This document shows positions 1 through 64,000 of a stretch of 64,000 bases of DNA, piece after piece. The DNA comes from Pedobacter sp. (GTDB taxonomy: Bacteria; Desulfobacterota; Desulfuromonadia; Desulfuromonadales; Syntrophotaleaceae), in assembly GCA_050253415.1 (NCBI GenBank), contig JBFWJC010000002.1, forward strand, positions 160,001 through 224,000, in the 5' to 3' direction. The translations under genes and the position numbers were made by a program. The notes beneath the pieces are model-generated. The model made no database searches. It was not told the origin of the DNA and worked only from the letters and a program-made list of their open reading frames with translations. The first letter of the stretch is position 1; every line of letters starts with the position of its first letter.

Positions 1-333
1 AGATTGGTCGAACTGCTCCTGCAGCAGCGCGGTTGGCGCGTTACTGCCGTGGCGGATGGTCTCCATGCTCTGGAAGTATTGCAAAATAACCAATTTGATC
101 TGGTACTGATGGATATCCGCATGCCGCGCCTCGATGGCCTTGAAACGACCCGTAGAATTCGCCGTCGAGAACAGAGCCTCGGCATGTCGCCGTTGCCGAT
201 TGTCGGCATGACCGCCCATGCCGCCATGCAGGATCGCACCATGTGCCTGGAGGCAGGGATGGACGATCATCTCAGCAAGCCCATTGCTTCGAATCGTCTT
301 TATGCCATGGTCGAAAAATATCTGGCTGGTTAG
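1..333 (+). CDS. C-terminal response-regulator receiver domain (partial; likely hybrid histidine kinase)
   Basis: FDLVLMDIRMPRLDG ... TAHA ... GMDDHLSKP receiver motifs; ORF runs off the window start. Confidence 0.85.
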   Translation, partial: RLVELLLQQRGWRVTAVADGLHALEVLQNNQFDLVLMDIRMPRLDGLETTRRIRRREQSLGMSPLPIVGMTAHAAMQDRTMCLEAGMDDHLSKPIASNRLYAMVEKYLAG

Positions 334-634
334 TGCCCTGTGCGGCTGCCCCCCGTCTTATGATTCGGACGCGCATTAAAGCTATCAGCGGTGGGTCGAC
401 TTTACTTAATGCGTGGCCAGGTTTGCCTTGCCTGTTTTGGTAGCGCCGGGAATGTCAACAAATGATGTGAGGCGACTGACCTTAAGGTATGGGTTTCTGG
501 TCGTTTAGAAGACCCTGGTGCTTGGTCGGTATGTCTTTTTCTAACCGTTCGAGATCAGGAAAACGCCGTTTACGGCAATGATTTTTGCAGGCCGATTTTT
601 TTCATAGTCTGAAAAAAATCGGCCGAAAAAAAAC

Positions 635-662
635 TTGACATACACGCAAACGTCAGTATAAT
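635..662 (+). promoter_or_regulatory. Host sigma-70 tRNA promoter (TTGACA-16 nt-TATAAT)
   Basis: Perfect -35 (635-640) and -10 (657-662) upstream of the tRNA 5' fragment. Confidence 0.85.
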
Positions 663-723
663 CCAGCCCATCGCTACACGAGATTCCTGGTTTCTTCAGG
701 AAGCACGCTCGGGTGTGATAGTA

Positions 724-749
724 TTCCCTGGTAGCTCAGTTGGTAGAGC
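724..749 (+). repeat. attL: 26-bp direct repeat equal to the 5' end of tRNA-Asn
   Basis: TTCCCTGGTAGCTCAGTTGGTAGAGC is identical to 41828-41853; the tRNA sequence breaks off after it. Confidence 0.93.
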
Positions 750-770
750 GAGTGATCGCCTAAAAATAAT

Positions 771-806
771 AAAAGCCCGCAGGTTGTTGAATCTGCGGGC
801 TTTTTT
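771..806. terminator. Bidirectional intrinsic terminator between attL and the integrase 3' end
   Basis: AAAAGCCCGCAG-loop-CTGCGGGCTTTTTT. Confidence 0.8.
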
Positions 807-901
807 GCGTCTTTTTGGCTACAAGGCAGTTTTTGTCTTTGCGGTTAAATCGTCTTTTCTGTTGTAAAAACAGTAAGTTACAATTTGTAGACCTGTGCCG
901 T

Positions 902-2380
902 TTAGCTGCTTTTGGTGGGTGCTTTTGGGCCTTTTTTGGCTGCTGGCAAGTGGATCCTGGCGGTGTGTTCCCCGGCGGCGTTCCTCGGGAACGGGTAGGT
1001 TATGAGCGCGTAGCTGCTGTATAGGCTGACCTTGGTTATGGCGACGGACAGGACTTTGCGCTGCTCCGTTTCGCTGAGCAGGTCGAACTCTTCCCGGGTG
1101 ATGGACAGGGCATCCCAGTCGGGTTGATCCGGTCGGGTGGCTTCGATCTTGCGCCGACGCTCGCGCAGTGCGCCGATGGATGCTTCAATGTCCTGCATTT
1201 TTGCCCGGGCGTCTTCCATGCGCAGGATCCCGTCTGCGATGGCAGCGACCAGGTTATTCTTGCGCTGTTGTTCCTGGTGTTCTTCGCGGTCGATGGCTGC
1301 GAGCTGCTCTGAGGTGGTGTCCTGGCTCTGGGAGGCATGCCACCATGTTTTAAGTTTATCGGTGCTGCTCAGCGTACCGAAAAGGTTGGTGAGCACGCGC
1401 TCGTTGAGGGTGTGCTGTGGGATCATTCTGGACCGGTCGCATGCTCCTGCCGTGTTTTTGGAGCGGCAGCCATAGTAATCGATGCGCGTGCCGTCGTTGC
1501 GGGTGCGACTGTTGCGCCAGGTCTTGACGGTGAGATCGCAATAGCCGCAGCGCAGCAGGTCCAGGTTGGACAAGAGGGCCGCGGCTTCGCGTTTGACGCC
1601 GTTGGTCTTGCGGGTGCGTCGACTGGATCGGATGCGATCGGCTTGCTCGGCGTCCATGACGGGAGTCCAGGACCCTGCGACGATGTCGCCTGTCTCCGGG
1701 TCTTTACGCAGCGCTTGATAAAAGAGCAGTCTATCGTCGGATATGATGCGGCGGATGGAGATCTCCGCACGGCCGAGTTGTTCGGCGATGGCTTTGGCAC
1801 TGTTGGTTTCGGCCAGTTGCCAGATATGTTGACATTCGGCGAGTTGGTCGGTGTCAATCTCTACTTCGCCGGTGTTGCGATCGTAGCGGTATGGGGGTGG
1901 CGCTTTTCCGCCAAGCCATTTACCGGCGCGCAGTGCTTCGCGGCGGCCTTCTGCCATGCGGGCCTGCAGCACCTTCATTTCGACGGAGGAAAAACCGCCC
2001 TCCATCAGCAGGAGCATCCAGTCGCTGTGCTGCTTGGGGTCGAGGCTGCGTGATGGTGTTGCCAGTTTGACGCCGTGTTCGGCGCAGAGATTGAGCCAGC
2101 TGAGATAGTCGGCGAGGGTGTCGTCGCGGCTCAGGCGTGATAGTTCGATGACCAGGATCATGCCTATCTTGCCGGCACGTACGTCAGACTCAAGGCGTGC
2201 GCGTTCGCGCAGATCTTCGACCTTACCCTTGGCAGCACTGGCATGGCCGTCGTCATAGACTTCGACCTGCCATCCCTGCGATGAGGCGTAGGCCGGCAGC
2301 TGCTCGCGTTGGACGGTGAGCCGGTGGGATGGTTTGTTTTTGTCTTCGCGGGATTTGCGTATGTAGACTGCTGCGATCAT
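902..2380 (-). CDS. Large serine recombinase (phage integrase)
   Basis: YIRKS catalytic motif, SRLSR, recombinase domain, CGYC...C..C zinc ribbon, coiled coil; adjacent to attL. Confidence 0.93.
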   Translation of the reverse strand: MIAAVYIRKSREDKNKPSHRLTVQREQLPAYASSQGWQVEVYDDGHASAAKGKVEDLRERARLESDVRAGKIGMILVIELSRLSRDDTLADYLSWLNLCAEHGVKLATPSRSLDPKQHSDWMLLLMEGGFSSVEMKVLQARMAEGRREALRAGKWLGGKAPPPYRYDRNTGEVEIDTDQLAECQHIWQLAETNSAKAIAEQLGRAEISIRRIISDDRLLFYQALRKDPETGDIVAGSWTPVMDAEQADRIRSSRRTRKTNGVKREAAALLSNLDLLRCGYCDLTVKTWRNSRTRNDGTRIDYYGCRSKNTAGACDRSRMIPQHTLNERVLTNLFGTLSSTDKLKTWWHASQSQDTTSEQLAAIDREEHQEQQRKNNLVAAIADGILRMEDARAKMQDIEASIGALRERRRKIEATRPDQPDWDALSITREEFDLLSETEQRKVLSVAITKVSLYSSYALITYPFPRNAAGEHTARIHLPAAKKGPKAPTKSS

Positions 2381-2434
2381 GCGGGTAGAGTACCACCATA
2401 AAAAAACGAATTGATTAGGCTTGAAACAAAGGGC

Positions 2435-3175
2435 CTAACCAACATATATCTCATTTATTTCCCGGCAAAGTCCGTCAACATCAGGAAATAGAGTGTAATG
2501 GCTAACACCAAATTTTTTAAGGAACTTTCTAATGTTTTGGATTGAATCATCAGGTATTTCAATCTTTCTAACATATTCTGGAAACTCGACTTCTATCGGC
2601 AAGACAGAGGCACCATGTACAGTAAAAAGCCCTCTCTGCGCTACTATTCTTTCGTTTATTGATGGTGGATATATCACTACAGGTGAATCAATTGGACAAT
2701 TTTCTATATCGTCATTGTTTTGATTAACTATATCTATGTAGCTTGTTTTATTAAATTCTTTGCTCCATGTCGCTTCTATGTTTGGAACGCCAACAGAGAC
2801 ATCATTTAACATATATGGGTTTAAGATCCATACACATGGGGACTTAAACGTTTCTGCCGACGTTGCAAAAAATAAAGCTACTCCTAGGCTTTCTGTCCAA
2901 TCCAAAAGCCTTGTTGGTAAACCATGGTGCCTCATTGTGTAGGCGATATTCCAACAATATGAATCACTGTTGAATTTCCTATATTTGGACGCAAAATTTG
3001 CAAAAATACTTATTTCTTTATCCTTTTTTATTTCTTTTCTGAAAAGTGTTGGCTCAAGCTTCCAGCTTCCATTGCTATGTCCTCTGTAGATAAGAGAAGG
3101 GCCGGTTTCTTCCCATCCAAGTGACTTTTCTGCTTCTTCTATTTTCTCAAATATTTTTATGACAGAGGCATGCAT
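2435..3175 (-). CDS. FRG-domain protein (AT-rich moron)
   Basis: IYRGH..W.L.PTLFR and HHGLPTRLLDWT motifs; visibly more AT-rich than its flanks. Confidence 0.85.
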   Translation of the reverse strand: MHASVIKIFEKIEEAEKSLGWEETGPSLIYRGHSNGSWKLEPTLFRKEIKKDKEISIFANFASKYRKFNSDSYCWNIAYTMRHHGLPTRLLDWTESLGVALFFATSAETFKSPCVWILNPYMLNDVSVGVPNIEATWSKEFNKTSYIDIVNQNNDDIENCPIDSPVVIYPPSINERIVAQRGLFTVHGASVLPIEVEFPEYVRKIEIPDDSIQNIRKFLKKFGVSHYTLFPDVDGLCREINEIYVG

Positions 3176-3223
3176 AAAGGCCCCTTCTCCTTGTTCAGAA
3201 AAAAATGTAACTGCAGGACTAAA

Positions 3224-3559
3224 TCAATTATCAATATAAACCCGCTCAACGGGGAATTTGGTCGCTGGAAACTCAACGGTCATTTTGACCCTGTCGCCTT
3301 GTTTCATGCGTCCGCCATTGACCTCTTTGCAGACTTTTTTGTTGTCGCCGGTCACTCCGCAGACATCGACATTAAGCAGGGAGGATTGCGCGCCCGCTCT
3401 GGCCAGGGTGATGGTGATGTTGGCGGCGCTGGCTCCGTAGCCGTTGCGGTACATCTTATTGACCTTGACGCGCCAGACGTCGTTGCGATGGGCGAGGGCC
3501 GTGGTGGCTATGAGCAACAGGCTTGCTATGAGTATCAGTTTTTTCAATGTACCCTCCAA
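3224..3559 (-). CDS. Secreted hypothetical protein
   Basis: Signal peptide KKLILIASLLLIATTALA. Confidence 0.65.
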   Translation of the reverse strand: MEGTLKKLILIASLLLIATTALAHRNDVWRVKVNKMYRNGYGASAANITITLARAGAQSSLLNVDVCGVTGDNKKVCKEVNGGRMKQGDRVKMTVEFPATKFPVERVYIDN

Positions 3560-3569
3560 ATTATGTCGG

Positions 3570-3902
3570 TTATTGGCATCTTGTCACGCCGAGGACCTTC
3601 CAGCTTTCTCCACGTACGACTGAGCCATAGTCGATTATTTCAACCCGGATGGGCTGACCGGATATCCCATGTTCCGCCAGGACAAGACAAAAGTAATCGG
3701 CGTAACCGTCACGTTGGGACCCATTGTCAAAAACCCCGATTTTCAGGATGGAATCTGTCGCCCAAAGGGCATCTTTTACCTGGGGCTCCTGGTCGCTTTT
3801 TAGGTAGCGCACGACCTCTTGTTGCTGTCTGCTTTGATCGGCATGAACAACTGCGGCCACGGTGAATAAAAGAGATGCTGCAATAAAAACAAGTCGATAC
3901 AT
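3570..3902 (-). CDS. Secreted hypothetical protein
   Basis: RBS AAGGAG; signal peptide ending AVVHA. Confidence 0.65.
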   Translation of the reverse strand: MYRLVFIAASLLFTVAAVVHADQSRQQQEVVRYLKSDQEPQVKDALWATDSILKIGVFDNGSQRDGYADYFCLVLAEHGISGQPIRVEIIDYGSVVRGESWKVLGVTRCQ

Positions 3903-4287
3903 TTGTCCGATCTCCTTTTTTTTACCCTTCGCGTAAACAGTGTAACCTATGAACTTCCAATGAGTTTTATTTTTAATGAATCGTTCGTTCAGGCATATTA
4001 GTATGGCCGATTACGGTGAAGCCCGTTTTTTGTTTACCATGGCTTTTGATGCCAGGTATCCGGCTTTGGCCGATGCCATGATTGCCGGTTTGAGTTGGTC
4101 CTGGGTGTGGAGATAGTAGTAGAGCAGTTGTTCTTCGTCCCCCGTTTTTTTTTGCATAAACCCCTCCAAACAATGTTTTATAAATATGTAATTAATCACA
4201 TTTGGAGAGGTTAACTTATTTGTTGCACTCCGGCAACAAATATACCTTTTGTGGTATATTTTCCGCTTTTTATACGGTTTTTTGTAT

Positions 4288-4701
4288 ATGTCAGAGCTCG
4301 GATTAACAATTAAGCGGGTGAGATTATCCCGAAAGATATCCCAATCTGCGCTGGCCATTGCGGTAGGGGTGGCTCAGCCGCACATCTCGGAGATCGAGAC
4401 GGGGGACTGGGCTCCTCCACGTGATGTTTTGATACGTATTGCCAGGGAGCTGCAGGCGCCGGAGATTCTACTCGAGGCACTGCGTCACTCGCCTATTTTG
4501 CATGAGGTTTTGTCGATGCTCGGCGTCGATCAGCGCGACCCGTCACCGCATGTGTTGATCGACCTGATCCGCAAGGAGTTGACGCTGCTTGAGGGTGATA
4601 TTGCTTCTCAGGGTGCCGATCCTCAGACGCGGTCCGCCGGGTTGATCGAGATGTGTCGTATGTTGACGCTGATTTTGGCGGCCCGGTCTCATTCTGGCTA
4701 G
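4288..4701 (+). CDS. XRE-family HTH regulator
   Basis: IKRVRLSRKISQSALAIAVGVAQPHISEIETG HTH_3-type motif; start ATG 4288 chosen. Confidence 0.75.
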   Translation: MSELGLTIKRVRLSRKISQSALAIAVGVAQPHISEIETGDWAPPRDVLIRIARELQAPEILLEALRHSPILHEVLSMLGVDQRDPSPHVLIDLIRKELTLLEGDIASQGADPQTRSAGLIEMCRMLTLILAARSHSG

Positions 4702-4703
4702 TT

Positions 4704-5129
4704 TTACCCCTCTGTTTTGCTCATCTTTTGCGCGATGACACGCATGCTGGCCTGCACAAGCATGTCGCGCTGATCTTCTGCCGTCATCTGGTTATAGAGA
4801 TTGACCAGTAATGCGGCACCCTCCGATAGTTCCACTCCCTTTGCGTTGTATCCATCCAGGCTTTCTGCGACAAGTTCGGCGAGTTCTGGCGGCAGAAGGG
4901 GTTGTTTTTCCTCTTTTGGTCGCACCTCTCCTTCGCCGGTTTTTAGCCATGCATAATTTACCTTTGTCATAGCTGCTACTTGCGCAATGGCCCCATCGGG
5001 AACTTTCCCACGGTCACGCCATCGGCTAATCGTACTTTGATTTTTACCAAGGAAATCAGCTAGTTCCGTTGCTTTATCCACCCCGCAAGCCAGCATCATC
5101 CTTTTGATAATATCTTCAAAAATTGACAT
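4704..5129 (-). CDS. CI-like phage repressor (HTH, no S24 protease domain)
   Basis: ATELADFLGKNQSTISRWRDRGKVP...VNYAWLKTGEG; divergent from a cro-like gene. Confidence 0.8.
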   Translation of the reverse strand: MSIFEDIIKRMMLACGVDKATELADFLGKNQSTISRWRDRGKVPDGAIAQVAAMTKVNYAWLKTGEGEVRPKEEKQPLLPPELAELVAESLDGYNAKGVELSEGAALLVNLYNQMTAEDQRDMLVQASMRVIAQKMSKTEG

Positions 5130-5144
5130 AAGTAATTTTTCTTG

Positions 5145-5176
5145 TTGACAGTATTACAAAAGTCATTTATTGTCAT
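5145..5176. promoter_or_regulatory. Overlapping divergent promoters of the lysis/lysogeny switch
   Basis: Plus: TTGACA(5145-5150)-17-TATTGT(5168-5173). Minus: ATGACA(5176-5171)-17-TACTGT(5153-5148). Confidence 0.6.
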
Positions 5177-5323
5177 CACAGGCGTTAGGAGAAACCAAGC
5201 AAAACTAACGTGACAAAGGATTTCGGTGGACCTTTGCAGGTCAAACACAATCGTTTTTAGGGTTTTTGCAAAATCCCTAAAGATAGTCACTGCTGACATT
5301 AACAACAAGTAAGGAATTTCGCA

Positions 5324-5545
5324 ATGGAAAATTCGGGCACCGTACAGGTCGACACTGTCGCCACCGCTGATGCGGTCCGGGCCAGATACGGCTCGGTGTT
5401 GGAGTTCTGCCGGCAGGCAAGTATCCCCACGGACACGTTTTACAGGGCTGTTAAGGGGACTCGTGGTCATACGCGTAAAAAGAGTGCTCCGGCTTTGGTT
5501 GTGGAGCGTTTGAGGGCCGAGGGGCTGTTGGTTCTCAAGCATTGA
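5324..5545 (+). CDS. Cro/Ner-like small DNA-binding protein
   Basis: RBS AAGGA; small HTH-like protein divergent from cI. Confidence 0.6.
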   Translation: MENSGTVQVDTVATADAVRARYGSVLEFCRQASIPTDTFYRAVKGTRGHTRKKSAPALVVERLRAEGLLVLKH

Positions 5546-5598
5546 GCTTAGCAGGTTTTTTTGAAGTTTATTTTAGGGAGTTTTGACGGGGGCTAATC

Positions 5599-6084
5599 AT
5601 GGAAACAAGTCACAGGAGTCAACCGGAAGAGACGTTGAGGGAGTTTTTGTCCTCGTGGTGCAAGGACGGAGGTAAGGCTGCCGGGATAAATCTCAAGCGG
5701 CAGGCGGAACTTTTGGGGTTGCCGGAGAGTACGTTTGGTAACGCGATCAATCCGCACCTGAAGGCTATGGAGTACAAGCTTTCGTGGTTGATCCCTCATA
5801 TGTTGATCCTCAACAGTCTTGAGCCGATGAACTACCTGGCGTCTTGTGTCGGCATGGTGATGTTTAAGCTTCCGGATGCTCCTGGTGGGATCTCTGAGTT
5901 GCATAAGGAACTGGCTCTGTCGATCAAGGAGTTTGGCGATGTGGTGATGGAGACGGGCGAGGCGCTTAAGGATAACCGTCTGCAGCGTCACGAGGTGATC
6001 AAGATCGAGAAGGAGATAGACGAGGTTGTGCGTCAGTTGATGGGTTTTAGGCAAAAGCTCAAAGACAACATGGAGCGTTTGTGA
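5599..6084 (+). CDS. Phage CII-family regulatory protein
   Basis: Position after cro; ...KEFGDV...ALKDNRLQRHE..KIEKEI pattern resembles P2/186-type CII. Confidence 0.7.
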   Translation: METSHRSQPEETLREFLSSWCKDGGKAAGINLKRQAELLGLPESTFGNAINPHLKAMEYKLSWLIPHMLILNSLEPMNYLASCVGMVMFKLPDAPGGISELHKELALSIKEFGDVVMETGEALKDNRLQRHEVIKIEKEIDEVVRQLMGFRQKLKDNMERL

Positions 6085-6232
6085 TGGCCCAGCGCCCGTA
6101 CCAGATCACGCGAGAGCAGCTGACGGACGAGGAGTGGCATCACATGTCTAAGGTGATGTTTCCGGTCCTGTTGGAGGCCAAGCGCAAGGCTCAGGCGATT
6201 ATGGCGCAGCGCAAGCGCGAGCAAGCGAACTA

Positions 6233-6547
6233 ATGAAGCATGTCCGGGCGTATTTTAAGCCTTTTGTGGATGCTTTTAACCGTCTTGCAGACGCGGGTGA
6301 TGAAGAGTTTGAGGCCATGGCGACGGAGTTGGCGCTTGCGGGGTGTCCGTTTAAGCAGCTGACGATCGGGCAGGTCATGGCGTTGATGGAGCATGGCAGC
6401 CTTAAGTATTGGATTTCTACCAAAGGGGGTCAGGATGATCGGTTTCGGTTTGGTTCGGAAATTATTGGAGCGCCGCAAGGTAAAGAGTCGGTTGAACAAA
6501 CTGATGTTGATCCCGACGAATTCACGCCAGCCTTTAATTGTCCCTGA
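6233..6547 (+). CDS. Hypothetical phage protein
   Basis: ORF translationally coupled (TAATG) to a small upstream ORF. Confidence 0.5.
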   Translation: MKHVRAYFKPFVDAFNRLADAGDEEFEAMATELALAGCPFKQLTIGQVMALMEHGSLKYWISTKGGQDDRFRFGSEIIGAPQGKESVEQTDVDPDEFTPAFNCP

Positions 6548-7372
6548 TTTTTGCCCTGTGTGTAGCCGGTCTATACAGGGCCCTGTGTACAGACACAGGG
6601 AGATCACGCCGCAGGGCTCGCGGATCATCCTTGTTTGTCACCTTTGTGAGAGCCTTGGATATACGGACAGTGTTATCACCGCCGCTGCGCAAAGACAGGC
6701 AGCGGGTCACCAAAGTCGCCCAGGACAAGCCCACCTGGTCGGCTCCCACCAAGCCCCGGGCTAGTTCCTCCTTGCTGCCAGGCGGGTCGCCAGCCCGCCG
6801 GGAATTTTTACCGACTATTTCCGGGCCTCCCCTCCCGGTCCTGCTTAAAAGGGGCAAACGAGCCCGGAGAATCTTACTCCGGATCTCCGGGCTCGGACAA
6901 CCATCGGAGGGTATGGTGGATGTCACATGAGCTCTTATATCTGTTCCTGGTGCGGGGCTTATATAGGCCGCGCCGATACTCCGGAGGACAGTCATGGTTG
7001 TTGTAAGTCGTGTTTTACAAAAATCTTGGCAGAGGATGATCTTATTGCTGTGCCGGCTGGTTTTCCCCTGTCCCCCCTCGGGATGGCGGTGGCCAATGCG
7101 TGTTGATCATGCTCTCCACAGGGTTACGGCTTGGGTTGTAGCGTTTACCGTGTTGATGGTCGTCGGCCAGATAATGAGGGGGTTGTGTGGCGCGTAGCAA
7201 ATTTATAGGGGATATGCATAAAGCTGAGGCCAAAGTCAGGGCGGCTTTGGCTGGAGAGGTTCGGACGTTGACTCGGGAAGAGATAGACGAGATCGCGCCG
7301 ACTCTGCAGCCGCCGATTGTCGAAAAGCGCTGCCTTGAATATGGATATGTCGATGAGTGAGAGGCTAACGCC

Positions 7373-7606
7373 ATGATCTACCGAGACTGTAAGACCTGTA
7401 AGCACAAAGGACGCTGTTCGTCTGAGTCGGACCATTGCCGCGAGTCTATGTTTGCCCATGGTAATCGTGTACCAGCTCCAGAATGTGGTGAGTATAGCCC
7501 GCGTTTTACTCGTGGTGTTGATGGCGTTATTGATCCTGCTCCCTCCCCGCGCCCCTCCCAATACGGGGACATCACCAGTATTAATCATGGAGGTTCGGCA
7601 TGTTGA
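7373..7606 (+). CDS. Small Cys-rich phage protein
   Basis: CKTCKH..C...C; RBS GAGG. Confidence 0.45.
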   Translation: MIYRDCKTCKHKGRCSSESDHCRESMFAHGNRVPAPECGEYSPRFTRGVDGVIDPAPSPRPSQYGDITSINHGGSAC

Positions 7607-8205
7607 GTGTTCGTCTTGAGGGCCTTGATAAGGCTATGCGGATATTTGACGAACGAATCGTCAGTCGTGCAGCAAGCCAGACAATCAATGAGACGGTCCG
7701 TGGTGTTTGCACATCTACCAACAAAGAGATCCGCCAAGAGTGGAACGTCAAGTCTGCCGATCTCTCCAAAAAGTTACGGGCTATAAAGATGGCCCGAGCC
7801 ACAGACCTGGAAGGGATCGTCGAGGCACGCAGCACATCATTGAGCCTCAGTTATTTTGGTGCCAAGTCATATAGCGGCACCATGGTGCAGACAAGAACTG
7901 TTGGTAAGCGGTTGAAGCGGTCAAGCAGTCGAAGTGGTGTCTACGTGCAAATCAAGAGAGGCGAAGGCCAGACTCACAAGAAGAATGCCTTTATGACCGC
8001 AGTCAAGGCAGGCAAGGGGGGTGGCTATCACATCGGTGTGTTTGAGCGTGTGGGTAAATCACGTTTGCCCATCGTTGAACGTAAGGTCATCACCGTTGCC
8101 AGCATGTTCAACCAGGAGCCAGTGCAGCGCGTGGCAATCAAGACGATTGATGATGTCTTCCCCCGCAGGTTCAACCATCACATCGACAGGCTCATGTCAA
8201 AGTGA
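7600..8205 (+). CDS. Lambda gpZ-like minor tail/tail-completion protein
   Basis: Basic protein with IN.T...IRQEWNVK, AFM...GVFERVGKSRLPI, SMF pattern; RBS GGAGG. Confidence 0.6.
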   Translation: MLSVRLEGLDKAMRIFDERIVSRAASQTINETVRGVCTSTNKEIRQEWNVKSADLSKKLRAIKMARATDLEGIVEARSTSLSLSYFGAKSYSGTMVQTRTVGKRLKRSSSRSGVYVQIKRGEGQTHKKNAFMTAVKAGKGGGYHIGVFERVGKSRLPIVERKVITVASMFNQEPVQRVAIKTIDDVFPRRFNHHIDRLMSK

Positions 8206-8209
8206 TCAT

Positions 8210-8255
8210 GGGTCCTTCCAGGGGTCTGGCGCCATACGGGCAGCAAAGCCCCGGG
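8210..8255 (+). other. Putative cos site (cosQ GGGTCCT plus cosN-like sequence)
   Basis: GGGTCCTTCC followed by TACGGGCAGCAAAGCCCCGG, resembling the lambda cosQ/cosN arrangement. Confidence 0.5.
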
Positions 8256-8313
8256 CTTTGAGTCCATTTAAATTTTTGGTTTTCGGTGAAATATTGAATA
8301 GGTTTGGGTAAAA

Positions 8314-8748
8314 ATGGCGAGTTTTCAGGAGGTTGCAAAAGTTGATACGGTGCGCGGTCGGGTTTCCTGGCTGCCGCCGGACGTGGTGGCCGAGTTGTCG
8401 GACCGGTTTTTCGATGCGCAAACCTGTACGGACTGGTTCCTTGCTCGCTGTTATCCGCAGGGGCCAGCATGTCCTCGCTGCGGGTCGGCGATCACCGGAG
8501 AGCGTGCTATCGACCGGTGGCGATCGCTGCAGCGCCTGACCTGCACGAGTTGCCAACGCAAAATCAAAGCGACCACCGGGACGCTGCTGCAGGAGGCGCA
8601 CCTCGATCCGCGCCAGCTGTTTGTGTTGCTGTCCATGCTCGGTCTCGGTGCTGATCCTGCTGCTGTCGCCCGTGTGATCGGTGTGACTGCGGCCACGGTT
8701 TTGGCATGGCGCGATAAAGTTGTCGCCCTGGCGGAGGTCGGCCTGTGA
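8314..8748 (+). CDS. Zinc-ribbon plus HTH protein (IS1595 transposase N-terminal-like, no DDE domain)
   Basis: YPQGPACPRCG...LTCTSCQRK..ATTGTLL..A; C-terminal HTH. Confidence 0.65.
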   Translation: MASFQEVAKVDTVRGRVSWLPPDVVAELSDRFFDAQTCTDWFLARCYPQGPACPRCGSAITGERAIDRWRSLQRLTCTSCQRKIKATTGTLLQEAHLDPRQLFVLLSMLGLGADPAAVARVIGVTAATVLAWRDKVVALAEVGL

Positions 8749-10451
8749 GCGATACGCCCGACAAAGTTATTGACCTGGCCGCGCAAGTCGAGGCCAGGTT
8801 GCGACAAGAGGCCGCCGAGCTCGCCGCGGCAGAGGCGGAGCAAGTCGATCAAGACTCCACCGCCGGCGGTCCCGACGATCCGCGATTTGTCATGCAGTGC
8901 CTGGCCAACAACGAGCGTGGCGACGGGATTCTGTTCACCGCCCTGCAGCGTGGCCAGTTTGTCTACAACAAGACAAACGCTCTCTGGTATAGCTGGGCCG
9001 GTCATCACTGGGAAGTCGACAAGCTCAACCTGGCCACCACCGGCGTTGAATCCGTCGCGCTCAAGTATCTCGATCAGGCGGCCATGGTGCGGGCCGAACT
9101 CGATGAGTTGCGCAATGAGCTCGGCGCTCTGGAGACCCAAGCCGAAACCTGCCGCGCCGCCAAAGATCAGGCTGGTGCAGATGCCGCAACTGGTAAAGCC
9201 AAACGGCTCGCCAACCAGGTTGACGCGGCCGACCGAAAACTCAAAGGCCTTAACAAACGGGTCGAGCGCCTGCGCACCGTGCGCGGCGCATCCAACTGCC
9301 TCACCTGGGCCCACTGCGTCGAGCGGCCACTCGCCATCGTCGGCGATGAGATCGACAAAAAGCCCATGCTGCTCGCATGCAAAAACGGCGTCATCGACCT
9401 CGAGACAGGTCGCCTTCACCCAGGCAATCCATCCGACTACCTGGTGCGCGCCATCCCCGTCGAATATTACGGTATCGAACACGTCAACGAAGACTGGGAG
9501 AGGTTCCAGCGCGACATCCACCAGGACGACGAAGACTTTATCGGATTTGTGCGCCGTTACTTTGGCTACAGCATCACCGGCCTGACCAAAGAGCAGCACC
9601 TCGCCTGCTTTATCGGCGAAGGCGCCAACGGCAAAGGGACTATGTTCGAGACCCTCCACGAAGTCCTTGGAGAGCTCGCCTGGTCCATCGACCCAGAGAT
9701 GATCCTCGAGCAAAAAAACGCCAAAAGCTCCGCAGGCCCATCACCGGATATCGTCTCCCTATATGGCCGCCGCCTTGTCATCGCCTCCGAGACAGACCCA
9801 AACCGCCGCATCAGCGGAGCCAAAGTCAAACGCCTCACAGGATCCGACACACTTACCGGACGCGCCCCGCACGACAAGTACGAAATCAACTTTATCCCGA
9901 CCCATACCCTTGCCGCCATAACCAACCACGCGCCCAGGGGATTAGCCGCCGACTTTGCCCTTTTCCGGCGCCTGCTCTACCTCAACTACCCGCTGCGCTA
10001 CGTCGCAGACCCAGAACTCGAAGCCCGCAGCGACCCGCAAAACGCCGGCATCTATCGCCAACGCGACCCAGATCTGCCAGCCAAGCTGCTCGCCAATAAA
10101 CCCGGCATCCTCGCCTGGCTGGTTCGCGGATGCCTCGAATGGCAACGCGACGGACTCAAGCCACCGGAACAACTCCGCGCCGCCGCCGAAGAGATCCGCC
10201 GCAACGAAGACCACCTCGCCAGATTTATCGACGACAACTGCGAGCGCGTGGATGCAGACCGGCGCATCATGTTCAAAGCCCTGTACGCCAACTTTGACCA
10301 ATGGTTCGCCGACAACGTCGATGAAGACAAACGCTACCGCCCAGGCAAAAAAGCCATCGGCGATCAGCTGCGCCGCAAAGGCTACCGCGTCGAAAACAGC
10401 GGCGGGCAGGTCTACGTCTACGGCCTCACCATCGAAGGATGCTACGCATGA
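8745..10451 (+). CDS. P4-family primase/helicase (D5_N plus SF3 helicase)
   Basis: KNGVIDLETG, GEGANGKGT Walker A, GRRLVIASE, KRLTGSD. Confidence 0.88.
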   Translation: MSDTPDKVIDLAAQVEARLRQEAAELAAAEAEQVDQDSTAGGPDDPRFVMQCLANNERGDGILFTALQRGQFVYNKTNALWYSWAGHHWEVDKLNLATTGVESVALKYLDQAAMVRAELDELRNELGALETQAETCRAAKDQAGADAATGKAKRLANQVDAADRKLKGLNKRVERLRTVRGASNCLTWAHCVERPLAIVGDEIDKKPMLLACKNGVIDLETGRLHPGNPSDYLVRAIPVEYYGIEHVNEDWERFQRDIHQDDEDFIGFVRRYFGYSITGLTKEQHLACFIGEGANGKGTMFETLHEVLGELAWSIDPEMILEQKNAKSSAGPSPDIVSLYGRRLVIASETDPNRRISGAKVKRLTGSDTLTGRAPHDKYEINFIPTHTLAAITNHAPRGLAADFALFRRLLYLNYPLRYVADPELEARSDPQNAGIYRQRDPDLPAKLLANKPGILAWLVRGCLEWQRDGLKPPEQLRAAAEEIRRNEDHLARFIDDNCERVDADRRIMFKALYANFDQWFADNVDEDKRYRPGKKAIGDQLRRKGYRVENSGGQVYVYGLTIEGCYA

Positions 10452-10798
10452 TGACCGTTTTCGCGCTGGACAGGTCCGAACAGGGGGCAAGGGGCCATGA
10501 TCATATGATTATCGAAAAGACGTCAAATAATCATCATCATGGTTGTAACTATCCGGAAACACACAGGAATGATGCCGAATATGATCATATGATGATAATC
10601 CACAGAACTAGCTCTTCGCGTGCGCGTGCGCGCGCGTTAAGTATAAGCACTCCGTTATAGTCTGATTATTTTTTTATATTTCAAAGTTACTAGGAAAATA
10701 ATCATATCGTCATAATCGACCAAAAAAGAAAAGAAAAACAAACACTTAAAACCATGATGATGATTTTGAAGGAAAAAACACGATAATCATCATCATGG
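10450..10798. other. Putative phage replication origin (ATCAT/ATGAT iteron-like repeats, AT-rich tract)
   Basis: Repeated ATGATCATATGAT and ATAATCATCATCATGG, a GCGCGTGCGCGCGCG element and A-tracts between the helicase and primase genes. Confidence 0.55.
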
Positions 10799-12250
10799 AT
10801 GGATAAAAAGATGACCGTCCTCGATCTCGCCCAAAACCGCATATCCGGACTCAAAAAGAAAACCGCCAAAGAATGGGCCGGGCCTTGCCCTGTTTGCGGA
10901 GGTACCGACCGGTTCCTTGTTTGGACCCACCGCGACGCCTGGCACTGCCGTGGCTGCGACAAAAGCGGCGACGCTATCGAGTTTTTGCGCATGGTCGATG
11001 GACTGTCCTGCCCCGACGCCCACGAAGCCCTTGGCAAGCCATGCGACTCGTCCAGCTGCGGTGCCCGTGACAAATGTCGCCTCGGTGATGGCAAAACCGG
11101 TGCCACTCGCCGCGATCCGCTGCGTGTGACACCCTCTGTCAAACCCGAGCGCACCGACGACTGGACCCCGTCCACCGCCACCGACCCCGCCGCACAGTGG
11201 GCCGAAAAAGCCGAAGCCCTCACCACCTGGGCCCATGAGCAACTACTCGCCAACGCCGACCAGCTTGCTTTCCTCGCCGCGCGCGGTCTGCCCATCGAAG
11301 CCGTCAAACAATTCCGCCTCGGCTGGGTGCCCAAAGACCTCTACCGCGAACGTGGCGCCTGGGGCCTGTCCACCGACGAGATCAGCGAGCGCACCGGAAA
11401 GCCCAAAAAACTGTGGATACCCCAAGGCATCCTGATCCCCTTTACCGCCGACGCCCAGCTACACCGCATCCGTATCCGCCGCCACAAAGTCGAAGGAGAC
11501 CAGCCCCGTTATTACTGGCTGCCCGGCAGCGGCAACGACGTCGTGCTCATCAACCCCACGGCCCGCGCCTTTGTCGTCGTCGAATCCGACCTCGACGGGC
11601 TCGCCGTGGTGCATGCCGCCAGCGACCTGGTCGGCAGCGTACCCCTTGGCACCTGCAGCGCAAAACCCAAAGAGCACGCCAACGAGATCCTAAGCCGCGC
11701 CCTCAGCATCCTCGTCGCCCTCGATTTTGACAGCCCCGACGCCAAAGGGCAGCGCCCGGGCTCAAAAGCCTGGCCATGGTGGCGCGAGCACTTCCCACGC
11801 GCCGATCGCTGGCCCGTCCCAGCCGGTAAAGACCCCGGCGACTACGTCAAAGACCACGGCGGCGATCTGCGCGCCTGGGTCGAAGCCGGCCTGCGCAAAT
11901 TCTGCCCGGCCCTCACCATCCAACCGCCACCGACCGCCACAAACCATGTGGAAAAACCGGAAGAGGCCGCGGCCGATCACCTGACCGACGATGAGCCAGT
12001 GACCCTTCCGACCCATCACAAAGGCATCAGCGCCGGCGGTCATGACTACATCATCGCACACCAGGCCGACCATGCCCCCATGCTGATGGACGCCTACCCC
12101 GGCGTTCCGGTTTTTACCCTGGCCGAGATCGAGCAGCTTAAAGGGATGACAAAACAACAGGCGGAAATAGTTTTGTTGGCCAAGAAGGCATTAGGCGCCG
12201 ACACCGAAGTGCTCGAGACACGGCCATTAAAAAAGACGGAACCTCAATAA
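10799..12250 (+). CDS. Primase with zinc-binding and Toprim domains
   Basis: EWAGPCPVCGGTDRF..WHCRGC..GD; VVVESDLD, LDFD, GKDPGD. Confidence 0.82.
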   Translation: MDKKMTVLDLAQNRISGLKKKTAKEWAGPCPVCGGTDRFLVWTHRDAWHCRGCDKSGDAIEFLRMVDGLSCPDAHEALGKPCDSSSCGARDKCRLGDGKTGATRRDPLRVTPSVKPERTDDWTPSTATDPAAQWAEKAEALTTWAHEQLLANADQLAFLAARGLPIEAVKQFRLGWVPKDLYRERGAWGLSTDEISERTGKPKKLWIPQGILIPFTADAQLHRIRIRRHKVEGDQPRYYWLPGSGNDVVLINPTARAFVVVESDLDGLAVVHAASDLVGSVPLGTCSAKPKEHANEILSRALSILVALDFDSPDAKGQRPGSKAWPWWREHFPRADRWPVPAGKDPGDYVKDHGGDLRAWVEAGLRKFCPALTIQPPPTATNHVEKPEEAAADHLTDDEPVTLPTHHKGISAGGHDYIIAHQADHAPMLMDAYPGVPVFTLAEIEQLKGMTKQQAEIVLLAKKALGADTEVLETRPLKKTEPQ

Positions 12251-12318
12251 GCGACACATCAGAGCCCGACATGTTATTGGGCCGATCAAAAGCAAGCCAA
12301 CGAACAAAGGAGATGAGG

Positions 12319-12699
12319 ATGGACGAACAACAAAACAGCAAAGTCCAGGTGGAAGTAGGGCGCATGTCCCTGGCCACCCTGGCAGGAGGGGCAGCCGTCG
12401 AGAAATTCGACGCCGAGCTCGAACGCGTACTGCAAAACATCGCCGACATCAATACCACTGGCGGAGACCGGAGTATCACACTTAAAGTCACGCTTAAACC
12501 GGACGCCGAAAGATCCTTCTGCCGGGTGAGCGTCCAGGTTAGCAGCCGCCTGCAGCCTGAAGAACCCTTCGGCACTCAGATGTTCCTCGGTCGCGAAGGA
12601 GGCCGCACCGTCGCTTTTGAGCACAACCCCGAACAGCTAAAACTTGGTTACCATCCCCACGAAGTCAAACCACAAGCCATTCGCCTCGGAGGCAAATAA
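12319..12699 (+). CDS. Conserved phage hypothetical protein
   Basis: RBS AAGGAG; LAGGAAVEKF...NIADINT...RSITLKVTLKP. Confidence 0.7.
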   Translation: MDEQQNSKVQVEVGRMSLATLAGGAAVEKFDAELERVLQNIADINTTGGDRSITLKVTLKPDAERSFCRVSVQVSSRLQPEEPFGTQMFLGREGGRTVAFEHNPEQLKLGYHPHEVKPQAIRLGGK

Positions 12700-12700
12700 C

Positions 12701-13414
12701 ATGTTGGAAAAATTTCTTAACCGACTCATAGAGCTTAAACGACCCGAAACCGTCGAGATCGATGGACGTCAATACACCACCGCCAAACTGTACCCCGTCG
12801 AAGATCCGACCCCGGCCGCGATCACGGTGCATACCTTGGCCAGTCTTGCCACCTACATCAAAGATCATCCCGCCGATCTTCCTCCGGTCGATCAGCTGAT
12901 CCTGTCCGTCGACTCGCCGGTGCGCGTTGATCTGCTCAGCCATGGTGCCGGATACTTCAACCAGCGCCGCCACTGCGCCGCCGCAACCGTGTTGCCCGAT
13001 GAATTCCCCTTCGGTTGCTACATGCCACAGGAAGAATTCGTCATCGCCATGATGACCCGCTTCGTCCGCGACAAAATGGTCGACGATATCATGGCCGTGG
13101 CCGGAAATCTGAGCGCCGACACCAATCTGGCCATCGAAGACGACGGCGTTTCCCAACGTCTCAACGTCAAGGCCGGTATCTCACGCAAAAGCGAAGTCGT
13201 CGTCGAAAACCCCGTCACTCTGCGCCCCTACCGCACATTCATCGAAGTCGAACAGCCCGAATGCCAGCTGGTGCTGCGCTTCAAAAAAGACCGCGAAGGT
13301 GTCCCCCAGTGCGCCCTGTTTGAAGCCGATGGAGGCCTGTGGAAGAACAAAGCCGCCGACAATATCGCAACCTGGCTGCGGCAAAACGTACCCGGAGTAA
13401 GCGTCCTGGCCTGA
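12701..13414 (+). CDS. Conserved phage hypothetical protein
   Basis: RBS GGAGG; DDGVSQ...NPVTLRPYRTFIEVEQP...ALFEADGGLW. Confidence 0.7.
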   Translation: MLEKFLNRLIELKRPETVEIDGRQYTTAKLYPVEDPTPAAITVHTLASLATYIKDHPADLPPVDQLILSVDSPVRVDLLSHGAGYFNQRRHCAAATVLPDEFPFGCYMPQEEFVIAMMTRFVRDKMVDDIMAVAGNLSADTNLAIEDDGVSQRLNVKAGISRKSEVVVENPVTLRPYRTFIEVEQPECQLVLRFKKDREGVPQCALFEADGGLWKNKAADNIATWLRQNVPGVSVLA

Positions 13415-13468
13415 CATTGCCCGATGCCCGGGGTCACTACGGCCCCGGGTAAAATCACGGAGAAAACC

Positions 13469-13939
13469 ATGAGACCACTCACCCGCACCGAATGCCAAGG
13501 CCCGTTTGTCCTGTCGCTGATCTGCGCCCTTGCCAATGGCCTGCAGCAAGCCGAACCCGTCAAGCACAGCGCCCGCGTAAACCGCCTGGCCAAAGTCGAA
13601 GAGACCGCCATGCGCGCCATCGACTTTTATCCGGATGCCGAACTGACGCCCCAGGTGCAGGAGTTGGCCGCCGAGTTTTTCGACCGGGTGGAAAAAATAT
13701 TCGTAGAGACTGTTGCGCCGCCTTTGGTCATGGATGAAAAACGCCAGAGCCAGATCGCCGCCCTGATCAGCACCAGCGTCGATGATTGCCGCAGCACCAT
13801 CGCCCTGATGGACGATGCAAGTTTACTGCAGGCTGTGCTGGACCATATGGATAAAAACAACATCGACGGAAAAACCCGCCGACAGGTCATCGCGCGAAGG
13901 ATCCGGGCGATCAATAAGCAGGCCAGCCAATGTGCATGA
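13469..13939 (+). CDS. Hypothetical phage protein
   Basis: RBS GGAGA; codon style matches the phage backbone. Confidence 0.6.
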   Translation: MRPLTRTECQGPFVLSLICALANGLQQAEPVKHSARVNRLAKVEETAMRAIDFYPDAELTPQVQELAAEFFDRVEKIFVETVAPPLVMDEKRQSQIAALISTSVDDCRSTIALMDDASLLQAVLDHMDKNNIDGKTRRQVIARRIRAINKQASQCA

Positions 13940-14054
13940 ACCGCCAGCCACTAAGCCCGAAAGTTTGCCCCATCTGCGGCGGATATCTCGCCACCATCGG
14001 CAACAAGACCCGCGAGTGCGAGCAATGCGGATACCGCCGCAAGGAGAAAACCAA

Positions 14055-14639
14055 ATGACCAACCCAGCCGCCACCCCGCAACCCATGTCCCGCCAAGGTC
14101 GTCAAAACGTCCTGCCCGAAGTCATCAAAGACCTCGAAGCCCGCACCGCCGTCGGCATTACCAAATACGGCACCCAACTGCAAACCCACAACGGCCGTGA
14201 CGCCCTGATCGATGCCTACCAGGAATCCCTCGACCAGGTGCAATATCTCAAACAGGTACTCATGGAGCGCGACAACCCCGCACCCGAATACAACTGGCCC
14301 GAGACCATCTTTGTCCGGCAAAACACCACCGCCCAGCAACTCGACCATATCCTCAGCGAGGTCGACGAAATCAACCAGATCGGGCCCCATATCGATCCAG
14401 ACGGTAGCCCCAACGACCCGATCCTGCGACACCTGCACATGAAGGTCGCCGACCTGCACCACAGCATCGAGACCTACTGGCGCAAACTAGAGATTGAGCG
14501 CGGGCCCGAATACGTCTCCGCCGTGTTCCAAGCCGTCGAGGATGAAAGCAGGGTGCGCGGATATTACGACCTGGATCCCATCGAAGAACCGCTGCCATGC
14601 CTTGCCGGACCGTTTGGGTTGATGCCCCAGGGAGTTTGA
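14055..14639 (+). CDS. Hypothetical phage protein
   Basis: RBS AAGGAG; R..VGITKYGTQL..NGRD.L.DAYQE..D motif seen in phage proteins. Confidence 0.65.
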   Translation: MTNPAATPQPMSRQGRQNVLPEVIKDLEARTAVGITKYGTQLQTHNGRDALIDAYQESLDQVQYLKQVLMERDNPAPEYNWPETIFVRQNTTAQQLDHILSEVDEINQIGPHIDPDGSPNDPILRHLHMKVADLHHSIETYWRKLEIERGPEYVSAVFQAVEDESRVRGYYDLDPIEEPLPCLAGPFGLMPQGV

Positions 14640-14644
14640 CAGGT

Positions 14645-14833
14645 ATGGCCACAGATCCGGCCCGCGCCAAAAAGCGCACCCTGGCCCAGTGGCGCCACGA
14701 GCAACGCCAATCCTGCCGAGCCAGACCATGCTCCGCCGTCGCCGAAATGCTCGCAACCGGCAAGACCGCCGGCCAGATCCGCTGCGTGATCTGCGTGTGG
14801 GAAGGCCAGATCAAAAAGATAGCGCCGCAGTAA
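14645..14833 (+). CDS. Small hypothetical protein
   Basis: RBS-like AGGT; followed by a GC hairpin. Confidence 0.4.
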   Translation: MATDPARAKKRTLAQWRHEQRQSCRARPCSAVAEMLATGKTAGQIRCVICVWEGQIKKIAPQ

Positions 14834-14863
14834 AAGCGATTTGACTGTGAGATAGCTGCGGCA

Positions 14864-14888
14864 TCCCGCCGCCGTGGTGGCGGCGGGA
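14864..14888 (+). terminator. GC-rich hairpin just upstream of the cassette array
   Basis: TCCCGCCGCC-GTGGT-GGCGGCGGGA then AGATTTT. Confidence 0.4.
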
Positions 14889-14893
14889 AGATT

Positions 14894-14995
14894 TTGAAAC
14901 GCCAAGGTAAGACGCGCCGCACTTCCGACGGCGCACCACTAAATTTAACGCGAACCTGCCAGCTATTGCGCGTCGTCTTGACCGGCTGGTTGTGC
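14894..14995 (-). repeat. attC-1 (102 bp)
   Basis: Minus strand GCACAAC CAGCC GGT-C-AAGAC...GTCTT ACC TTGGC GTTTCAA. Confidence 0.82.
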
Positions 14996-15013
14996 CCGCC
15001 TACGGAGGAGTGA

Positions 15014-15253
15014 ATGAAGATCTGGTTTGTAGGAAAGCCGATTGTTGTTGATGGAGAAGAACTTGGCTGGATGCCGGAAGGGGCTTTTGAGACAGAAGAG
15101 GAGGCGGCGAAGGTTGCCACAGATGCCGAATTTATCGTACTGGCCGAGGTTGGAGGAAGATTTCCAGAAAAAGCCACAGATGCCGAAAAGCTGTATTACC
15201 CGAAACTGGAGCGGTGGGAGGATAGCGCCCTTTACAAGATGCGGAATCAGTAA
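15014..15253 (+). CDS. Cassette 1 hypothetical protein
   Basis: RBS GGAGGAG; fills the space between attC-1 and attC-2. Confidence 0.7.
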   Translation: MKIWFVGKPIVVDGEELGWMPEGAFETEEEAAKVATDAEFIVLAEVGGRFPEKATDAEKLYYPKLERWEDSALYKMRNQ

Positions 15254-15255
15254 GG

Positions 15256-15330
15256 GAACAACGCCTGCCGATCAGCGGTGAACGAAGGAGCGCAGCGGAT
15301 GAGTTATCCGCTGCATGGGCCTTGTTAAAC
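15256..15330 (-). repeat. attC-2 (75 bp)
   Basis: Minus strand GTTTAAC AAGGC CCAT-G-CAGCGGA...CCGCTG ATCGG CAGGC GTTGTTC. Confidence 0.85.
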
Positions 15331-15350
15331 AGCCATAAGGAAATGGTCAA

Positions 15351-15737
15351 ATGACACGATTTAAATTTAGAGCATGGGACTCCGTGAACAAGGAAATGCT
15401 TGACGCAAATACTGGATGTTTTTTCTACGAAGAAGACAACGGTTTCCATTGTGGATACCTGGCTGGTGTCAACGCTCCTGCTGATGTTGCGGGGGATTGG
15501 GTTGAATGCCCTGTGATGCAATGGACCGGGATCCGTGACAAAAACGGCATCGAGATTTACGAGGGTGACATTGTAAACCTTGACACTCTTTGCAAATACG
15601 AAGGCGGTGGGACTATTTGGAGAATTAAGCCGCACAAGGTTGTTTTTGAACGCCAGAGATGGCTCCCGGATAGACTGTCGGAGTCTGAAATTATTGGCAA
15701 CATCTACGAACACCCTGAGCTGGTCGGGGCAGTTTAA
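15351..15737 (+). CDS. Cassette 2: YopX-family protein
   Basis: FKFRAWD...MQWTGIRDKNGIEIYEGDIV...EIIGNIYEHPEL. Confidence 0.88.
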   Translation: MTRFKFRAWDSVNKEMLDANTGCFFYEEDNGFHCGYLAGVNAPADVAGDWVECPVMQWTGIRDKNGIEIYEGDIVNLDTLCKYEGGGTIWRIKPHKVVFERQRWLPDRLSESEIIGNIYEHPELVGAV

Positions 15738-15865
15738 CGCTTGAGATCACGGGATTGCGGAGGAAACTATGACAATTGATATGGATATGCCATTTGGCGA
15801 GTTTGCACGGAAACACCTTGATACCGGCGCGGGTAGCAATTCCGCTGTGGATCGACTGGTTAAAT
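15732..15865 (-). repeat. attC-3 (134 bp; contains the RBS and start codon of the cassette 3 gene)
   Basis: Plus strand GTTTAAC GCTTGA GATCAC GGGATTGC...GCAATTCC GCT GTG-G-ATC GACTG GTTAAAT. Confidence 0.82.
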
Positions 15866-16164
15866 CGCCGCCGGTAGTCTGCCTGTGCGGATCTACTCGT
15901 TTTTTCGATGCGTTCAGAGACGCGAATCGCGCCGAAACGATGGAGGGAAAGATCGTGCTTGCTCCCGGAGTGTTTGGCCATTGCGGCGATCCATTGACTG
16001 ACGACGATAAGTTGCGGCTAGATATTTTGCACTATTGGAAAATTGACCTGGCCGACGAGGTGCTTGTGCTCAATGTTGGCGGGTACATTGGCAGCAGCAC
16101 CCAAAACGAAATCGAGTATGCCAAGCGAACCGGGAAACCTGTGCGCTTTCTTGAGGCGATTTAA
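15769..16164 (+). CDS. Cassette 3: nucleoside 2-deoxyribosyltransferase-like / DUF4406-like protein
   Basis: VVCLCGSTRF...KIDLADEVLVLNVGGYIGSSTQNEIEYAKRTGKPV. Confidence 0.7.
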   Translation: MTIDMDMPFGEFARKHLDTGAGSNSAVDRLVKSPPVVCLCGSTRFFDAFRDANRAETMEGKIVLAPGVFGHCGDPLTDDDKLRLDILHYWKIDLADEVLVLNVGGYIGSSTQNEIEYAKRTGKPVRFLEAI

Positions 16165-16218
16165 CGACTTAGTATGAGCGCGCCTGCGTAGCAGGTCCGC
16201 TCGATGCGCTGGTTCTAA
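16159..16218 (-). repeat. attC-4 (60 bp)
   Basis: Plus strand ATTTAAC GACTTA GTATGAGC..CCTGC GTA GCAGG..GCTC-G-ATGC GCTG GTTCTAA. Confidence 0.8.
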
Positions 16219-16252
16219 AGGGTTTTCGCGCTCGGCGAAGCCGATAGGGGGT

Positions 16253-17110
16253 TTGATTGTGGGTTTATTTGAGACAACAGAAGAAGAACTGTACCAGATC
16301 GCCATAAGTCGGCCGCTTGAAGAGAAGATTGATCAGGCAATCTCTCTTATCCAGGCGACTGAAGGCCAAGCGTTGAAATTATCTGATGATGGCTTTTACG
16401 TCTGCTTTTCTGGGGGGAAAGACAGCATTGTCATGGCTCGGTTGTTTGAGATGGCCGGTGTTAAATTTGGCCTACATTACAACAATGTGACAATCGATCC
16501 TCCCGAACTGGTTCGGTTTATCAAGGAAGAATATCCCCATGCGGAATGGCATTCTGTCGGCAAGCACCTGATCAACTACATGGCCGAAGACAAGGTTTGC
16601 GGTCCCCCAACGCGGCTAATTCGCTGGTGTTGCGAGATTTACAAAGAGCAAGGTGGGGTTGATAAATTCCGGGCAATAGGGGTGAGGGCCGAAGAGTCCG
16701 CCAGGCGGAAGGGGTTGTGGAAGCAGATTACCACTGACAGGAAAACGAAGATGCCGATTTTATGCCCCATTTTGTATTGGACACATGCCGACATCTGGGC
16801 ATTCATCAAGCAGCATGACATGCCGTATTGCTGCTTGTATGACGAGGGTTTTGACCGCCTGGGCTGTGTCGGGTGCCCAATGGGAGGACCAAAAGGGCAA
16901 GCCCGCGATTTCGCCCGCTGGCCGAAATATGAAGCGATGTGGAAGCGTGGATTCAGGAAGTATTTTGACAAGTACAAGGGCGTTCCGAAGCGCAACGGGG
17001 AGCCTCGGGCAATCGAAAAATTCCCAACCGTAGACGACCTGTGGAATTGGTGGATAAGCGGCAAAGCCTATGAAGGCGACAATCCGGATTGCCAACTGTG
17101 GCTGTGGTAG
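16253..17110 (+). CDS. Cassette 4: PAPS-reductase-family (PP-loop) protein
   Basis: FSGGKDS, RWCCEIYKE, GVRAEESARR, PILYWT, RLGCVGCP. Confidence 0.88.
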   Translation: MIVGLFETTEEELYQIAISRPLEEKIDQAISLIQATEGQALKLSDDGFYVCFSGGKDSIVMARLFEMAGVKFGLHYNNVTIDPPELVRFIKEEYPHAEWHSVGKHLINYMAEDKVCGPPTRLIRWCCEIYKEQGGVDKFRAIGVRAEESARRKGLWKQITTDRKTKMPILCPILYWTHADIWAFIKQHDMPYCCLYDEGFDRLGCVGCPMGGPKGQARDFARWPKYEAMWKRGFRKYFDKYKGVPKRNGEPRAIEKFPTVDDLWNWWISGKAYEGDNPDCQLWLW

Positions 17111-17128
17111 GTTTTGCGCGAAAAGACT

Positions 17129-17230
17129 TTAGAACGATCATGGTCAGCGACGGTGTGAGAACGGACGCGCCGCACCGACCTAAACGAGAATCGCCGCAGG
17201 TCTTCCGTTCGCTGGACCTGCTGGTTAGAT
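17129..17230 (-). repeat. attC-5 (102 bp)
   Basis: Plus strand TTAGAAC GATCAT GGT CAGCGA CGG...CCG T TCGCTG-G-ACC TGCTG GTTAGAT. Confidence 0.85.
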
Positions 17231-17250
17231 TTCTTTCTATAGAGGAACTT

Positions 17251-17451
17251 ATGAAACCTAAATGCCCACATTGCGATCACCAGTTTGATGACGACCAAGT
17301 TTGGCACGGAAGCAACAACTGCGAATTCCCAACCGAGCGCGACGGTGATACGGGGGAATTCGACTGCCCGATCTGCGGGAAGCCGCTGTATGTTCGTATT
17401 GAATTCACCCCCGCATGGTACTTCACCGACGATAACGGCATTGAAATCTAA
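17251..17451 (+). CDS. Cassette 5: zinc-ribbon protein
   Basis: RBS GAGGA; CPHC...CPIC. Confidence 0.7.
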   Translation: MKPKCPHCDHQFDDDQVWHGSNNCEFPTERDGDTGEFDCPICGKPLYVRIEFTPAWYFTDDNGIEI

Positions 17452-17531
17452 TAACAAAGATCAGCGGCGAAGGAGGCCGTAGCCTATGAAACTGAAGCGT
17501 TTATTTCGTCCGCTGTATTGGCTGGTTATGC
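17446..17531 (-). repeat. attC-6 (86 bp; R' box begins ATT instead of GTT; contains the RBS and start of the cassette 6 gene)
   Basis: Plus strand ATCTAAT AACAAA GAT CAGCGG CGAA...TTCG T CCGCTG-T-ATT GGCTG GTTATGC. Confidence 0.75.
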
Positions 17532-17695
17532 GCTGCACTGGAACTATTTATTTGGAACCTGGCCTTAGAGTAACCACTTCTGGCTGGGTGATTATTTCTG
17601 ACGGGAAATCGAAAGATGCTTTGCCTATCAGCCTCGTCTCGCAAGAGATTGTGGATAAGGTGGAAGCCAGTTTGGCAAGTTGGGGTTACACATAA
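17486..17695 (+). CDS. Cassette 6 hypothetical protein
   Basis: RBS AGGAGG inside attC-6; TAA stop coincides with the next R box. Confidence 0.6.
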   Translation: MKLKRLFRPLYWLVMRCTGTIYLEPGLRVTTSGWVIISDGKSKDALPISLVSQEIVDKVEASLASWGYT

Positions 17696-17744
17696 CGACT
17701 AGCTGACCGAGAGCGCAGCGATTCGGTCGAGCGGCTTGTTGTAA
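17690..17744 (-). repeat. attC-7 (55 bp)
   Basis: Plus strand ACATAAC GACTA GCT GACCGA GAGCGCAGCGAT TCGGTC-G-AGC GGCTT GTTGTAA. Confidence 0.85.
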
Positions 17745-17756
17745 TGCGAGGGACCT

Positions 17757-18020
17757 ATGAAAAAGAACCGATTGGCCGCAAAGGAGTGGCGCGAAGAAGA
17801 TCAACGGAAAAAGAAGCAAGCTGAAGACATTGAGTACGCCACAAGCAAAACATACGACGCAGAAAAGCGCATCCGTGGCTTGAGTGCAACAATCGAGTAT
17901 GCCGGGCATCCAGAAATCGCAGAAAAGGTAGAGTCTGCGAGGTTGCTATTAGCAGAATCTTACGAAAATCTGCAAGCAATACAACGACTAGCTGACCGAG
18001 AGCGCAGCGATTCGGTCTAG
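17757..18020 (+). CDS. Cassette 7 hypothetical coiled-coil protein (reads into attC-8)
   Basis: RBS GAGGGA; stop TAG lies inside attC-8. Confidence 0.65.
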   Translation: MKKNRLAAKEWREEDQRKKKQAEDIEYATSKTYDAEKRIRGLSATIEYAGHPEIAEKVESARLLLAESYENLQAIQRLADRERSDSV

Positions 18021-18033
18021 CGGCTTGTTAGAC
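17979..18033 (-). repeat. attC-8 (55 bp; 46/47 identical to the attC-7 core)
   Basis: Same as attC-7 except the bulged base (G versus T on the plus strand). Confidence 0.85.
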
Positions 18034-18048
18034 ATTAAATAAAGGAGC

Positions 18049-18243
18049 ATGAAAATGTTGATTACGTTTAAAGCAAGATGCCCTGAGTGCGGAGTGGATG
18101 GAAAACACACAGTGGAAATAGGACAAGACCTGCACCCGAAGAAGGTACTTCTTTGCGACACGGAAGTTGGAGGATGCGACTGTTATTTCGCAGCATTTAT
18201 AAACATAAGGGCCGAAGCTGAAACGGCAAAGATAGATGTCTAA
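18049..18243 (+). CDS. Cassette 8: small zinc-finger protein
   Basis: RBS AAGGAG; CPEC...CDTEVGGCDC. Confidence 0.65.
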   Translation: MKMLITFKARCPECGVDGKHTVEIGQDLHPKKVLLCDTEVGGCDCYFAAFINIRAEAETAKIDV

Positions 18244-18351
18244 CAGAGGTAACAATGGAAAATTTTCCACTTATCACCACGATTAAAGCCAAAAAGTGGA
18301 AAACAGCCGTCAACAAATGACAACAGCCAAATGACAAAGGACACCCCCTGA

Positions 18352-19101
18352 ATGTTCCAGCGCGCCCAACAACTCATCGACGTTGCCAGCCAGCACCAAA
18401 AAGCCGAACTGGTCACACTGCACAACGCCGTGCTCGAACGCATGGAAGCCTACAAGAAGGCCAGCACCGCCGCCAACAAGCGCGACTGGGCCGCCGCCAA
18501 AAAAGGCCTGCAGGAGTGCATCGACCAACTCTTGCCGGTGTACTTCCCCGAGCTGTCCGCCGCCGACCCGGAGGTGTTCGACACCCAAAAAGCCGCCCTC
18601 GCCTGGCTGCACAACCACTTCGGCAAACCGTACCCGTCCGCCGGCAAGTTCAGCCAGGATATCCGTGACGGGCTGTGCCTGCAGCAGCAGAACAAAACCA
18701 TCCTGCGCAAGGATCTCAAAAAATACGCCGAGGTCATCGGCCATGACAAGCAGGCCGCCGCCGCCTCGGCCAGCCAAGCCGAAAAACGCGAAAAGCTCGA
18801 AATCGAAAAGCTGGAGCTGGATGTCGAAAAACGCCGGATGGAAAACCGCAAGGAGGACAAAAACTGGATCGCCCGCGACACCGTCTTCGAACGCGAAGGC
18901 GCCCTTGTCGGTCAGATCATGGGCGAAGCCCGCCATCACCTCGGCCGCGCCGTACCCGCCGTGATCCATGCCGCCAAAGGCGACCCCGAGCGCACCCCGG
19001 AGATCAAAAAAATTATCGAAGAAGCCCTGTTCGACGCCTTCCGCTCCCTGTATGAATCCGGCGAAGTCGACATGACCTTTTTGCAAGAAGAAGAGGACTG
19101 A
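18352..19101 (+). CDS. Putative terminase small subunit
   Basis: Coupled to the GpA-type large subunit; coiled-coil EKLEIEKLELDVEKRR region. Confidence 0.55.
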   Translation: MFQRAQQLIDVASQHQKAELVTLHNAVLERMEAYKKASTAANKRDWAAAKKGLQECIDQLLPVYFPELSAADPEVFDTQKAALAWLHNHFGKPYPSAGKFSQDIRDGLCLQQQNKTILRKDLKKYAEVIGHDKQAAAASASQAEKREKLEIEKLELDVEKRRMENRKEDKNWIARDTVFEREGALVGQIMGEARHHLGRAVPAVIHAAKGDPERTPEIKKIIEEALFDAFRSLYESGEVDMTFLQEEED

Positions 19102-21077
19102 TGCAAACCGCCCTGGCCGCCGACATCTTTGCCCAGCCCCTGCCCGAGTTTTTCCCCGAGCAGCTGCGCCACGCCTGCAGCGGTAAACGCATCCGCTACA
19201 CGCTGCCGCGCTCCGTGCGCGAACGCATGCAAATACCCGAAGACATCACCGTCAGCCAATGGGCCGAAAAATACCGCCGCGTCACCGCCATCGACGCCGA
19301 GCCAGGCCGCTGGCGCATCGACCGCGTCCCCCACACCAAAAAACTCATGGACATGATCAGCCTGCCGTGGGTCAAGGAATTCTGGCTGTGCATGGTCGAG
19401 CGCGCCGCCAAAACCCAGATAGTGCTCAACGCCGCCTGCCGTCAGATCGACCGCGGCATAGACTCCGGCAACGTATTTTGGCTCATGCCAAGCGAAGCCG
19501 ACGCCAAAAAAGCCCTCAGCGAACGCATCATACCCGTACTCAAAGAGAGCCCCCGCATGGCTCGGCTGCTGTCGCGCTACGCCGACGACACCACCAGCAC
19601 CAAGATCCGCTTTAAACACGGACCGCGCCTGTTTCCCGCCTGGTCCAACAGCCCCGGCTCCATCGCCTCGTTTTACGGCAAGCTCAACATCGGCGATGAG
19701 ATCGACAAATACGGCGACCGCTCCGGCGGCGAAACCGACCCCATTACCCTGCTCAAAAAACGCGGCCGCGACAGCGACGAATCCAAATTCCTGTTTGCCA
19801 GCACCCCCGCCGGTAAATTTATATACAAAGGCACCATGGCCTGCCAGCAAGTCTGGACCTACAAAAACCGCTGCCCCCATTGCGGTGAATACATCCTGAT
19901 GGACGCCGATCATTTCATGCTACCCGAAGGCGCCACCCAGGAGACCATCAAACACGGCGAGCACCCCGTCACCTACGCCTGCAACGACTGCGGCGTAGAA
20001 TGGGACGAAACCGACCGCAAAACCGCCTACCAAAACGGCGACTGGTTCGCCATCAAAGGCGCCGATGTCGAGCGGCCCACCACCATCGGAGCCTGGTTGC
20101 CGGCCTTCCCGCTGCCCAACATCCCCATGGCCGAGATCGGCGCCGCCATCGCCCGCGCCAACACCGGAGATCTCGCCGGTAAGATGGACCTCGCCCACGG
20201 CTATAAAGCCGTCGACTACGAAGCCGAAAACAAAGACCGGCAAGAAGACGCCATCCTGCTGCTGCGCGACGACCGCCCGGCAGGCATGATCCCCACCGAA
20301 GCCAACGGCCTCGAAATATCCATCGACACCCAGGATAACGGCTTCTGGTATCGCATCCGCGCCTGGCGTTACGGCCTCGATCTCAAAAGCTGGCTTGTCA
20401 AAGCCGGATATGTGCCCAGTGCCAACGCCGCCGACTTTGCCGCCCTCGATGATCTCATCGCGGCCGAATACCCCGACACCAACGGCGAGCCCCACCGCAT
20501 TATGGCCGGCATCATCGACAGCGCCGGGCATCGCACCAGCGAAGTCTACGCCTGGTGCCGCCGCACCGGAATCATACCAGCCAAAGGTGCCCAAGGCCGC
20601 AAGACCCAGCCCGTCACCGTCAGCCGCATCGACCGTTTCCCCGGTGACAACAAACCGATCCCCGGCGGCCTCAACCTCTACCATATCGACACGCATTTTC
20701 ACAAAGACCAACTCGCCAACAAACTGCAGATCGACCCCTCCGATCCCGGCGCCCTGGTGCTGCACAGCGGCTATAGCCTTGACCAGCTCACAGCCCTGCA
20801 CCGCGATCCAAACGGTAAACAAGCCCACAACCTGGAGGAATACGCCCGCCAGATGTGCGTCGAATACCGCGACGAGCGCGGCCTGTGGCAATGCCCCGAC
20901 GGCAAAGCCAATCACCTGTGGGATTGTGAAAACAACGGCCTCGCCCTGGTCATGTACCTGGGTTGGCAGCACAAAGGCAGCGTAAAAAAGAAGCCCGCCA
21001 CCAACGGACTCAAACCCAAAGACACCGCACCAGCCGCCACCAGCCGCGACCTTCCGGCATGGTATCGCAACCGCTAA
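19101..21077 (+). CDS. Terminase large subunit, lambda GpA family
   Basis: ITVSQWAEKYR, GDEIDKY, ASTP, CPHCGE, IDTQDN, IDSAGHRT, NHLWDCE. Confidence 0.9.
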   Translation: MQTALAADIFAQPLPEFFPEQLRHACSGKRIRYTLPRSVRERMQIPEDITVSQWAEKYRRVTAIDAEPGRWRIDRVPHTKKLMDMISLPWVKEFWLCMVERAAKTQIVLNAACRQIDRGIDSGNVFWLMPSEADAKKALSERIIPVLKESPRMARLLSRYADDTTSTKIRFKHGPRLFPAWSNSPGSIASFYGKLNIGDEIDKYGDRSGGETDPITLLKKRGRDSDESKFLFASTPAGKFIYKGTMACQQVWTYKNRCPHCGEYILMDADHFMLPEGATQETIKHGEHPVTYACNDCGVEWDETDRKTAYQNGDWFAIKGADVERPTTIGAWLPAFPLPNIPMAEIGAAIARANTGDLAGKMDLAHGYKAVDYEAENKDRQEDAILLLRDDRPAGMIPTEANGLEISIDTQDNGFWYRIRAWRYGLDLKSWLVKAGYVPSANAADFAALDDLIAAEYPDTNGEPHRIMAGIIDSAGHRTSEVYAWCRRTGIIPAKGAQGRKTQPVTVSRIDRFPGDNKPIPGGLNLYHIDTHFHKDQLANKLQIDPSDPGALVLHSGYSLDQLTALHRDPNGKQAHNLEEYARQMCVEYRDERGLWQCPDGKANHLWDCENNGLALVMYLGWQHKGSVKKKPATNGLKPKDTAPAATSRDLPAWYRNR

Positions 21078-21087
21078 GGAGACCACC

Positions 21088-21306
21088 ATGACACCACCGC
21101 AAATATACCGCCGCAAAGACATGCTCACCGTCGCCCAATTCGCCAAAGTCATCGGCATGAGCCGTAGTTTTGCCTATCAACTGGTCGAGCGCGGACCGCA
21201 AGAAGGCGGCGTTCTGGCGTTTCGTTATGGCAAGACAAAAGGGCTTAGGGTGCCGGCGGAAGAGGTGACGCGATATCAGCAGGAGAGAAAGGTTGTTGAG
21301 GTATAA
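21088..21306 (+). CDS. Excisionase-like / HTH_17 DNA-binding protein
   Basis: MLTVAQFAKVIGMSRSFAYQLVERG...LRVP; RBS AAGGAG. Confidence 0.7.
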   Translation: MTPPQIYRRKDMLTVAQFAKVIGMSRSFAYQLVERGPQEGGVLAFRYGKTKGLRVPAEEVTRYQQERKVVEV

Positions 21307-21360
21307 CGGATTTGAGGTGTGCGGCGAGCGTAGCGAGTCCACACCAGCGAAGGGTTATGA
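21301..21360 (-). repeat. attC-9 (60 bp) of the solitary cassette
   Basis: Minus strand TCATAAC CCTTC GCTGGTGTGGA CTCGCTACGCTCG CCGCACACC TCAAATCC GTTATAC; cassette ends GTTATGATGCC/GGCATCATAAC are a perfect 11-bp inverted repeat. Confidence 0.75.
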
Positions 21361-22187
21361 TGCCCATGCAGAAACAGCGAATCATACGGGTTTTTCCGAG
21401 ACGGACAGCGGCCACGCCAGATGATGATCTGGTGAGGATCGCCACAACGCCCGGCCTCTTTGACGAAGCCGATGAAGTGCATGTGTCGGTGACGTTTACT
21501 TGGGATTTACCCCTTGTCGAAAAACTGGCGAAAGCCTGGGAGCCGGTGGCTCCTGTGACGATCGGAGGCCCGGCGACGGGAGAAGCTGGGGGGGATTTTA
21601 CCCCTGGCTTGTACGTCAAAAAAGGCTACGTACTCACCTCTCGCGGCTGCCCGAACAACTGCTGGTTTTGTTCCGTGCCAAAACGTGAAGGCCCGTTGCG
21701 GGAATTGCCGATCACCGAAGGCTGGAACGTCCTCGATGACAACTTGTTGGCATGCTCTGACGATCATGTCCGGAGAGTGTTCGAGATGCTGTATGGCCAG
21801 AAGAAAAACGGACGGATTCAATTTACTGGCGGACTGGAAGCTGCCCGCCTCAAACCCTGGCACGTTGAAGCCCTGCGGGGATTGAGGCCGAAACAGATGT
21901 TCTTTGCGTACGACACGCCCGACGATCTGGAACCGCTGCAGGACGCTGGTAGGATGCTGTTGGATGCTGGCTTTACGATCACAAGTCACGCCCTTCGGGC
22001 CTATGTGTTGTGCGGCTGGCCGAAGGATAGTTTTGAGGCGGCAGGCCGCAGGATGCAACAAACGATAGACGCCGGTTTCATGCCGATGGCGATGCTTTAC
22101 CGTGGCGTAGCCGGCAAACGTGATACGGAGTGGATGCGCTGGCAACGGGAATGGGCGAGACCAGCCATAATTGCCAAGGCATCATAA
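21357..22187 (+). CDS. Cassette 9: radical SAM protein
   Basis: TSRGCPNNCWFCSVP CxxxCxxC, LDDNLLA; start at 21357, 21360 or 21366. Confidence 0.85.
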   Translation: MMPMQKQRIIRVFPRRTAATPDDDLVRIATTPGLFDEADEVHVSVTFTWDLPLVEKLAKAWEPVAPVTIGGPATGEAGGDFTPGLYVKKGYVLTSRGCPNNCWFCSVPKREGPLRELPITEGWNVLDDNLLACSDDHVRRVFEMLYGQKKNGRIQFTGGLEAARLKPWHVEALRGLRPKQMFFAYDTPDDLEPLQDAGRMLLDAGFTITSHALRAYVLCGWPKDSFEAAGRRMQQTIDAGFMPMAMLYRGVAGKRDTEWMRWQREWARPAIIAKAS

Positions 22188-22262
22188 CATCCTTTAACCA
22201 GCCCACAATGACAGTTACCCATATAATTATTTTAGGCAAAACCGCAAAAACCTAAAAAAGTT

Positions 22263-22329
22263 GTCCACCACGTCCACCACGTCCACCACGTACATGACAA
22301 CCCCCACCCATGCGCCGTAATCTCGGCGC
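22263..22329 (+). promoter_or_regulatory. Putative late promoter: 3x GTCCACCAC repeats then ATGACA-18-TAATCT, leaderless
   Basis: Tandem 9-mers at 22263-22289 lie just upstream of the -35; the -10 ends 6 nt before the ATG and there is no RBS. Confidence 0.5.
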
Positions 22330-22575
22330 ATGGCTATTACCCCACTATACACATCCTCCGAGCTCGATGCCCTGATCGCCGCCTATAAGCAGGCCGAGAT
22401 GTCGCTCGCGTCCGGCGTCGCGGAATACACCATCGACGTAGGTGGTGGTCGCCGTACCGTGCGCCGCCGCGATCTGGCCGAGGTGCGCCAGGCCCTGCAA
22501 TACTACCAGGGGCAGCGCGTGCAACTCGCTACCGGCTCCGGCCCCCAAACCCTGGTGGGGAGACCGGTACGATGA
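22330..22575 (+). CDS. Head-tail joining protein (gpW-like)
   Basis: Small ORF before portal; EYTIDVGGGRRTVRRRDLAEV. Confidence 0.7.
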   Translation: MAITPLYTSSELDALIAAYKQAEMSLASGVAEYTIDVGGGRRTVRRRDLAEVRQALQYYQGQRVQLATGSGPQTLVGRPVR

Positions 22576-24107
22576 GTGGTTGCCGCGTAGGGCGCAGCTA
22601 TCCCGCCGGCCGGTACCACGGCGGTCTTATCCCAAGCATCCAGGGCGCTTCCATTCGTCGCAGCTCCGGCGGCTACAGCGGAACTCTCTCCAACTGGTCG
22701 CCATCGCGCATGACCTGGCCCGAAGAAGGCCGCAACCGCGAAACCACCGTCGACCGCGCCAACGACCTCGCCGCCAACCATCCCCACGCCGCAAGCCTTG
22801 TCGACTCCATCACCGTCAACGCCGTCGGTCCCGGGCTGTGGCCGCAAAGCAAGCCACATTACGAGCGCCTTGGCTTGTCCGAGAGCTGGGCCACAGAGTT
22901 TGCCGGCGCCGCCGAGTGGGAATTGGAACAGTGGAACCGTGAAGCCGACGCCCGCGAAGTCACCGACTTTTACGGCAAACAGTTTCAAAACCTCTGGTCG
23001 ATGCTCGTCAACGGCGAATTTATCAACCTGCCTCTGATGCTCGATGATCCAGGACGCCGTTACCGACTCGCCCTGCAGGATATCGACCCCGTGCGCCTTC
23101 GTACCCCCATGGCCCTGTTCGGCGCCGCCGATATCCGCGACGGTATCCGACTCGGCGACCGTGGCCAGGCCAAAGGCTACTTCCTCGCAGATCCCGACGA
23201 CGGCCGCATTGTAAGCAGCCTCGACATGCGCCACTATCGCGAGCTACCCGCACGTATCGGCCACCGCCCGGTGGTCATGCACCGCTTCCACGCCAAAACC
23301 CCCGAGCAGGTGCGCGGCGTCAGCGTGCTGGCACCGGCCATGAAGTTCTTCCGCGATGTCTCCGACTACCTCGATTACGAGCTGGTCGGCGCCATCGTCG
23401 CCAGCAGCTTCCCGGTCTTCATCGAAAAAAACACCACTTACGATGCCACCCAATTGCCCGGTGTCGAGTCCGTACAAAACGCCACCGGCGATACCACCCA
23501 TTACCGCAACTACAGCCCCGGCCAGGTGCTGTACGGCAACGGCGCCGAAAAGCCCCATATCCTCAAAAGCGACCGCCCCGGCAACTCCTTCCCGGCGTTT
23601 ATCGAGACCATCCTGCGCGCCGTCGGTGCTGCCGCCGGCATGCCCTACGAGATCATCAGTAAAGACTTTTCCAAAACCAACTACTCCAGCGCCCGCGCCG
23701 CCCTGCAAGAAGCCTGGCGCGTGTTTGAGCTCTATCAGGATTGGCTGGTCGGCGGATTTTGTCAACCGGTGTGGGAGATGTTACTGGAAGAAGCCTTCCT
23801 GCGCGGTCGCCTGCCGATCCCCAAGGGCGCACCCGACTTTTACGCCGCCCGCGCCGAATATTGCGCCGCAACCTGGGTCGGCCCCGAGCGTACCAACGTC
23901 GATCCCGTCAAAGAGATGGTCGCCGACATCATGGGCCTTAACGCCAACGTGACCACCCAAGCCGATATCGCCGCCAAAAAAGGCAAAGACTGGGAGCAGC
24001 AGTTCAGACAGCGCTCCCGCGAGCGTCAGCTGGCAAGAGACCTAGACCTTAATCCGGATCCGCCGAGCACCAAAAAAGCCAAAGATCCGGCCACCGTATT
24101 GGAGTAG
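22572..24107 (+). CDS. Portal protein, lambda family
   Basis: RANDLAANHP, QVRGVS.LAP, DFSKTNYSSARAA, VDPVKE. Confidence 0.92.
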   Translation: MSGCRVGRSYPAGRYHGGLIPSIQGASIRRSSGGYSGTLSNWSPSRMTWPEEGRNRETTVDRANDLAANHPHAASLVDSITVNAVGPGLWPQSKPHYERLGLSESWATEFAGAAEWELEQWNREADAREVTDFYGKQFQNLWSMLVNGEFINLPLMLDDPGRRYRLALQDIDPVRLRTPMALFGAADIRDGIRLGDRGQAKGYFLADPDDGRIVSSLDMRHYRELPARIGHRPVVMHRFHAKTPEQVRGVSVLAPAMKFFRDVSDYLDYELVGAIVASSFPVFIEKNTTYDATQLPGVESVQNATGDTTHYRNYSPGQVLYGNGAEKPHILKSDRPGNSFPAFIETILRAVGAAAGMPYEIISKDFSKTNYSSARAALQEAWRVFELYQDWLVGGFCQPVWEMLLEEAFLRGRLPIPKGAPDFYAARAEYCAATWVGPERTNVDPVKEMVADIMGLNANVTTQADIAAKKGKDWEQQFRQRSRERQLARDLDLNPDPPSTKKAKDPATVLE

Positions 24108-24110
24108 CGC

Positions 24111-25427
24111 ATGCGCAACCTGCGAATCGCTGAAATGCTATTTAACCGTCCGCTGATGATCTCAGAGTCAAAGCTCAATGTGATTCTGCATATCCTCGGC
24201 CCCCGCCTCAATCTTGACCTTGGCGGCCTGCCGTCGCAACAACTGGCCGAGATCAGCGACCAGGACCGCGCCCGCGCAGGCTATCAGGTCAAAGGCAACA
24301 TCGGCATTGTCGGCATCCACGGCCCCCTCATGCACCGCCGTCTGGCCTCTCAATTCCCCAGCGGAGGCCCGACGACCTACGGCGAGATCCGCCGCGCCTT
24401 TGACATGGCCATGGCCGATGATGCCGTAGAGTCCATTATTTTGGATATCGACTCTCCCGGTGGTGAAGTCAGCGGCGTCTTTGACCTGGCGGATCACATC
24501 TATCAGGCCCGCAGCAGCAAGCCGAGCACCGCCATACTTAACGAGTCGGCCTTCTCCGCAGGTTATCTATTGGCCAGCAGCGCCGGACGCATTGTGATGC
24601 CCCGTACCGGCGGCGCCGGATCCATCGGGGTCATTGCCACCCATGCCGATTTTTCACGGGCGGAAGACGCCGCAGGAATCACCGTAACCCATGTTATCGC
24701 CGGCGCCAAAAAAGCCGATTTTTCCCCGCACCATCCTTTAAGCGAATCGGCTCTTGCCTCACTGCAAGCCATGGTAGACGACAGCTACGAAATGTTTGTC
24801 GATACCGTCGCCAGGAATCGAGGCATGACAACCAAGGCTGTGCGCGATACCGAAGCCGGTATTTTTGAAGGCAAAAAAGCCGTCGCAGCACGCCTTGCCG
24901 ACGAAATTTCCGCAGTAGATAAAGCCATCGCCCAGGCCGGTATGGCCAGAGGCAAAACCATGCTCCCCACTTCGGCCAGAGCCGTCGCGGGAAAGGAGAA
25001 CCGCGCCATGACACTTTTGGAACTCAGAGAAAAACACCCCGATCTGGTAGCCCAGATCGAAACCGAAGCCAGCGCCGGCATGATTACCCAGGCCGCCGCC
25101 GACACCGCCCGCGCCGAAGCCGTCACCGCTGAAAGCACCCGCGTTATGAGCCTGGTGCAAGCCGCCATCGGCGAAGAAGGTGCCGGGAAGATCCGCGCCG
25201 CCGCCGACAAAGGCCTCACCGCCGATGACCTGCAGGCCCTTGGCGTCAGCCTTGCCCCTGTCGCCACCGGCGATGCCGACCTTGCCACCCGTAATGCCAT
25301 GCTTGAAGGCATAACAGGCGCCGCTCCGGCCGCGTTGCGCACCGGCAACGCCGTCACCGGCGAAGCCGCCGAAGAGCAAGTCGTTACCAACGCTATCCTT
25401 GCCGGGGCCGCCGGTCGCCGCCAGTAA
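24111..25427 (+). CDS. S49 capsid maturation protease with C-terminal scaffold (in-frame internal start at 25008)
   Basis: LDIDSPGGEV, AFSAGY.LAS, GSIGV; internal RBS AAGGAG before ATG 25008, as in lambda C/Nu3. Confidence 0.88.
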   Translation: MRNLRIAEMLFNRPLMISESKLNVILHILGPRLNLDLGGLPSQQLAEISDQDRARAGYQVKGNIGIVGIHGPLMHRRLASQFPSGGPTTYGEIRRAFDMAMADDAVESIILDIDSPGGEVSGVFDLADHIYQARSSKPSTAILNESAFSAGYLLASSAGRIVMPRTGGAGSIGVIATHADFSRAEDAAGITVTHVIAGAKKADFSPHHPLSESALASLQAMVDDSYEMFVDTVARNRGMTTKAVRDTEAGIFEGKKAVAARLADEISAVDKAIAQAGMARGKTMLPTSARAVAGKENRAMTLLELREKHPDLVAQIETEASAGMITQAAADTARAEAVTAESTRVMSLVQAAIGEEGAGKIRAAADKGLTADDLQALGVSLAPVATGDADLATRNAMLEGITGAAPAALRTGNAVTGEAAEEQVVTNAILAGAAGRRQ

Positions 25428-25453
25428 TCCAACCATACTAGAGGAGTACCGCC

Positions 25454-25804
25454 ATGGAAACCTACACCCCCGATAACCTGCTGGCCGGCGCCTATCCGGT
25501 GGTGACCGACGAAGTCACCGTCGTTACCGGCCAGACCCTGACCCGCGGCGCCGTACTCGGCAAGATCACCGCCAGCGGCAAATACGCCCTGTGCGACAGC
25601 GCCGCCGTTGATGGCAGCCAGTCCCCTGTCTGCATCCTCGCCGAAAACTGTGACGCATCCGCCGCCGATAAAACCAGCGTGCCCGTTTACCTCAGCGGAG
25701 AGTTTGCGGAGACCTCGCTGACCTTCGGTGGCACCGACACCGCCGACACCCACCGGGCCGCCCTGCGCGACCTCAACATTTATCTCAAGAAGACCGTGGC
25801 CTGA
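25454..25804 (+). CDS. Head decoration protein (gpD-like)
   Basis: TGQTLTRGAVLGKITASGKY...DGSQ.P..IL; lies between protease and capsid. Confidence 0.85.
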   Translation: METYTPDNLLAGAYPVVTDEVTVVTGQTLTRGAVLGKITASGKYALCDSAAVDGSQSPVCILAENCDASAADKTSVPVYLSGEFAETSLTFGGTDTADTHRAALRDLNIYLKKTVA

Positions 25805-25833
25805 CCCGGTCCGTCAATAAAGGAGACTGACTT

Positions 25834-26877
25834 ATGGCTATCGATCTTTTTGCCACGCGTACCATGCTGCCCGCCGTCGAACAGATGAAGCGGCCCAAAA
25901 CCTTCCTGCTCGACCTGTTCTTCCCCGGTGCGCGCACCTTCGGCACCGAAACCGTCGATGTCGATATCGTCAAAGGCAAGCGCCGCATGGCGCCGTTTGT
26001 CGCACCGGTTGTCGAAGGCAAGGTCGTCACCAAGCGCGGCTACACCACCAGCACTTTTAAGCCGCCCTACGTCAAGCCTAAATTCCCGACCACCGCCCAG
26101 CAGTTGCTCAACCGCGCGCCGGGCGAGTCACTGTATGCCGGGCAAAAGTCGCCCCAGCAGCGCGCCTCCGAGCAGCTTGGCAAAGATCTCGCCGAGCTCG
26201 ATGAAATGATCACCCGTCGCGAAGAGTGGATGGCCGCCCAGGCGCTGGACTCCGGCACCATCACCGTCAGCGGCGACGGCGTCGAAACCGCCGTCGATTT
26301 CGGCATGGCCGCCACCCATAAAATCACCCTCACCGGTGGAGATCTGTGGAGCGACACCGTCAACAGCAACCCCATCGCCGACCTCACCACCTTTGCGCTG
26401 TTGTGCGCCAAAGACGCCGGTGTGGTGCCCAACACCGTCGTGCTCGGCACCGATACCAGCCAGGCGTTTATGGCGCACCCCAAAGTGCAGGCGCTGCTCG
26501 ACCTTAAAGACGCCAACCTGATCCGCATCAACCCACGCGAGCTGCCCGAGGGCGCCAGCTACATCGGCACCATCACCGCGCCCAACCTCAACGTCGATGT
26601 GTTCACCTACGCCGAATGGTACGTCGACGACAACGATGTCGAGCAGCCCATGGTTCCTGTCGACAAATGCTGGATGGGATCCACCCGCACCGCCAACACC
26701 AAACTGTACGGTGCCATTCAGGATCTCGACGCCATCGAATCCGGTCTGATCGAAGCCGAGCGTTATCCTAAATCCTGGGTGACTCCTGACCCAAGCCAGC
26801 GCTTTTTGATGCTGCAGTCTGCGCCCCTGGTCGGATTTCTCCAACCCGACGCCTTCGTCAGCGCCAAGGTCATCTAA
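25834..26877 (+). CDS. Major capsid protein (lambda gpE family)
   Basis: FLLDLFF, MAPFVAP, F.PPYVKPK, REEWMAAQAL, QSAPL. Confidence 0.92.
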   Translation: MAIDLFATRTMLPAVEQMKRPKTFLLDLFFPGARTFGTETVDVDIVKGKRRMAPFVAPVVEGKVVTKRGYTTSTFKPPYVKPKFPTTAQQLLNRAPGESLYAGQKSPQQRASEQLGKDLAELDEMITRREEWMAAQALDSGTITVSGDGVETAVDFGMAATHKITLTGGDLWSDTVNSNPIADLTTFALLCAKDAGVVPNTVVLGTDTSQAFMAHPKVQALLDLKDANLIRINPRELPEGASYIGTITAPNLNVDVFTYAEWYVDDNDVEQPMVPVDKCWMGSTRTANTKLYGAIQDLDAIESGLIEAERYPKSWVTPDPSQRFLMLQSAPLVGFLQPDAFVSAKVI

Positions 26878-26956
26878 TCGCGATAGTTAACCGCTAAGCG
26901 CAATAAGGAAAACCTGTTCAGGGTTTTACCCTGGACCGGTTGCGAAAGGCCAAGAC

Positions 26957-27304
26957 ATGAAAATCACCGCAATAAACACCATCAAATACAAAGGGCAATA
27001 TATCGCCCCGGGCGAGACCTTCGACGCGGATAAAAAGATAGCCACCGACTTGCTCAAACAAGGTGTTGCCACTGCCTGCGCCGTGGATACCACCGCAGCC
27101 GCCGCCGAAAAATCCGCCGCCGCGCAAGAGGCCGCCATGATCGAAAAGATCAAAGCCGTCAAAAACCAAGGCGAATTGGCCGAGCTGATCCCTGACAACG
27201 AGACGCGTCCCGCCATCCTCGCTGCCGGTGAAGCTCGCTGGAAAGAGCTCGGCGAATCTCTTGGCGACACGGGAGAGGCCGGCGCAGAGACTGCCGGCGC
27301 TTAA
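26957..27304 (+). CDS. Head-associated hypothetical protein
   Basis: Follows capsid; Y.PGETF...L...GVA pattern. Confidence 0.6.
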   Translation: MKITAINTIKYKGQYIAPGETFDADKKIATDLLKQGVATACAVDTTAAAAEKSAAAQEAAMIEKIKAVKNQGELAELIPDNETRPAILAAGEARWKELGESLGDTGEAGAETAGA

Positions 27305-27385
27305 TATCACCTAACCCCCAACAGCGCGGGGCCGCCATAGGCGGTCCTCATCTCCACGCCTGGCCCCGCGCGATTTAGTGACCCG

Positions 27386-27592
27386 ATGACACCAGAGATG
27401 CTGCAAATAGCCGTATTGGCCCTGATCGGGTTGCTGAGTATAGCCACCACGATTATCGGTTTTTTTGTCGCCCGCACCATGTCCAAGGTCGACGCTAACC
27501 AAACCATCCTGTTCGAGCGCCAAACGGCATTGGAGCGCCAGTTTTTTGAGCTGCTCGGGGAGCACAAGGCCAGGCATGAGGGGAATAAATGA
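27386..27592 (+). CDS. Putative holin / small membrane protein
   Basis: One TM helix; overlaps the endolysin start. Confidence 0.5.
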   Translation: MTPEMLQIAVLALIGLLSIATTIIGFFVARTMSKVDANQTILFERQTALERQFFELLGEHKARHEGNK

Positions 27593-28200
27593 CCACCAAC
27601 CGCGAAACCAAATACGACGACATCATCAAAGACGCCGTGCTGCGCCACTTTCCAGAACTGCTCACCGACTTTGGCCCGTTTGGCTGGCTGTGGATCTGCG
27701 CGCAGATCTGGCAGGAATCGCGGTTTGACCCCAACGCCGTCTCACCCGTCGGCGCCATGGGCCTGATGCAACTCATGCCCGCCACCGCCAAAGAGCTTGG
27801 CGTCACCGACCCCTTTGACCCGGAGCAAAACATCAACGGCGGCGTTTTTTACCTCGCCGACCAATACCGGCACATGGACGAGATACCGACCTACGCCGAG
27901 CGGATACGCTTTGCCCTGGCAAGCTACAACGGCGGCCGAGGCAATATCAATTTAACCCTGGTATTCGGTCGCGACGCCGAAGGCCTGCCGCCAAGCTTCA
28001 AGCGCTGGCGTCTCGGCGGCCGCCTGCCAGGGCGCTGGCAGACCTGGAGCTTTGCCTCCTCGTTTTTGTCCGATTCCCGCATGCCGCGCATCGACTACAA
28101 GCAGATCCGCGACTACGTCGCCAAGATCGAAACCCGGTATCTGCACTATCTGCATGAGGCGCTTGACGGCCAAGGGCAGGTGCTCCATGCCGGACACTGA
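27589..28200 (+). CDS. Endolysin, lytic transglycosylase (SLT)
   Basis: QESRFDPNAVSPVGAMGLMQLMPAT, ALASYNGG. Confidence 0.9.
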   Translation: MTTNRETKYDDIIKDAVLRHFPELLTDFGPFGWLWICAQIWQESRFDPNAVSPVGAMGLMQLMPATAKELGVTDPFDPEQNINGGVFYLADQYRHMDEIPTYAERIRFALASYNGGRGNINLTLVFGRDAEGLPPSFKRWRLGGRLPGRWQTWSFASSFLSDSRMPRIDYKQIRDYVAKIETRYLHYLHEALDGQGQVLHAGH

Positions 28201-28310
28201 CCCTGCAACCTGGGGCCGCTGCTCCAATAGCCTGACAGGCTCTTGCCCATCCGCAGGCAAGGGCGCCCTTAAATGCGCCGCCACCATTTGCCCGGGGAGA
28301 GAGATTGAGG

Positions 28311-28841
28311 ATGACCCAAGCCGACCTGACAAAACGCGCAAAGACCGGTGATGTACTGCTGGTCAAATCCGACGGCACCATCGGCAAACTCATCCGCTGC
28401 CTGACCGGCGAGAGTTATAGCCATGTGGCTGTGCTGGTGTGGGTGCCTGGTCAATACGGCTTTGAGTTGCTCGTCTATGAATTCGTCGAGGGCGTTGGAC
28501 ACCAGACCATGAGCCTGGCGGATTGGATGGACCGGCGTCAGGACCAGACCCTGTTTTATGGTGTGGCGCCCGATCCCGTGCATCAGTATCCGACCAAGGC
28601 CCGCGCCGCTGCCGAATACTATCGCACAGCTCCGCTGCTCAAACGCTCCTACGGTTATTTGAGCCTCGCCAAAGTGTGGCTTAGCCAGTTGTTTGAGTGC
28701 CGGATACCCGTGCGGCAAAAAGTCTGCTCCACCTTCGCACAAGAAGTCTGGCGGCTGGCCGGTTACGACGCCATTGGCCGCACCGCCGACCCCGGCGACA
28801 TCGCTCAACACTGTGATCCCCTTTACCCCCTGTGGAGGTAA
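28311..28841 (+). CDS. Permuted papain-like NlpC/P60 (YiiX/YebB-like) protein
   Basis: KTGDVLL...YSHVAV...VCSTFA. Confidence 0.65.
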   Translation: MTQADLTKRAKTGDVLLVKSDGTIGKLIRCLTGESYSHVAVLVWVPGQYGFELLVYEFVEGVGHQTMSLADWMDRRQDQTLFYGVAPDPVHQYPTKARAAAEYYRTAPLLKRSYGYLSLAKVWLSQLFECRIPVRQKVCSTFAQEVWRLAGYDAIGRTADPGDIAQHCDPLYPLWR

Positions 28842-28847
28842 TACCCC

Positions 28848-29363
28848 ATGAAATCGAGACTTCCTTTTTTGGCCCTGATTCTTCTGTTCGCTTTGACCAT
28901 GCTGGTGGTCGGTTGCTGCACGTCTCCGACCGCCGATCCCGTCGGTGCTGCGTTCGACCGTCATGAAACAGGCCTGCATCTCGCCGTCAATGTCGGTGTC
29001 GGCCAGCTACTCACCGCGCACCCCGAGTGGGCCCTCCCCGCGGCGCAGATCGCCGAGGCCGTCGCCGTCGAGCTGGAGACCGAAGGGCTGGTCAGCCTCG
29101 AGCGCCTGCAGCAAGAGGTCACCGACCGTATCGACTGGGAGGGGCTGCCGCCCGCCGAGCAGAGCCTGATACTCAGCGTGGTCGATACCGCCGCCGAGGC
29201 CATATCCAGGCGACTGGATGAATCCGGCCTGACCGATCCCAACGAGCGCAAGATCCGCGTCGCCAAAGTGCTGCGCTGGATCTCCGAAACAGCCCGCGCC
29301 CGATCAGGCACCGCCGCCGTCAAAAATGCCGCCCGTGGGAAGAGCTATCAGGTGCTCGCGTGA
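28848..29363 (+). CDS. Lipoprotein (possible lysis accessory)
   Basis: Signal peptide with lipobox VVGC. Confidence 0.55.
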   Translation: MKSRLPFLALILLFALTMLVVGCCTSPTADPVGAAFDRHETGLHLAVNVGVGQLLTAHPEWALPAAQIAEAVAVELETEGLVSLERLQQEVTDRIDWEGLPPAEQSLILSVVDTAAEAISRRLDESGLTDPNERKIRVAKVLRWISETARARSGTAAVKNAARGKSYQVLA

Positions 29364-29650
29364 TTGATACCGGTGAAGTCCTCGATTGCGCCATGGACGA
29401 CTGGGGCGAACTGCTGCCCGTCGGTGGCGTTGAAAAGATGGTTATTTTCGAAGAACCGGGAGAGACCATGTCCCCGCTTACCGGAGAGATCGTGACCACG
29501 GCCCCACAGATATCAGGGCCGACGGCTGATCTTGGGTCCGTCGAACGGGGTACCGAGGTCGTGCGCGGAGGGATCACCTACTATGTTGTGTCCCCGCCAC
29601 GTAATGACGGTATGGGTGACACAACTCTGATCTTAAGCAAGGATCCGTAA
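29360..29650 (+). CDS. Head-tail joining protein (FII-like)
   Basis: Position and C-terminal Y.V....DGMG.T.L.L pattern. Confidence 0.6.
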   Translation: MIDTGEVLDCAMDDWGELLPVGGVEKMVIFEEPGETMSPLTGEIVTTAPQISGPTADLGSVERGTEVVRGGITYYVVSPPRNDGMGDTTLILSKDP

Positions 29651-30109
29651 ATGGCCAAGTCAACCATCCGCCAGCAGCTTGTCGAAAAAGTTACGGCGCG
29701 GCTGCAAACCATTCTGCAAGCCAACGATTACAATACCGATCTTGGTTTGCGCGTCCGTGTGTCACCGACAGACCAGTTCAAGCCGCCGGAAACGGAGGGT
29801 AAATCGTATTGTCTCGATCTGTTTTTCCCGACGTCCGGCTCGGATATATCCGAGGTGACCAAACGCTGGGATCATTCTCTCGACGTTGACATCGATGTTT
29901 ATGGATTTGGTCCGGTAACGGAAGCAGACATTTCAAACATGATTGCCGATGTGTTCGCCGCCGTCGGCACAGACCCCGGGTGGGACGGTTTAGCGATAAA
30001 GTCACGCACCCCGCAGGTTAACCCCGAGCTTGCCCGGCGTGAGCGCCTGGTCGGCTGCGCCAATATTGCGTTCAAGATCGAATATATGACCCCCGAATGG
30101 CAAATCTAA
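29651..30109 (+). CDS. Tail terminator-like protein
   Basis: IRQQLV..V.ARL..I....YNTDLG...DPGWDGLA; precedes the tail tube gene. Confidence 0.55.
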   Translation: MAKSTIRQQLVEKVTARLQTILQANDYNTDLGLRVRVSPTDQFKPPETEGKSYCLDLFFPTSGSDISEVTKRWDHSLDVDIDVYGFGPVTEADISNMIADVFAAVGTDPGWDGLAIKSRTPQVNPELARRERLVGCANIAFKIEYMTPEWQI

Positions 30110-30128
30110 TCCAGGCTAGGAGCGAACT

Positions 30129-31244
30129 ATGGGTTATCAAAAGCAAGAAACCACCGTTTATGTCAAAGAACAGACCGCCAAAGGGGCAATCGCCGTTGTG
30201 GGTGACGCCGACGCCATCCAGATAACCGACAAAACAACCCTTGTGAAACCGCAGGCCGCCGAGGTTGAGTCGCCTGTGTTGCGGCCACGTGGATCGCGCC
30301 TGCCTCCTAAAAAATATGCCATAGGCAAATGGGGTATCGGTGATCACGGCGTGATTTGGCACGGCAGCGGAACCCCCGGCACGCCTCCGGAGTTCGGTGT
30401 ACTTCTTAAAAATCTCCTCGGTACCGAGGTGACAAACGCTGCAGGTACCGTCGAGGCCGGTAGTGGGGCCGTGGGTGGTTTCGACTCAGCCCTGGACCTG
30501 ACGGTCGGCCAGGCCGTGCGCGTAGCCATTGGTGCTGGTTACGAAATCCGCCTTATCTCCGGTAAATCCGGGTCAGGTACCTATACCTACACCGTTGATC
30601 GCGATTTTGCCCAGGCGCCTGCCGACAGTGCCGAGATCTGCGCCGGGGTCAGTTACATCATCGGCACCACAGACAAGTGGTTGACCGTCGACCAATACGA
30701 AGACAAAAACCGCTATCTGGCAAGCGATGTTCGCTGCCGGTCACTCAAGTGGAGCTTGGGAGCCAAGGATATTGTCGCCGGGGTTTTCGGACTTAAAGCT
30801 TTGACCTGCGAAGAGTCGGACGTTCCGGCGGGGGATCCCAACAACTTTGTCTGGGATGACCGCCTGCCCTTTGTCGGGGCAAGCTGCACCATGCTGATCG
30901 GTGGATCTTCCGTTAACGTCAAGTCCCTCGAATTCGACATTGAAGTGCCGAAAGAAGTCTCCTACGTCAACGACAACGGCTTATCCGATCTGCCCGGAGA
31001 CTCCAACATCAATGCCAGCGGCACGGTCGTCCGCGAAATGCTCGGTGTATCTCCATTGAGTGCGTTCTTTTCCGGGACCCTGGCCGATGTCGTATGGCAG
31101 CAGACCAGTTCAGACGGCGACATAGGGTTTGTTCAGTTTTCCGACGTGCAGAACGGCAGGGCGGATGCCCAGGATGAAGACGACGACCTGCAATGGTCTG
31201 TACCCTTCACGATCACCGGCGGGATCTGCATCGGGTTTTTCTGA
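30129..31244 (+). CDS. Major tail tube protein (putative)
   Basis: Size and position; GSGTPGTPPEFG.LL motif. Confidence 0.6.
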   Translation: MGYQKQETTVYVKEQTAKGAIAVVGDADAIQITDKTTLVKPQAAEVESPVLRPRGSRLPPKKYAIGKWGIGDHGVIWHGSGTPGTPPEFGVLLKNLLGTEVTNAAGTVEAGSGAVGGFDSALDLTVGQAVRVAIGAGYEIRLISGKSGSGTYTYTVDRDFAQAPADSAEICAGVSYIIGTTDKWLTVDQYEDKNRYLASDVRCRSLKWSLGAKDIVAGVFGLKALTCEESDVPAGDPNNFVWDDRLPFVGASCTMLIGGSSVNVKSLEFDIEVPKEVSYVNDNGLSDLPGDSNINASGTVVREMLGVSPLSAFFSGTLADVVWQQTSSDGDIGFVQFSDVQNGRADAQDEDDDLQWSVPFTITGGICIGFF

Positions 31245-31576
31245 TGACCAAAGAAGAGTTCCTGTCATTGCTCCCGGGCATCCGCCGCGCCGCAAAAAAA
31301 CTCGGCTACGCGATCGGCTTGCACGGAAGCCTGGCGCGTGATTTCGACCTGATCGCAGCGCCTTGGACCGAAGACGCCGCCACGCCTGACGCATTGGCTG
31401 AAGCCGTTTTTGAGGCGGCCGGCGGCGTCCGTTGGCGAGTCTGGTGGAACCATGGCAAACCAAAGCCGCACGGCCGAAAGGCATACGCTTTTGATTGGGA
31501 CAAGAGCAACCACGAAAACCGGGACTACTGTGACCTAAGCGTAATGCCGAGGTACACCAGCCCAACCAAGGAATAA
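31244..31576 (+). CDS. Small phage protein with a nucleotidyltransferase-like GS..DxD motif
   Basis: GYAIGLHGSLARDFDLIAAPW; coupled TGATG start. Confidence 0.55.
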   Translation: MTKEEFLSLLPGIRRAAKKLGYAIGLHGSLARDFDLIAAPWTEDAATPDALAEAVFEAAGGVRWRVWWNHGKPKPHGRKAYAFDWDKSNHENRDYCDLSVMPRYTSPTKE

Positions 31577-31676
31577 ACCATGCGCAAACTTTTTAAATAC
31601 ATCGGTTACCTGCTGCGCTACCCGCGCGGCTTTATCCGCGTCTGGCGCGAAAACTACCGCAAGCAAAAGGTCGCCG

Positions 31677-33128
31677 ATGGCCAGAGATAAAAAAATATCG
31701 CTGATTATCAGCGCCAAAAACAAAGCCAAAGGTGTCTTTACCTCGGTCAAAAAAGGCCTGTCCGATATCGGTGGCCTGGCGAAAAAGATTTTTTCGCCGA
31801 CCGGCCTGATCCTCGGTGGTCTCGGTGCGCTTGGCCTGGGTAAGCTGGCAGGCTCGTTTATCGAAACCGCCAGCAGCTTCGAGGGTCTTGAGGCAAGCTT
31901 GACCACCACCCTCGGCAGCCTCGACAAGGCGCGACAGGCGATCGCCTACGCCAACAAAGAGGCGGCCGCCTCGCCCTATACCGTGCTGGAATACGGCGAA
32001 GCGATCAAGACTCTGTCGGCCTATGGTGTCGACTATGCCACGGTCATGAAGACCGTTGGCGATACAGCGGCCAGTATGGGCAAGCCTCTGCAACAGGCGG
32101 TTGAAGCCCTGGCCGATGCCCTGCAAGGGGAGGGCGAGCGCCTCAAGGAATTCGGCATCAAGCAATCGGTGGCCGGTGACCAGATCACCTACACCTGGGT
32201 CGATGCCATGGGCAAGGTGCGTAACACTGTCGCCAAAAACAGCCCCGAGATTATCCAGCAAACCCTGCTCGCCATTTGGAATGAGAAGTACAAAGGCGGC
32301 ATGGACAAGTTCGCCTCCACCTGGCAGGGCGTGACATCCACAGCCAAAAGCCTGTGGGATGATTTCAAACTCGCCGTGATGAACAGCGGCGCGTTTGAGC
32401 TGATGAAGAAGAGCCTGCAAGTCATCATCGACAAGCTCAACGAGGCCAAAAAAACCGGAGATTTTCAAGCCTGGGCCGAGCGCATCGGGCAGGCGATTTT
32501 TAACATCGGCAAAACGTTGATCACGTTCATTCCTCAAGCTCTGATCCTTATCCTCGATGTCGTTGCCAAGATTTCCATGGGCATACGCGGATGGCAGATG
32601 CTTATCGGAGAGGCCAAGATCGCAGGACTCGGGTTCGCGGCATTTATGCAAGGCGTCATTCGCGATATCGCCAAGGTCGCTGCCGTTACGCTCGACAAAA
32701 TGAATATATGGGGGCTGTACGACAACAACGTGCGCGACCTTGTCAACTTGGCACAGAGTCAATCGCAGGTCGTCAGGCAACTCAATGCCGATAAAGAAGC
32801 CGCCATCCGAAAACAACAGCAAACCATCGCCGGATACACCAAGGAACAAAAGGAAATAGAGGGGTATAAAACCAAGGTCGCTGAGATGCAGGGCGCGTTT
32901 GACGGGTTTGTGTCCACGATATCCGCCGTGGTCGAAGAGCAAAAAAAGATCGGCCCGGCCGCCGCCGAAGGCATGGGGCAGGCCACCGACGAAGCCGGCC
33001 GCTTTCTGGCCGTACTGAGGCAAATCAAAGCCACTCAAGCGGGGATCACCGATTTTCGCGGCAGTAATCTTGGAGGCAATCTATCCTCCCTTGAGGCCCA
33101 GCTAAAAACTGCGGAGCGCACTGAATGA
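31677..33128 (+). CDS. Tail tape measure protein (short, 483 aa)
   Basis: ISLIISAKNKA N-terminus; VGDTAASMGKPLQQAVEALADA.QGEGERLKEFGI. Confidence 0.85.
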   Translation: MARDKKISLIISAKNKAKGVFTSVKKGLSDIGGLAKKIFSPTGLILGGLGALGLGKLAGSFIETASSFEGLEASLTTTLGSLDKARQAIAYANKEAAASPYTVLEYGEAIKTLSAYGVDYATVMKTVGDTAASMGKPLQQAVEALADALQGEGERLKEFGIKQSVAGDQITYTWVDAMGKVRNTVAKNSPEIIQQTLLAIWNEKYKGGMDKFASTWQGVTSTAKSLWDDFKLAVMNSGAFELMKKSLQVIIDKLNEAKKTGDFQAWAERIGQAIFNIGKTLITFIPQALILILDVVAKISMGIRGWQMLIGEAKIAGLGFAAFMQGVIRDIAKVAAVTLDKMNIWGLYDNNVRDLVNLAQSQSQVVRQLNADKEAAIRKQQQTIAGYTKEQKEIEGYKTKVAEMQGAFDGFVSTISAVVEEQKKIGPAAAEGMGQATDEAGRFLAVLRQIKATQAGITDFRGSNLGGNLSSLEAQLKTAERTE

Positions 33129-35569
33129 TCCCCGTCGATTTTTTCGTCCATATCGAAGACGCTACCCTGCAGTGGCAGGACGTCACCGAGCAGCTGCGCA
33201 GTCTGACAGACGGCACCAGCGGAGAGGCCGATATCATCCCTACGGTGACCCTGACCTTTGCCGCCGATATAGACGGGTCGTTACTTACCCTGCTAAACCC
33301 GGAGATAAATAAAGACCGGGCGCGGATCCGCATCACTGACGGCGATCTGGTCACCGATTATCTTATGGAGGGAAAGTCTGGCAAGGCAGAGAATGGTCTT
33401 GACTACCCCACAGTCACCGGCCGCGCCTATGCCGGAGTGCTCGACAACTGGCGGCCGCTCTCCTGGGATTGGCCGTCCGACACGCTGTGCAGCGCCATGG
33501 CCGCGCAGGTCGCCCATCAGGATATGGCCAACCAGGGCGGCGCCACCGTCGGCGTGATCTGGCAGGCAACCCTTGACCCGACTATCCCCGGCGGGCGCTA
33601 CTCGGTCAGCAAAAAACGCCGCCGCGACATCATTGCCGAGATCGCCGAAGCCTGCGCCGCGTGCGTGCGCACCTCCGCCGACGGCCGCAATCTCGAGGTT
33701 TACGACCGCCCGAGCCGCGCCTTGACCGAAACCGCCGCCCGCAACTACGCCAATGCCCTGAGCCTGTCGTACCAGTTCGACCGTGTAGACGAGCCGGCCA
33801 ACGCTGTGCGCGTGCAGGGCGAAGTGCTCGACTATACCCGCCCGACCCTGCCGGTGGTCAAGGTCACCCTGGTGCCCGGCGCCATCGAAGCCGACGGCGA
33901 GGACACCGCCTCGGCCGTGGCGCGCGTCTATGACAGCGCCGGTCAGCCGGTGCAGCACGAAGCCGTGGTCGACGAAGCCATCACCGCCGGCAGCTATACC
34001 AGCATCCCCGTGTCCGGCTGTTTTTCCGTGCAGGGCGTATGGCTCAACACCGGCACGCAAGAGGCCCCCGTCAAGGGCGCCAAGGTGCCGCCGACCGGTT
34101 TTGACGCCAGCAGCATCACTGTGCCCGACAACGGCACCCAGCTGTTTATCGTCAGCTACACCCGCGCCGAATCGGTCAGCTGGTCAAGCGCCGACGTGCA
34201 AAAGCAGATCGACGGCGAGGGCCACACCACCAGCGGTACCCTGACGGTCTCCACCAGCAACGCCATAGGCAACGTGCGCGGCGTCTACCGCGCCAGCGAC
34301 GCCAACCGCACCGGCACCAACTACTACACCGGCGGCAGCGCCGCCGCAGGCGGCACCGCCATCACCCTCGGCATCTCCCCGGGCGCTGCAGGCACCGCCG
34401 TGATCATCGATTACGACCAGTACGAGGCCACCCCCTCGGTTAATATCAGCCCGTCCTCAAGCCTGTGCGACGCCGAGGGCAAAGCCACCACCACCATCGG
34501 CGCGGGTACCAGCGTCGGCACCGTTTCCATTGTCGCCAGCGCCCTGGGCCAGAGCGGCAGCGCCAAGCTAAGCCTGACCGGCGACGCCGTCGGCTCCCTC
34601 AGCGTCACCGCCGACCCGCAGACCATCCGCGCCCAGCAAAGCACCACCGCCGTCACGACCTTCACCGCCGAGGCCTGCCAGACCGCCGCCGACGATGACG
34701 GGGGCATATACGTCGCCGTCGACAACCTGGTCACCTACTGCGGCCAGGTGCTGCTCAGCGGCTACGGCAACGCCCCGGTGCTGCGCTGGACCAACAACGC
34801 CGCAACCGACGATTACCGCATCTACCTCATGACCAGCGCCCCGGCCGGTGTCAACGCCACGGCCGATTACACCGGTCGCGAGGTCATCGACGAAGCCGAC
34901 CAGACCAGCACCATCACCGCCAACGTGTTGACCAGCGCAGGCGCCGCGGTCAGCGACGGCACCGAAGTCAAGTTCGCCCTGTCCGGAGCAGCGGGCGGTT
35001 CAACCCTCAGCGCCCAGCAGCAGACCACCAGCGACGGCCAGGCCAGCGTCACCCTGACCGCCGGCAGCGTCGCGCAGTTTAACGTCGTGGTCACCGTAGG
35101 CCCCTACAGCGCCCGGGTACAGATCACCGTCACCGATCAACCGCTGGCCGCCGAGCAGACCAGCAGCACCGCCACTGGCACGACATCCAGCGGATACAGC
35201 GACACGGCGACCGGTGATGCGGAAACCGAAGAAGAAACATCTCTCGAAGATGGCGAATACAAACGTGCCGACGGTCGAGTTTGTCATCTGGTGCTCAAGG
35301 ATTGGGAAGACGCCAGCGGGAATATACGGGGCCGTCGTTTAGCAAAGGGCTGCGATGGGGTGTTGCCTTTTGCTAAAATCATTATCGACGGAGTGGTTGA
35401 GGTGACCACCGACGCCGAGGGTTACTTTTATTTTTCTGTGGCTGCGGCCGGATCACACACAGCCACGTATAACAACATAGAGAAAACCTTTTCCGTCGCC
35501 TCCGGTGGCGATATGCGCTGGACGCCTGGATCCTCTGATCGCTGGTATGAGGTTTGTCGCGATGAGTGA
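33125..35569 (+). CDS. Tail protein with Ig-like (Big_1/invasin-type) domains
   Basis: IEADGEDTA, STITANV...DGTEVKF, TTSDGQASVTLTAG repeats. Confidence 0.7.
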   Translation: MIPVDFFVHIEDATLQWQDVTEQLRSLTDGTSGEADIIPTVTLTFAADIDGSLLTLLNPEINKDRARIRITDGDLVTDYLMEGKSGKAENGLDYPTVTGRAYAGVLDNWRPLSWDWPSDTLCSAMAAQVAHQDMANQGGATVGVIWQATLDPTIPGGRYSVSKKRRRDIIAEIAEACAACVRTSADGRNLEVYDRPSRALTETAARNYANALSLSYQFDRVDEPANAVRVQGEVLDYTRPTLPVVKVTLVPGAIEADGEDTASAVARVYDSAGQPVQHEAVVDEAITAGSYTSIPVSGCFSVQGVWLNTGTQEAPVKGAKVPPTGFDASSITVPDNGTQLFIVSYTRAESVSWSSADVQKQIDGEGHTTSGTLTVSTSNAIGNVRGVYRASDANRTGTNYYTGGSAAAGGTAITLGISPGAAGTAVIIDYDQYEATPSVNISPSSSLCDAEGKATTTIGAGTSVGTVSIVASALGQSGSAKLSLTGDAVGSLSVTADPQTIRAQQSTTAVTTFTAEACQTAADDDGGIYVAVDNLVTYCGQVLLSGYGNAPVLRWTNNAATDDYRIYLMTSAPAGVNATADYTGREVIDEADQTSTITANVLTSAGAAVSDGTEVKFALSGAAGGSTLSAQQQTTSDGQASVTLTAGSVAQFNVVVTVGPYSARVQITVTDQPLAAEQTSSTATGTTSSGYSDTATGDAETEEETSLEDGEYKRADGRVCHLVLKDWEDASGNIRGRRLAKGCDGVLPFAKIIIDGVVEVTTDAEGYFYFSVAAAGSHTATYNNIEKTFSVASGGDMRWTPGSSDRWYEVCRDE

Positions 35570-36227
35570 TATCCCTGACCAGACAACCTTTTGCGATCCC
35601 GCCGAAGATGCGGAAAAAGTCGGAGAAATCCTGTTTTGCGATACGGCAGAAGATGCAAAAAAAGTTGGCGAACTGCGCTTTTGCGACAAGGATGAACAGG
35701 GCCAAACAGATTTACCAGGGGAATGCCAGGGGCTCGATGAACTGGAAATTGCAGGCTCGGAAACCCCCGGAGTTGGAACCATATACGGGGCATCGGGTGG
35801 ATTGCGCCCATACAGCTGGAGCATCAGCGCCGGGGTGATCGACGGAGGCGGCCGCGTCAACAGCCTCTCGGGCGCATGCGGAGCCGGATCGGTCACCGTC
35901 ACGGACGCATGCGGAAACACCGCAACTATGGATGTCCGGTTTCCCGACGGACAATGGGTGCTGAAAGAGTCGTGGACCAACCCATGTTACTGGTGGGCCG
36001 ATGAAAAATACCTACATACCGAGGAGGTTATATCCGGTCACTCAAAGCATCACATCAATTTTTCGCACAAGGGAGTCGGGATGGATTGCGCAGCATGCGA
36101 GTGTATCGCCGGCTGGTGCTGCGATAGTAGCACGACATTTTTTGATTATTTCGGAATTCCCGGTGACGGCACCGAGGTGAGCATCTACCCGTCACTGGCC
36201 TCTATTTACGCGTGGGAATGCCCATGA
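35562..36227 (+). CDS. Cys-rich tail-associated protein with 15-aa N-terminal repeats
   Basis: FCDPAEDAEKVGEIL/FCDTAEDAKKVGELR; ASGG..PYSWS; VTVTDACG. Confidence 0.55.
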   Translation: MSDIPDQTTFCDPAEDAEKVGEILFCDTAEDAKKVGELRFCDKDEQGQTDLPGECQGLDELEIAGSETPGVGTIYGASGGLRPYSWSISAGVIDGGGRVNSLSGACGAGSVTVTDACGNTATMDVRFPDGQWVLKESWTNPCYWWADEKYLHTEEVISGHSKHHINFSHKGVGMDCAACECIAGWCCDSSTTFFDYFGIPGDGTEVSIYPSLASIYAWECP

Positions 36228-36751
36228 AAATTATAGCGGAGCGCATCGTTGACGGAGAGACAGCCGAGCAGATCGGCATCGATAAAAATTCGTACGGAAG
36301 CCGTCGCGAAACCATCGACCGCTATCTGGCGACGACATCTGGACTATTTGACCGGGAAGGATACCTCGAGTGGTTAAGATCCGACCCGGCAGGATCCGTC
36401 GGGGCAAGCCGCATCGTTAAGGCAAGACAGGGTGAGGTCCGGCATGCCACACGGAGACGTACCGGGTCTGGGTGCGGATGCGGCCGGAGTATGCCGCCAG
36501 GGTTGGTGCAGCGTGTCGGCAGTCTGATGACAACCCTCGGCAGGTGGGCGGTTGCAGGTTTTAGCTGCATGCCAAAAAAGGCATACCACGAACGGCTGAA
36601 AATCTGCGCGGCCTGCGAGGAATACACCTGGGCGAAAACATGCAGCGTTTGCGGATGCTTCATGCCGGCAAAAGCCAAACTCGCATCGATCGACTGTCCA
36701 AAACTTAAATGGCACGGCCCGCCGACAGAAGCAACCATCGCGGAGGTTTAA
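36224..36751 (+). CDS. Cys-rich hypothetical protein
   Basis: RLKICAACE...CSVCGCF...K.....CP..KW. Confidence 0.6.
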   Translation: MKIIAERIVDGETAEQIGIDKNSYGSRRETIDRYLATTSGLFDREGYLEWLRSDPAGSVGASRIVKARQGEVRHATRRRTGSGCGCGRSMPPGLVQRVGSLMTTLGRWAVAGFSCMPKKAYHERLKICAACEEYTWAKTCSVCGCFMPAKAKLASIDCPKLKWHGPPTEATIAEV

Positions 36752-36754
36752 CGA

Positions 36755-38971
36755 ATGGGCACTATCCTCGATTTACAGAGCGAGACAATCAAAGGGTTTG
36801 CATGCAGGCCTGACATTGGCCGCCTTTATGTTTTTAGCGCCAACGGCCTCGACGTCTACCGGACCAGCGACATGCAGCGCGTCGCCTGGGCCGGAATTAA
36901 TAACGTCACCTGCGGGACTGTCAACGATGCAGGCATCTACGTCGGCACAGATGACGCAGGTATGTATCATCTTCCGCTTACGATTAAAGACTGCGCCAAT
37001 GCCGATATGACGCCGATGTTTTGGCCAGGTGCGGCAGTAGTGTTGACAAGCTACAACATTTTGGCCATATCAGGCTGCGGATCCGCTCTGGCGATCGTCA
37101 CCGATTCGGAGTTTAAATATTTGCCGACCATAGGCTCGGCATACACGTACGCCGGATCACAAACTCCGGAATTATGCGCGATTAACGGTAACTATCTGGC
37201 ATGGGCGGATGCCAACACGATAAGCCTATCCGTCCTGCCAACAGCTGACTGGAGCGCTGCTGCGACCTCCATCACCGATGTAGCCAACCACCTGACATTT
37301 GAGGCAGGCACCGACAACTTGCTGATCAGCCACACGGAGGGGTTGATGGTCCTCGACTGCACCAACCCTGGCGGCTCCGTTGCGCCAACAACAGGCATGA
37401 TTAGCCACTACTCTATGGACAACATCACGGGGTCCACGTTAACCGACGACGCTGGCACACAGGATGGGACAATAACCGGAGCGACGCAGGTTGCCGGTCA
37501 CATCGGTCAGGCGTTGCAGTTTGCCGGCGGCGGTGACCACGTATCTGTCGCGCAAAACAGTGCCCACGAATTCGGCAGCGCGACAGATTTTAGTTATGCC
37601 TTGTGGTTTAAAACAAGCCAGTCTACCAGGGGTGACATCCTTGAAAACGGCTACAACGGAAATACCGGTAAATGGTCCGGTCTGTACGTGTATAACGGTA
37701 TTTTTGCCGGGTGTATTGACGACGGGACAAGCGCGGTCTTTGCTTCCGGGGCCACCAACGCCTGGACGATAAACGACGACGAATGGCACCTCGGGGTCGT
37801 GAACTTCGACCGCGACGGGAATCTGCAGCGATATATCGACGCCGAGGCTTATGGCGATCCATACGATATTAGTTCGGTTGGGGACATAACAAACACTGAA
37901 TACGGGATGCTGATCGGCATGAGGACAGGCACAACAGACTATTTCGTCGGGCAGATGGACGAAATCCGGATTTACAGTGGATTGTTGACCGTCGAAGAAA
38001 TCCAAGACATGTACCTCGAGGGTGTCGGCGGAGGCATCGAGTACGCGGCATCCCTCGGCACCGTCACAAATTGCCAGGCGGCATGGAAAGAAGGAGAGTA
38101 CATTGCGTACGGTACAAGCAATGGCGCCGATGGCGGCCGTTTTGGGCTTTTGCTGCTCGATAATGATCTCGTCGCCACCAGCAAGACGACCATCGCCGAT
38201 ACCGATACCGATGCTGTATGGTTATCTGCAGGGGCAACCGATGCCATCCACAATAACACCCTGGAACGATATAGGTTGGTGGCGGAGGTAAGCCCCGGAG
38301 CCAACGCCATAAACGTGCGGCGCGATTGGGCGTTATACGCGGAGATCACCGACAGCCTCGGCGGGATCCAGTCCGGCACGGTTGTGCTTACGATCAATGG
38401 CCAGACCGTCAGCCCGACGGTCAGCGCCATCACCGACGGCTACGCGGCAGCCTATACCCCGGGCAGCAGCAGCGGCTACGCACAGCGCATCACCGTCAAG
38501 CTCTCCGGCACCGATGCCGACGGCAACACCGTCAGCAAAACATGGTCATTTGTGACCGCCGCCGCGCCGACAGCCACAGCCACCGACACCACTCCTCCCA
38601 ACGTGGTCTGCAAGCGAAACATCGGCCTTGAAGACTCCGAGGCCGATGAACAGGTTGACGGCGTCAACGTCATCTGGCTCGACGACATCACCGGCCCGCT
38701 GATCGTCACCGACGCCCAGGCCGCCGCCGTCGGCACCGTCGCCATCGATGGCGTCACCTACCACCGCCACCGGCGCAGCGTACGTGTCGACCCGACCGAT
38801 GCAGGCGGCCTGCGGACTCGCGACCTGCAACAGGGGCAGGTCATCACCGTGACCTGCCCAGCCATCGGCATGACCGCGCAAAAATGCGAAGTGCTGGCGA
38901 TCCAGCGCAACCTCGACGAAACCGGCGAAATCACCTTCGATCTGCAGATCGCCTACTACGAAGCGGTGTAA
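36755..38971 (+). CDS. Tail protein with a LamG/concanavalin-like domain
   Basis: SHYSMDN...GQALQF...FSYALWFKT...INDDEWH...GQMDEIRIYS..LT..EI. Confidence 0.75.
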   Translation: MGTILDLQSETIKGFACRPDIGRLYVFSANGLDVYRTSDMQRVAWAGINNVTCGTVNDAGIYVGTDDAGMYHLPLTIKDCANADMTPMFWPGAAVVLTSYNILAISGCGSALAIVTDSEFKYLPTIGSAYTYAGSQTPELCAINGNYLAWADANTISLSVLPTADWSAAATSITDVANHLTFEAGTDNLLISHTEGLMVLDCTNPGGSVAPTTGMISHYSMDNITGSTLTDDAGTQDGTITGATQVAGHIGQALQFAGGGDHVSVAQNSAHEFGSATDFSYALWFKTSQSTRGDILENGYNGNTGKWSGLYVYNGIFAGCIDDGTSAVFASGATNAWTINDDEWHLGVVNFDRDGNLQRYIDAEAYGDPYDISSVGDITNTEYGMLIGMRTGTTDYFVGQMDEIRIYSGLLTVEEIQDMYLEGVGGGIEYAASLGTVTNCQAAWKEGEYIAYGTSNGADGGRFGLLLLDNDLVATSKTTIADTDTDAVWLSAGATDAIHNNTLERYRLVAEVSPGANAINVRRDWALYAEITDSLGGIQSGTVVLTINGQTVSPTVSAITDGYAAAYTPGSSSGYAQRITVKLSGTDADGNTVSKTWSFVTAAAPTATATDTTPPNVVCKRNIGLEDSEADEQVDGVNVIWLDDITGPLIVTDAQAAAVGTVAIDGVTYHRHRRSVRVDPTDAGGLRTRDLQQGQVITVTCPAIGMTAQKCEVLAIQRNLDETGEITFDLQIAYYEAV

Positions 38972-38974
38972 CCC

Positions 38975-39232
38975 ATGAGTCTAAAAAAACTACGCCAGCG
39001 CCTCACCATCGACCAGACCAACATCCTCACCGGCACGGTCATCAGCAACGGCACCAACACCGTGCGCGTCCGCACCAACAAGGGCGAGATCCGTGAGGCC
39101 CTCAAACCCGACAGCACCGCCACCTACGCCGCCGGCACCCGCCTCGAGCTACGCACCGACGGCCGCAGCCTGCAGGTCACCGGAGAAGCCCCGCTGTCCG
39201 ATCTGGACGGCGAAATCATCTATACGGTTTAA
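38975..39232 (+). CDS. Hypothetical tail-region protein
   Basis: ORF in operon with backbone codon style. Confidence 0.55.
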   Translation: MSLKKLRQRLTIDQTNILTGTVISNGTNTVRVRTNKGEIREALKPDSTATYAAGTRLELRTDGRSLQVTGEAPLSDLDGEIIYTV

Positions 39233-39257
39233 CCCTACACCATAAAGGAGGCATACC

Positions 39258-39617
39258 ATGGCCCTGCAACTCAGAGAAGAAACCCCCGTCGGCGCCGGCG
39301 GACCGTTCCCAGGAACCGTCCTGCTCCACAAAGACACCACACCCCTCGCCGTCAACGAAACCCGCACCGCAGAAATTGAGATAAGCCATTGCAGCAAACT
39401 CGGAGGCAGCCTCTACGCCGACCAGGCCTGCACCCTCAACCTCTATTACGGGCAGGACGCCGTCAACTACGGCCCGGCCGAGTCTCAGTCCGTCTCTGCC
39501 GGGCAAACCATCGAATGGGACGCCGATCCGGTTTACAACCGCGCCCTCAAAATCGAGATCGTCAACGGAGCTACCGAGATGACAGCCTTCCGCAACCATA
39601 TCCGCGGGAGGGCATGA
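39258..39617 (+). CDS. Hypothetical tail-region protein
   Basis: RBS AAGGAGG. Confidence 0.6.
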   Translation: MALQLREETPVGAGGPFPGTVLLHKDTTPLAVNETRTAEIEISHCSKLGGSLYADQACTLNLYYGQDAVNYGPAESQSVSAGQTIEWDADPVYNRALKIEIVNGATEMTAFRNHIRGRA

Positions 39618-39618
39618 T

Positions 39619-41280
39619 ATGCCCTCTTTAGTCGATATGACCCCGCAGCGTGTCGACCTCGTCACGCTGCGGCAACACCTCGGTCCACCGCGATCCGACC
39701 TTAGCCCGGCCGCCGTCGTCCGCCCGTTTTTTAACGGCATGAACCTTGGCGGCTACACCTACACTGGCGGCCCTGTGGCCGTTGCAGATGCCGACGGTGT
39801 GTTGCGGTCAGGCTATCTCGATGTGCCATCAATCGAGGGCGGGCGCTATGCCACCACGGTAGCAGAAGGGGCGGCGTTGGGGAGTGAGTTGGTTACTGCT
39901 CTTGATTTCAATAACGGGTGGGCAGTAGCCGCTGCTACAATCACGTCTTCTACGTCATTTTCAACAGAAGGTGTTGGCGGGTTATTTAAGGCTTTTGTCG
40001 TAAGCGGTAAAAAATATTCTGTGAGTTTGTCTGGCACTTGTTCCGCTACGTTTAAGTTGGTGAATGGTGGTAGCGGTAGTGATCCAACCATTTTAACTGG
40101 TTTTGGATCAGCAACCTTCACTGCTTCCGGTGCAAATCCTACTCTTATTTATCTCAGACTAGACGGCGCTGGGATCATGTCAGATGTATCGTTATCCGTC
40201 CGCGAAGTCATCCCCCAATGGCTCGACACCGACACCGAAGGCGCGGACCTCTACGCCTCCACACTTGTGCGCGGGCAGAAACTTTACACCGACGCCGACC
40301 ACACGGAGTTTCCACGTATAGACCTATGGGGTGCGAGTACGAACAAATGTACCTGTAGGAAGGCGAACCCTACGGATACAAGCAATATTGGAACCGGAGG
40401 CGATGCTGCTGCGGTGCTATCTGTAGTTGATGACTCTGACGCTCTCGCTGCAGCAGGGCTGGATAAGATATGCACCAGTGGCAAGGTGTATAAGCTGGAT
40501 AACAGTGCAGGCATCAGTTCTGCATGGGTATTGCTTGGTGCAGTTACTACAGCGCCGCACAGTGGCTCCGCTTATATTCGCAGCACAGGCGGGAACATTA
40601 CTATCTATGTGACATCTACGCCCCATGCAAGTCCGACATATATTCGGCGGACAGTAACCGCTGCCGGCACAGCAACACAAATGACTATATCAGCCGTTGC
40701 AGGCGCAGTCGTCTATTTCATCCTCCCACAACTTGAAGAGTCGCCTTACTGCACTCCGCCCATCTACAAAGCCACCGATGGCACCGACCCTCTCACCTCT
40801 TTGACCCGCCCGAATACCAAACTGGTGGGACAATCGGCAGGGGTGATACGGGGGAACAATCTGGCATTGATGGGGCAGGTGATACCGGGGGCGAGTGGAA
40901 CTGCTGGATACTTCGTTAGTTTTGATGCCGCAACAACAACGGGTGTTTTTTCTACGGGCACTCAAGTAAAGCTGTATAAAGATGGTATTAGCGCAACCGT
41001 CGCTATTCCAATAAGTAAAAACACCCCCATGCAATATCAAGCCTATCTGTCCAGCACCTACGGCATGGGTATCCGTGTCCGTTACGATCTCGGCTTGGCG
41101 TGGAGTGCATGGATGGCATGGGCGACCAACGCCGACACGCAGGACGCCCCGATAGCCAGCACCTTTGAGATCGGCAGCCGCGCAGATGGCAACCGCTTTA
41201 ACGGCAACTATCAGATGTTCCTGCCGTACTTCACCGCCGACCCGAAAACGTACCTTGAGAATTTGGAGATCGCCGCATGA
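39619..41280 (+). CDS. Putative receptor-binding/tail fibre protein
   Basis: Ser/Thr/Gly-rich; STNKC...PQLEESPYCTP pattern; internal segments of differing base composition. Confidence 0.55.
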   Translation: MPSLVDMTPQRVDLVTLRQHLGPPRSDLSPAAVVRPFFNGMNLGGYTYTGGPVAVADADGVLRSGYLDVPSIEGGRYATTVAEGAALGSELVTALDFNNGWAVAAATITSSTSFSTEGVGGLFKAFVVSGKKYSVSLSGTCSATFKLVNGGSGSDPTILTGFGSATFTASGANPTLIYLRLDGAGIMSDVSLSVREVIPQWLDTDTEGADLYASTLVRGQKLYTDADHTEFPRIDLWGASTNKCTCRKANPTDTSNIGTGGDAAAVLSVVDDSDALAAAGLDKICTSGKVYKLDNSAGISSAWVLLGAVTTAPHSGSAYIRSTGGNITIYVTSTPHASPTYIRRTVTAAGTATQMTISAVAGAVVYFILPQLEESPYCTPPIYKATDGTDPLTSLTRPNTKLVGQSAGVIRGNNLALMGQVIPGASGTAGYFVSFDAATTTGVFSTGTQVKLYKDGISATVAIPISKNTPMQYQAYLSSTYGMGIRVRYDLGLAWSAWMAWATNADTQDAPIASTFEIGSRADGNRFNGNYQMFLPYFTADPKTYLENLEIAA

Positions 41281-41675
41281 TAACCATAATCGCGCAGATT
41301 AAGACGACGATTCAGGAAGCGGCACAGGAAGTCATGGACTTGTTCGGAGAGGGTGCTAGGCCGGACGCGGAGAAGATAGAAGACTTCTTTGCGCTGAACA
41401 ATTCCGTTCTTGGCGGCGGTTATATCCGCATCCGTGTTGCGCAGCACATCGCTATGGCGCTTGATTACCTGATGGGCGAAGGGATAACCGGGGAGCACAT
41501 CGCCTGTTTGCGGGTAGAATGGCACGGGCAGGACAGGGTAAAAAGTTCAGACCCCGAAACCGGCGAGACGATTTACGTTGAGGAATATTTCCAGACCGGA
41601 ACGCAGGATATTTTAGACGACGAAGGCAACGTGATTGCAACCGTGCCGGTATACCTTGGGAGGTTTGCCGGATGA
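41277..41675 (+). CDS. Hypothetical protein (last prophage gene)
   Basis: ATGA overlap with the upstream gene; RBS GGAG. Confidence 0.55.
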   Translation: MITIIAQIKTTIQEAAQEVMDLFGEGARPDAEKIEDFFALNNSVLGGGYIRIRVAQHIAMALDYLMGEGITGEHIACLRVEWHGQDRVKSSDPETGETIYVEEYFQTGTQDILDDEGNVIATVPVYLGRFAG

Positions 41676-41694
41676 AAATAGTGCGAAAAAAAGT

Positions 41695-41741
41695 CTTGAC
41701 ATAAACGCTAACGTCAGTATAATCCAGCCCATCGCTACACG
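41695..41741 (+). promoter_or_regulatory. Phage-borne copy of the host tRNA promoter
   Basis: 45/47 identical to 634-680; TTGACA-16-TATAAT. Confidence 0.85.
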
Positions 41742-41828
41742 GTATTTCGGCCAGTTTTTAGGCGTTTTTGTAGACCAAAAACATAGTTAAACAACCGAAA
41801 TAAAAAAGAAAACGCGTAGCTATTCCGT

Positions 41829-41904
41829 TCCCTGGTAGCTCAGTTGGTAGAGCAGGCGGCTGTTAACCGCCTTGTCGCAGGTTCGAGTCCTGCCCGGGGA
41901 GCCA
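41829..41904 (+). tRNA. tRNA-Asn (GTT), reconstituted at attR
   Basis: 76-nt cloverleaf; anticodon arm GGCGG-CTGTTAA-CCGCC; GTTCGAGTCC; encoded CCA. Confidence 0.97.
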
Positions 41905-41911
41905 AAAATTC

Positions 41912-41949
41912 AAGAGGGTTACGGAATGTCTTCCGTAACCCTCTTTTTT
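41912..41949. terminator. Intrinsic terminator after the tRNA
   Basis: AAGAGGGTTACGGAA-TGTC-TTCCGTAACCCTCTTTTTT. Confidence 0.85.
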
Positions 41950-41951
41950 GT

Positions 41952-44900
41952 TCAGCCAACCCCTTCATTGTCTGCCCCTGTTCTTCTCAGGTTAGCTTTT
42001 GAAGAGTCTTTGTTCTTTCCCTTTGCCTCTCCTGTCTCGGGTTCACCTGCAGTCCTTATCAGCGATTTGTTGCCGCTTAAGAGTTCCGTGATCTCCTCGG
42101 CCGGCAGTGGTCGGCTAATCAGGAAACCCTGAATCTCGTCACAACCGGCTTCGCGCAGAAATTCCAGCTGGTCATGATTTTCCACCCCTTCGGCAATGAC
42201 TTGAAGGTTGAGGCCGTGGGCCATTTGAATGATATGCCGGGCGATGTTCGCTTCGTTATTGCTGAAGGGCAGGTTCTGCACGAAGGCCCGGTCTATTTTC
42301 AGGTGGTCCGCGGGCAGGTCCTTGAGGTAGCTGAGGGAAGAAAACCCTGTGCCGAAGTCATCGATGGAGATGGTGATCCCTACCGCACGGAGCGTGCGCA
42401 AGGTCTCAAAGGCTTCGTGCATGTTGTGCATGATGACCGATTCGGTGATTTCCAGATTGAGATATTTGGGAGGCAGATCGCATTCCTTGAGTACCTGCAT
42501 CACCAGTTCGGCAAAGTCCTTTTTCTGCAGTTGATGGGCCGAGACGTTGATCCCCAGCCGCATCGGCGGAAAACCGGCATCGAGCCATGTTTTGAGCTGG
42601 TAACAGCCGGCCTGCAGGACCCATTCGCCCATGGGCACGATGAGCCCGGTCTCTTCGGCCAGGGGGACGAAGACTGAGGGGGCAATCAGGTTGCCGACCG
42701 GATGTTCCCACCGTACCAACCCCTCCAGTCCGGATATGTGGCCGTCTTTAAGATTGATCTGCGGTTGATAATGCACGCGCAATTCCTGTCGCTCGAACAT
42801 GCGGCGCAGACTGCTTTCCATGGCCATTCTTTCCAGTGCGCGGGAATTCATGGATGAGCTGTAGAACTGGAAATTGTTTCGGCCAAGATCCTTGGCCCGG
42901 TACAGGGCGGTATCGGCATTTTTGACCAGCGCGGTGGTTTCGCTCCCGTCCTTGGGATAAATAGCGATGCCGATGCTGCATGACATGAAGGCTTCATGGC
43001 CGTTGATGTCATACGGCCATGCCAGAGTCTTGAGAATTTTATGCGCCACCAGTTCGATCTCTTCTTCATGGCTCGTCTGGGTCAACAGGATATTGAATTC
43101 ATCACCGCCGAAACGACTTACGGTGTCGGTTTCCCGTAGACATGTTTCAAGACGCTTGCCGACTTCCTTGAGGGCTGTATCACCAGCCGTATGGCCGAGG
43201 GAATCGTTGATGGTTTTAAAACGGTCCAGATCGAGAAACATTACCGTGAAGCATTCGTGATGGCGGTGGGCACGTGCTATGGCCTGGTTGAGGCGATCCA
43301 TGAACAGCAGGCGATTGGGCAATCCGGTCAGCGGGTCGTGAAAGGCGAGGTGCTCGATAGTCTTTTCGGCCTCCTTGCGTTCGGTGATATCAAGCAGGCT
43401 TCCGATCAGGGCCGGTTGCCCGTCGCTTATGCCCCGTCCGATGAGAACCTCGACATGGATCGCGTCTCCGTTCTTGCGCAAGCCGACAAATTCGTAACGC
43501 AAATGGTTGGCTTGGGTACCCTCGAGGATTTTAAGATTGTTGGCGGAGACGAACAACTGGTCGTCGGGGTGGACCAATTGCGGTTGATTCTCAGCCTTGG
43601 TAATCTCGTCGGAGGTATAACCGAAAATTTCAGCAAAGCGTGGATTGACATAACTGTAACGATGGTGCTGGTAGACGAAGATGCCGACCAGGCTGTTTTC
43701 AATGAGCAGTTGGTAACGGCTTTCGGCCGCATCGATGTTGTCGATCAGTTCCTGAATCCTGTGTCGCTGGTGTTTTTCTTTTTCGAGTTGCCGGGCGGTT
43801 TTTTCCAGTTGACGGTTGGAGGTGAAAGCCTCCCAGCGGTGTTGTGCCAGTAGGTTTTCGAGGGTGTCCGTATTGCGTTGCCGCTGATTTTCCAGTTCCT
43901 TATAGCAACTGGCCAGCGCCTGGGCTGCCTGCTGGCAATGCCGGGTCAGGTCGTAAACCTCCGTGCTGGATGCCGTGGGCCAGGTGGGAACGGCTCCGGC
44001 ACGGGCTTTTTCCGGCAAGTCGCTGGTGGCGGTTGCCAGCTTCTTGATCGGGTGAATAATTTTTTTGTGCACGCGGAAGGCCATGCCCAGGGCAATGAGA
44101 CAGGGGAGCAGCATCAGAGCCATACTGCCCAGGAGCATGCGGTGGATATGCTTGTGCAGAAGCGTACTTGGCACACTCAACACCAGTTGTGGAGGTGTGA
44201 AATTTTGCGTTTGCGGCTGGGCGGGTAGTTGCAGTTGCATCCGGCCAACACGCTCCGCTTGTGGATCCCAAAGAAGAAATTGTTGATCGTCCGGGATTGG
44301 GTCGAACAGAGTTGCCGTGAGCAGGTCTGATGCATGCCATTCAGGGGTGCTGCTGACCACAATCCGGTTGTTCCCATTGACCAGCAGGGCCGCGGAGTTT
44401 TTTTCTTCCCCTATGGCCAGCAGGCTTTTGTAGTTTTGCGGATCAATGGTGGCCAGGGCAAGTCCGACGGGGGTTCCGTCCTTGGTTAACGGGCATGCAA
44501 GACAGAGTAAACTTTCGTTTTTCATCGTTGGTATGGTGAAGGTCAGCAACGACGGACCGGTTTGTCGTGCAAGGGTTTTTATTTCGTCTGTCGAAATCGC
44601 TATGAATGCGTTGGCCACTTGTTTTTCGCAAGCCGCCGACCATCTGTTGAGTAGAAGGTTGCCGCTGCTATCCCACACCGCAACTTGGAGCACATACTTT
44701 TCCTTTTGCAGTAAGCGGGCGAGCCTGGTCTCCAGACACTCCCGTTGGGGACCGTTGGCTGTCAATCCGGCCAGTTTATTCGCGAGTTCAGCATGAAATG
44801 TGTTCATGCCATGTTGAATGGTCCGGCAGTGTTTGGCTAATTCTGCTTCGATGCCGGGGTGAATAAAGTCGCGCGGGCCTGGCAGGTTAAGGGCCAGAAT

Positions 44901-45419
44901 GAGTAACCCGGGGATCAGGAAGGCTCCGGATACGGTATTGATCTCGGACTCCAGAAAAGACACGGTCGAGGGCGGAAACAGCCGTTTGCGTTGGAATGCA
45001 TACAACAGCAGACTGGCCAGTGCGGCATTGCCAAGGCCGTTGAGCGTCGTCCAGCCGATGGTATTTATCAGGGCGGTATTCGGATAGTGCAGAAGAAAGC
45101 CGTAAATTAAATACTGAATGGGCAAGGCCAGCAATCCCCAGAATATCAGAGAGGCTTCCGGCAGGCTTTTTACCCCGTGTCGCAGGAACATGCCGATGAG
45201 CAGGGCTTCTGCTACCCACAGCAAATCAGGTATTGCCGCATGCCCCAGAGTCAATGCAAAAAGGGGTGTCATTGTGGCGGCAAGTGCCCCCCACCCGGTA
45301 CCGTACAGTCGCACGATGATCAATACGGGGATGCCGGCCAGCAGGATGCGCCCCTGGGGTAAAAAGGTCAGAGGGAGGATGTTGCCTATGAAGGCAGCGA
45401 GATAAAGGATTCCAAGCAT
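41952..45419 (-). CDS. Membrane PAS-GGDEF-EAL diguanylate cyclase/phosphodiesterase
   Basis: N-terminal TM helices, PAS, HDPLTGLPNR, RFGGDEF, EGLVRW, IDDFGTGFSSL. Confidence 0.93.
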   Translation of the reverse strand: MLGILYLAAFIGNILPLTFLPQGRILLAGIPVLIIVRLYGTGWGALAATMTPLFALTLGHAAIPDLLWVAEALLIGMFLRHGVKSLPEASLIFWGLLALPIQYLIYGFLLHYPNTALINTIGWTTLNGLGNAALASLLLYAFQRKRLFPPSTVSFLESEINTVSGAFLIPGLLILALNLPGPRDFIHPGIEAELAKHCRTIQHGMNTFHAELANKLAGLTANGPQRECLETRLARLLQKEKYVLQVAVWDSSGNLLLNRWSAACEKQVANAFIAISTDEIKTLARQTGPSLLTFTIPTMKNESLLCLACPLTKDGTPVGLALATIDPQNYKSLLAIGEEKNSAALLVNGNNRIVVSSTPEWHASDLLTATLFDPIPDDQQFLLWDPQAERVGRMQLQLPAQPQTQNFTPPQLVLSVPSTLLHKHIHRMLLGSMALMLLPCLIALGMAFRVHKKIIHPIKKLATATSDLPEKARAGAVPTWPTASSTEVYDLTRHCQQAAQALASCYKELENQRQRNTDTLENLLAQHRWEAFTSNRQLEKTARQLEKEKHQRHRIQELIDNIDAAESRYQLLIENSLVGIFVYQHHRYSYVNPRFAEIFGYTSDEITKAENQPQLVHPDDQLFVSANNLKILEGTQANHLRYEFVGLRKNGDAIHVEVLIGRGISDGQPALIGSLLDITERKEAEKTIEHLAFHDPLTGLPNRLLFMDRLNQAIARAHRHHECFTVMFLDLDRFKTINDSLGHTAGDTALKEVGKRLETCLRETDTVSRFGGDEFNILLTQTSHEEEIELVAHKILKTLAWPYDINGHEAFMSCSIGIAIYPKDGSETTALVKNADTALYRAKDLGRNNFQFYSSSMNSRALERMAMESSLRRMFERQELRVHYQPQINLKDGHISGLEGLVRWEHPVGNLIAPSVFVPLAEETGLIVPMGEWVLQAGCYQLKTWLDAGFPPMRLGINVSAHQLQKKDFAELVMQVLKECDLPPKYLNLEITESVIMHNMHEAFETLRTLRAVGITISIDDFGTGFSSLSYLKDLPADHLKIDRAFVQNLPFSNNEANIARHIIQMAHGLNLQVIAEGVENHDQLEFLREAGCDEIQGFLISRPLPAEEITELLSGNKSLIRTAGEPETGEAKGKNKDSSKANLRRTGADNEGVG

Positions 45420-45767
45420 GAAAACTCAGGACCTCCAGCGGACTCACATGGTGAGCTGCTTTTCAGGCAGCCGGGCTGCAGCTGAATTTAAGTCAAAATA
45501 TATGTTTACCAGGGGCGGTTGCACGAGAGTGCAGGTGAAAACATACCATTACACGTGTAAACTATAACAAGAGGTTGCAAGCTTGGGGCATATGTCGATG
45601 ATTTTTTTTTAACCTGAGGGGCTAAGGCTGGTGGGCAGGTTTAAAATCTAAGGCCGAAGATACGAAAAAGCTTGGAGAGTTTGCACTTCAGGTATAATAT
45701 AACCAAAAAGGTAATAAATGTTCTCCGGAAGCGTCTTCTGTTTCTCATCGCGAAGAAGGAGGCTCTT

Positions 45768-46043
45768 ATGCGCATCGACATTATTTGCAAACCGGACTGT
45801 GACAATCATTGTCGCGAAGCACTGTCCAATGTACGCCAAGCCCTGGACCAGATGAGGCTTGATGCCGAGGTTCATCTTTATCAGGATACGCGCAAGATGA
45901 TCGATAACCGGGTGTATGTCACTCCGGCACTGATGCTGGATGACGTGGTGCGGATTGCAGGACGGGTGCCCGACGTGCTGGAGATCAAGTCTCTGATTGC
46001 CGAACGGGCGAGGTACATGCGGCGCCTGCGCGATGCCGTGTAA
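45768..46043 (+). CDS. Thioredoxin-family (redox disulfide) small protein
   Basis: RBS AAGGAGG; C..DC..HC; VYVTPAL...GRVP. Confidence 0.7.
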   Translation: MRIDIICKPDCDNHCREALSNVRQALDQMRLDAEVHLYQDTRKMIDNRVYVTPALMLDDVVRIAGRVPDVLEIKSLIAERARYMRRLRDAV

Positions 46044-46069
46044 GTTCAGGGTAAAGGCGAGGTGGTGTG

Positions 46070-46606
46070 TTACTTGGCCTTGGCGCGCAGTTTTGGCTTG
46101 CCGTTCTCGATGACGACCCGAAACTCGACCTCCTGCTTGCCATAACGTTCCTGGATCTGGCATTTTTGGCGATCCAGGAAGTTGGCGAACTGGTTGCGAT
46201 CGGGTGGTGGTGTGCTCAGGGAGCATTCGCGATGGGCCTTTACCAGACTGTCATAGAGTTCGTCTGTTGGATTGATGCTGCGCAGGGCGGCATCGGGGGG
46301 GCGCTGAGAACCTCTGCGGTCCAGATGCCGCTGGTATTTGCCCTCATCCATGAGACGCAGGATGCGGTTCCAGTGAGTCGCGTAGGTGTGGTAACGGGTT
46401 GACAGGGTTTCAAAACGGAAGCGGTGGTCGGTTTTGATGATCCGCCGCGTCGAAAGAGCCCTTATCTTTCTCTCCAGTTCCGTGCGTTGTTTGAGCGGTT
46501 CCCGTTTTTCCTCCCCCGAAAAGTAACGTTCGTAGAGCAATTCGAGTTCGCGCAGATCTGCACCGAGGTCGTCGAGTTTTTTCTGAAATATTTTACGGTC
46601 GTCCAT
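46070..46606 (-). CDS. Hypothetical protein (MXAN_5187 C-terminal-like)
   Basis: LYERYFSGEEKREP...VEFRVVIENGKPKLRAK. Confidence 0.65.
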   Translation of the reverse strand: MDDRKIFQKKLDDLGADLRELELLYERYFSGEEKREPLKQRTELERKIRALSTRRIIKTDHRFRFETLSTRYHTYATHWNRILRLMDEGKYQRHLDRRGSQRPPDAALRSINPTDELYDSLVKAHRECSLSTPPPDRNQFANFLDRQKCQIQERYGKQEVEFRVVIENGKPKLRAKAK

Positions 46607-46748
46607 ATATTCTCCATTGCAGAGGCCTAATTCTACTTGTAAACTTCCCTCAATGCAAAGATTTTCCGTCGAGTCAGCTCCGGGCAATTCTTGACTCACG
46701 CTCTTGTTTGCCGGATAATGACGCCGATTTTCGCCTCGGAGGTTTGAA

Positions 46749-48143
46749 ATGAAACACGAAAAGCTTGCCGCTGTCATTCTGGCCGCTGGTAAAGGTACGC
46801 GCATGAAATCGGCACAGCCCAAGGTCGTACATCCGATAGCGGGACGGCCGATGGTGACTTTTCCCGTGGACCGGGCCCGGCAGCTCGGCTGTCAGCCGAC
46901 GGTGCTGGTGGTCGGGCACGGCGCGGAGACAGTCCAGTCCCTGTTGGCCGACAGTCCGGTGAGCTTTGCGGTGCAATCCGAGCAACTGGGCACCGGCCAT
47001 GCCTTGCTGTGTGCCCGCGAGGCGCTGCAGGGGTTTTCCGGTACCTTGTTGCTATTGTGCGGGGATGTGCCGTTGCTGCGCGACGAAACTCTGGAACAAC
47101 TGATCGAGGCGCACGAAAAAAACCGTGCGGCGGTGACCGTGCTGACGGCGGAATTGGCGAATCCTTTCGGATACGGCCGGGTGTTGCGCCAGGGGGACGA
47201 AGTCCTCGGCATTGTCGAGCAAAAAGATGCCACTGTCGAGCAACAAGCGATTCGAGAGATCAATACCGGCATCTATGCCTTCGAGGCACCGTTCGTGTTC
47301 GAGGCGCTGGATGGTGTTGGCTGCGACAATGCGCAGCGTGAATATTACCTGACCGACGTGCTGGCCGCGGCGCGCACCGCCGGGCGCCGGGTCGGTGCTG
47401 TGGTGTTGGCGGACGCCGACGAAGCCATGGGGATCAACGATCGGGTGCAACTGGCACAGGCCTCGGCAGTCATGCGGCGCCGCATCAACGAAGGTCTCAT
47501 GCGCGCCGGTGTTACCCTGATTGACCCCGAACAGACCTATATCGAACCGCAGGTGGAAATCGGAACCGATACCGTCGTTTACCCCGGTGTTTGCCTGGGC
47601 GGCGCCACGCGCATCGGCAGCGGCTGCCTCATCGAGGCGCAGGTGAGCATCCGCGATTGCCAGCTGGACGATAACATTCACGTCAAAGCCGGTTCGGTGC
47701 TGGAAGGTTCCCAGGTCGGGTCGGAGACCGCCATCGGTCCCATGGCGCATCTGCGCCCCGGTACCGTGCTGGCCGGGCACAACAAGATCGGCAACTTTGT
47801 CGAAACCAAAAAGTCCCACATCGGCCTGGGCTCCAAAGCCAGCCACCTGACCTATATCGGCGATGCCGAGCTGGGCGCCAACGTCAACATCGGTTGCGGG
47901 ACCATCACCTGCAACTACGATGGCGTCAGCAAGCACAAGACCATCATCGAGGACGACGTTTTCGTTGGCAGCGACACCCAGTTCGTGGCGCCGGTGCGCA
48001 TCGGCCGCAACAGCCTGATCGGTGCCGGTTCGACCATCACCAAGGATGTGCCGGCCAACGCCCTGGCCCTGTCCCGCAGCCAGCAGAAAGTGGTTGCGGA
48101 CTGGCGCTTGCGGCACGATCCCAAGTGCAAGAATAAAGACTGA
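46749..48143 (+). CDS. glmU: Bifunctional UDP-GlcNAc pyrophosphorylase / glucosamine-1-P acetyltransferase
   Basis: LAAGKGTRMKS, EQLGTGHA, EYYLTD, hexapeptide repeats, CNYDG. Confidence 0.97.
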   Translation: MKHEKLAAVILAAGKGTRMKSAQPKVVHPIAGRPMVTFPVDRARQLGCQPTVLVVGHGAETVQSLLADSPVSFAVQSEQLGTGHALLCAREALQGFSGTLLLLCGDVPLLRDETLEQLIEAHEKNRAAVTVLTAELANPFGYGRVLRQGDEVLGIVEQKDATVEQQAIREINTGIYAFEAPFVFEALDGVGCDNAQREYYLTDVLAAARTAGRRVGAVVLADADEAMGINDRVQLAQASAVMRRRINEGLMRAGVTLIDPEQTYIEPQVEIGTDTVVYPGVCLGGATRIGSGCLIEAQVSIRDCQLDDNIHVKAGSVLEGSQVGSETAIGPMAHLRPGTVLAGHNKIGNFVETKKSHIGLGSKASHLTYIGDAELGANVNIGCGTITCNYDGVSKHKTIIEDDVFVGSDTQFVAPVRIGRNSLIGAGSTITKDVPANALALSRSQQKVVADWRLRHDPKCKNKD

Positions 48144-48205
48144 TGCACCAGGGTCCGGCGTCCGGCCGGGCCTTTTTGCTTTGAGATAACATAGAGGAAT
48201 CTGCC

Positions 48206-50035
<1,830 letters not shown>

Positions 50036-50052
50036 TCCCGGTTCCAGATAAA

Positions 50053-50095
50053 AACAAAAGGCCCGCCTGGTAACAGGGCGGGCCTTTTGTTTTTT
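50053..50095. terminator. Bidirectional terminator after glmS
   Basis: AAACAAAAGGCCCGCC...GGCGGGCCTTTTGTTT. Confidence 0.85.
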
Positions 50096-50128
50096 GGGAC
50101 AATTTTCTGCTATCCCAGCATGTGAAAA

Positions 50129-51694
50129 CTAGTTCTCGGTGTTTTGTACCAGAACATGCCATTTGGGACGCTGCCATGACGCGCGAAAAGCTTCCACATC
50201 CGATGCCGCGGCCACGGCTTCTTTTTCATGCCCATCCAGAAAAACAACCAGATCCATTTGCTGCCTGTCGGTACCGAAGCTCTTGTCAAACTGCCGGACA
50301 AACGCATTGGCCGGGGTGATCATCTGTCCCATGACATTTTCGAGGGGCAGATCAAGCCCTTGTTTTCTCTCTCCCGGCAAATACGATTTGACGACCAACT
50401 CGGTGCACACCAGGCTCTGATCGCTGGCGAAATCAAAGGCATAGTCATACGGGCGGGCATGATACCGCATGGCACGTACCACTGCTGCGGCCCGGTCCGC
50501 CTTGGATAATCGGGGTCTCAATACCGCCAGGGAATCGCAGGTGGCGGAGTAGTTTAACGAGGTTAGAGATACCCCCGCAGAGATAGCCTCGATGACTTGG
50601 GGAAGATGCCCGTCATGATAGGGGCGCTGCATACCGGCAAAGGCGCCGGGATAACGTTGATTGATAAGGGCGTCCAGGCTCTGTACCCCCATCTGATTAA
50701 GCCAGTCTTTGACCTGGGGGTCTTGTGAAAGCGCCAGGCGTTGCTCGGGGGTGCCGATATACAGGGCTGCATGCGTCCAGAATCCAGGGATGCCGACATT
50801 GGTCAGGTACCACTCCCGGCGTTCCAATAAAATATCCCCCGGCTCCAGGGTTTGAGACAGGTCATCGATCTGCTCCGGCTGGATCAGGTAGTGATGAGGC
50901 CGCCATACCTTGGTATGCCCCATCCATTCCGCTACCCCTTTTTGCACCGGCAACCAGCTTGCGTGTCCGAAATCCTTGACGATTGCCAAGCCGTTTTCCA
51001 AGGTCATCATGGGGCCGGGACCTTTGCCGGCATCAAAGATGACCTGACTGTCCTGTTTGGCCCATTGCTTCATACGGGAATCCCGAGGCGCGTCAAAAGT
51101 ATGGGCCACCGCTTCCAGCGCCGCATAGCGTCCGGCTTTGACCACATTCAGGTATTGGTACTTGAATTGCGCATAAACCCCCGGAGGCAAGCCCATGGCC
51201 GCATCGCCTTCATTCAGAATCGTGTCGACCATCGGATTTTGTTCCAGTATGTGGAGGATTTCCAGGGCGACGCGGTATTGGGTTAAAAAGGTGCCGCGCG
51301 CCAGATGGAAAGCAGACCTTCTTTCCCCTGCATCCTTCAATTGATAAAACCCCATGTATTTTTCCGCCAGAGCATCCAGCGCCAGATAGTTTTCCAGTAG
51401 CGGATACCACAGCGACAGGATCTGCCCGCGCATTTCCGGACGCAGCAACGTGGCGTCGTTTTCGGAACGGGGGCCAAACAGGTCGGATCGCTGGCGGATT
51501 TCATCTGCCAATCGAAAAAGATTGCCGCGCAAGCGTGTGAATGCTGCCAGATCCTGGTCGTAAAAGGAACGGATGGAGGCAACGGAGGGATGACGGTCGA
51601 CTTCGGCCATAACGGGGCTGTTGAGACCGGTAACCAAAAATACAGCCAGCAGCACAATGGCCATTTTCCGGAAGATTATTGGTAAGGAGTGCAT
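50129..51694 (-). CDS. Secreted YiiX/YebB-like permuted papain-family protein
   Basis: LEPGDILL, PGFWTHAALY, RPYDYAF, LVCTELV; start uncertain. Confidence 0.75.
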   Translation of the reverse strand: MHSLPIIFRKMAIVLLAVFLVTGLNSPVMAEVDRHPSVASIRSFYDQDLAAFTRLRGNLFRLADEIRQRSDLFGPRSENDATLLRPEMRGQILSLWYPLLENYLALDALAEKYMGFYQLKDAGERRSAFHLARGTFLTQYRVALEILHILEQNPMVDTILNEGDAAMGLPPGVYAQFKYQYLNVVKAGRYAALEAVAHTFDAPRDSRMKQWAKQDSQVIFDAGKGPGPMMTLENGLAIVKDFGHASWLPVQKGVAEWMGHTKVWRPHHYLIQPEQIDDLSQTLEPGDILLERREWYLTNVGIPGFWTHAALYIGTPEQRLALSQDPQVKDWLNQMGVQSLDALINQRYPGAFAGMQRPYHDGHLPQVIEAISAGVSLTSLNYSATCDSLAVLRPRLSKADRAAAVVRAMRYHARPYDYAFDFASDQSLVCTELVVKSYLPGERKQGLDLPLENVMGQMITPANAFVRQFDKSFGTDRQQMDLVVFLDGHEKEAVAAASDVEAFRASWQRPKWHVLVQNTEN

Positions 51695-52026
51695 GATTTC
51701 GTCTGCTTTCTGAAAATAGATTTTGCGCGTATGCATCTCATACCCGGTGCTGGCCTTTGCTTGCGTCGGGCATATTGAAATGATCGCAAAAGTAAAATTT
51801 AAGTAGATTCTTATGTAGCCCGCCGAGAGGGAACTTGTCAAGAATAGGGGGGGTCTAAGTGGAGTTATTTAAAGGATGGAAAGAACTATGTGTTAGAAAT
51901 CTTATCGTTGTTTAAAGTTCCGATAATTGTACGCGGAGGATTTTGTAAACAACGCGTCAATTTCTTACATATAAGTATCTGTCAGACTTTCGGAGAGATC
52001 CGGGCGTACAGATATTCAGCAACATT

Positions 52027-52707
52027 TCAATCGTTCTTCAGGCCAATCGGTTTAACGCACTCCTCTCCCTCATTTCCTGCTTTATTGACGTAATTAGAAA
52101 CAGGGTGCATGATTAGAATGCCTGCCCCCGCAGGATGCATCAAGGTCCGCAATCGTTCGATGTTTTGCTCTAGGGGGTCGAGCCAGACACCAAAATCTTC
52201 CCGCTCCAAAATGACGGGCATCCTGTCGTGCAACTTTGCCAGCGGCCCTGATGCTTCTGTGGTCAAAATTGTGCACGACTCAATAACAGTTTTTCCCTCC
52301 TTGTCTTCCCAGTGTTCCCATAAGCCAGCAAGGGCCATCGGCTTGTGATTGGACCGACAGATAAAAAACGGCTGCTTGGTTCCATCCTTCTTATCCCATT
52401 CATAAAAACCCGATGCGGGAATCAGGCACCGCCGCCTACGGAGTGCGGCACGGAAGGAAGGAGTTTTGTGGGCCGTTTCGGAGCGGGCATTGATAGTGCG
52501 ATAGCCTATCTTCGGATTGTCGGCCCAGAAAGGGATAAGTCCCCAGTGAAGAGGGACTAGCTGACGCTGGCCTTCTTCAATGCGCACTGCTGCAACATCC
52601 TGAGAGGGTGCGATATTGTATCGAGGCTCCAGGGGAAAAACTTTGCCCAAGTCGAAGTGCTCCCGAAGATCCTTGGATGAGAATGTCTGTGAAAAACGTC
52701 CACACAT
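52027..52707 (-). CDS. SOS response-associated peptidase (SRAP/YedK)
   Basis: MCGRF, RYNIAPSQ, INARSET, HDRMPVIL. Confidence 0.93.
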   Translation of the reverse strand: MCGRFSQTFSSKDLREHFDLGKVFPLEPRYNIAPSQDVAAVRIEEGQRQLVPLHWGLIPFWADNPKIGYRTINARSETAHKTPSFRAALRRRRCLIPASGFYEWDKKDGTKQPFFICRSNHKPMALAGLWEHWEDKEGKTVIESCTILTTEASGPLAKLHDRMPVILEREDFGVWLDPLEQNIERLRTLMHPAGAGILIMHPVSNYVNKAGNEGEECVKPIGLKND

Positions 52708-52831
52708 GGCTATAGTCTATCATTTTCAGATAGACACCGAGATCTGAAATTGACTGAGTGGCGGTTTTCTTGCAGTCTGGAAACCATATTCTCAATTTTA
52801 TTCCAGCCTGGCTTTTTAAAGGAACTCAGCA

Positions 52832-53266
52832 ATGAAAACCGCCCATTCGTTAGCGTTTGCCCTTATTTTATTTTTTACCACCTCTGCCTTGGCCGCCCCC
52901 AAAATCTATGGTGACGCCGTGGTAGCCGAAATCACCAGCATTTATGACGGAGACACGTTCAGGGCCAACCTGCAAGGCTACCCGCCCATAGTCGGCGAAC
53001 GAATCGGTATCCGAATCAATGGCATTGACACGCCAGAAATGAGGGACAACCGAACGGCGATAAAGGCCTTGGCCAGGAAAGCGAAACAGTACACTGTTCA
53101 GCGGCTGCGCGAAGGCCGACAGATCGTCTTGCGGAACATGAAGCGCGGGAAGTATTTCCGGATTGTAGCTGATGTTTATGTTGACGGTAGCAACCTAGGT
53201 CAGGAATTGGTCAGTGCGGGATTGGCTAAACCATATGATGGTGGCAGCAAGCCGAAGTGGGAGTAA
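52832..53266 (+). CDS. Thermonuclease (SNase) family protein
   Basis: Signal peptide; YDGDTF, IRINGIDTPE, GKYFRIVA. Confidence 0.88.
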   Translation: MKTAHSLAFALILFFTTSALAAPKIYGDAVVAEITSIYDGDTFRANLQGYPPIVGERIGIRINGIDTPEMRDNRTAIKALARKAKQYTVQRLREGRQIVLRNMKRGKYFRIVADVYVDGSNLGQELVSAGLAKPYDGGSKPKWE

Positions 53267-53569
53267 CTGATGGGTGTTTCTCACATTGCAGGGGATGTAA
53301 GAACCGCTGAAAAAGAACCGGCAACCAGCTCGAAAACAATCTGAGATAAAAAATGAGACAGTACTTCTATAGATTTGGTGTGCCTACAAAACTAGGGGCT
53401 ATTCCAACATCTGATCCGCGAGCAACAAACAGGCGGTATCCTGTATTGTTATCCAAAGCCTCCCCCCTATCGCTAATGTATTATCACCTGCAAAGTGAAA
53501 AAAGTTGCTGGACAGCGTGCCGCGGCAACCTTCTCATTCAGGTAGTTTTCTTTGAAAGAAACATATTTT

Positions 53570-55618
53570 TTAACGATTGTTGGGTGGAATGATGGCGTAC
53601 TCCTTCATCTTGCGGTATATGGTCGACCTGCTAAGGCCAATCTCCTTTTCCGCTTTGGAGATCTGCCACTTGTGTCTCTGCAGAGCTCCAATTATCACCT
53701 GGCGTTCGGCCTGTTTCACAGTACTCAGCTCGGAAATAATATCGTCCGCAACCGGCTTTGCCTCACTTGGGGGTAATTCGGTCACGACCTCTTCGATTAT
53801 AGCAGGCAGGGCCTGTTGATCAGGAACTTCCTCGGAGGAAACAACGATAATGTCGGGGGGCAGGTCAGCATAGGTAATGATGTTGTCATTACAAACCGCC
53901 AGAGCATATCGCATGGCATTGCGCAGTTGGCGGATATTGCCAGGCCAGGAATAGTTAACCAAAAACTGTATGGCGGCTTTGCTGATGGAAACGTCACCAC
54001 CCTGATCTTCCTCCTCAATAGTCAAGACATTTTTAATCAGCAGAGCTATATCCGAACGATGGCGCAAAGGAGGTAGTTCAAAGGAGATGCCATTAAGGCG
54101 ATAATAGAGGTCTTCGCGGAAAGTGCCGCTGGCCACCATGTCGAAGATATTGCGGTGTGTAGCACATATCACGTGTAAATTGACGGGAATCGGTGTCTCT
54201 CCACCTAATGGCATAACCTCGCGTTCCGCAAGCACTCGCAACAAGCGCGGTTGCAGACTGGCCGGCATATCGCCAATTTCATCGAGGAACAGAGTGCCGC
54301 CGTCCGCTTGCAGGATCTTGCCACGCATCCCCTTGCTGCGCGCGCCTGTAAAAGCCCCTTCCTTGTACCCGAACAGCTCACTTTCGATCAGTGACTCGGG
54401 GATCGATGCGCAGTTTACCGCGACAAATGGTTTTTTGGCCCGATGACTGGCGTTATGAATGGCCTTGGCAAACAGTTCCTTACCGCATCCTGTTTCGCCA
54501 TTCAGCAAAATCGGGATTGGCTTGTTCATGACCCGCTTCATACATTCCACCGCTATGCGGAGCTTGGGTTCCTCGCCGGCAAGATAATCGAGAGACACAG
54601 GTTCGCCCTGCCGGGGAATACGCCTTTTGGGCTGAGCCCTTTCTCTGACCTGGCGAGCAGGTCTCACCGGAATAGCCTGCGGACAGCGCAGAGAGACGAA
54701 CATCTCCCGCCCCGTTCTCCGAGTATGGATCGGCAGAAACAAACTGGAATGGGCAGCCTTTTCCTGCAGCCTTTCAAAATCGACATCAAAAACTTCATCA
54801 ATCTGTTGCCCCACCAGGCTACCGTCGACCTCCCGAGCCAAAGTTCTGTCTGCGACATGATCGACATTCAGCACTCGCCCGCTGCCGTCCAAAGTAATAA
54901 AACAATCCCCCCCCGTCACTTCAGCAAGCCGCCGTTCAAAGCTCAGCTTGAGAACCCATTGACCCTCGAACTGTCTGAGAAAATAGGCCCTTTCGATCAT
55001 ACGGGCTGTTTGCGTAACAAAATGCAGCGCGAGATATTGACTGTTTTTGGAGTTCGGAGAGCAAAGGGCTGTAACGTCTATCGAGCCCAGGGTTTTGCCA
55101 TTAGGACCGATGATCGGGGAGGTGGAGCAGGTCAAGTTCGCATACCTATACCGGAAATGCTCGCCATGGTGAACTGTGAAAGGTCTCTGTTCGACAATTG
55201 CCAAGCCGATACCGTTGGTTCCCTCATGCTGCTCATCCCAGACCGCGCCGAGCCAGGAGAGCCCAGTCCTTTTCCATTCCTCAACTTGAGGGTCGATGCC
55301 CCGAATATCTAAACTTACACCGTTGGCATCAGTCAAAATGGTCGCGTACCCGAGATCCTTTACTCGGCCATAGAGATGCTGTGCTCCAACCTTGGCGATA
55401 GGCAGCAAACCTTCTAAGGGCTGGGTATATTCTCGCAATTCTCTAGAGGTGAGGACTTGGACCTGCCTGTTCACGCTTGGATCGATACCATAGTGATGCA
55501 GACAGCGTTCCCAGGAAGTGGCAATAGGCGTTTCGTCCTTCTCCCCGCTAATCTTCCGATTGCCGGAGACACGGGAGATAATCCTTTCAACGTGGCTACG
55601 CACATGCTGTTCAGCCAT
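53570..55618 (-). CDS. GAF-domain sigma-54-dependent activator (AcoR-like)
   Basis: SWERC, GTNGIG, GETGCGKE, ESELFGY, GAFTGA, Fis HTH. Confidence 0.92.
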   Translation of the reverse strand: MAEQHVRSHVERIISRVSGNRKISGEKDETPIATSWERCLHHYGIDPSVNRQVQVLTSRELREYTQPLEGLLPIAKVGAQHLYGRVKDLGYATILTDANGVSLDIRGIDPQVEEWKRTGLSWLGAVWDEQHEGTNGIGLAIVEQRPFTVHHGEHFRYRYANLTCSTSPIIGPNGKTLGSIDVTALCSPNSKNSQYLALHFVTQTARMIERAYFLRQFEGQWVLKLSFERRLAEVTGGDCFITLDGSGRVLNVDHVADRTLAREVDGSLVGQQIDEVFDVDFERLQEKAAHSSLFLPIHTRRTGREMFVSLRCPQAIPVRPARQVRERAQPKRRIPRQGEPVSLDYLAGEEPKLRIAVECMKRVMNKPIPILLNGETGCGKELFAKAIHNASHRAKKPFVAVNCASIPESLIESELFGYKEGAFTGARSKGMRGKILQADGGTLFLDEIGDMPASLQPRLLRVLAEREVMPLGGETPIPVNLHVICATHRNIFDMVASGTFREDLYYRLNGISFELPPLRHRSDIALLIKNVLTIEEEDQGGDVSISKAAIQFLVNYSWPGNIRQLRNAMRYALAVCNDNIITYADLPPDIIVVSSEEVPDQQALPAIIEEVVTELPPSEAKPVADDIISELSTVKQAERQVIIGALQRHKWQISKAEKEIGLSRSTIYRKMKEYAIIPPNNR

Positions 55619-55959
55619 GCTGCCACCTCCTAGTGATGTTATCGACTGATTGAAATCTAACTGGTACATCTCACCTACACAAGTTCATTTATATTAGCAA
55701 AATAAGCGGTATATTCGCAACTTGAGGCACAATCTATAAAACGAATGTATGGACACCGACTTACTAGATACTCCCATTCTGTCGATGGTATCACCTTGCA
55801 AAATCAGCTTGGGAACGGTTGTTATTATAGCCGTGGCGGCGAATCGAAAAGGGCATAGACATTCACAATCTGGTTTTTCATCAAATTAAACTTGTTTAAA
55901 CTCTGCTAAGCAAAACCCCTGGCAGCATGGATGGTCTTGCCATAGTTTGGTTTTATCAC

Positions 55960-56330
55960 CTACAGAGCGGGCACCTTTTCGCAGAGGAACACGCCCTTGG
56001 TGTTGATGACAGAGAGCTGACCCCAGCCTCGGCGGTAGTCTCTGCCATCAGGTTGGTATTGGCTATACTGGTGTTGGCTACCATTATGTCCAACTGACCT
56101 TACCAGGCACGGCTTTATCAACCAGTCCCTGGCAGTTAGCTTCCTTGGTGACATCGCAAGGCATTGTAATGCAGTTGACGCCCTGCGCATCGACAGTTGC
56201 TTTGGCGTCCGCCATATCGAGAACATTACCGATGATGGCGGCACCGTCTTTGGCCAGCCTGGTAGCAATACCGAAGCCGGTGCCGCGACTACCATCGGTA
56301 ACAATTGCAACTTTGCCTGCCAATTTACCT
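55960..56330 (-). pseudogene. Degraded short-chain dehydrogenase (SDR)
   Basis: GKVAIVTDGSRGTG.GIA, CDVTKE, then INTKGVFLC in another frame; truncated. Confidence 0.7.
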
Positions 56331-56442
56331 TTCTTTCATAAGGTAGAGGCAATCTTTCCAAAATGGTGTCATGCCAGACGGAACCTGGTGCATCCGCAAC
56401 ATGAAATCTTTCTTCATTGCAGTCTGCGGAATTCAGTTCTTT

Positions 56443-56931
56443 CTACGATTCCGGATATATAGCCAAAGGCTCAGGCCATTCGAAATCCGGTACAGGTTTG
56501 TAAATTTCAGCGATAAGGTTAAGATCTTTTTGCGAGTCGAGATAGGTATAGGTCAAACCTTCCCAATCACCGCCCTGCAAAACAGGAAGGCCTTTGCCCT
56601 CATAGAACTTAACCGCTTCTTCATAATTGTCGGTACCAAAGGCGCAATGATGTAGACCTTCTCCCTTGTCTTTCAAAAATTCAGCGTAAATGCTTTTGTC
56701 GTCTTTCGGCTCGATCAGTTCCCACTGAACACCTCCGATATCGCACAAGGCGAGTCGCATGGCATAATCGACCTTCTCGCCGCGAATAATCATGTTACTC
56801 ACGGTATTCGGATTGAATTCGTAGATTTTCCAGGGGCCGACACCATACTTGTCTGCCCATAATTTTACGGCCTCGTCGCAATCTTTTACTACCATGGCAA
56901 CCTGAAGTACTTTGTTGAACAAGGGTTTCAT
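56443..56931 (-). CDS. VOC/glyoxalase-family protein
   Basis: QVAMVVKD, WELIEP, FLKDKGEGLHH. Confidence 0.85.
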   Translation of the reverse strand: MKPLFNKVLQVAMVVKDCDEAVKLWADKYGVGPWKIYEFNPNTVSNMIIRGEKVDYAMRLALCDIGGVQWELIEPKDDKSIYAEFLKDKGEGLHHCAFGTDNYEEAVKFYEGKGLPVLQGGDWEGLTYTYLDSQKDLNLIAEIYKPVPDFEWPEPLAIYPES

Positions 56932-57402
56932 AACAAACTCCCTTATACCGTTAGATTTTTAAATTTTGAGTTCAATACGAATAATCCAGTTATCCCATAA
57001 AAAGAGCCTGTAGCCACTTTCCATCACAGGCCGAGTAGGCATTGAACCGGACCATGCCGACAGCGGCTTTCCCCTTCACCGCCAGAACAATGTGAACGGT
57101 GGTGACATCACCGAAGCCGCTGCACAATTCAAAGGCCAACAATCCTGTACAAAAGGCACCTCCTCTCCTGGTTTCGCACCAACTTGTTTAAAAACCTTAA
57201 ACACTCTCAGGTCACGCCAATTTGCAAAATCAATCAAACCTACACCGAGATAAATCCAAACGGCTTGTGACCTCCCTTTGGACCAGTTTGTGTTGTCTCC
57301 TTTCCTTGCGGATCTCTCCGGAAAAGCTTTTTGAGTTTCCGCGATAAATTTTTCCTGCCGCGATAGTATTTCAAACAGTATTTTATTTGTGCTTTACATA
57401 AG

Positions 57403-57418
57403 GCAATCCCCGTACCAA
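57403..57418 (-). promoter_or_regulatory. Putative sigma-54 promoter
   Basis: Minus strand TTGGTACGGGGATTGC = GG-N10-GC, pointing to the VOC/SDR genes near a sigma-54 activator gene. Confidence 0.6.
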
Positions 57419-57843
57419 GGAGCTATTTATTATTTTTGTTGCAGAAAAAAACATCTAACGCCTTGTGCTGACGCATTTACTTGATTATTCATTGACGCCA
57501 ATATGCGATGTTTTGGCACATACGCTTTAAGAGACGAAGTTTTTTTAATGTCAATTTGACAAAATTGTCCCATGGGGAGAATCCCTCTCCTGGCACCAAA
57601 TTTGGTACAGAGACAGAGGATCTTTTGCGAGACCGGACAATAAACTGGAAGTTTTAAATTATCTTTTGATTATTTGAAGGAGCGATCCGGCGGGAGAAAA
57701 ATGTATAAATGACTGGAAGTAGACAAATGGGCGGGCGGGGATAGGTGAATATTTTGACGCAGGGGACTATCCGTTTAATCTATGGCATGGAAGGCAGTGC
57801 AAGAACTCTCTTTCAGTCTGAGCAGGGAAAGCATCTCAGACAT

Positions 57844-58161
57844 TGTTATAGCGGTCCTGGTTTTCTTGGACATTGATTTGGGGTAAAGTCCCCGTGTCCA
57901 AGGAGATTAATGATGACAACAAACAACAAGAACGAAACTGTCATAGGGCCTTTGGCCGAAGGACAGAGCTGGAGTGCTGTCCGCAAGCGTGAAGTGGTGC
58001 TGCGCATGTTGCGAGGCGAATCCGTTGATGCCTTGTCCCACGAATTGAATATCGAAATCTACCGTCTGGAGGAATGGCGGGAGAAAGCGTTAACCGGCAT
58101 CGATGACTCGCTGAAAAAACAGTGCCATTCGGGACACTCCCCATATTTCCAAAAATCATGA
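57844..58161 (+). mobile_element. Truncated insertion sequence remnant (transposase OrfA fragment)
   Basis: WSAVRKREVVLRMLRGES...LEEWRE HTH; no catalytic ORF follows. Confidence 0.6.
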
Positions 58162-58705
58162 TTACCAGAACATCGAACGGCCCAACCTGTTTCCCATAGG
58201 TTGGGCCGTCTTATATTTTGTCTTAAATGAATTCTCGCTTTATCTAGGATTTATCAGTCATCAGGAAGCAAGTCTGATGGACTGGTTTCCGGCATTAACA
58301 GGGCGTTATTTTGGCAAAAATAAGACATCCCCACCAAATTGCTATCCCACTGTCCGATATCGAACCATTGCCATCTGCTGACGAAATCAACCAGAAGTAA
58401 CTTCATCTTCTCTCTGCCTCGGCGATCCTGCATCGGTGCCACAATCGTTTTGCTTCCCTGACCTGTTGGGGAAGGGTGAGTGCCGGACCATTCTAGTAAA
58501 CGACAGGGCTGGGGTGTTGTCCTTGTCGTCCATCATGAATTATTTGAATAATATAAAAAGTGTTGATTAATTTTGTGAGTAGATTGTAATGTTGTGTTCA
58601 GATCCTGACACCGCCTTACAGCAGCGCGCTTTCTGTCGGGAAAGGTTGGTTTATGGGTCGCCGGGAGAGGGTCTCCCGAACTTATACCTGCCAAAGGAGG
58701 CTTTT

Positions 58706-59020
58706 ATGGAAAGGAACATGCGTAAAAAAGTCAGTTCCACGCCAAGCATTGCCAAGTTGGCCCGCGATCTCGATAAGGTGCCTTGCAATCATCTGGTGGG
58801 GCGGGAGGTGATTGAACAGCAGATCGTTGATCTGGCCAGGGGTAAGATGGATGCAAGTTATTGTCAGAACTGGGAACGCTGCGATAACGGCTGGGGGAAG
58901 TGCACCCCTGACAACAAACTGTGGCTGGAGAAAATCCATGAATTGCGGGTCGACAAGGTGTTGACCGCCGCGGAAAAGAAGATACTCGCCAATCTGCAAA
59001 TGGATGCAAGGGTCAAATGA
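58706..59020 (+). CDS. 104-aa protein with a CQNWERCDNGWGKC motif, candidate radical SAM substrate
   Basis: RBS AAGGAGG; ATGA overlap with the rSAM gene. Confidence 0.65.
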   Translation: MERNMRKKVSSTPSIAKLARDLDKVPCNHLVGREVIEQQIVDLARGKMDASYCQNWERCDNGWGKCTPDNKLWLEKIHELRVDKVLTAAEKKILANLQMDARVK

Positions 59021-60144
59021 GTCTGCCTCTCAACCTGATCCTCAAGCTGACCCGTGCCTGTTCATTGCGTTGCAGTTACTGTCATGACCGGGTGGCTCAA
59101 TCCGATGCGATGCCCTTTGAAGTGATGGCCCTGGCCATGGCTCGGGCCTTTGCCAGTGGTTACCGCGATTTTCGGTTTATCTGGCATGGGGGAGAGCCTC
59201 TGCTCGGTGGGCTGAGTCCGCTGCGCAAGGCGTTGGTTGTTCAACAGGAGCTGGCCGGTGCCGGTCAGCGGTATCAGAACAACCTGCAGACCAACGGGAT
59301 GCATTTGAACAAGGAGACGGCGCAGTTTCTCGGCGAGTTCGGCTTTCGGGTCGGCATCAGTCTCGATGGACCGGCGGCGGTACACGATGTGCAGCGTCCC
59401 ACCGTTGATGGCAAGCCCAGCCATCTGCGCATTCTCAAAGGGATCGATCGCTTGCGTCATCATGAGGTGCCGTTTGGCGTGATTTCGGTCCTGACTGAGC
59501 GCAGTCTGGCTATTGCTCCGATGGAATTGTTGCGGTTTTATCGGGACCACGAACTGTTCGATGTGTGTTTTTTGCCGGTGCGCGGCAATGCCCGGGCGAA
59601 GGGGCAAACCCTGGCTGCCGGCCGTTATTATGCGTATATGATGCAGCTGTTCGATGCCTGGCTCGAATTGGACGATCCCCGTATGCGGGTGCGGGAGTTT
59701 GGGGACTGGCTGCTGCTGTCCATGGGGTGGCCCGGTTCCCTATGCAGCTCTGCCGCAAGTTGCGTTGGCGGTACATTGAGTGTCGAACCGGAAGGAACGG
59801 TGTACCATTGTGACAAGTATGCCGGTGAGCCCGACTACTATTACGGCCAGCTGCAGGAACTCGATTTTGATCAGCTGCCCCATTCTGCAACCGCCTGTCG
59901 ATTGCGGGCCAAGGATATGGACCTGCCGTCGGTGTGCCTGGCTTGTGATTGGCTGAAGCATTGCGCCGGGGGCTGCAGCCATGATCGCCTGGTTGAAGGG
60001 CGGCACGGCCTGGCGGCCGACATCTGCCATCGCCAGAATCTGCTCGATCATGTCCGCTTGCGGACGGCGGAGCACCCTGCCGTTCGTAAATATGTCGCCA
60101 TGGCCGCCCAACAGGCCGAAACGCCTGACTGGGCTCCTTGTTGA
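59017..60144 (+). CDS. Radical SAM/SPASM maturase (anSME-like)
   Basis: CSLRCSYC, WHGGEPLL, QTNG, ISLDGP, SPASM cysteines C..C.....C.GGC. Confidence 0.9.
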   Translation: MSLPLNLILKLTRACSLRCSYCHDRVAQSDAMPFEVMALAMARAFASGYRDFRFIWHGGEPLLGGLSPLRKALVVQQELAGAGQRYQNNLQTNGMHLNKETAQFLGEFGFRVGISLDGPAAVHDVQRPTVDGKPSHLRILKGIDRLRHHEVPFGVISVLTERSLAIAPMELLRFYRDHELFDVCFLPVRGNARAKGQTLAAGRYYAYMMQLFDAWLELDDPRMRVREFGDWLLLSMGWPGSLCSSAASCVGGTLSVEPEGTVYHCDKYAGEPDYYYGQLQELDFDQLPHSATACRLRAKDMDLPSVCLACDWLKHCAGGCSHDRLVEGRHGLAADICHRQNLLDHVRLRTAEHPAVRKYVAMAAQQAETPDWAPC

Positions 60145-60275
60145 TGTTTGTCATGCCTGCTTACGCAGCATAAACAGTAAATGGGTTTCGCCGCTTCACT
60201 GCTCGCAACATTGATCGTCTGCATAACAATCAAAAAGGGCCGCAACATGATGTTGCGGCCCTTTTATTTGCGGCA

Positions 60276-60668
60276 TCACTCCTTGGAGGTTGTTTCCCAG
60301 CGGACAAAAGGTTCGATCGTGTATTTTTCCTTTTGAACCTCCGGTTCTTTGGTGCTGGGCCACCAGTGAAAAACATGCAGACCTGTCTGATCGATGGGAT
60401 TGGAAGACAGGGTGCTCTGGTCGGTAAGGTCCATCGATTCATAACGCATCAACACCGGTTTGTCCGGGAAATGGTCGATTTCGATGATGTCGTCGAGATA
60501 GATCTCGTCGATGTCGTCAAAGGCATGGGTGCCGTTGCGGATCGCCATGATCTTATCGCGCATGGCCTTTACCGCTTTGTCTGTATTGTCAGCGGAAAGG
60601 AGCATGGTGAAGTAACCGTGTTTTTTATGATGATTTTCGTCGAAGGTAAAATGGGCCATGTATCTCAT
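60276..60668 (-). CDS. Hypothetical protein
   Basis: RBS GGAGG; hairpin terminator downstream. Confidence 0.65.
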   Translation of the reverse strand: MRYMAHFTFDENHHKKHGYFTMLLSADNTDKAVKAMRDKIMAIRNGTHAFDDIDEIYLDDIIEIDHFPDKPVLMRYESMDLTDQSTLSSNPIDQTGLHVFHWWPSTKEPEVQKEKYTIEPFVRWETTSKE

Positions 60669-60897
60669 ATCTTAACCTCCTTGTAACGCGGTGCTTCTTG
60701 CAGATCGGAAGCTTCAAGTTTGCGTATGTGCATATTTTACCGCAAACGACCGATGCAAGGGAAGCTGGCGAGAACGCGCGCGGCCCCGTTATAGCGCCAG
60801 GGCACTGGTCAGCGGCGCTAAAGCGGTTAAAATTAAAACCATCAAGCGATTTTTCGTGGCAATTCACTCTGTTCTGACCTTATTCAAGAGGTAGCTG

Positions 60898-62190
60898 ATG
60901 AATATCCTGATGGTCACCAACACCTTTACTCCTCATGTCGGCGGCGTGGCGCGCAGCGTGCAAAGTTATTGCGATGCCTTTCGCCAGCTTGGCCACAGGG
61001 TGCTGGTTATTGCGCCGCATTTTGAAGGCGCGCCTGACCACGAACCGGATGTGCTGCGTTTTCCGGCTATTGAGCACTTTCATCGAAGTGATTTTTCCGT
61101 GCCGTTGCCGGCCCCGGTCGGTTTGCAGCGCAGGCTTGACGAATTCGCCCCCGACATCGTTCACTCCCATCACCCTTTTCTGCTGGGCGATACGGCACTG
61201 CGTACCGCGGCACAACGGCAGCTGCCGATGTTGTTCACCCATCACACCATGTACGAGCGCTACACCCACTATCTGCCCATCGATTCGGAGCGGGTGCGGC
61301 GTTTTGCCATCGAATTGGCGGCCGGCTACTGCAATTTGTGCGATGCGGTGGTGGCGCCAAGCACTACCCTGGCCGACTGTTTGCGGTCCCGCGGGGTGCA
61401 GAGCCCTATCGAGGTCATCCCCACCGGCATCGATCCGCAACCGTTTGCACAGGCCGATGGCCCGGCTTTCCGGCGCAAGCTGGGTATCCCCGAAGAGGCC
61501 TTTTTGATCGGTTATCTTGGGCGGTTGTCGCCGGAGAAGAATCTTGCCTTTCTGGCCCGGGCGGTTGCCGGGTTTATGCAGCAACACCCCGGCACCCGGA
61601 TGTTGCTGGTCGGTGAAGGGCCTGCGAAGGATGATGTCCAAAGCATTTTCAGCGAATATCAGTTGTCCGATCGCCTGCATCTGGTCGGGCTTCTCGATCG
61701 CCCCGAACTCGCATCGGCCTACCGGGCCATGGATGGGTTCGTCTTCGCCTCGCAAAGCGAAACCCAGGGTATGGTACTGGCGGAGGCGATGGCGGCCGGT
61801 ACGCCGGTGATCGCCGTGGCAGCTCCGGGGGTGCGTGATATCGTGCGGGATGGGCATAACGGACGCCTGCTGGCCAAAGAAAAAACCGATGCGTTCATTG
61901 AGGCATTGCAGTGGTTGTTCGAACTGTCGTGCGAAGACCGGCAGCGCCTGCAAGCAGGGGCGTTGGAGACTTCCAGGGATTTCAGTATGTCCCGCAGTGC
62001 GGATCGCATGCTGGCTCTGTATCAGCGCCTGATATCCGGACATAACAAAGTGCCGTCTAATCACACACGCTGGCTGGCGGCGCGCCATCGCATGGAAGAG
62101 GAATGCAAAATTCTGCACAATATCACCCACGCACTGGCGGAAGCGCTGCGCGCCGAACCGGGATTGCAACCACGGGACAACAGGGAGTGA
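60898..62190 (+). CDS. GT4 glycosyltransferase
   Basis: P.VGGVARS, HSHHPF, GRLSPEKN, ETQGMVLAEAMAAG. Confidence 0.9.
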   Translation: MNILMVTNTFTPHVGGVARSVQSYCDAFRQLGHRVLVIAPHFEGAPDHEPDVLRFPAIEHFHRSDFSVPLPAPVGLQRRLDEFAPDIVHSHHPFLLGDTALRTAAQRQLPMLFTHHTMYERYTHYLPIDSERVRRFAIELAAGYCNLCDAVVAPSTTLADCLRSRGVQSPIEVIPTGIDPQPFAQADGPAFRRKLGIPEEAFLIGYLGRLSPEKNLAFLARAVAGFMQQHPGTRMLLVGEGPAKDDVQSIFSEYQLSDRLHLVGLLDRPELASAYRAMDGFVFASQSETQGMVLAEAMAAGTPVIAVAAPGVRDIVRDGHNGRLLAKEKTDAFIEALQWLFELSCEDRQRLQAGALETSRDFSMSRSADRMLALYQRLISGHNKVPSNHTRWLAARHRMEEECKILHNITHALAEALRAEPGLQPRDNRE

Positions 62191-62852
62191 GCCCCCGCCG
62201 TTCAGAGTCCGTCCCATGGCGCGCCCGTCTGTTGGGTGCCATCGGCGCTTTCGTGTTGCGGTTGTGGTGTGCGTCGTGGCGCAAGCGGCTTGTCGGAGTC
62301 GAGCATCTCGATGCCTGTATCGCTGCCGGTCAGCATACCCTGGTGCTGTGCTGGCACGGTACTTATGTACCGCTGTTTACCTTGTTGCGCGGTCGGTCGG
62401 CTTGCATTCTTACCAACAGATCCCTGCGCGGCCAGGTTATTGCGCAGATCAGCCGCCGGTTTGGCTACGCCGCTCTGGGATTACCCGATGAGCAGGGGCG
62501 GCGGTTTCTGGCGGCCTTGCGGCAGGCCTTGGATGAACATACCACCTGGGGCACCGCGGCCGACGGTCCGTTGGGTCCCTGCCATCAGGTCAAACCGCCG
62601 CTGGTAAGTCTGGCGGCGCATTTCGGGTTTTCCGTGCAGTTGGTCGGGGTGGCGGCGCGCCATGCCTGGCGCATACATAGCCGTTGGGATCGCATGCTGT
62701 TGCCGTTGCCTTTTACCCGGGTCGGTATGGTTCTCAGCGAGCCGATCCGGTTGCCATCCACCATGGATAGAAGCATGGCGGCCCGGCAGGCTGAAACCCT
62801 GCAAAACATCATGCAGCAATGCACCATGGCTGCCCAGGATTTGATACGATAA
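62187..62852 (+). CDS. DUF374 / lysophospholipid acyltransferase-family protein
   Basis: CWHG, ADGPLGP, SRWDRMLLPLPF. Confidence 0.75.
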   Translation: MSPRRSESVPWRARLLGAIGAFVLRLWCASWRKRLVGVEHLDACIAAGQHTLVLCWHGTYVPLFTLLRGRSACILTNRSLRGQVIAQISRRFGYAALGLPDEQGRRFLAALRQALDEHTTWGTAADGPLGPCHQVKPPLVSLAAHFGFSVQLVGVAARHAWRIHSRWDRMLLPLPFTRVGMVLSEPIRLPSTMDRSMAARQAETLQNIMQQCTMAAQDLIR

Positions 62853-62892
62853 AGGCGTTGCACCCCATCAAACGTAGTGCCGAGGAGGCCTT

Positions 62893-64000
62893 ATGAAACA
62901 ACCCAGTACGATAAGCGAATACCTCATCAGCCGCCTGATTGATTATGGAGTCGGCCATGTCTTTGGCGTACCCGGCGATTATGTGCTGCAGTTTTACCAA
63001 CAACTGGAAAACAGTCCCCTGCGCGTCATCAACACTTGTGATGAGCAGGGTGCCGGTTTTGCGGCCGACGCCTATGCCCGACTGCGCGGTCTCGGCGTGG
63101 TCTGCATTACCTACTGCGTCGGCGGGCTCAAGATCGCCAATACCACCGCTCAGGCCTTTGCCGAGAAGTCGCCGCTGGTGGTGATCAGTGGTTCTCCGGG
63201 CTTGGGCGAGCGCCACCACAATCCGCTGTTGCACCATAAAGTGCGCGATTTCGACACCCAGCTCAACATCTTCCGGCATCTTACCGTGGCCGCCACCGAT
63301 CTGATCGATGTCGAAAATGCCTGCTGCGAGATCGACCGGGTACTGGCCGCCGCGGTTCGTCACAAACGACCGGTTTATATCGAGCTGCCCCGCGATCTGA
63401 CCGGGATCGTTTGCAGTTGTGCCCGCAACCCGCTGCCCCAGGCTTCGGGCAGCGATCCCCATGCCCTGCGGGAGGCGCTCGCCGAAGCGGTGCACAGGAT
63501 CAGCGATGCGAAGCGCCCGGTGCTTGTCGCCGGGGTTGAAATTCAACGCTTCGGTCTGCAAAAACCTTTCATGCAGCTGGTGGAAGCTACCGGCATCCCG
63601 TTTGCCACCACCCCGTTGAGCAAGTCGACCCTGTCCGAGGACCATCCCCTGTTTGTCGGCGTCTACGAAGGGGCGGTCGGCAAGGAGCAGACGCGCCAGA
63701 TCGTGGAACAAAGCGATTGCCTGCTGATGCTCGGTGCGTTCATGACCGATGTCAACCTTGGGATCTTCACCGCCAATTTGGATCAGGCTTTGACTGTTTC
63801 CTCCTCCAGCGATGGCAGTTCCATCGCCTTCCACCAATATCCCGACGTTTTGCTGGATGATTTTCTGTCCGGCCTGCTCGACCAGGATTTGCCGCAAAGG
63901 GCTCTGACTGTCAGTGAAACACCTGCAACGCCGCCAGCATTTGAGGCGCAGGATAAGCCCATCACCATTGCCCGCCTGTTCGAATATCTGGAAAGTTTCC
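62893..64000 (+). CDS. TPP-dependent alpha-keto-acid (indolepyruvate/pyruvate) decarboxylase, partial
   Basis: Translated by eye: GVGHVFGVPGDYVL, CDEQGAGFAADAYAR, AFAEKSP; RBS GAGGAGG; runs off the window end. Confidence 0.9.
   Translation, partial: MKQPSTISEYLISRLIDYGVGHVFGVPGDYVLQFYQQLENSPLRVINTCDEQGAGFAADAYARLRGLGVVCITYCVGGLKIANTTAQAFAEKSPLVVISGSPGLGERHHNPLLHHKVRDFDTQLNIFRHLTVAATDLIDVENACCEIDRVLAAAVRHKRPVYIELPRDLTGIVCSCARNPLPQASGSDPHALREALAEAVHRISDAKRPVLVAGVEIQRFGLQKPFMQLVEATGIPFATTPLSKSTLSEDHPLFVGVYEGAVGKEQTRQIVEQSDCLLMLGAFMTDVNLGIFTANLDQALTVSSSSDGSSIAFHQYPDVLLDDFLSGLLDQDLPQRALTVSETPATPPAFEAQDKPITIARLFEYLESF

Follow-up and report, generated by a model that had tools for sequence, protein, structure and literature searches.

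How does a temperate phage that encodes no integron integrase come to carry an array of integron-type gene cassettes? The question is raised by a prophage in the chromosome of a landfill bacterium, which hosts such an array; the window analysed here, 64,000 nucleotides in length, covers 160-224 kb of contig C2 of that genome. In our reading, the locus is very probably a genuine integrase-less cassette array (a CALIN with an attI-like site at its head), accompanied by a solitary cassette, in a lambda-like temperate prophage with a serine recombinase. Integrase-less cassette arrays of phages are already known, and the present array is a well-documented variant of them; a 2023 study described CALINs in phage genomes (Qi, Rajabal, Ghaly, Tetu & Gillings, Front. 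Microbiol.; PMC9892861).

The following features mark the phage backbone around the array:

902..2380, minus strand: large serine integrase (phrog_95 integrase, E = 1.5e-60)
14866..14891, plus strand: GC-rich hairpin resembling a terminator, part of the phage backbone (folds as DNA with a perfect 10-bp stem)
19101..21077, plus strand: terminase large subunit (TerL) of the phage backbone (phrog_15, E = 2.8e-90)

The serine integrase serves the phage for its own integration; it is not an integron integrase. Profile searches with PF00589 and TIGR02249 gave no match in the window, so the intI adjoining attI that characterizes a complete integron is missing from the prophage. Contig C2 holds three PF00589 matches (two above the curated cut-off and one below), at 28-31 kb and 470 kb; all fall outside 160-224 kb, in agreement with the original prediction that the window contains no tyrosine recombinase. 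A CALIN consists of at least two attC sites with no integron integrase nearby, and here eight sites fall within 3.2 kb, while intI is on a different contig. The packaging genes follow shortly downstream of the array, whose reading direction is that of the phage genes. At its left junction (...TTTTGAAA|C) the T-run of the terminator-like hairpin stops; a consensus terminator scan left this hairpin unflagged. To the right of the attI-like site lies a gene for a 249-residue protein with no family in Pfam or PHROGs, and TerL is next. Inside 14.8-18.3 kb the GC content is 0.46-0.55 and the GC skew positive, whereas both flanks have a GC content of about 0.60 and negative skew, which bears out the claimed compositional break between cassettes and backbone.

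To detect attC sites, a covariance model (R1) was trained solely on 14 attC sites of the host chromosomal integron and run unfiltered on both strands over all 64,000 bases of the window. The cassettes are as follows, with R1 scores and, where given as 'ends', the complementary positions among the 8 nt at each end of the unit:

14900..15261, plus strand: cassette 1; attC 14894-14995; gene 15014-15253, 79 aa, no Pfam or PHROGs family; 32.7 bits, E = 8.9e-6; ends 5/8
15262..15737, plus strand: cassette 2; attC 15256-15330; YopX gene 15351-15737 (PF09643 YopX, 4.9e-19; phrog_98), stop TAA on the crossover; 18.0 bits, E = 0.056; ends 7/8
15738..16164, plus strand: cassette 3; long attC 15732-15865; gene 15769-16164, 131 aa, starting inside the attC, stop TAA on the crossover, weak sub-cut-off DUF4406 match (PF14359, E = 0.038); 19.4 bits, E = 0.024; ends 8/8
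16165..17134, plus strand: cassette 4; attC 16159-16218; PAPS-reductase-like gene 16253-17110 (PF01507, 2.6e-22; phrog_424); 26.1 bits
17135..17454, plus strand: cassette 5; attC 17129-17230; Zn-ribbon gene 17251-17451, with sub-threshold Zn-ribbon Pfam matches only; 53.9 bits, E = 3e-11, the best site
17455..17695, plus strand: cassette 6; attC 17449-17531; gene 17486-17695, 69 aa, RBS and start codon inside the attC, stop TAA on the crossover; 34.2 bits, E = 3.6e-6; ends 4/8
17696..17984, plus strand: cassette 7; attC 17690-17744; gene 17757-18020, 87 aa, extending 36 nt into the next attC; 25.7 bits; ends 6/8
17985..18243, plus strand: cassette 8; attC 17979-18033; Zn-ribbon-like gene 18049-18243, stop TAA on the crossover, adjoining the attI-like site (junction ...TCTAA|CAGAGG); 25.6 bits; ends 6/8
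21307..22187, plus strand: ninth cassette, solitary; attC 21301-21360; radical-SAM gene 21357-22187 (phrog_9298, 3.6e-17); the cassette directly follows the stop codon of an HTH gene (21088-21306); 16.1 bits, E = 0.17; ends 8/8 (11/11 by eye)

All of the eight hairpins and eight small plus-strand ORFs that had been predicted to alternate are present and do so. The top eight R1 matches in the window are exactly these hairpins (53.9-18.0 bits, E = 3e-11 to 0.056). Every one is a minus-strand match, and the match spans are 55-134 nt, 4-nt flanks counted; the proposed covariance-model check thus returned the array as it had been described. At E <= 10 there were only two more matches in the window, at 21301-21360 (the ninth attC) and 56928-56956. 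Two of the eight sites match weakly (E = 0.024-0.056), as does the ninth (E = 0.17). As a control, three loci from a TerL scan of viral contigs (L010, L011 and L012, with TerL 82%, 47% and 22% identical, respectively; 46,427 bases) yielded nothing below E = 4. A left AAC and a right GTT (plus-strand coordinates) bound 9/9 sites of the window, and in 17/17 phage-borne sites these R''/R' triplets are invariant, pairing as AU, AU and CG. In the published description (PMC12614218), attC has an extrahelical base on one arm of its L''/L' boxes, a central spacer that stays unpaired and a terminal structure that varies. All eight sites fit the host model, whose L helix has a bulge, from end to end, and the extrahelical base is on the same arm in each of the five sites found by a simple scanner. 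Across the 17 phage-borne sites from six loci, 94.9% of cells pair versus 76.1% in shuffles (0/500), and compensatory changes occur in 9/14 pairs and slid controls reach 27-40%, the alignment behind the pair counts (A4) having been fitted to the model's own structure.

The unit ends carry a second signature. For the nine cassettes, the 8 nt that follow GTT were compared with the 8 nt that precede the closing AAC of the unit: 52 of 72 positions are complementary, against 20 of 72 for the flank left of the same hairpin, and none of 100,000 permutations reached 52 matches (mean 27.1, sd 4.7). The ends of each unit are thus complementary to each other rather than to the flank of their own hairpin, as had been noticed, and they would form one R box when circularised, with the crossover in the R' box, as in a circular cassette. 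For cassette 5, the match of 9/10 originally given holds with a 3-nt offset only; in register it is 2/8. In the prophage of genome G004, no end complementarity was seen by eye in the first cassette. The host-attC covariance model, the covariation and the end complementarity agree on an integron-type array.

The orientation of the genes is unusual. The top strand of the attC sites is the minus strand of the window and the cassette genes are on the plus strand, so that every gene lies on the recombinogenic bottom strand, antisense relative to the bacterial integron orientation; in the usual cassette, the gene has no promoter of its own, lies on the attC top strand and is transcribed from Pc. By a longest-ORF rule, 6/8 cassettes are antisense, and the remaining two carry plus-strand ORFs with an RBS. 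RBS-like motifs precede the plus-strand cassette genes, and dN/dS on this strand is 0.074 for the PAPS-reductase gene and 0.10 for the radical-SAM gene, with stops in the antisense frames. Judged from these sequence features, the plus-strand ORFs are real genes. The layout of a unit in plus-strand coordinates is C-[attC hairpin]-GTT-[RBS, gene]-...AA. The crossover had been placed at G/TT, which does not hold for the plus strand: with all genes on the attC bottom strand, the recombining strand is the plus strand of the window, and each hairpin has its crossover in the left box, at AA|C. In 5/9 cassettes the stop codon TAA lies on the crossover.

At the right end of the array, a segment resembles the integrase docking site of the host:

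18244..18327, minus strand: attI-like docking site with palindrome GGAAAATTTTCC, aligning collinearly (MAFFT) with the host attI family over its upstream half

The 12-mer palindrome GGAAAATTTTCC occurs at five places in 4.1 Mb, namely the heads of four host arrays and the phage site, and its distance to G|TT is 13 nt in the phage site versus 14 nt in host attI. A genome-wide blastn-short search with the segment (E <= 1) returned three host attI loci and one 16-nt match elsewhere, the latter 441 nt from the last attC match of the fourth host array; just two of these matches reach E <= 0.001. The segment is identical in 20/20 positions to the host at C1:1751365-84, and, compared with host attI, it is missing some 45 nt and the second repeat. 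No attI-like counterpart was found in the prophages of G004 or G073, and no host attI motifs in the related loci L034, L038 and L041. Backbone homology to L041 restarts at 18328, right after the site. The head of the array is thus a putative attI, of host type by sequence and position. Neither this site nor the ninth cassette was part of the original prediction.

The genome is a metagenome bin, which encodes a full-length integron integrase without stops (G000:C1:1750302-1751246; TIGR02249 447.6 bits, cut-off 265; 0/14 control genomes above the cut-off). A host that encodes IntI while the phage does not is what had been supposed. The host integron comprises intI, attI, an array reaching the contig end and further arrays, with at least 61 attC matches in about ten array segments, some of them on the contig of the prophage. 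Since intI is on contig C1 and the prophage on C2, their linkage rests on binning, on the shared attC and attI families and on the arrays on C2. Host integron and phage array have in common the attC family (one model), the attI motif and the complementarity of cassette ends. We infer that the host IntI recombines the phage sites today. On this view the host would have provided the integron integrase in trans, and the units would have entered singly, with the crossover at AA|C on the plus strand: those of the array at the attI-like site on its right, the solitary cassette at a bare GTT. Excision of the units as circles would be possible via attC x attC recombination. The cargo (YopX, PAPS-reductase-like, radical SAM and Zn-ribbon) would stem from a pool of phage cassettes rather than from the host chromosomal arrays.

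Related phages, from other samples and hosts, point to movement at the boxes. Other cassettes occupy the same locus in G004, L034, L038 and L041, with the attC sites on the minus strand there too; at the same locus of L010 there are no cassettes. The PAPS-reductase of cassette 4 is common to L034 (88.8% aa) and G073/L018 (66.7% aa). Against L034 the cassette is 85% identical in nucleotides, and the identity ends at ...TTTAGAAC, an AAC box; the hairpin on the gene differs between the window and L034, which fits poorly with strict co-inheritance of gene and attC. In the G073 prophage this cassette is a single insert, with 66.7% aa identity versus 21-34% for backbone proteins. The radical-SAM cassette, which here follows TerL, recurs in L041 (83.7% aa) inside the main pre-terminase array; homology begins just past the left box and stops at ...CATCATAAC, breaking at both boxes. 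The check proposed earlier, a comparison of gene content in relatives, places the homology breakpoints on AAC boxes; like the covariance-model search, the other refutation named in advance, it favours the original reading.

An alternative that we consider unlikely is that the attC sites are real and the array was built by an integrase in a former host, but is no longer recombined here. No excision joint at a cassette boundary appears in the public contigs from the source sample, which are collinear with the window, several sites score low on the attC model of the present host, and the attI-like site is shorter than host attI, all of which would suit such a relic. Nevertheless, the AAC-to-GTT cores of the attC sites of cassettes 7 and 8 differ by a single base in 47, a hint of recent events; the 20/20 identity is with the attI of this very host, the best phage site (17129-17230; 53.9 bits) falls inside the host-array range of 18.5-98 bits, and every box and ORF is intact.

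Even less probable is the capture en bloc of a piece of the sedentary host integron, attI and cassettes together, by illegitimate or homologous recombination, in place of stepwise assembly in phages, one cassette at a time. The attI-like segment plainly belongs to the host type, attI-headed host arrays without intI (C1:335.8 kb and C3:106.5 kb) are possible donors, and this route has been described for Vibrio anguillarum phages (Qi et al., 2023; PMC9892861). Against it, the nine cassette proteins have no homologue in the rest of the host genome save one weak partial match of 26% identity outside the arrays, and no gene is common to host integron and phage array. Host cassettes (GC 0.34-0.52) carry sense genes in 45/49 intervals, whereas those of the phage (GC 0.43-0.53) carry antisense genes. 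The cargo has its matches in phage families, and related phages have different cassettes at the same locus, with two in common. The phage-specific cassette pool originally suggested is upheld by the lack of host-array homologues and the recurrence of the PAPS-reductase and radical-SAM cassettes in other phages. Finally, it is scarcely credible that the hairpins are ordinary terminators, regulatory stem-loops or sites of another phage recombinase that resemble attC by coincidence: the phage has its own serine recombinase, the folding energies of the nine bottom strands are unremarkable, being no better than shuffles (z -2.5 to +0.3; below -2 in 2/9), and Rfam holds no family matching the hairpins, but the host-attC model selects exactly these sites and this strand, AAC/GTT is invariant and the L box bulged, end complementarity exceeds every permutation, and breakpoints in relatives sit on AAC boxes.

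The integrase-less array read here as built by a host integrase has close parallels in the phage arrays of Qi et al. (PMC9892861), where cassettes bounded by attC are likewise part of a phage or prophage genome, an array without integrase has attI at its head and structural and terminase genes beside it, the array begins next to a terminator-like hairpin, and the host integrase is put forward as the enzyme responsible. There are differences. M16-3 in that study has intI and the present prophage does not; the cargo is of phage type here and consists of methyltransferases there; all genes here lie on the attC bottom strand, a relation not raised in the results and discussion of that paper; and here the locus varies across the phage lineage with breakpoints at boxes, and one cassette occurs at two loci (compare PMC9892861). 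The radical-SAM and G073 PAPS cassettes, as single cassettes, resemble cases of attG insertion and SALINs, single attC sites lacking integrase (Loot et al., Nat. Microbiol. 2024; 10.1101/2022.09.11.507474); both sit at a plain GTT away from attI, which fits the reported 5'-GWT-3' consensus, but here insertion was into phage genomes and the gene points backwards. No strand bias is reported for attG insertion (Loot et al.; 10.1101/2022.09.11.507474). A bias of insertion therefore fails to explain the uniform backwards layout.

The promoter-stem-loop cassettes (PeSLs) of T4-type phages are similar in that small accessory genes between repeated stem-loops are shuffled among relatives, but they shuffle through homologous recombination at promoter-hairpin repeats. 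To our knowledge, PeSLs lack AAC/GTT boxes and a bulged L box, show no end signature of circular cassettes and have no tyrosine recombinase dedicated to them.

The position of the present array upstream of the packaging genes, co-directional with them, suggests that the phage lineage uses the host integron machinery as a swappable accessory-gene locus. We tentatively propose, as a possibility only, that phages and hosts share one integron integrase and keep two mirror-image cassette pools, with phage genes on the attC bottom strand, that a temperate lineage fixed such an array upstream of the terminase genes and that the phage studied here acquired its host's own attI. If so, a phage cassette landing in the host integron would be antisense to Pc and silent, and a host cassette that entered the phage array, such as an anti-phage defence system, would be antisense to phage transcription. 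In the phage array the recombinogenic strands would coincide with the non-template strand and with the template of lagging-strand synthesis, and turnover would accordingly be fast during SOS and induction. In 6/8 host arrays the bottom strands are on the inferred leading-strand template, whereas in the phage array they are on the lagging-strand template.

Between 14.8 and 18.3 kb the GC content is 0.46-0.55 and the GC skew is positive, against a GC content of about 0.60 and a negative skew in both flanks. This segment holds eight small + strand ORFs with hairpins between them, each hairpin bearing AAC on its left and GTT on its right. The original prediction had described eight hairpins separating eight small genes at this locus and no tyrosine recombinase in the window, and both descriptions were confirmed. 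The features of the locus are as follows.

902-2380: large serine integrase, phage backbone left of the array
Backbone flank: repressor and primases
14894-18244, + strand genes: array of cassettes 1-8, three of the eight genes named by Pfam and PHROGs as YopX (cassette 2), PAPS-reductase-like (cassette 4) and Zn-ribbon (below the cut-off)
Right of the array, in order: 249-aa protein, terminase large subunit (TerL), HTH protein, portal, protease and major head protein, phage backbone
21307-22187: solitary radical-SAM cassette, the ninth

One weak match to DUF4406, under the cut-off, was also obtained for an array gene. A scan for promoter and terminator consensus sequences over 13800-19200 gave counts not above those of shuffles and is uninformative on array transcription. 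Upstream of the portal region, at 22263-22290, the 9-mer GTCCACCAC is repeated three times in tandem after an A-run; it is kept in the related viral contig L010 and may be a packaging or regulatory site.

The hairpins were examined with a covariance model (R1) of 14 attC sites from the array beside the host intI, with the R and L helices specified by hand; as only host array sites were used, R1 is free of phage sequence. Searched without filters against both strands of all 64,000 bases, R1 gave ten matches at E <= 10, and the best eight are exactly the eight reported hairpins, each on the minus strand, with scores from 53.9 down to 18.0 bits (E 3e-11 to 0.056). The ninth match (21301-21360, minus strand, E 0.17) turned out to be another genuine site. 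The tenth (56928-56956, + strand, 14.4 bits, E 0.46) amounts to barely more than two R boxes and falls outside the prophage structural region. In a control search of the three viral contigs from the TerL scan (L010-L012, 46,427 bases), nothing was found below E = 4. Among 17 phage-borne attC sites from six loci, in an alignment fitted to the model and so favouring the structure, 94.9% of cells are paired versus 76.1% in shuffles (0 of 500 reach it), and compensatory changes occur in 9 of 14 pairs; slid controls give 27-40%. The folding energy of the nine bottom strands is not distinct from that of shuffles (z -2.5 to +0.3), and therefore energy alone is unusable as a test here. An Rfam scan of 14000-19000 at E <= 10 returned three chance matches, none to an attC family.

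Complementarity between the two ends of a unit marks units that were once circular. For the nine units, we compared the 8 nt after GTT with the 8 nt before the AAC closing the same unit: 52 of 72 positions matched, against 20 of 72 for the flank left of the same hairpin, and none of 100,000 permutations reached 52 (mean 27.1, s.d. 4.7), although cassette 5 matched at just two of eight positions in register. The claim that unit ends pair with each other rather than within the same hairpin is therefore upheld; the crossover proposed with it, G|TT on the + strand, is not. Since all R1 array matches lie on the minus strand, the + strand of the window is the bottom (recombinogenic) one; the crossover point is AA|C within the left-hand box of every hairpin, and the unit is thus a hairpin plus the gene on its right. 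The position of the attI-like site at the right end of the array agrees with this layout. The radical-SAM unit (21307-22187) has a hairpin upstream of its gene and none downstream, and the single PAPS cassette in a prophage of G073, a bacterium of another family, is built likewise with its hairpin upstream. A unit made of a gene and its downstream hairpin, with G|TT crossover on the + strand, was rejected on the model strand and the attI-like site position, and is also contradicted by these two single-cassette inserts.

From the unit boundaries and strand it follows that the phage genes are antisense relative to those of ordinary integrons. Taking the longest ORF as a crude rule, the host intervals between attC sites are sense in 45 of 49 cases (one interval with a 39-aa ORF dropped, one of >3.5 kb skipped), and the phage intervals are antisense in six of eight, the other two having + strand ORFs that bear an RBS. 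The + strand cassette ORFs are under purifying selection, with dN/dS of 0.074 for PAPS against its homologue in L034 (a metagenome and virome contig) and 0.10 for radical SAM against the phage relative L041. In five of the nine cassettes a TAA stop falls on the AA|C crossover (15737, 16164, 17695, 18243 and 22187), and in three (cassettes 3, 6 and radical SAM) the gene starts inside or on the attC. The stop of the backbone HTH gene likewise ends exactly at an AA|C crossover (21306), and the cassette 7 ORF reads CAA at the crossover and continues 36 nt into the next attC.

Right of cassette 8, on the minus strand of 18244-18327, the palindrome GGAAAATTTTCC lies 13 nt from the crossover; in host attI sites the palindromic 12-mer lies 14 nt from G|TT. 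The 12-mer occurs at five places in the 4.1-Mb genome.

intI-proximal attI: two copies
C1:335.8 kb, head of an integrase-less array: one copy
C3:106.5 kb, head of an integrase-less array: one copy
18244-18327, minus strand: the phage site

In a MAFFT alignment the phage segment is collinear to the upstream part, one half, of the attI family of the host, with about 45 nt of host attI missing, the second repeat included. A 96-nt query spanning the segment (18240-18335; blastn-short, E <= 1) gave non-self matches at three host attI loci and one 16-nt match beside a fourth host array, 441 nt from its last attC match; one match is 20/20, and only two have E <= 0.001. Backbone homology to L041 restarts at 18328. 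We propose that 18244-18327 may act as an attI. The + strand reading of the palindrome site bears a closer likeness to the host core than the minus reading; a site pointing rightwards was rejected, as it would have ATT at the crossover and no cassettes on its right. In the prophages of G004, a congeneric genome, and G073, a comparison with the intI-proximal regions of those hosts gave no attI-like motif better than E 0.07.

The search of the host genome for intI succeeded: a full-length IntI is encoded on C1 (TIGR02249, 447.6 bits, cut-off 265; 0 of 14 control genomes above the cut-off), adjoined by a classical attI and a cassette array. Across the whole genome R1 found at least 53 host attC sites at E <= 0.01, having scored 150 of 978 candidates, and within 81 kb of array regions it found 61 at E <= 0.1. 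Host arrays are also present on C2, the contig of the prophage. Because the host genome is a bin from a landfill metagenome, the linkage of intI (C1) with the prophage (C2) rests on binning, the common attC and attI families and the C2 arrays. At least two, perhaps three, host attI-type sites head arrays without an adjacent intI (C1:335857, C3:106504, C1:about 7570), and a fragment of intI covering TIGR02249 positions 228-306 is found beside another host array, at C2:470321-470557. In the intI-proximal array, the first cassette recurs as the eighth (L009:1634-2134 and 5735-6232) with identical attC and a different downstream R' half. The proposed phage-specific cassette pool gains support, as the nine proteins of the phage cassettes have a single homologue in the rest of the host genome, a weak, partial match of 26% identity outside the arrays.

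Related phages differ at the array locus, and the original prediction's proposed comparison of prophages yielded cassette-level changes with breakpoints at the boxes (L034, L041). L010, with an 82% identical TerL, has no array and no attC. G004 encodes an IntI of its own (485 bits), and its syntenic prophage has two minus-strand attC sites at the same locus (37.4 and 24.9 bits) with different + strand genes; the ends of the first cassette there are not complementary. Between the conserved left flank and these two cassettes lie a ThyX-like gene (flavin-dependent thymidylate synthase, named from reading the translation; L017:9969-10652) and four other genes of backbone GC content, so locus variation exceeds cassettes. 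L034 has at least five minus-strand attC sites; six or seven cassettes whose ends are complementary can be made out by eye. The PAPS cassette is common to L034 and the window (85% nt, 88.8% aa identity), identity stopping at ...TTTAGAAC. The arms of the L034 PAPS hairpin (4787-4841) are those of window cassette 3 (15732-15865) and not of the window PAPS attC (16159-16218), yet the gene and the two ends of the cassette are almost identical; hairpins and genes have changed partners between the two. Right after its left-flank gene, at L034:3636-3650, an AAC box and the initial 12 nt of the shared hairpin arm give way to unrelated sequence, as if an attC had been cut short at the far end of the L034 array. 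In L041 the radical-SAM cassette (78% nt, 83.7% aa) sits inside the pre-terminase array, not after TerL, and homology begins just past the left box and ends at ...CATCATAAC. L038, another relative, has at least one attC site and one unit with 8/8 complementary ends. G073 encodes an IntI (328 bits) and carries a distant prophage called viral by IMG/VR, in which the PAPS cassette is a single insert just upstream of TerL, 66.7% identical in amino acids versus 21-34% for backbone proteins. Compared junction by junction, these loci show that cassettes move from phage to phage and from locus to locus.

The TerL scan of genome contigs found no relative, and the PAPS protein search across the order gave matches in 2 of 233 genomes, one of them the host genome itself. 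The A2 scan of genome contigs gave one 52%-identical PAPS-reductase relative on L022, a 1.5-kb MAG contig with no attC, where it belongs to a phage-like operon of the ordinary kind, its start and stop codons overlapping with its neighbours; phage relatives of the cassette gene therefore exist outside cassettes. No joint at a cassette boundary was seen in three sets of DNA contigs from a single landfill study, a type of data in which rare excision cannot be revealed; X1, which may be the source, is collinear with the window, and X2 holds parts of it at depth 2-3.

Integrons are usually portrayed as bacterial devices, and chromosomal integrons have lately been presented as stores of defence genes against phages. 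In the present case, a phage lineage would be putting this machinery to use for its own accessory genes through the presumed action of IntI, relying on a host-type docking site, the putative attI, and lacking an integron integrase. Were the orientation general, it would suggest that phage and host keep separate, mutually silent pools of cassettes. Phage CALINs as a kind are already published: as given in the main account of Qi et al. (2023; PMC9892861), 10,705 phage genomes yielded three complete integrons, one In0 and 17 CALINs, a Shewanella prophage carries a complete integron and an attI-headed CALIN among structural and terminase genes, and five of six tested phage attC sites recombine with attI1. 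In the literature searched, we found no description of an attI of host type in an intI-less phage or of one cassette at two loci of related phages; nor was backwards gene orientation in phage arrays found described in the available portions, and the supplements of Qi et al. may bear on it.

We propose that cassette circles would be inserted by the host IntI, either into the attI-like site or into a bare GTT, that the same enzyme would excise the cassettes, and that cassette genes would be read together with phage operons. IntI is SOS-induced in known systems. Insertion at bare GTT would fit the 5'-GWT-3' attG consensus, and in the available part of that study attG insertion is reported without strand bias (10.1101/2022.09.11.507474); the uniform backwards orientation is therefore unexplained by known insertion behaviour. 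The + strand of C2 has positive GC skew throughout, which would place the phage bottom strands on the lagging-strand template, judging replication strands by skew. This is the orientation of the inverted V. cholerae array, for which the accessible text reports excision rising from below 7e-5 to 3e-2 on inversion (PMC13108822), whereas six of the eight host arrays would lie in the canonical orientation, opposite to that of the phage array.

Follow-up and report, generated by a model that had tools for sequence, protein, structure and literature searches.

Does a row of small genes bounded by attC sites within a prophage follow the usual integron arrangement, and what could move its members? The row in question lies in a 64-kb stretch (C2:160001-224000, here called the window) of a 4.1-Mb bacterial genome. 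It consists of eight small genes at 14894-18310 of the window (locus 1), is carried by a temperate prophage whose lytic genes are on the plus strand without exception, and has the small terminase gene directly downstream of it. The stretch 14900-18300 forms an island of distinct composition, with a GC content of about 0.50 and a positive GC skew, as against about 0.61 and a negative skew in the phage DNA on either side; another such island spans 21200-22200. A genome-wide search with TIGR02249 found no intI match within C2:160001-224000, and the locus, with eight attC sites in a window without intI, is a CALIN. Judging by sequence comparison, locus 1 is very probably an integrase-less, integron-like platform of inverted cassettes with an attI-like end, which the host IntI would serve in trans.

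In lambdoid phages, moron and nin-like clusters of accessory genes lie between the replication and packaging modules. Locus 1 resembles these in its position and in a cargo of small accessory genes of the YopX and methyltransferase kind; what sets it apart is that each gene is bounded by an attC and that the row is closed by an attI-like site.

Table 1. Features of locus 1 and locus 2, in window coordinates.
Feature	Position	Strand	Remarks
attC 1, outermost, complete	14894..14995	-	R1 33.4 bits, E 9.5e-6; R2 54.5 bits; extra G in plus-strand 3' arm
Cassette gene 1, 79 aa	15014..15253	+	Sole ORF of interval; GGAGG SD; no match in Pfam and PHROG searches
attC 2	15256..15330	-	R2 25.3 bits, E 6.5e-4
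Cassette gene 2, YopX family	15351..15737	+	Pfam PF09643 E 4.9e-19; phrog_98 E 1.9e-28
attC 3, long, loop contains start of gene 3	15732..15865	-	R1 22.0 bits, E 0.0076; R2 31.9 bits
Cassette gene 3, 131 aa, without family	15769..16164	+	Longest ORF of interval; GGAGG SD
attC 4	16159..16218	-	R1 19.8 bits, E 0.027; R2 32.1 bits
Cassette gene 4, PAPS-reductase-like	16253..17110	+	PF01507 E 2.6e-22; phrog_424 E 2.9e-38; 18 viral relatives
attC 5, top score	17129..17230	-	R1 43.2 bits, E 2.9e-8; both bulge positions of the model occupied by extra bases
Cassette gene 5, 66 aa, zinc-ribbon-like	17251..17451	+	Weak zinc-ribbon Pfam matches below cut-off; SD
attC 6, loop contains SD and ATG of gene 6	17449..17531	-	R1 34.3 bits; R2 43.2 bits
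Cassette gene 6, 69 aa	17486..17695	+	AGGAG SD; longest ORF of interval
attC 7, near-copy of attC 8	17690..17744	-	R1 24.2 bits, E 0.0021
Cassette gene 7, 87 aa, ends within attC 8	17757..18020	+	
attC 8	17979..18033	-	R1 23.9 bits, E 0.0024
Cassette gene 8, 62 aa	18055..18243	+	AGGAG SD; another in-frame ATG at 18049
Bare R box at attI junction	18238..18244	-	GTCTAAC; overlaps gene 8 stop codon
attI-like site	18245..18310	-	12-nt palindrome and second half-site 21 nt away
attC-like hairpin, degenerate (locus 2)	21301..21360	-	R2 11 bits, E 3.8 over window, 0.45 over 7.5 kb
Radical-SAM gene (locus 2)	21357..22187	+	phrog_9298 E 3.5e-17; 127 viral relatives, some adjoining strong attC sites
Bare R box, close of locus 2	22182..22188	-	TCATAAC

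Strand of the attC sites

Two covariance models were used to orient the sites. R1 was trained on 16 attC sites from the integron of the host, each taken in the direction leading away from the neighbouring intI and attI, which fixes the orientation; the training set of R2 consisted partly of the window's own sites, with attC 2 outside it. R1 matched seven sites in 14894-18033 (19.8-43.2 bits, E 2.9e-8 to 0.027), all of them on the minus strand. With filters off, R2 placed all eight sites of locus 1, now including attC 2, on the same strand. Neither model gave a significant plus-strand match, the sole R1 match to that strand in the 64-kb window being at 60377 (E 0.32), and under R2 attC 6 scored 43.2 bits on the minus strand against 6.5 bits on the plus.

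Extrahelical bases opposite the bottom-strand AAC, with a 6-bp stem between the first of them and the last, are given as the bottom-strand signature in the available text of Nivina et al. 2016. In the first site GGT-AAGAC pairs opposite GTCTT-G-ACC, and the extra bases on the plus strand lie in the 3' arm, opposite the 5' AAC. Both bulges with the 6-bp stem between them are found at 17129-17230 and 17449-17531, and the first bulge is present in sites 1, 4, 7 and 8; site 2 had no clear extra base on folding. On the plus strand, all eight sites, as well as that of locus 2, have an AAC box at the left end and a GTT box at the right, although several boxes, for instance the first, depart from RYYY. 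The model alignments place the unpaired spacer and L stems in all eight sites of locus 1. The canonical attC top strand is hence the minus strand for eight of the nine sites. The original prediction, made from the bulged base in the plus-strand right arm, had claimed nine inverted sites: both sequence and model alignments bear out the bulge, and the strand call holds throughout locus 1, whilst the ninth site (21301-21360) falls short of significance at 11 bits. That the plus strand should instead be the top strand, with each gene followed by its own attC, is barely credible: the AAC...GTT ends can be read on both strands, but the model scores and the extra bases opposite AAC on the plus strand speak against it, as do the bare R box and attI-like site at the right end of the row. 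With the minus strand as top strand, the folded plus strand would be the recombinogenic bottom strand.

Strand and expression of the cassette genes

The plus-strand ORF is the longest in seven of the eight intervals of locus 1; the gene 8 interval has a longer minus-strand ORF of 80 aa, which lacks an SD. SD-like motifs accompany eight of nine plus-strand ORFs, as against none of nine alternative minus-strand ORFs, and the YopX, PAPS reductase and radical SAM family matches further support the plus strand. With all eight ORFs of locus 1 on the plus strand and the attC top strands on the minus, the cassette genes are antisense to their attC sites, as had been proposed, and sense to phage transcription from early to late genes. 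In an inverted platform, the plus strand would thus carry, after each attC, a single short gene equipped with a ribosome-binding site of its own.

A consensus promoter scan returned two promoter-like sites against 4.2 expected, neither of which reads leftward from the attI-like site into the array, and the cassette genes may be read through from phage promoters, for which the SD motifs and this lack of promoter enrichment speak indirectly. If so, they ride on phage transcripts, and in a bacterial integron, where they would be antisense to Pc, they would be silent.

Comparison with the host integron

The only full IntI in the genome (447.6 bits, where the cut-off is 265) is encoded at G000:C1:1750302-1751246, where intI is followed by attI and then a cassette array; attC matches number 51 genome-wide. 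The host's chromosomal arrays have attC sites of this family too, and in 34 of their 38 intervals the longest ORF runs sense to the attC. Hence the antisense arrangement in the phage really is the unusual one, in agreement with the contrast originally drawn with most integron cassettes. The host integron and its intI-less attI/attC arrays have in common with the prophage the attC family, as detected by R1, and the attI palindrome, but intI is present at one host locus and the host attI bears an extra repeat unit; unlike in a complete integron, no intI adjoins the attI-like site of the prophage. In sedentary chromosomal integrons, inverted cassettes are a minority, mostly encoding toxin-antitoxin systems with their own promoters. 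These too have the gene antisense to the attC, but the prophage array is inverted as a whole, with tightly packed ORFs and no enrichment of promoters.

An attI-like site at the array end

The left end of the array had been described as a full hairpin and the right end as a bare R box, which is what sequence and folding indicate: the fold shows no hairpin beside the R box at 18238-18244, and the R boxes closing both loci lie exactly where they had been reported. Adjoining this end is a 12-nt palindrome, present in five copies in the 4.1-Mb genome: four are within the host's three attI sites, and the fifth lies at a distance of 13 nt from the R box that closes the array. A 50-nt minus-strand alignment to the host attI scored 38-47, against shuffle maxima of 21-25; the plus-strand alignment to the proximal repeat of the host attI was also significant (36-40, shuffle maxima at most 26). 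The spacing from palindrome to GTT is 10 nt in the window and 11 nt at the host attI, and the host L-box sequence is absent from the window's site. The attI simple-site pattern occurred in seven of 101 related genomes, with no control matches. By these sequence resemblances, the putative attI at 18245-18310 appears to be a mimic of the host attI.

Recurrence and turnover in related phages

The succession of array, bare AAC, 10-11 nt and palindrome was also found in phage L151 and in the L150/L153/L159 family. The 11-nt spacer of L151 matches that of the host at 10 of 11 positions. All 16 R1 matches with E<0.05 in these phages are antisense to the plus orientation of the motif, and the modules are flanked by phage genes on the plus strand. 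The attI-like module with antisense attC sites and plus-strand genes therefore recurs in two further phage lineages.

The members of the L150/L153/L159 family are near-identical apart from whole attC-plus-gene units. L153 corresponds to L159 with one 417-nt unit (attC, gene, AAC) inserted exactly at the attI junction, where L150 has a different unit, encoding a methyltransferase (phrog_757, E 2e-44). Such differences are those expected if the host IntI, acting from elsewhere in the genome, were to bring units of an attC and its gene into the phage attI and remove them again. L181 carries a different array at the same position as locus 1 and is without the palindrome. The stretch it has in common with the window runs from the right-box GTT through the PAPS reductase gene to the next AAC; the attC bodies on either side differ, and the upstream attC of L181 bears the arms of attC 3 of the window. 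The left boundary of this segment, near a right box, would suit canonically oriented sites, but its right boundary, at the next left box, would not. An order of attC before gene, as originally claimed, thus agrees with the insertion variants of L150, L153 and L159 but is partly contradicted by L181, where only the GTT-gene-AAC stretch is common, so that units are not always attC-first.

It is very improbable that the phage merely picked up a piece of a chromosomal integron (attI plus cassettes), without ongoing function or turnover. The island's composition is unlike that of the phage, its attC family and attI motif are those of the host, and an attC search of the closest relative, L012, was empty, all as capture would predict. 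Against this, the cargo is typical of phages, in view of YopX and the viral relatives of the PAPS reductase and radical SAM proteins, and the nine cassette proteins have no homolog in the host's arrays. Nor would capture account for genes that are all antisense, for the different array of L181, or for the turnover unit by unit at attI in L150/L153/L159.

A still less probable explanation makes the hairpins terminators of the phage, or elements marking module boundaries or links, which serve homologous or illegitimate exchange of modules without IntI, their likeness to attC being incidental. The gene core common to the window and L181, with its shuffled attC arms, is a product that recombination between short homologies could yield, and off-target or illegitimate recombination at GTTRRRY-like repeats is raised in the available text of Qi et al. 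2023 (PMC9892861). However, a model trained solely on host sites detects those of the phage, with bulges at the model bulge positions; terminator-like elements are not enriched (13 seen, 12.7 expected); in each of three phage lineages the array has the attI motif next to it; the insertion variants have their junctions precisely at AAC; and phage PH101, which has the same arrangement, contains attC sites that were recombined by IntI1 (Qi et al. 2023, PMC9892861).

Several observations count against the platform reading itself: the departures of the window's attI-like site from the host attI, the missing palindrome of L181, the lack of attC sites in L012, and the lack of host homologs of the cassette proteins, which makes exchange with this particular host doubtful. 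Taken as an integrase-less platform, locus 1 suggests that the host integrase may be borrowed by phages to swap accessory genes of their own. We propose tentatively, and with some doubt, that certain phages keep an integrase-less attI copied from the integron type of the host lineage, and trade phage-specific inverted cassettes through the host IntI. If this is true, the phage cassette pool would include methyltransferases, restriction-alleviation proteins, PAPS-reductase-like and radical-SAM enzymes, and YopX.

Orientation relative to replication

The GC skew indicates that the plus strand of contig C2 is the leading strand, so that in this lysogen the bottom strands of the phage attC sites fall on the lagging-strand template. 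This is one datum in favour of the original suggestion that orientation may fix which replication strand exposes the hairpin. Where an attC precedes an antisense gene, the coding strand, being both the non-template strand and the lagging-strand template, would be the recombinogenic one. The main advantage of the inverted orientation might therefore lie in recombination dynamics and not in expression: with genes co-directional with both replication and transcription, the bottom strand would be free to fold and the array would remain highly mobile. Insertion at a secondary site could in principle also orient canonical cassettes sense to phage genes, so that co-orientation with transcription does not by itself account for the inverted type. 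In six of eight host arrays the bottom strand falls on the template of the leading strand, opposite to the phage, and the lagging-template orientation is stated to raise excision in the available text of Richard et al. 2024. Nevertheless, the basis for this is one lysogen and a GC-skew inference from contigs, whilst the host array at C2:109869-118946 has the same orientation as the phage and one further host array is ambiguous; as the main cause we regard it as rather unlikely. It is compatible with an inverted platform served by the host IntI.

The radical SAM locus

Locus 2 (21301-22188) has GTT-type junctions at both ends. Of the R boxes of its attC-like hairpin, one overlaps the stop codon of an HTH gene and the other the radical-SAM start codon (ATG), and its folded spacer is only 2-3 nt, short of the approximately 5-6 nt of attC sites. 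The segment that the window has in common with L188, L194 and L207 stops exactly at the R box 22182-22188. On sequence grounds, locus 2 is probably a single radical-SAM unit with a decayed attC, which would have entered as one attC-plus-gene unit at a GTT secondary site on the stop codon of the conserved phage HTH gene. Insertions at attG or secondary sites (Loot et al., 10.1101/2022.09.11.507474, as described in the available text) are similar in having AAC on both sides of the unit and a GTT-containing target without an attI motif; the difference is the degenerate, 11-bit attC of locus 2. As L012 has unrelated cargo at this spot, it could also be an ordinary moron hotspot.

Other viral loci and published phages

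We also surveyed 98 viral loci with relatives of two cassette genes. R2 matches came from 17 of these, the remaining 81 having no R2 attC match, and all 40 were antisense to the query gene. The plus-strand ORF was the longest in 20 of 23 intervals, and PHROG matches were obtained for seven of 24 plus-strand ORFs but none of 18 minus-strand ORFs.

The phage CALINs described in the available text of Qi et al. 2023 (PMC9892861) are likewise intI-less clusters of attC sites in phage genomes, with DNA methyltransferase cargo, and their sites were recognised by an integron integrase in assays. The prophage array differs in ending at an attI-like site of the host attI family and in having all its genes antisense; it is a new variant of these already known phage-borne clusters. 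The same text labels TJE1 and PH101 'typical' (section 3.4), leaves the strand of genes relative to attC undiscussed and uses 'orientation' twice, in both cases of oriT. When the bottom-strand primers of that study were mapped on the GenBank annotation, PH101 proved to be inverted at both of its two attC sites, the experimentally recombinogenic bottom strands being the coding strand of the neighbouring genes, whereas TJE1 was canonical at both of its two sites and P12002L was mixed. Hence, among these published phages, the antisense rule is not universal: TJE1 is of the canonical type, and PH101 of the inverted type found in the prophage.

Strand of the phage attC sites

The prophage spans about 900-41800 of the window (C2:160001-224000). 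It includes a repressor and a CII-like regulator, followed by primase/helicase genes, with portal, protease, head and tail genes downstream of TerL; its lytic genes are all plus-strand genes. Two islands of deviant composition, at 14900-18300 and 21200-22200, lie within it. The first has a GC content of about 0.50 and a positive GC skew, against about 0.61 and a negative skew in its flanks, and contains eight short plus-strand ORFs with hairpins between them, each of which opens with ..AAC and closes with GTT... A megablast search of 14000-23000 against a phage collection gave no match, a TerL search of genome contigs gave 27 pattern matches with no relatives among them, and the contigs of public runs X1-X3 held the same phage only, with no variant array.

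Elsewhere in the prophage, a low-GC patch (0.42-0.46) at 10400-11000, between two primase/helicase genes, contains a 73-aa ORF (10439-10660), and a 9-nt unit is present three times at 22262-22290, just 5' of the head-tail adaptor gene, an arrangement conserved in the related phage L012 (13166-13194). Past the tail genes, spanning 41952-45419 (minus) and 48206-50035, two large proteins of unknown function are encoded, one of 1154 aa (phrog_11823, E 6e-180) and the other of 609 aa (phrog_13807, E 6e-249).

An Rfam search at E up to 10 returned two chance matches only and no attC family. A home-made hairpin heuristic gave 582 'good' candidates scattered everywhere in the genome, and being too unspecific was replaced with covariance models: R1, built from 16 host attCs aligned on the top strand as defined by intI, and R2, rebuilt from 39 R1 matches that included window sites. 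All seven R1 sites in the window are on the minus strand (see table), the sole plus-strand match, at 60377, having an E value of 0.32; with R2, attC 6 scores 43.2 bits on the minus strand and 6.5 bits on the plus. The phage bulges align to the bulge columns of the model, with a 6-bp stem between two bulges in attC 5 and attC 6. Because of these minus-strand matches and bulge positions, the plus strand is assigned as the attC bottom strand, and the original prediction of a canonical site order on the minus strand is borne out: every model match in the first locus (14894-18310) is on that strand, and the window has no significant plus-strand site. The seventh and eighth sites are near-identical copies that differ in the bulged base, and the public-run contigs break at both.

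Features of the prophage and its cassette arrays, with model or family support
Feature	Position	Strand	Support
Serine integrase (prophage)	902-2380	minus	
attC 1	14894-14995	minus	R1 33.4 bits
attC 2	15256-15330	minus	R2, filters off, 25.3 bits, E 6.5e-4; outside R2 training set
attC 3	15732-15865	minus	R1 22.0 bits
attC 4	16159-16218	minus	R1 19.8 bits
attC 5	17129-17230	minus	R1 43.2 bits
attC 6	17449-17531	minus	R1 34.3 bits
attC 7	17690-17744	minus	R1 24.2 bits
attC 8	17979-18033	minus	R1 23.9 bits
TerS-like gene (prophage)	18352-19101	plus	
gpA-type TerL (prophage)	19101-21077	plus	
YopX cassette gene		plus	family, E 4.9e-19
PAPS reductase cassette gene		plus	family, E 2.6e-22
Radical SAM cassette gene		plus	PHROG, E 3.5e-17

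Orientation of the cassette genes

The plus-strand ORF is the longest in seven of the eight intervals, and an SD-like motif precedes eight of the nine plus ORFs, as against none of nine alternative minus ORFs; in the exception, the PAPS gene, a G-run is present and another start is likely. The ORFs at 15769 and 17486 begin, SD included, within the loop of the upstream attC, whilst that ending at 18020 reads 41 nt into the next attC, such that its C terminus depends on its neighbour. A promoter and terminator scan found no enrichment (two promoter-like sites, with 4.2 expected).

All nine cassette genes had been proposed to be antisense to their attC sites. This holds for the first locus, with its eight minus-strand sites and plus-strand genes, but not securely for the second, the radical SAM unit, in which the hairpin at 21301-21360 scores a non-significant 11 bits on the minus strand. 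The HTH_17 gene preceding this unit (21088-21306) is kept at full length in L012, where unrelated minus-strand cargo follows it. The unit itself (21310-22187) has ..AAC at both ends, the first of which overlaps the stop codon of the HTH gene, and the segment common to the window and its radical SAM relatives stops exactly at 22188. In some of these relatives the gene is found beside strong antisense attCs (54.7 bits in viral locus L194, for example). The best reading would be a decayed cassette at a secondary site that is also a moron hotspot.

An attI-like site at the end of the array

A 12-nt palindrome is found 13 bases past the bare last R box of the array (18238-18244). Of its five copies in the whole 4.1-Mb genome, two lie within the attI next to intI and one in each of two attI-plus-array loci without intI (C1:335857 and C3:106504); the fifth is that in the phage. 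On the minus strand, a 50-nt phage stretch aligns with the half-site, 21 nt and palindrome that form the distal part of the host attI, scoring 38-47 where shuffled sequences reach at most 21-25. As the motif is a palindrome, the proximal repeat of the host attI also gives an alignment on the plus strand, shorter but again above the shuffles (36-40); the position of the array relative to the site is that expected for the minus orientation. On this alignment, the array appears to end in an attI-like site, overlooked in the first reading of the sequence. Among 101 related genomes, 7 have the simple-site pattern of the host attI, including 5 of the 16 in the same family, and there were no control matches. 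The palindrome, with one mismatch allowed, was absent from the 16 attC-bearing PAPS and radical SAM loci checked.

The host integron and the direction of replication

The host has a single full integron integrase (TIGR02249, 447.6 bits, cut-off 265; C1:1750302-1751246, minus); an attI region comes next, and then a cassette array on the plus strand that reaches the contig end. Read in the direction leading away from intI, the host attCs have their one-base bulges in the 5' arm. In Nivina et al. 2016, extrahelical bases lie opposite the AAC triplet of the bottom strand. The R1 model detects 51 attC sites in nine arrays across the genome, and the longest ORF is sense to attC in 34 of 38 intervals of the host arrays, which contain no homologues of the nine window cassette proteins.

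By GC skew the plus strand of C2 is the leading strand, and the phage attC bottom strands are hence on the lagging-strand template; those of six of eight host arrays are on the leading-strand template, with one opposite and one ambiguous. Richard et al. 2024 tie the lagging-template orientation to high excision. A host-type attC array with canonical genes at C2:109869-118946, 41-50 kb upstream of the window, is on the same strand as the phage array and is in the 'wrong' orientation relative to replication, as judged by GC skew.

Three near-identical attI regions are present in the host, as against only one full intI. Two of them, with their cassette arrays (G000:C1:335700-346000 and G000:C3:106300-110300), stand alone among ordinary chromosomal genes, and look as if they were served in trans. 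A 111-aa open frame at C2:470321-470557, adjoining the attC array C2:471387-473668, gives a 95.7-bit match confined to the C-terminal part of the integron integrase; it may be what is left of an intI gene.

The same module in other phages, and its turnover

A 15-mer scan of viral contigs returned at least 127 stretches, mostly chance, and R1 found attCs in 2 of 74 loci screened from it. A longer pattern gave five viral, four genome and ten metagenome loci. Seven of these 19 (L152, L156, L157, L160, L161, L166 and L168) were unrelated chance matches and three (L158, L164 and L167) were left unassigned; nine have one architecture, in which attCs and plus-strand genes are followed by a bare ..AAC, 8-11 nt and the palindrome. 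In the phage contig L151, a Holliday-junction resolvase, a replication initiator and DnaB follow downstream, all on the plus strand, and the 11 nt between palindrome and GTT on the minus strand equal the host attI at 10 of 11 positions. In an AT-rich family (L150/L154, L153/L165 and L159/L163) the array is directly 5' of TerS-like, TerL and portal genes. All 16 R1 matches (E<0.05) in the motif-sharing loci are antisense to the plus orientation of the motif. Two of the loci with the motif, L155 (with TetR) and L162 (with a chemotaxis receptor and a BglII-like cassette), are chromosomal, and their cassette ORFs are on the attC strand, the canonical arrangement.

Members of the AT-rich family have identical sequence in the attI and its flanks but differ in the units nearest the attI. 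L153 is L159 with one additional 417-nt unit, inserted at the precise junction of the terminal ..AAC with the 11 nt preceding the palindrome; L150 has a methyltransferase unit (phrog_757, E 2e-44) at the attI-proximal place instead, and the sequences part immediately past the left-box AAC. These variants fit the pattern expected of attI insertion, and their comparison shows an apparent unit of attC body, then gene, then ..AAC.

This agrees with the earlier proposal that attC precedes the gene in each unit, but the related phage L181 shares only a gene core. Its TerS and TerL are about 81% identical to those of the window, and it has a different array, without palindrome, at the same place. Only 16195-17136 is common to both: this segment starts at approximately the right box of attC 4, contains the PAPS gene and ends at the left box of attC 5; the arms of attC 3 of the window are found in the upstream attC of L181. 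Since the attC bodies on both sides of this segment differ, there must also be crossing over at the right box, or else exchange through short homology in the conserved arm. No attC matches were found in the closest relative, L012 (TerL 82%), or in ten other TerL loci.

Survey of viral loci and published phages

The survey covered 18 viral loci with relatives of the PAPS protein and the best 80 of 127 relatives of the radical SAM protein, in each case with the gene set on the plus strand. R2 (E<=0.5) gave 40 matches in 17 of the 98 loci and none in the other 81; all 40 are on the minus strand, although matches within one array are not independent. In 20 of 23 intervals between attCs the longest ORF is on the plus strand, the minus ORF being slightly longer in the other three, and PHROG matches (methyltransferases, a Lar-like protein, a Gam-like protein and families of unknown function) were obtained for 7 of 24 plus ORFs, as against none of 18 minus ORFs.

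Integrons and CALINs in phages have been reported by Qi et al. 2023 (PMC9892861), section 3.4 of which describes the TJE1 and PH101 cassettes as 'oriented in the same direction ... typical'; the strand of gene versus attC is not a topic of that paper. When the bottom-strand primers of its supplement were located in the GenBank phage records, TJE1 proved canonical (both bottom strands opposite the genes), PH101 inverted (both on the coding strand) and P12002L mixed, with attC2 canonical and attC1, inactive in the assay of Qi et al., inverted. Hence the inverted arrangement exists with experimentally recombined attCs, yet is not universal among phages. A search of the open literature, preprint supplements aside, found neither antisense phage cassettes nor an attI of this kind carried by a phage.

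The usual view of integrons is of bacterial devices whose strand selectivity serves to place promoterless genes sense to Pc. The phage array appears to combine the attC family of its host with an attI mimic, yet each of its genes is antisense to its attC, a pattern also seen in many uncultivated viral contigs and at least one phage with experimentally recombined attCs. If phages run integrase-less platforms on the host IntI, integron integrases would shape which accessory and anti-defence genes phages carry. A second pool of cassettes, adapted to phages, would then exist without showing up as expressed genes in bacterial integrons, and the orientation of gene versus attC would be a readable mark of the replicon that a cassette suits. 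The array also offers a natural test system for the exposure of attC bottom strands by replication and transcription.

The published attC2 of P12002L is present twice in that phage (29175-29239 and 37201-37265), the second copy beside a Mom-like gene. Two different viral contigs (L194 4820-4870 and L175 4875-4925) have in common a conserved GC-rich stretch directly after the ..AAC of the last cassette; this may be a docking site of a different kind, or a leader conserved in these phages.

Follow-up and report, generated by a model that had tools for sequence, protein, structure and literature searches.

A solitary, backwards integron cassette with a radical-SAM gene in the late operon of a Pedobacter prophage

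In the 64,000 nucleotides of Pedobacter DNA analysed here, referred to as the window (G000:C2:160001-224000), a gene for a putative radical-SAM protein of 276 amino acids (21357-22187, plus strand) lies between two conserved genes of a prophage, and comparative sequence evidence identifies the unit that carries it as a single, complete integron cassette sitting backwards in the phage operon. As a recombination unit, the cassette spans 21307-22187 on the minus strand, as defined by a match to an attC site, by ends that are complementary over 11 of 11 nucleotides and by comparison with a viral contig, L012, while its cargo is encoded on what would be the bottom strand of attC. Alignment with related phages shows the cassette as an insertion relative to them, and it can be regarded as a natural example of cassette entry into a phage operon without breaking that operon.

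Judged by gene content, the region from about 700 to 41700 of the window resembles a lambda-type prophage. It contains a gene for a large serine recombinase (902-2380, minus strand) and 60-nt repeats at 626-685 and 41687-41746, the second of which adjoins a tRNA (41829-41901). A candidate gene for the small terminase (terS, 18352-19101) is followed by genes for a gpA-type TerL (19101-21077), a head-tail adaptor (gpW, 22330-22575), a lambda-family portal (22572-24107) and an S49 protease (24111-25427). The cassette is located between the TerL and adaptor genes, directly after a gene of the phage backbone that encodes an HTH_17 or excisionase-like protein of 72 amino acids (21088-21306, plus strand; PF12728, 27.3 bits). 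GC skew is positive from about 21050 to 22250 as opposed to strongly negative values in the backbone, and the turn already begins within the HTH gene, before the cassette boundary is reached. The stretch 19101-24107 had no DNA match in the phage collection. An Rfam scan of the window returned a tRNA elsewhere as its sole match and no family at the hairpin that precedes the radical-SAM gene; likewise, a scan of 20900-22500 for promoters and terminators yielded no promoter-like match and nothing terminator-like at the hairpin. The single terminator-like match in that interval (21011-20991, minus strand) lies away from it.

The solitary cassette has company in the same prophage. An array of eight attC sites with their cassettes (14894-18244, minus strand) is present upstream of terS, its cargo genes being located on the plus strand and encoding a YopX protein (PF09643), a PAPS-reductase domain protein (PF01507; 16253-17110), zinc-ribbon proteins and others. 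The attC of the lone cassette, 3268 nt from this array, is thus a ninth one, just as the initial annotation had counted it. The array is headed by an attI-like site (18255-18308, minus strand) immediately before terS (18352), which resembles, on the opposite strand, the attI region of the host integron (78% identity over 55 nt with a 20/20 core, E 1.3e-4). The host integron itself appears intact: IntI, located at G000:C1:1750302-1751246, is encoded in an open frame of 336 amino acids and scores 447.6 bits with TIGR02249 against a cut-off of 265, and a cassette array runs away from it (G000:C1:1751819-1759526).

In order to score attC sites, we relied on covariance models, as scanning based on energy and rules proved too crude. 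One model, R1, was built from an alignment (A4) of 15 attCs of the host integron array next to intI, the structure of which is satisfied by 89.6% of its cells, a value reached by none of 500 shuffles; the other, R2, was built solely from 12 attC matches in other viral contigs. Both models found a full-length attC on the minus strand at exactly 21301-21360, the position at which an attC-like hairpin had originally been noticed. R1 gave 15.3 bits there, corresponding to an E value of 0.0059 in a 1.3-kb search, and R2 gave 24.7 bits (E 4.9e-4 for the whole window), a score that is not fully independent because the training set of R2 includes the attC upstream of a radical-SAM homologue in contig L015. 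Taken by itself over the whole window, the R1 score is not significant (E 0.29). When R1 was run on the 64-kb window with filters off, ten matches appeared at E<10, nine of them on the minus strand; these comprised eight sites at 14894-18033 (48.8 to 18.6 bits, down to E 7e-10) and the site at 21301-21360, and the tenth (13.4 bits) lay elsewhere. The eight best matches of R2 in the window (E ≤0.035), all on the minus strand, were 21301-21360 and seven of the eight array sites, the remaining one (15277-15330) having an E value of 1.4.

The site has the palindromic organization of attC, with outer boxes ...AAC and GTT... (plus strand: AAC 21305-21307, GTT 21354-21356) enclosing an inner L''/L' stem, GGTGTG/CACACC, within 21316-21345. 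On either side, a spacer of 8 nt separates the R from the L box, which leaves room for small opposing bulges only, and extrahelical bases are not evident. The strand polarity of this attC was assigned from the model scores, which fall on the minus strand only; no plus-strand match was listed at 21301-21360 in the 1.3-kb search with R1. Plain folding of 21295-21370 gave an ordinary energy (-8.1 kcal/mol, z 0.00 versus shuffles). A blastn-short search with the hairpins against the host genome produced nothing significant outside the window, and a likeness of the loop motif to one host attC, seen by eye, was dismissed because the shared loop word is common and recurs in a further host repeat of high abundance. 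Sequence and model scores identify 21301-21360 as an attC homologue whose top strand is opposite to the gene.

The ends of the unit fit this assignment. In integron cassettes, the initial nucleotides are complementary to the R box at the far end, such that a complete attC arises in the circular form. Here, an inverted repeat matching at 11 of 11 positions joins GTTATGATGCC (21354-21364) and GGCATCATAAC (22178-22188), so that the two ends of the unit have the complementarity that a circularised cassette needs, and the perfect 11-bp inverted ends pointed out from the sequence alone turn out to be the R-box pair of the cassette. The left arm is the R box of attC and overlaps ATG codons at 21357 and 21360; the right arm contains the TAA of the gene and the crossover point AA|C (AAC 22186-22188). 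A Shine-Dalgarno-like GAAGG and an ATG are both situated inside attC. Both boundaries of the cassette fall exactly at AA|C, and the minus strand from 21307 to 21301 reads G|TTATAC, which fits 5'-GWT-3' at the presumed crossover. Read on the plus strand, the order is C, attC, GTT..., radical-SAM ORF and ...TAA; read on the minus strand, it becomes that of a canonical cassette, TT..., antisense gene, attC and G. The cassette is therefore inverted as proposed, with the top strand of attC on minus and the gene on plus. Since end pairing is predicted by either polarity, this orientation is derived from the model scores and from the side that bears the stem-loop. Among the cassettes of the window, perfect complementary runs of 11, 9, 9 and 11 nt occur at the ends, and in the others the runs are shorter or interrupted. 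Perfect inverted pairs of 11 nt are not unusual by themselves, a second, unrelated one (I8) being present within the same 1.4 kb.

Further indications that attC, gene and terminal ...TAA|C belong together come from other contigs. Related loci of the radical-SAM protein were collected from viral contigs (30) and genomes (12), the genome homologues being at most 65% identical and lacking the end repeat throughout. A GTT-anchored repeat of at least 11 nt at start and stop was present in only three of 37 analysable loci, namely the window (11 nt), L012 (12 nt) and L015 (12 nt), when four loci were left out (three partial matches and one too near a contig end); several pairs in this sample look like duplicates. 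Repeats of at least 11 nt arose in none of 200 shuffles for each of the three, and the other 34 loci did not exceed 7 nt. The 12/12 repeat of L012 has the same sequence as that of the window and the 12/12 repeat of L015 a different one, which amounts to co-variation. Three results, then, set the feature above chance: the two covariance models, the rarity of GTT-anchored repeats and the co-variation of the repeat in L015.

In L012, the radical-SAM protein shares 84% of its amino acids with that of the window, and R2 detects an attC on the minus strand at 1741-1807 (37.6 bits, E 1.6e-7) that was absent from its training set. This attC follows the TGA of an unrelated ORF of 77 amino acids, and the ...TAA|C of the gene runs directly into a second minus-strand attC (56 bits), after which a gene for a DNA methyltransferase is found. 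Similarity between the window and L012 extends from about 21337 to 22188, ends at ...CATCATAAC and then drops to background, and no flanking DNA is common to the two. The outer junction of L012 is TGA|C, i.e., G|TC, and does not fit GWT. In L015, one minus-strand attC (3921-3987) immediately precedes the gene, and another is located at 3286-3339. In neither contig does an HTH gene precede the hairpin and the radical-SAM gene. The earlier suggestion that homologous radical-SAM genes might carry the same kind of attC at other loci was thus borne out by L012 and L015, and sequence comparison supports the view that attC, gene and ...TAA|C move as a unit that recurs in different contexts. AAC...GTT palindromes seen by eye beside the gene in L014 and L036 were scored by neither model, and most homologues, including those in L013 (81%) and L016 (76%), are ordinary genes without cassette ends.

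Searches based on TerL provided five relatives of the phage: L042 (on the same contig as L059), L043, L058, L060 and L010 of genome G015. All five keep the HTH gene after TerL, with identities of 70-72% in L042, L058, L060 and G015 (L010) and 41% in L043. In none of these TerL-HTH-gpW relatives does the slot after the HTH gene contain the radical-SAM gene, and neither R1 nor R2 detected an attC in it; nor did any of them carry the gene there without the hairpin, an arrangement that would have spoken against insertion of a cassette. The conservation of HTH in five phages that have neither the gene nor attC in the slot marks the cassette as an insertion relative to them. Homology with L042 and L058 resumes at about 22232, at conserved tandem GTCCACCAC repeats before gpW. 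The 44 nt between the cassette and this point (22188-22231) are without a clear counterpart in the relatives, and the event may therefore have extended beyond the cassette, or something may already have occupied the slot. A weak AAC...GTT mini-palindrome is located at 22192-22220 (4.3 bits with R1).

The content of the slot differs from phage to phage. In L058 and L060, with TerL proteins 84-85% and gpW proteins 90% identical, HTH and the pre-gpW repeats are separated by about 135 nt that include a 42-codon ORF; in L042, the slot comprises 1.8 kb with two minus-strand genes, in L043 it harbours ParB-like genes and in G015 about 0.4 kb to 540 nt of other sequence precede the contig end. G015 has ATTTGAGG four bases after the HTH stop, a motif found inside the left end of the cassette in the window (21311-21318); a decayed radical-SAM cassette in G015 was considered and discarded, the best E values being 1.5-4.1 and an attC match being absent. 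The slot after HTH is a general hot spot, and because it varies in every relative and the cargo of L042, L043 and L058 is not cassette-like, other recombination routes act here as well. No attC was detected by R1 or R2 in 3.4-4 kb upstream of terS in L058, L059 and L060, and no intI in the stretches covered of L058, L060 and L042.

The initial annotation had further proposed that the insertion took place precisely at a TAAC stop codon. When 21307-22187 is removed in silico, the TAA of the HTH gene (21304-21306) remains intact and is followed by CATCC, as had been read from the sequence, and TAA plus the subsequent C would form the target (G|TTA on the minus strand). Absence of the cassette from five relatives and retention of the HTH stop agree with the proposal; its other part, an empty junction GAGGTATAACATCC, was not recovered from the relatives, which have other stop-codon contexts and other cargo and are unalignable beyond the stop codon. 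Contigs assembled from four public runs contained no joint that skips 21307-22187, with the slot being spanned in the probable source run alone; since contigs as such drop rare variants, this result has no bearing on excision.

The cargo gene is real by several measures, in line with its original reading as a radical-SAM ORF. It matches phrog_9298, "radical SAM domain protein" (E 3.6e-17), and encodes a CxxxCxxC motif whose cysteines (C98, C102 and C105) do not vary among 32 homologues. The match to PF04055 amounts to 23.6 bits and is below the cut-off of 29.5; a sequence search of the PDB retrieved the cluster motif only (E 0.013), and among NCBIfam models no family scored above its own cut-off. 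An AlphaFold2 model calculated from the 32-sequence alignment (pLDDT 90.4, pTM 0.87) combines a small Rossmann-like N-terminal domain with a radical-SAM core. Foldseek against the PDB placed MgmA (9ccb, 2.1e-8), AprD4, MiaB, RimO, TsrM, TokK and CysS on top, with TM scores to the query of 0.5-0.63 among the top matches and the model being about 150 residues shorter than these enzymes. With CxxxCxxC embedded in a partial TIM-barrel fold, the modelled protein belongs to the radical SAM superfamily, and its predicted fold is a minimal version of the layout of class-B methylases and methylthiotransferases. In other phages, homologues have DNA methyltransferase genes and PAPS-reductase/DndC-like genes as neighbours, which leads us to guess that the enzyme may modify nucleic acid; a PAPS-reductase-like gene adjoins the homologue in L018, L053 and L077 and is at most 4 kb away in L024 and L040.

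How did the cassette get where it is? In the most likely course of events, it would have been excised as a circle from an array, for example from a phage-borne integron such as that in L012. The bottom strand of its attC, in folded form, would then have served an integron integrase as partner for recombination with a double-stranded G|TT on the minus strand of the phage, a target that on the plus strand corresponds to the TAA|C with which the HTH gene ends. Such a crossover would preserve the HTH stop codon, and the cassette would come to lie after the HTH gene and ahead of gpW. As the gene is co-oriented with the late operon, read-through transcription could express it. Host IntI is the favoured enzyme because the attI-like site of the prophage matches that of the host. 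We infer the enzyme, the exact target and the circle, and altogether consider entry through an IntI crossover at a G|TT overlapping the HTH stop codon to be the probable route. That IntI acts on secondary GTT-like sites, as the initial annotation had presupposed, is published for 5'-GWT-3' genomic sites, where cassettes are inserted without strand bias and can then be expressed and excised (Loot et al., 10.1101/2022.09.11.507474).

Other histories have to be weighed against this one. The unit could be a true cassette that reached the slot by phage mosaicism, i.e., recombination with another phage, whether homologous or illegitimate, or by decay of a larger cluster, and not by a crossover at the HTH stop. 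The slot that differs in every relative, the unique 44 nt at 22188-22231 and the lack of a recovered empty junction would all be accommodated by such a scenario, and the mini-palindrome at 22192-22220 could be the relic of a second, collapsed attC; against it stand boundaries exactly at AA|C on both sides, ends complementary at 11 of 11 positions, and similarity to L012 that stops at the cassette end without common flanking DNA, and we judge it unlikely. Somewhat less unlikely, though still doubtful, is insertion by a phage-encoded IntI in an ancestor with intI next to terS, host IntI being uninvolved. L012 indeed encodes a full IntI (327.3 bits) at a position that in the window contains no more than an attI-like site, and the cassette cargo is without homologues in the arrays of the host, but the attI-like site of the prophage resembles the attI region of the host (with 20/20 exact positions within the 78% over 55 nt), the IntI of L012 is just 41% identical to that of the host, and L058, L060 and L042 contain neither attC nor intI in the stretch covered.

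The hairpin could also be read forward, as the attC of an HTH cassette with normal polarity, the radical-SAM gene then being the next cassette that has lost its own attC. Stop codons often lie in the AAC box of normal cassettes, as the HTH stop does here, and complementary ends are expected for both polarities. This reading nevertheless appears very improbable, given that both models match the minus strand only, that HTH is kept in five relatives without any attC, and that in L012 and L015 the hairpin accompanies the radical-SAM gene with no HTH gene ahead of it. Still more remote is a chance hairpin and a chance repeat around an ordinary moron, or a terminator or regulatory RNA: a folding energy that equals that of shuffles and another 11/11 inverted pair nearby are what one would expect in that case, but the covariance-model matches at exact coordinates and the co-varying repeats in L015 are not, and the hairpin has no T-run, no terminator-like match and no Rfam family. 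Entry of the cassette through an IntI crossover thus stays the reading that we prefer.

The polarity of the cargo extends beyond the lone cassette. When the longest ORF per strand was determined between neighbouring attCs, based on the 52 matches of R1 in the host genome (E ≤0.01) supplemented by six weaker window matches and two training sites, it fell on the top strand of attC in 37 of 39 inter-attC segments of the host versus none of seven segments of the prophage. The cargo of the prophage array, for which no homologue was detected in the arrays of the host, consists of real families on the plus strand with attCs on minus, and the cassettes are consequently genuinely backwards. The array as a whole has not simply been flipped: the attI-like site heads it on the minus strand. 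The usual, though not obligatory, layout with cargo on the top strand and attC downstream is replaced by one with the gene on the bottom strand and attC upstream. Homologues of the PAPS-reductase cassette gene pointed in the same direction. In 18 viral loci, R1 yielded nine matches at E<1, all opposite to the strand of the gene, and in four loci the match immediately precedes the PAPS-reductase homologue (L067, 55.6 bits; L075, 38.6 bits; L074, 25.8 bits; L073, 22.9 bits). For further cassettes in those arrays, the longer ORF is opposite to attC in 10 of 12 segments, with two being ambiguous, a sample that is biased because the loci were found through genes already known as backwards. The contig L012 encodes its own IntI, above the model cut-off, between the cassettes and terS and in the same direction as the cassette genes; by its sequence, L012 harbours a complete phage integron whose cargo genes face backwards, at the position occupied in the window by an attI-like site alone.

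These arrangements tentatively suggest that such phages keep a separate pool of backwards cassettes with stop codons as scarless landing sites, an idea we consider possible but on balance doubtful. In such a pool, the gene would reside on the bottom strand of attC, and an attC located before the gene could supply its ribosome site and start. The cassettes would be silent from the integron's own promoter and would be expressed by phage read-through. Genes would be delivered into operons by host or phage IntI, plausibly when the SOS response sets in and the prophage is induced. The stop codons of tightly packed phage genes would offer themselves as scarless landing sites because an opposite-strand G|TT reads TAA|C, and landing there would fix the backwards polarity. 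We hypothesise that TAA|C stops may be favoured landing sites that explain the polarity, based on two outer junctions only (TAA|C in the window and TGA|C in L012).

The separate elements of this picture are already known from the literature, which describes phage CALINs as well as the insertion of single cassettes at GWT sites. Single attC sites without integron integrase (SALINs), arising from IntI insertion at attG sites, are reported as common (Loot et al., 10.1101/2022.09.11.507474). The radical-SAM cassette resembles SALINs in being one cassette off the array, in its presumed G|TT target, in the presence of IntI in the same genome and in possible expression by read-through; it is unlike them in that it is placed inside the late operon of a prophage, has its gene on the bottom strand of attC and is close to an attI-headed array, only 3268 nt apart. 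In a survey of 10,705 phage genomes, three integrons, one In0 and 17 CALINs were reported, and phage attCs recombined with IntI1 (Qi et al. 2023, PMC9892861). Common features are attCs in phages, integrase-less arrays and an attI heading an array, as in their Shewanella prophage, and DNA methyltransferase cargo is shared by those phage elements and L012. In what could be consulted of that survey, gene direction is typical or mixed; systematic bottom-strand cargo is not described, nor are solitary cassettes within structural operons. We found no published description of backwards cargo polarity in phage integron cassettes.

Two further systems invite comparison. The sedentary chromosomal cassettes of the host array have the same attC type, an attI-like site and complementarity of the ends to the R box, but differ in gene orientation, as set out above, and in cargo families, which do not overlap with those of the phage cassettes. 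Software that clusters attCs joins sites within about 4 kb and would merge the lone cassette with the array. As in the morons of lambdoid phages, an accessory gene occupies a variable slot between conserved late genes and is co-oriented with them. Morons are defined by a promoter and a terminator of their own; in contrast, neither was found in the radical-SAM unit, which has integron recombination ends instead.

Integrons have mostly been studied as bacterial devices, and attC clusters in phages as well as insertions off the integron platform have been described only recently. The locus characterized here joins both, since it combines a lone cassette in a phage structural operon with a host integrase and a host attI that match the phage sites, and it supplies defined substrates for recombination: attC, the attI-like site and host IntI. 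If true, the proposed entry would provide a testable rule for the undamaging arrival of genes in compact operons, namely crossover right after a TAA|C stop. In every phage cassette examined in the prophage and in the further viral contigs covered, apart from two ambiguous segments, the gene is opposite to the bacterial norm. Should this be general, phages and bacteria would share their recombination machinery and yet keep differently wired gene pools.

The prophage is flanked by two 60-nt repeats (window 626-685 and 41687-41746) of 90% identity, each with a promoter-like TTGACA...TATAAT inside, which are probably its attachment sites. The left prophage end encodes a large serine recombinase (902-2380), and the right repeat copy is followed by a tRNA gene (41829-41901).

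Directly upstream of terS, an array (14894-18308) is headed by an attI-like site (18255-18308) that resembles the attI region of the host integron. Behind it follow eight attCs, every one on the minus strand; the cargo genes are without exception encoded on the plus strand, and the prophage contains no intI. Two of the attCs (17690-17744 and 17979-18033) share 98% identity across 47 nt, and a single G/T change between them creates the TAG stop of the ORF at 17757-18020, which is why this ORF continues past the R box and enters the hairpin. The phage backbone (18350-41000) has a strong bias of C over G and A over T on the coding strand, with a GC skew of about -0.2. The cassette regions (15000-18250 and 21100-22250) have more G than C and a GC content below that of the backbone, and these two properties mark them as foreign to it.

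The host genome, G000, yielded 52 attC matches. Arrays or attC sites are located at C1:335784-341999, C3:106431-108490, C8:107325-117127, C2:109869-118946 and on contig C16; several arrays carry an attI-like site at their head, with the sole full intI far away. A partial intI-like match (C2:470321-470557) adjoins two attCs. Also abundant in the host genome is a repeat roughly 80 nt long, which has a stem rich in GC and shares a word in its loop with some attCs; its copies are spaced about 513-524 bp apart at several places (e.g., C4:266896-268457, C1:858168-858690 and C1:331389-331913). R1, the covariance model built from host attCs, did not score these copies as attC.

A complete integron with terS downstream is present in another viral contig (L012, 1741-4496), where attC, a radical SAM gene, a second attC, a DNA methyltransferase gene, a short spacer and IntI (327.3 bits) follow each other, all genes being co-oriented. 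In some phage contigs, radical SAM homologs are directly adjoined by PAPS reductase/DndC-like genes (L018 4001-5574, L053 1420-2939 and L077 1501-3202). The window has the radical SAM and PAPS reductase-like genes in separate cassettes, 4 kb apart. The two may form a functional pair.

A 9-nt sequence (GTCCACCAC) is repeated three times in tandem shortly before the adaptor gene (22263-22298). The repeats are kept in the related phages L042 and L058 and resemble a site for protein binding or late regulation. In the close relative L042 (5725-7318), the position after the HTH gene is occupied by two minus-strand genes for proteins of 263 and 301 aa, not assigned to a family, and holds no cassette. 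This slot is a hot spot for cargo in general.
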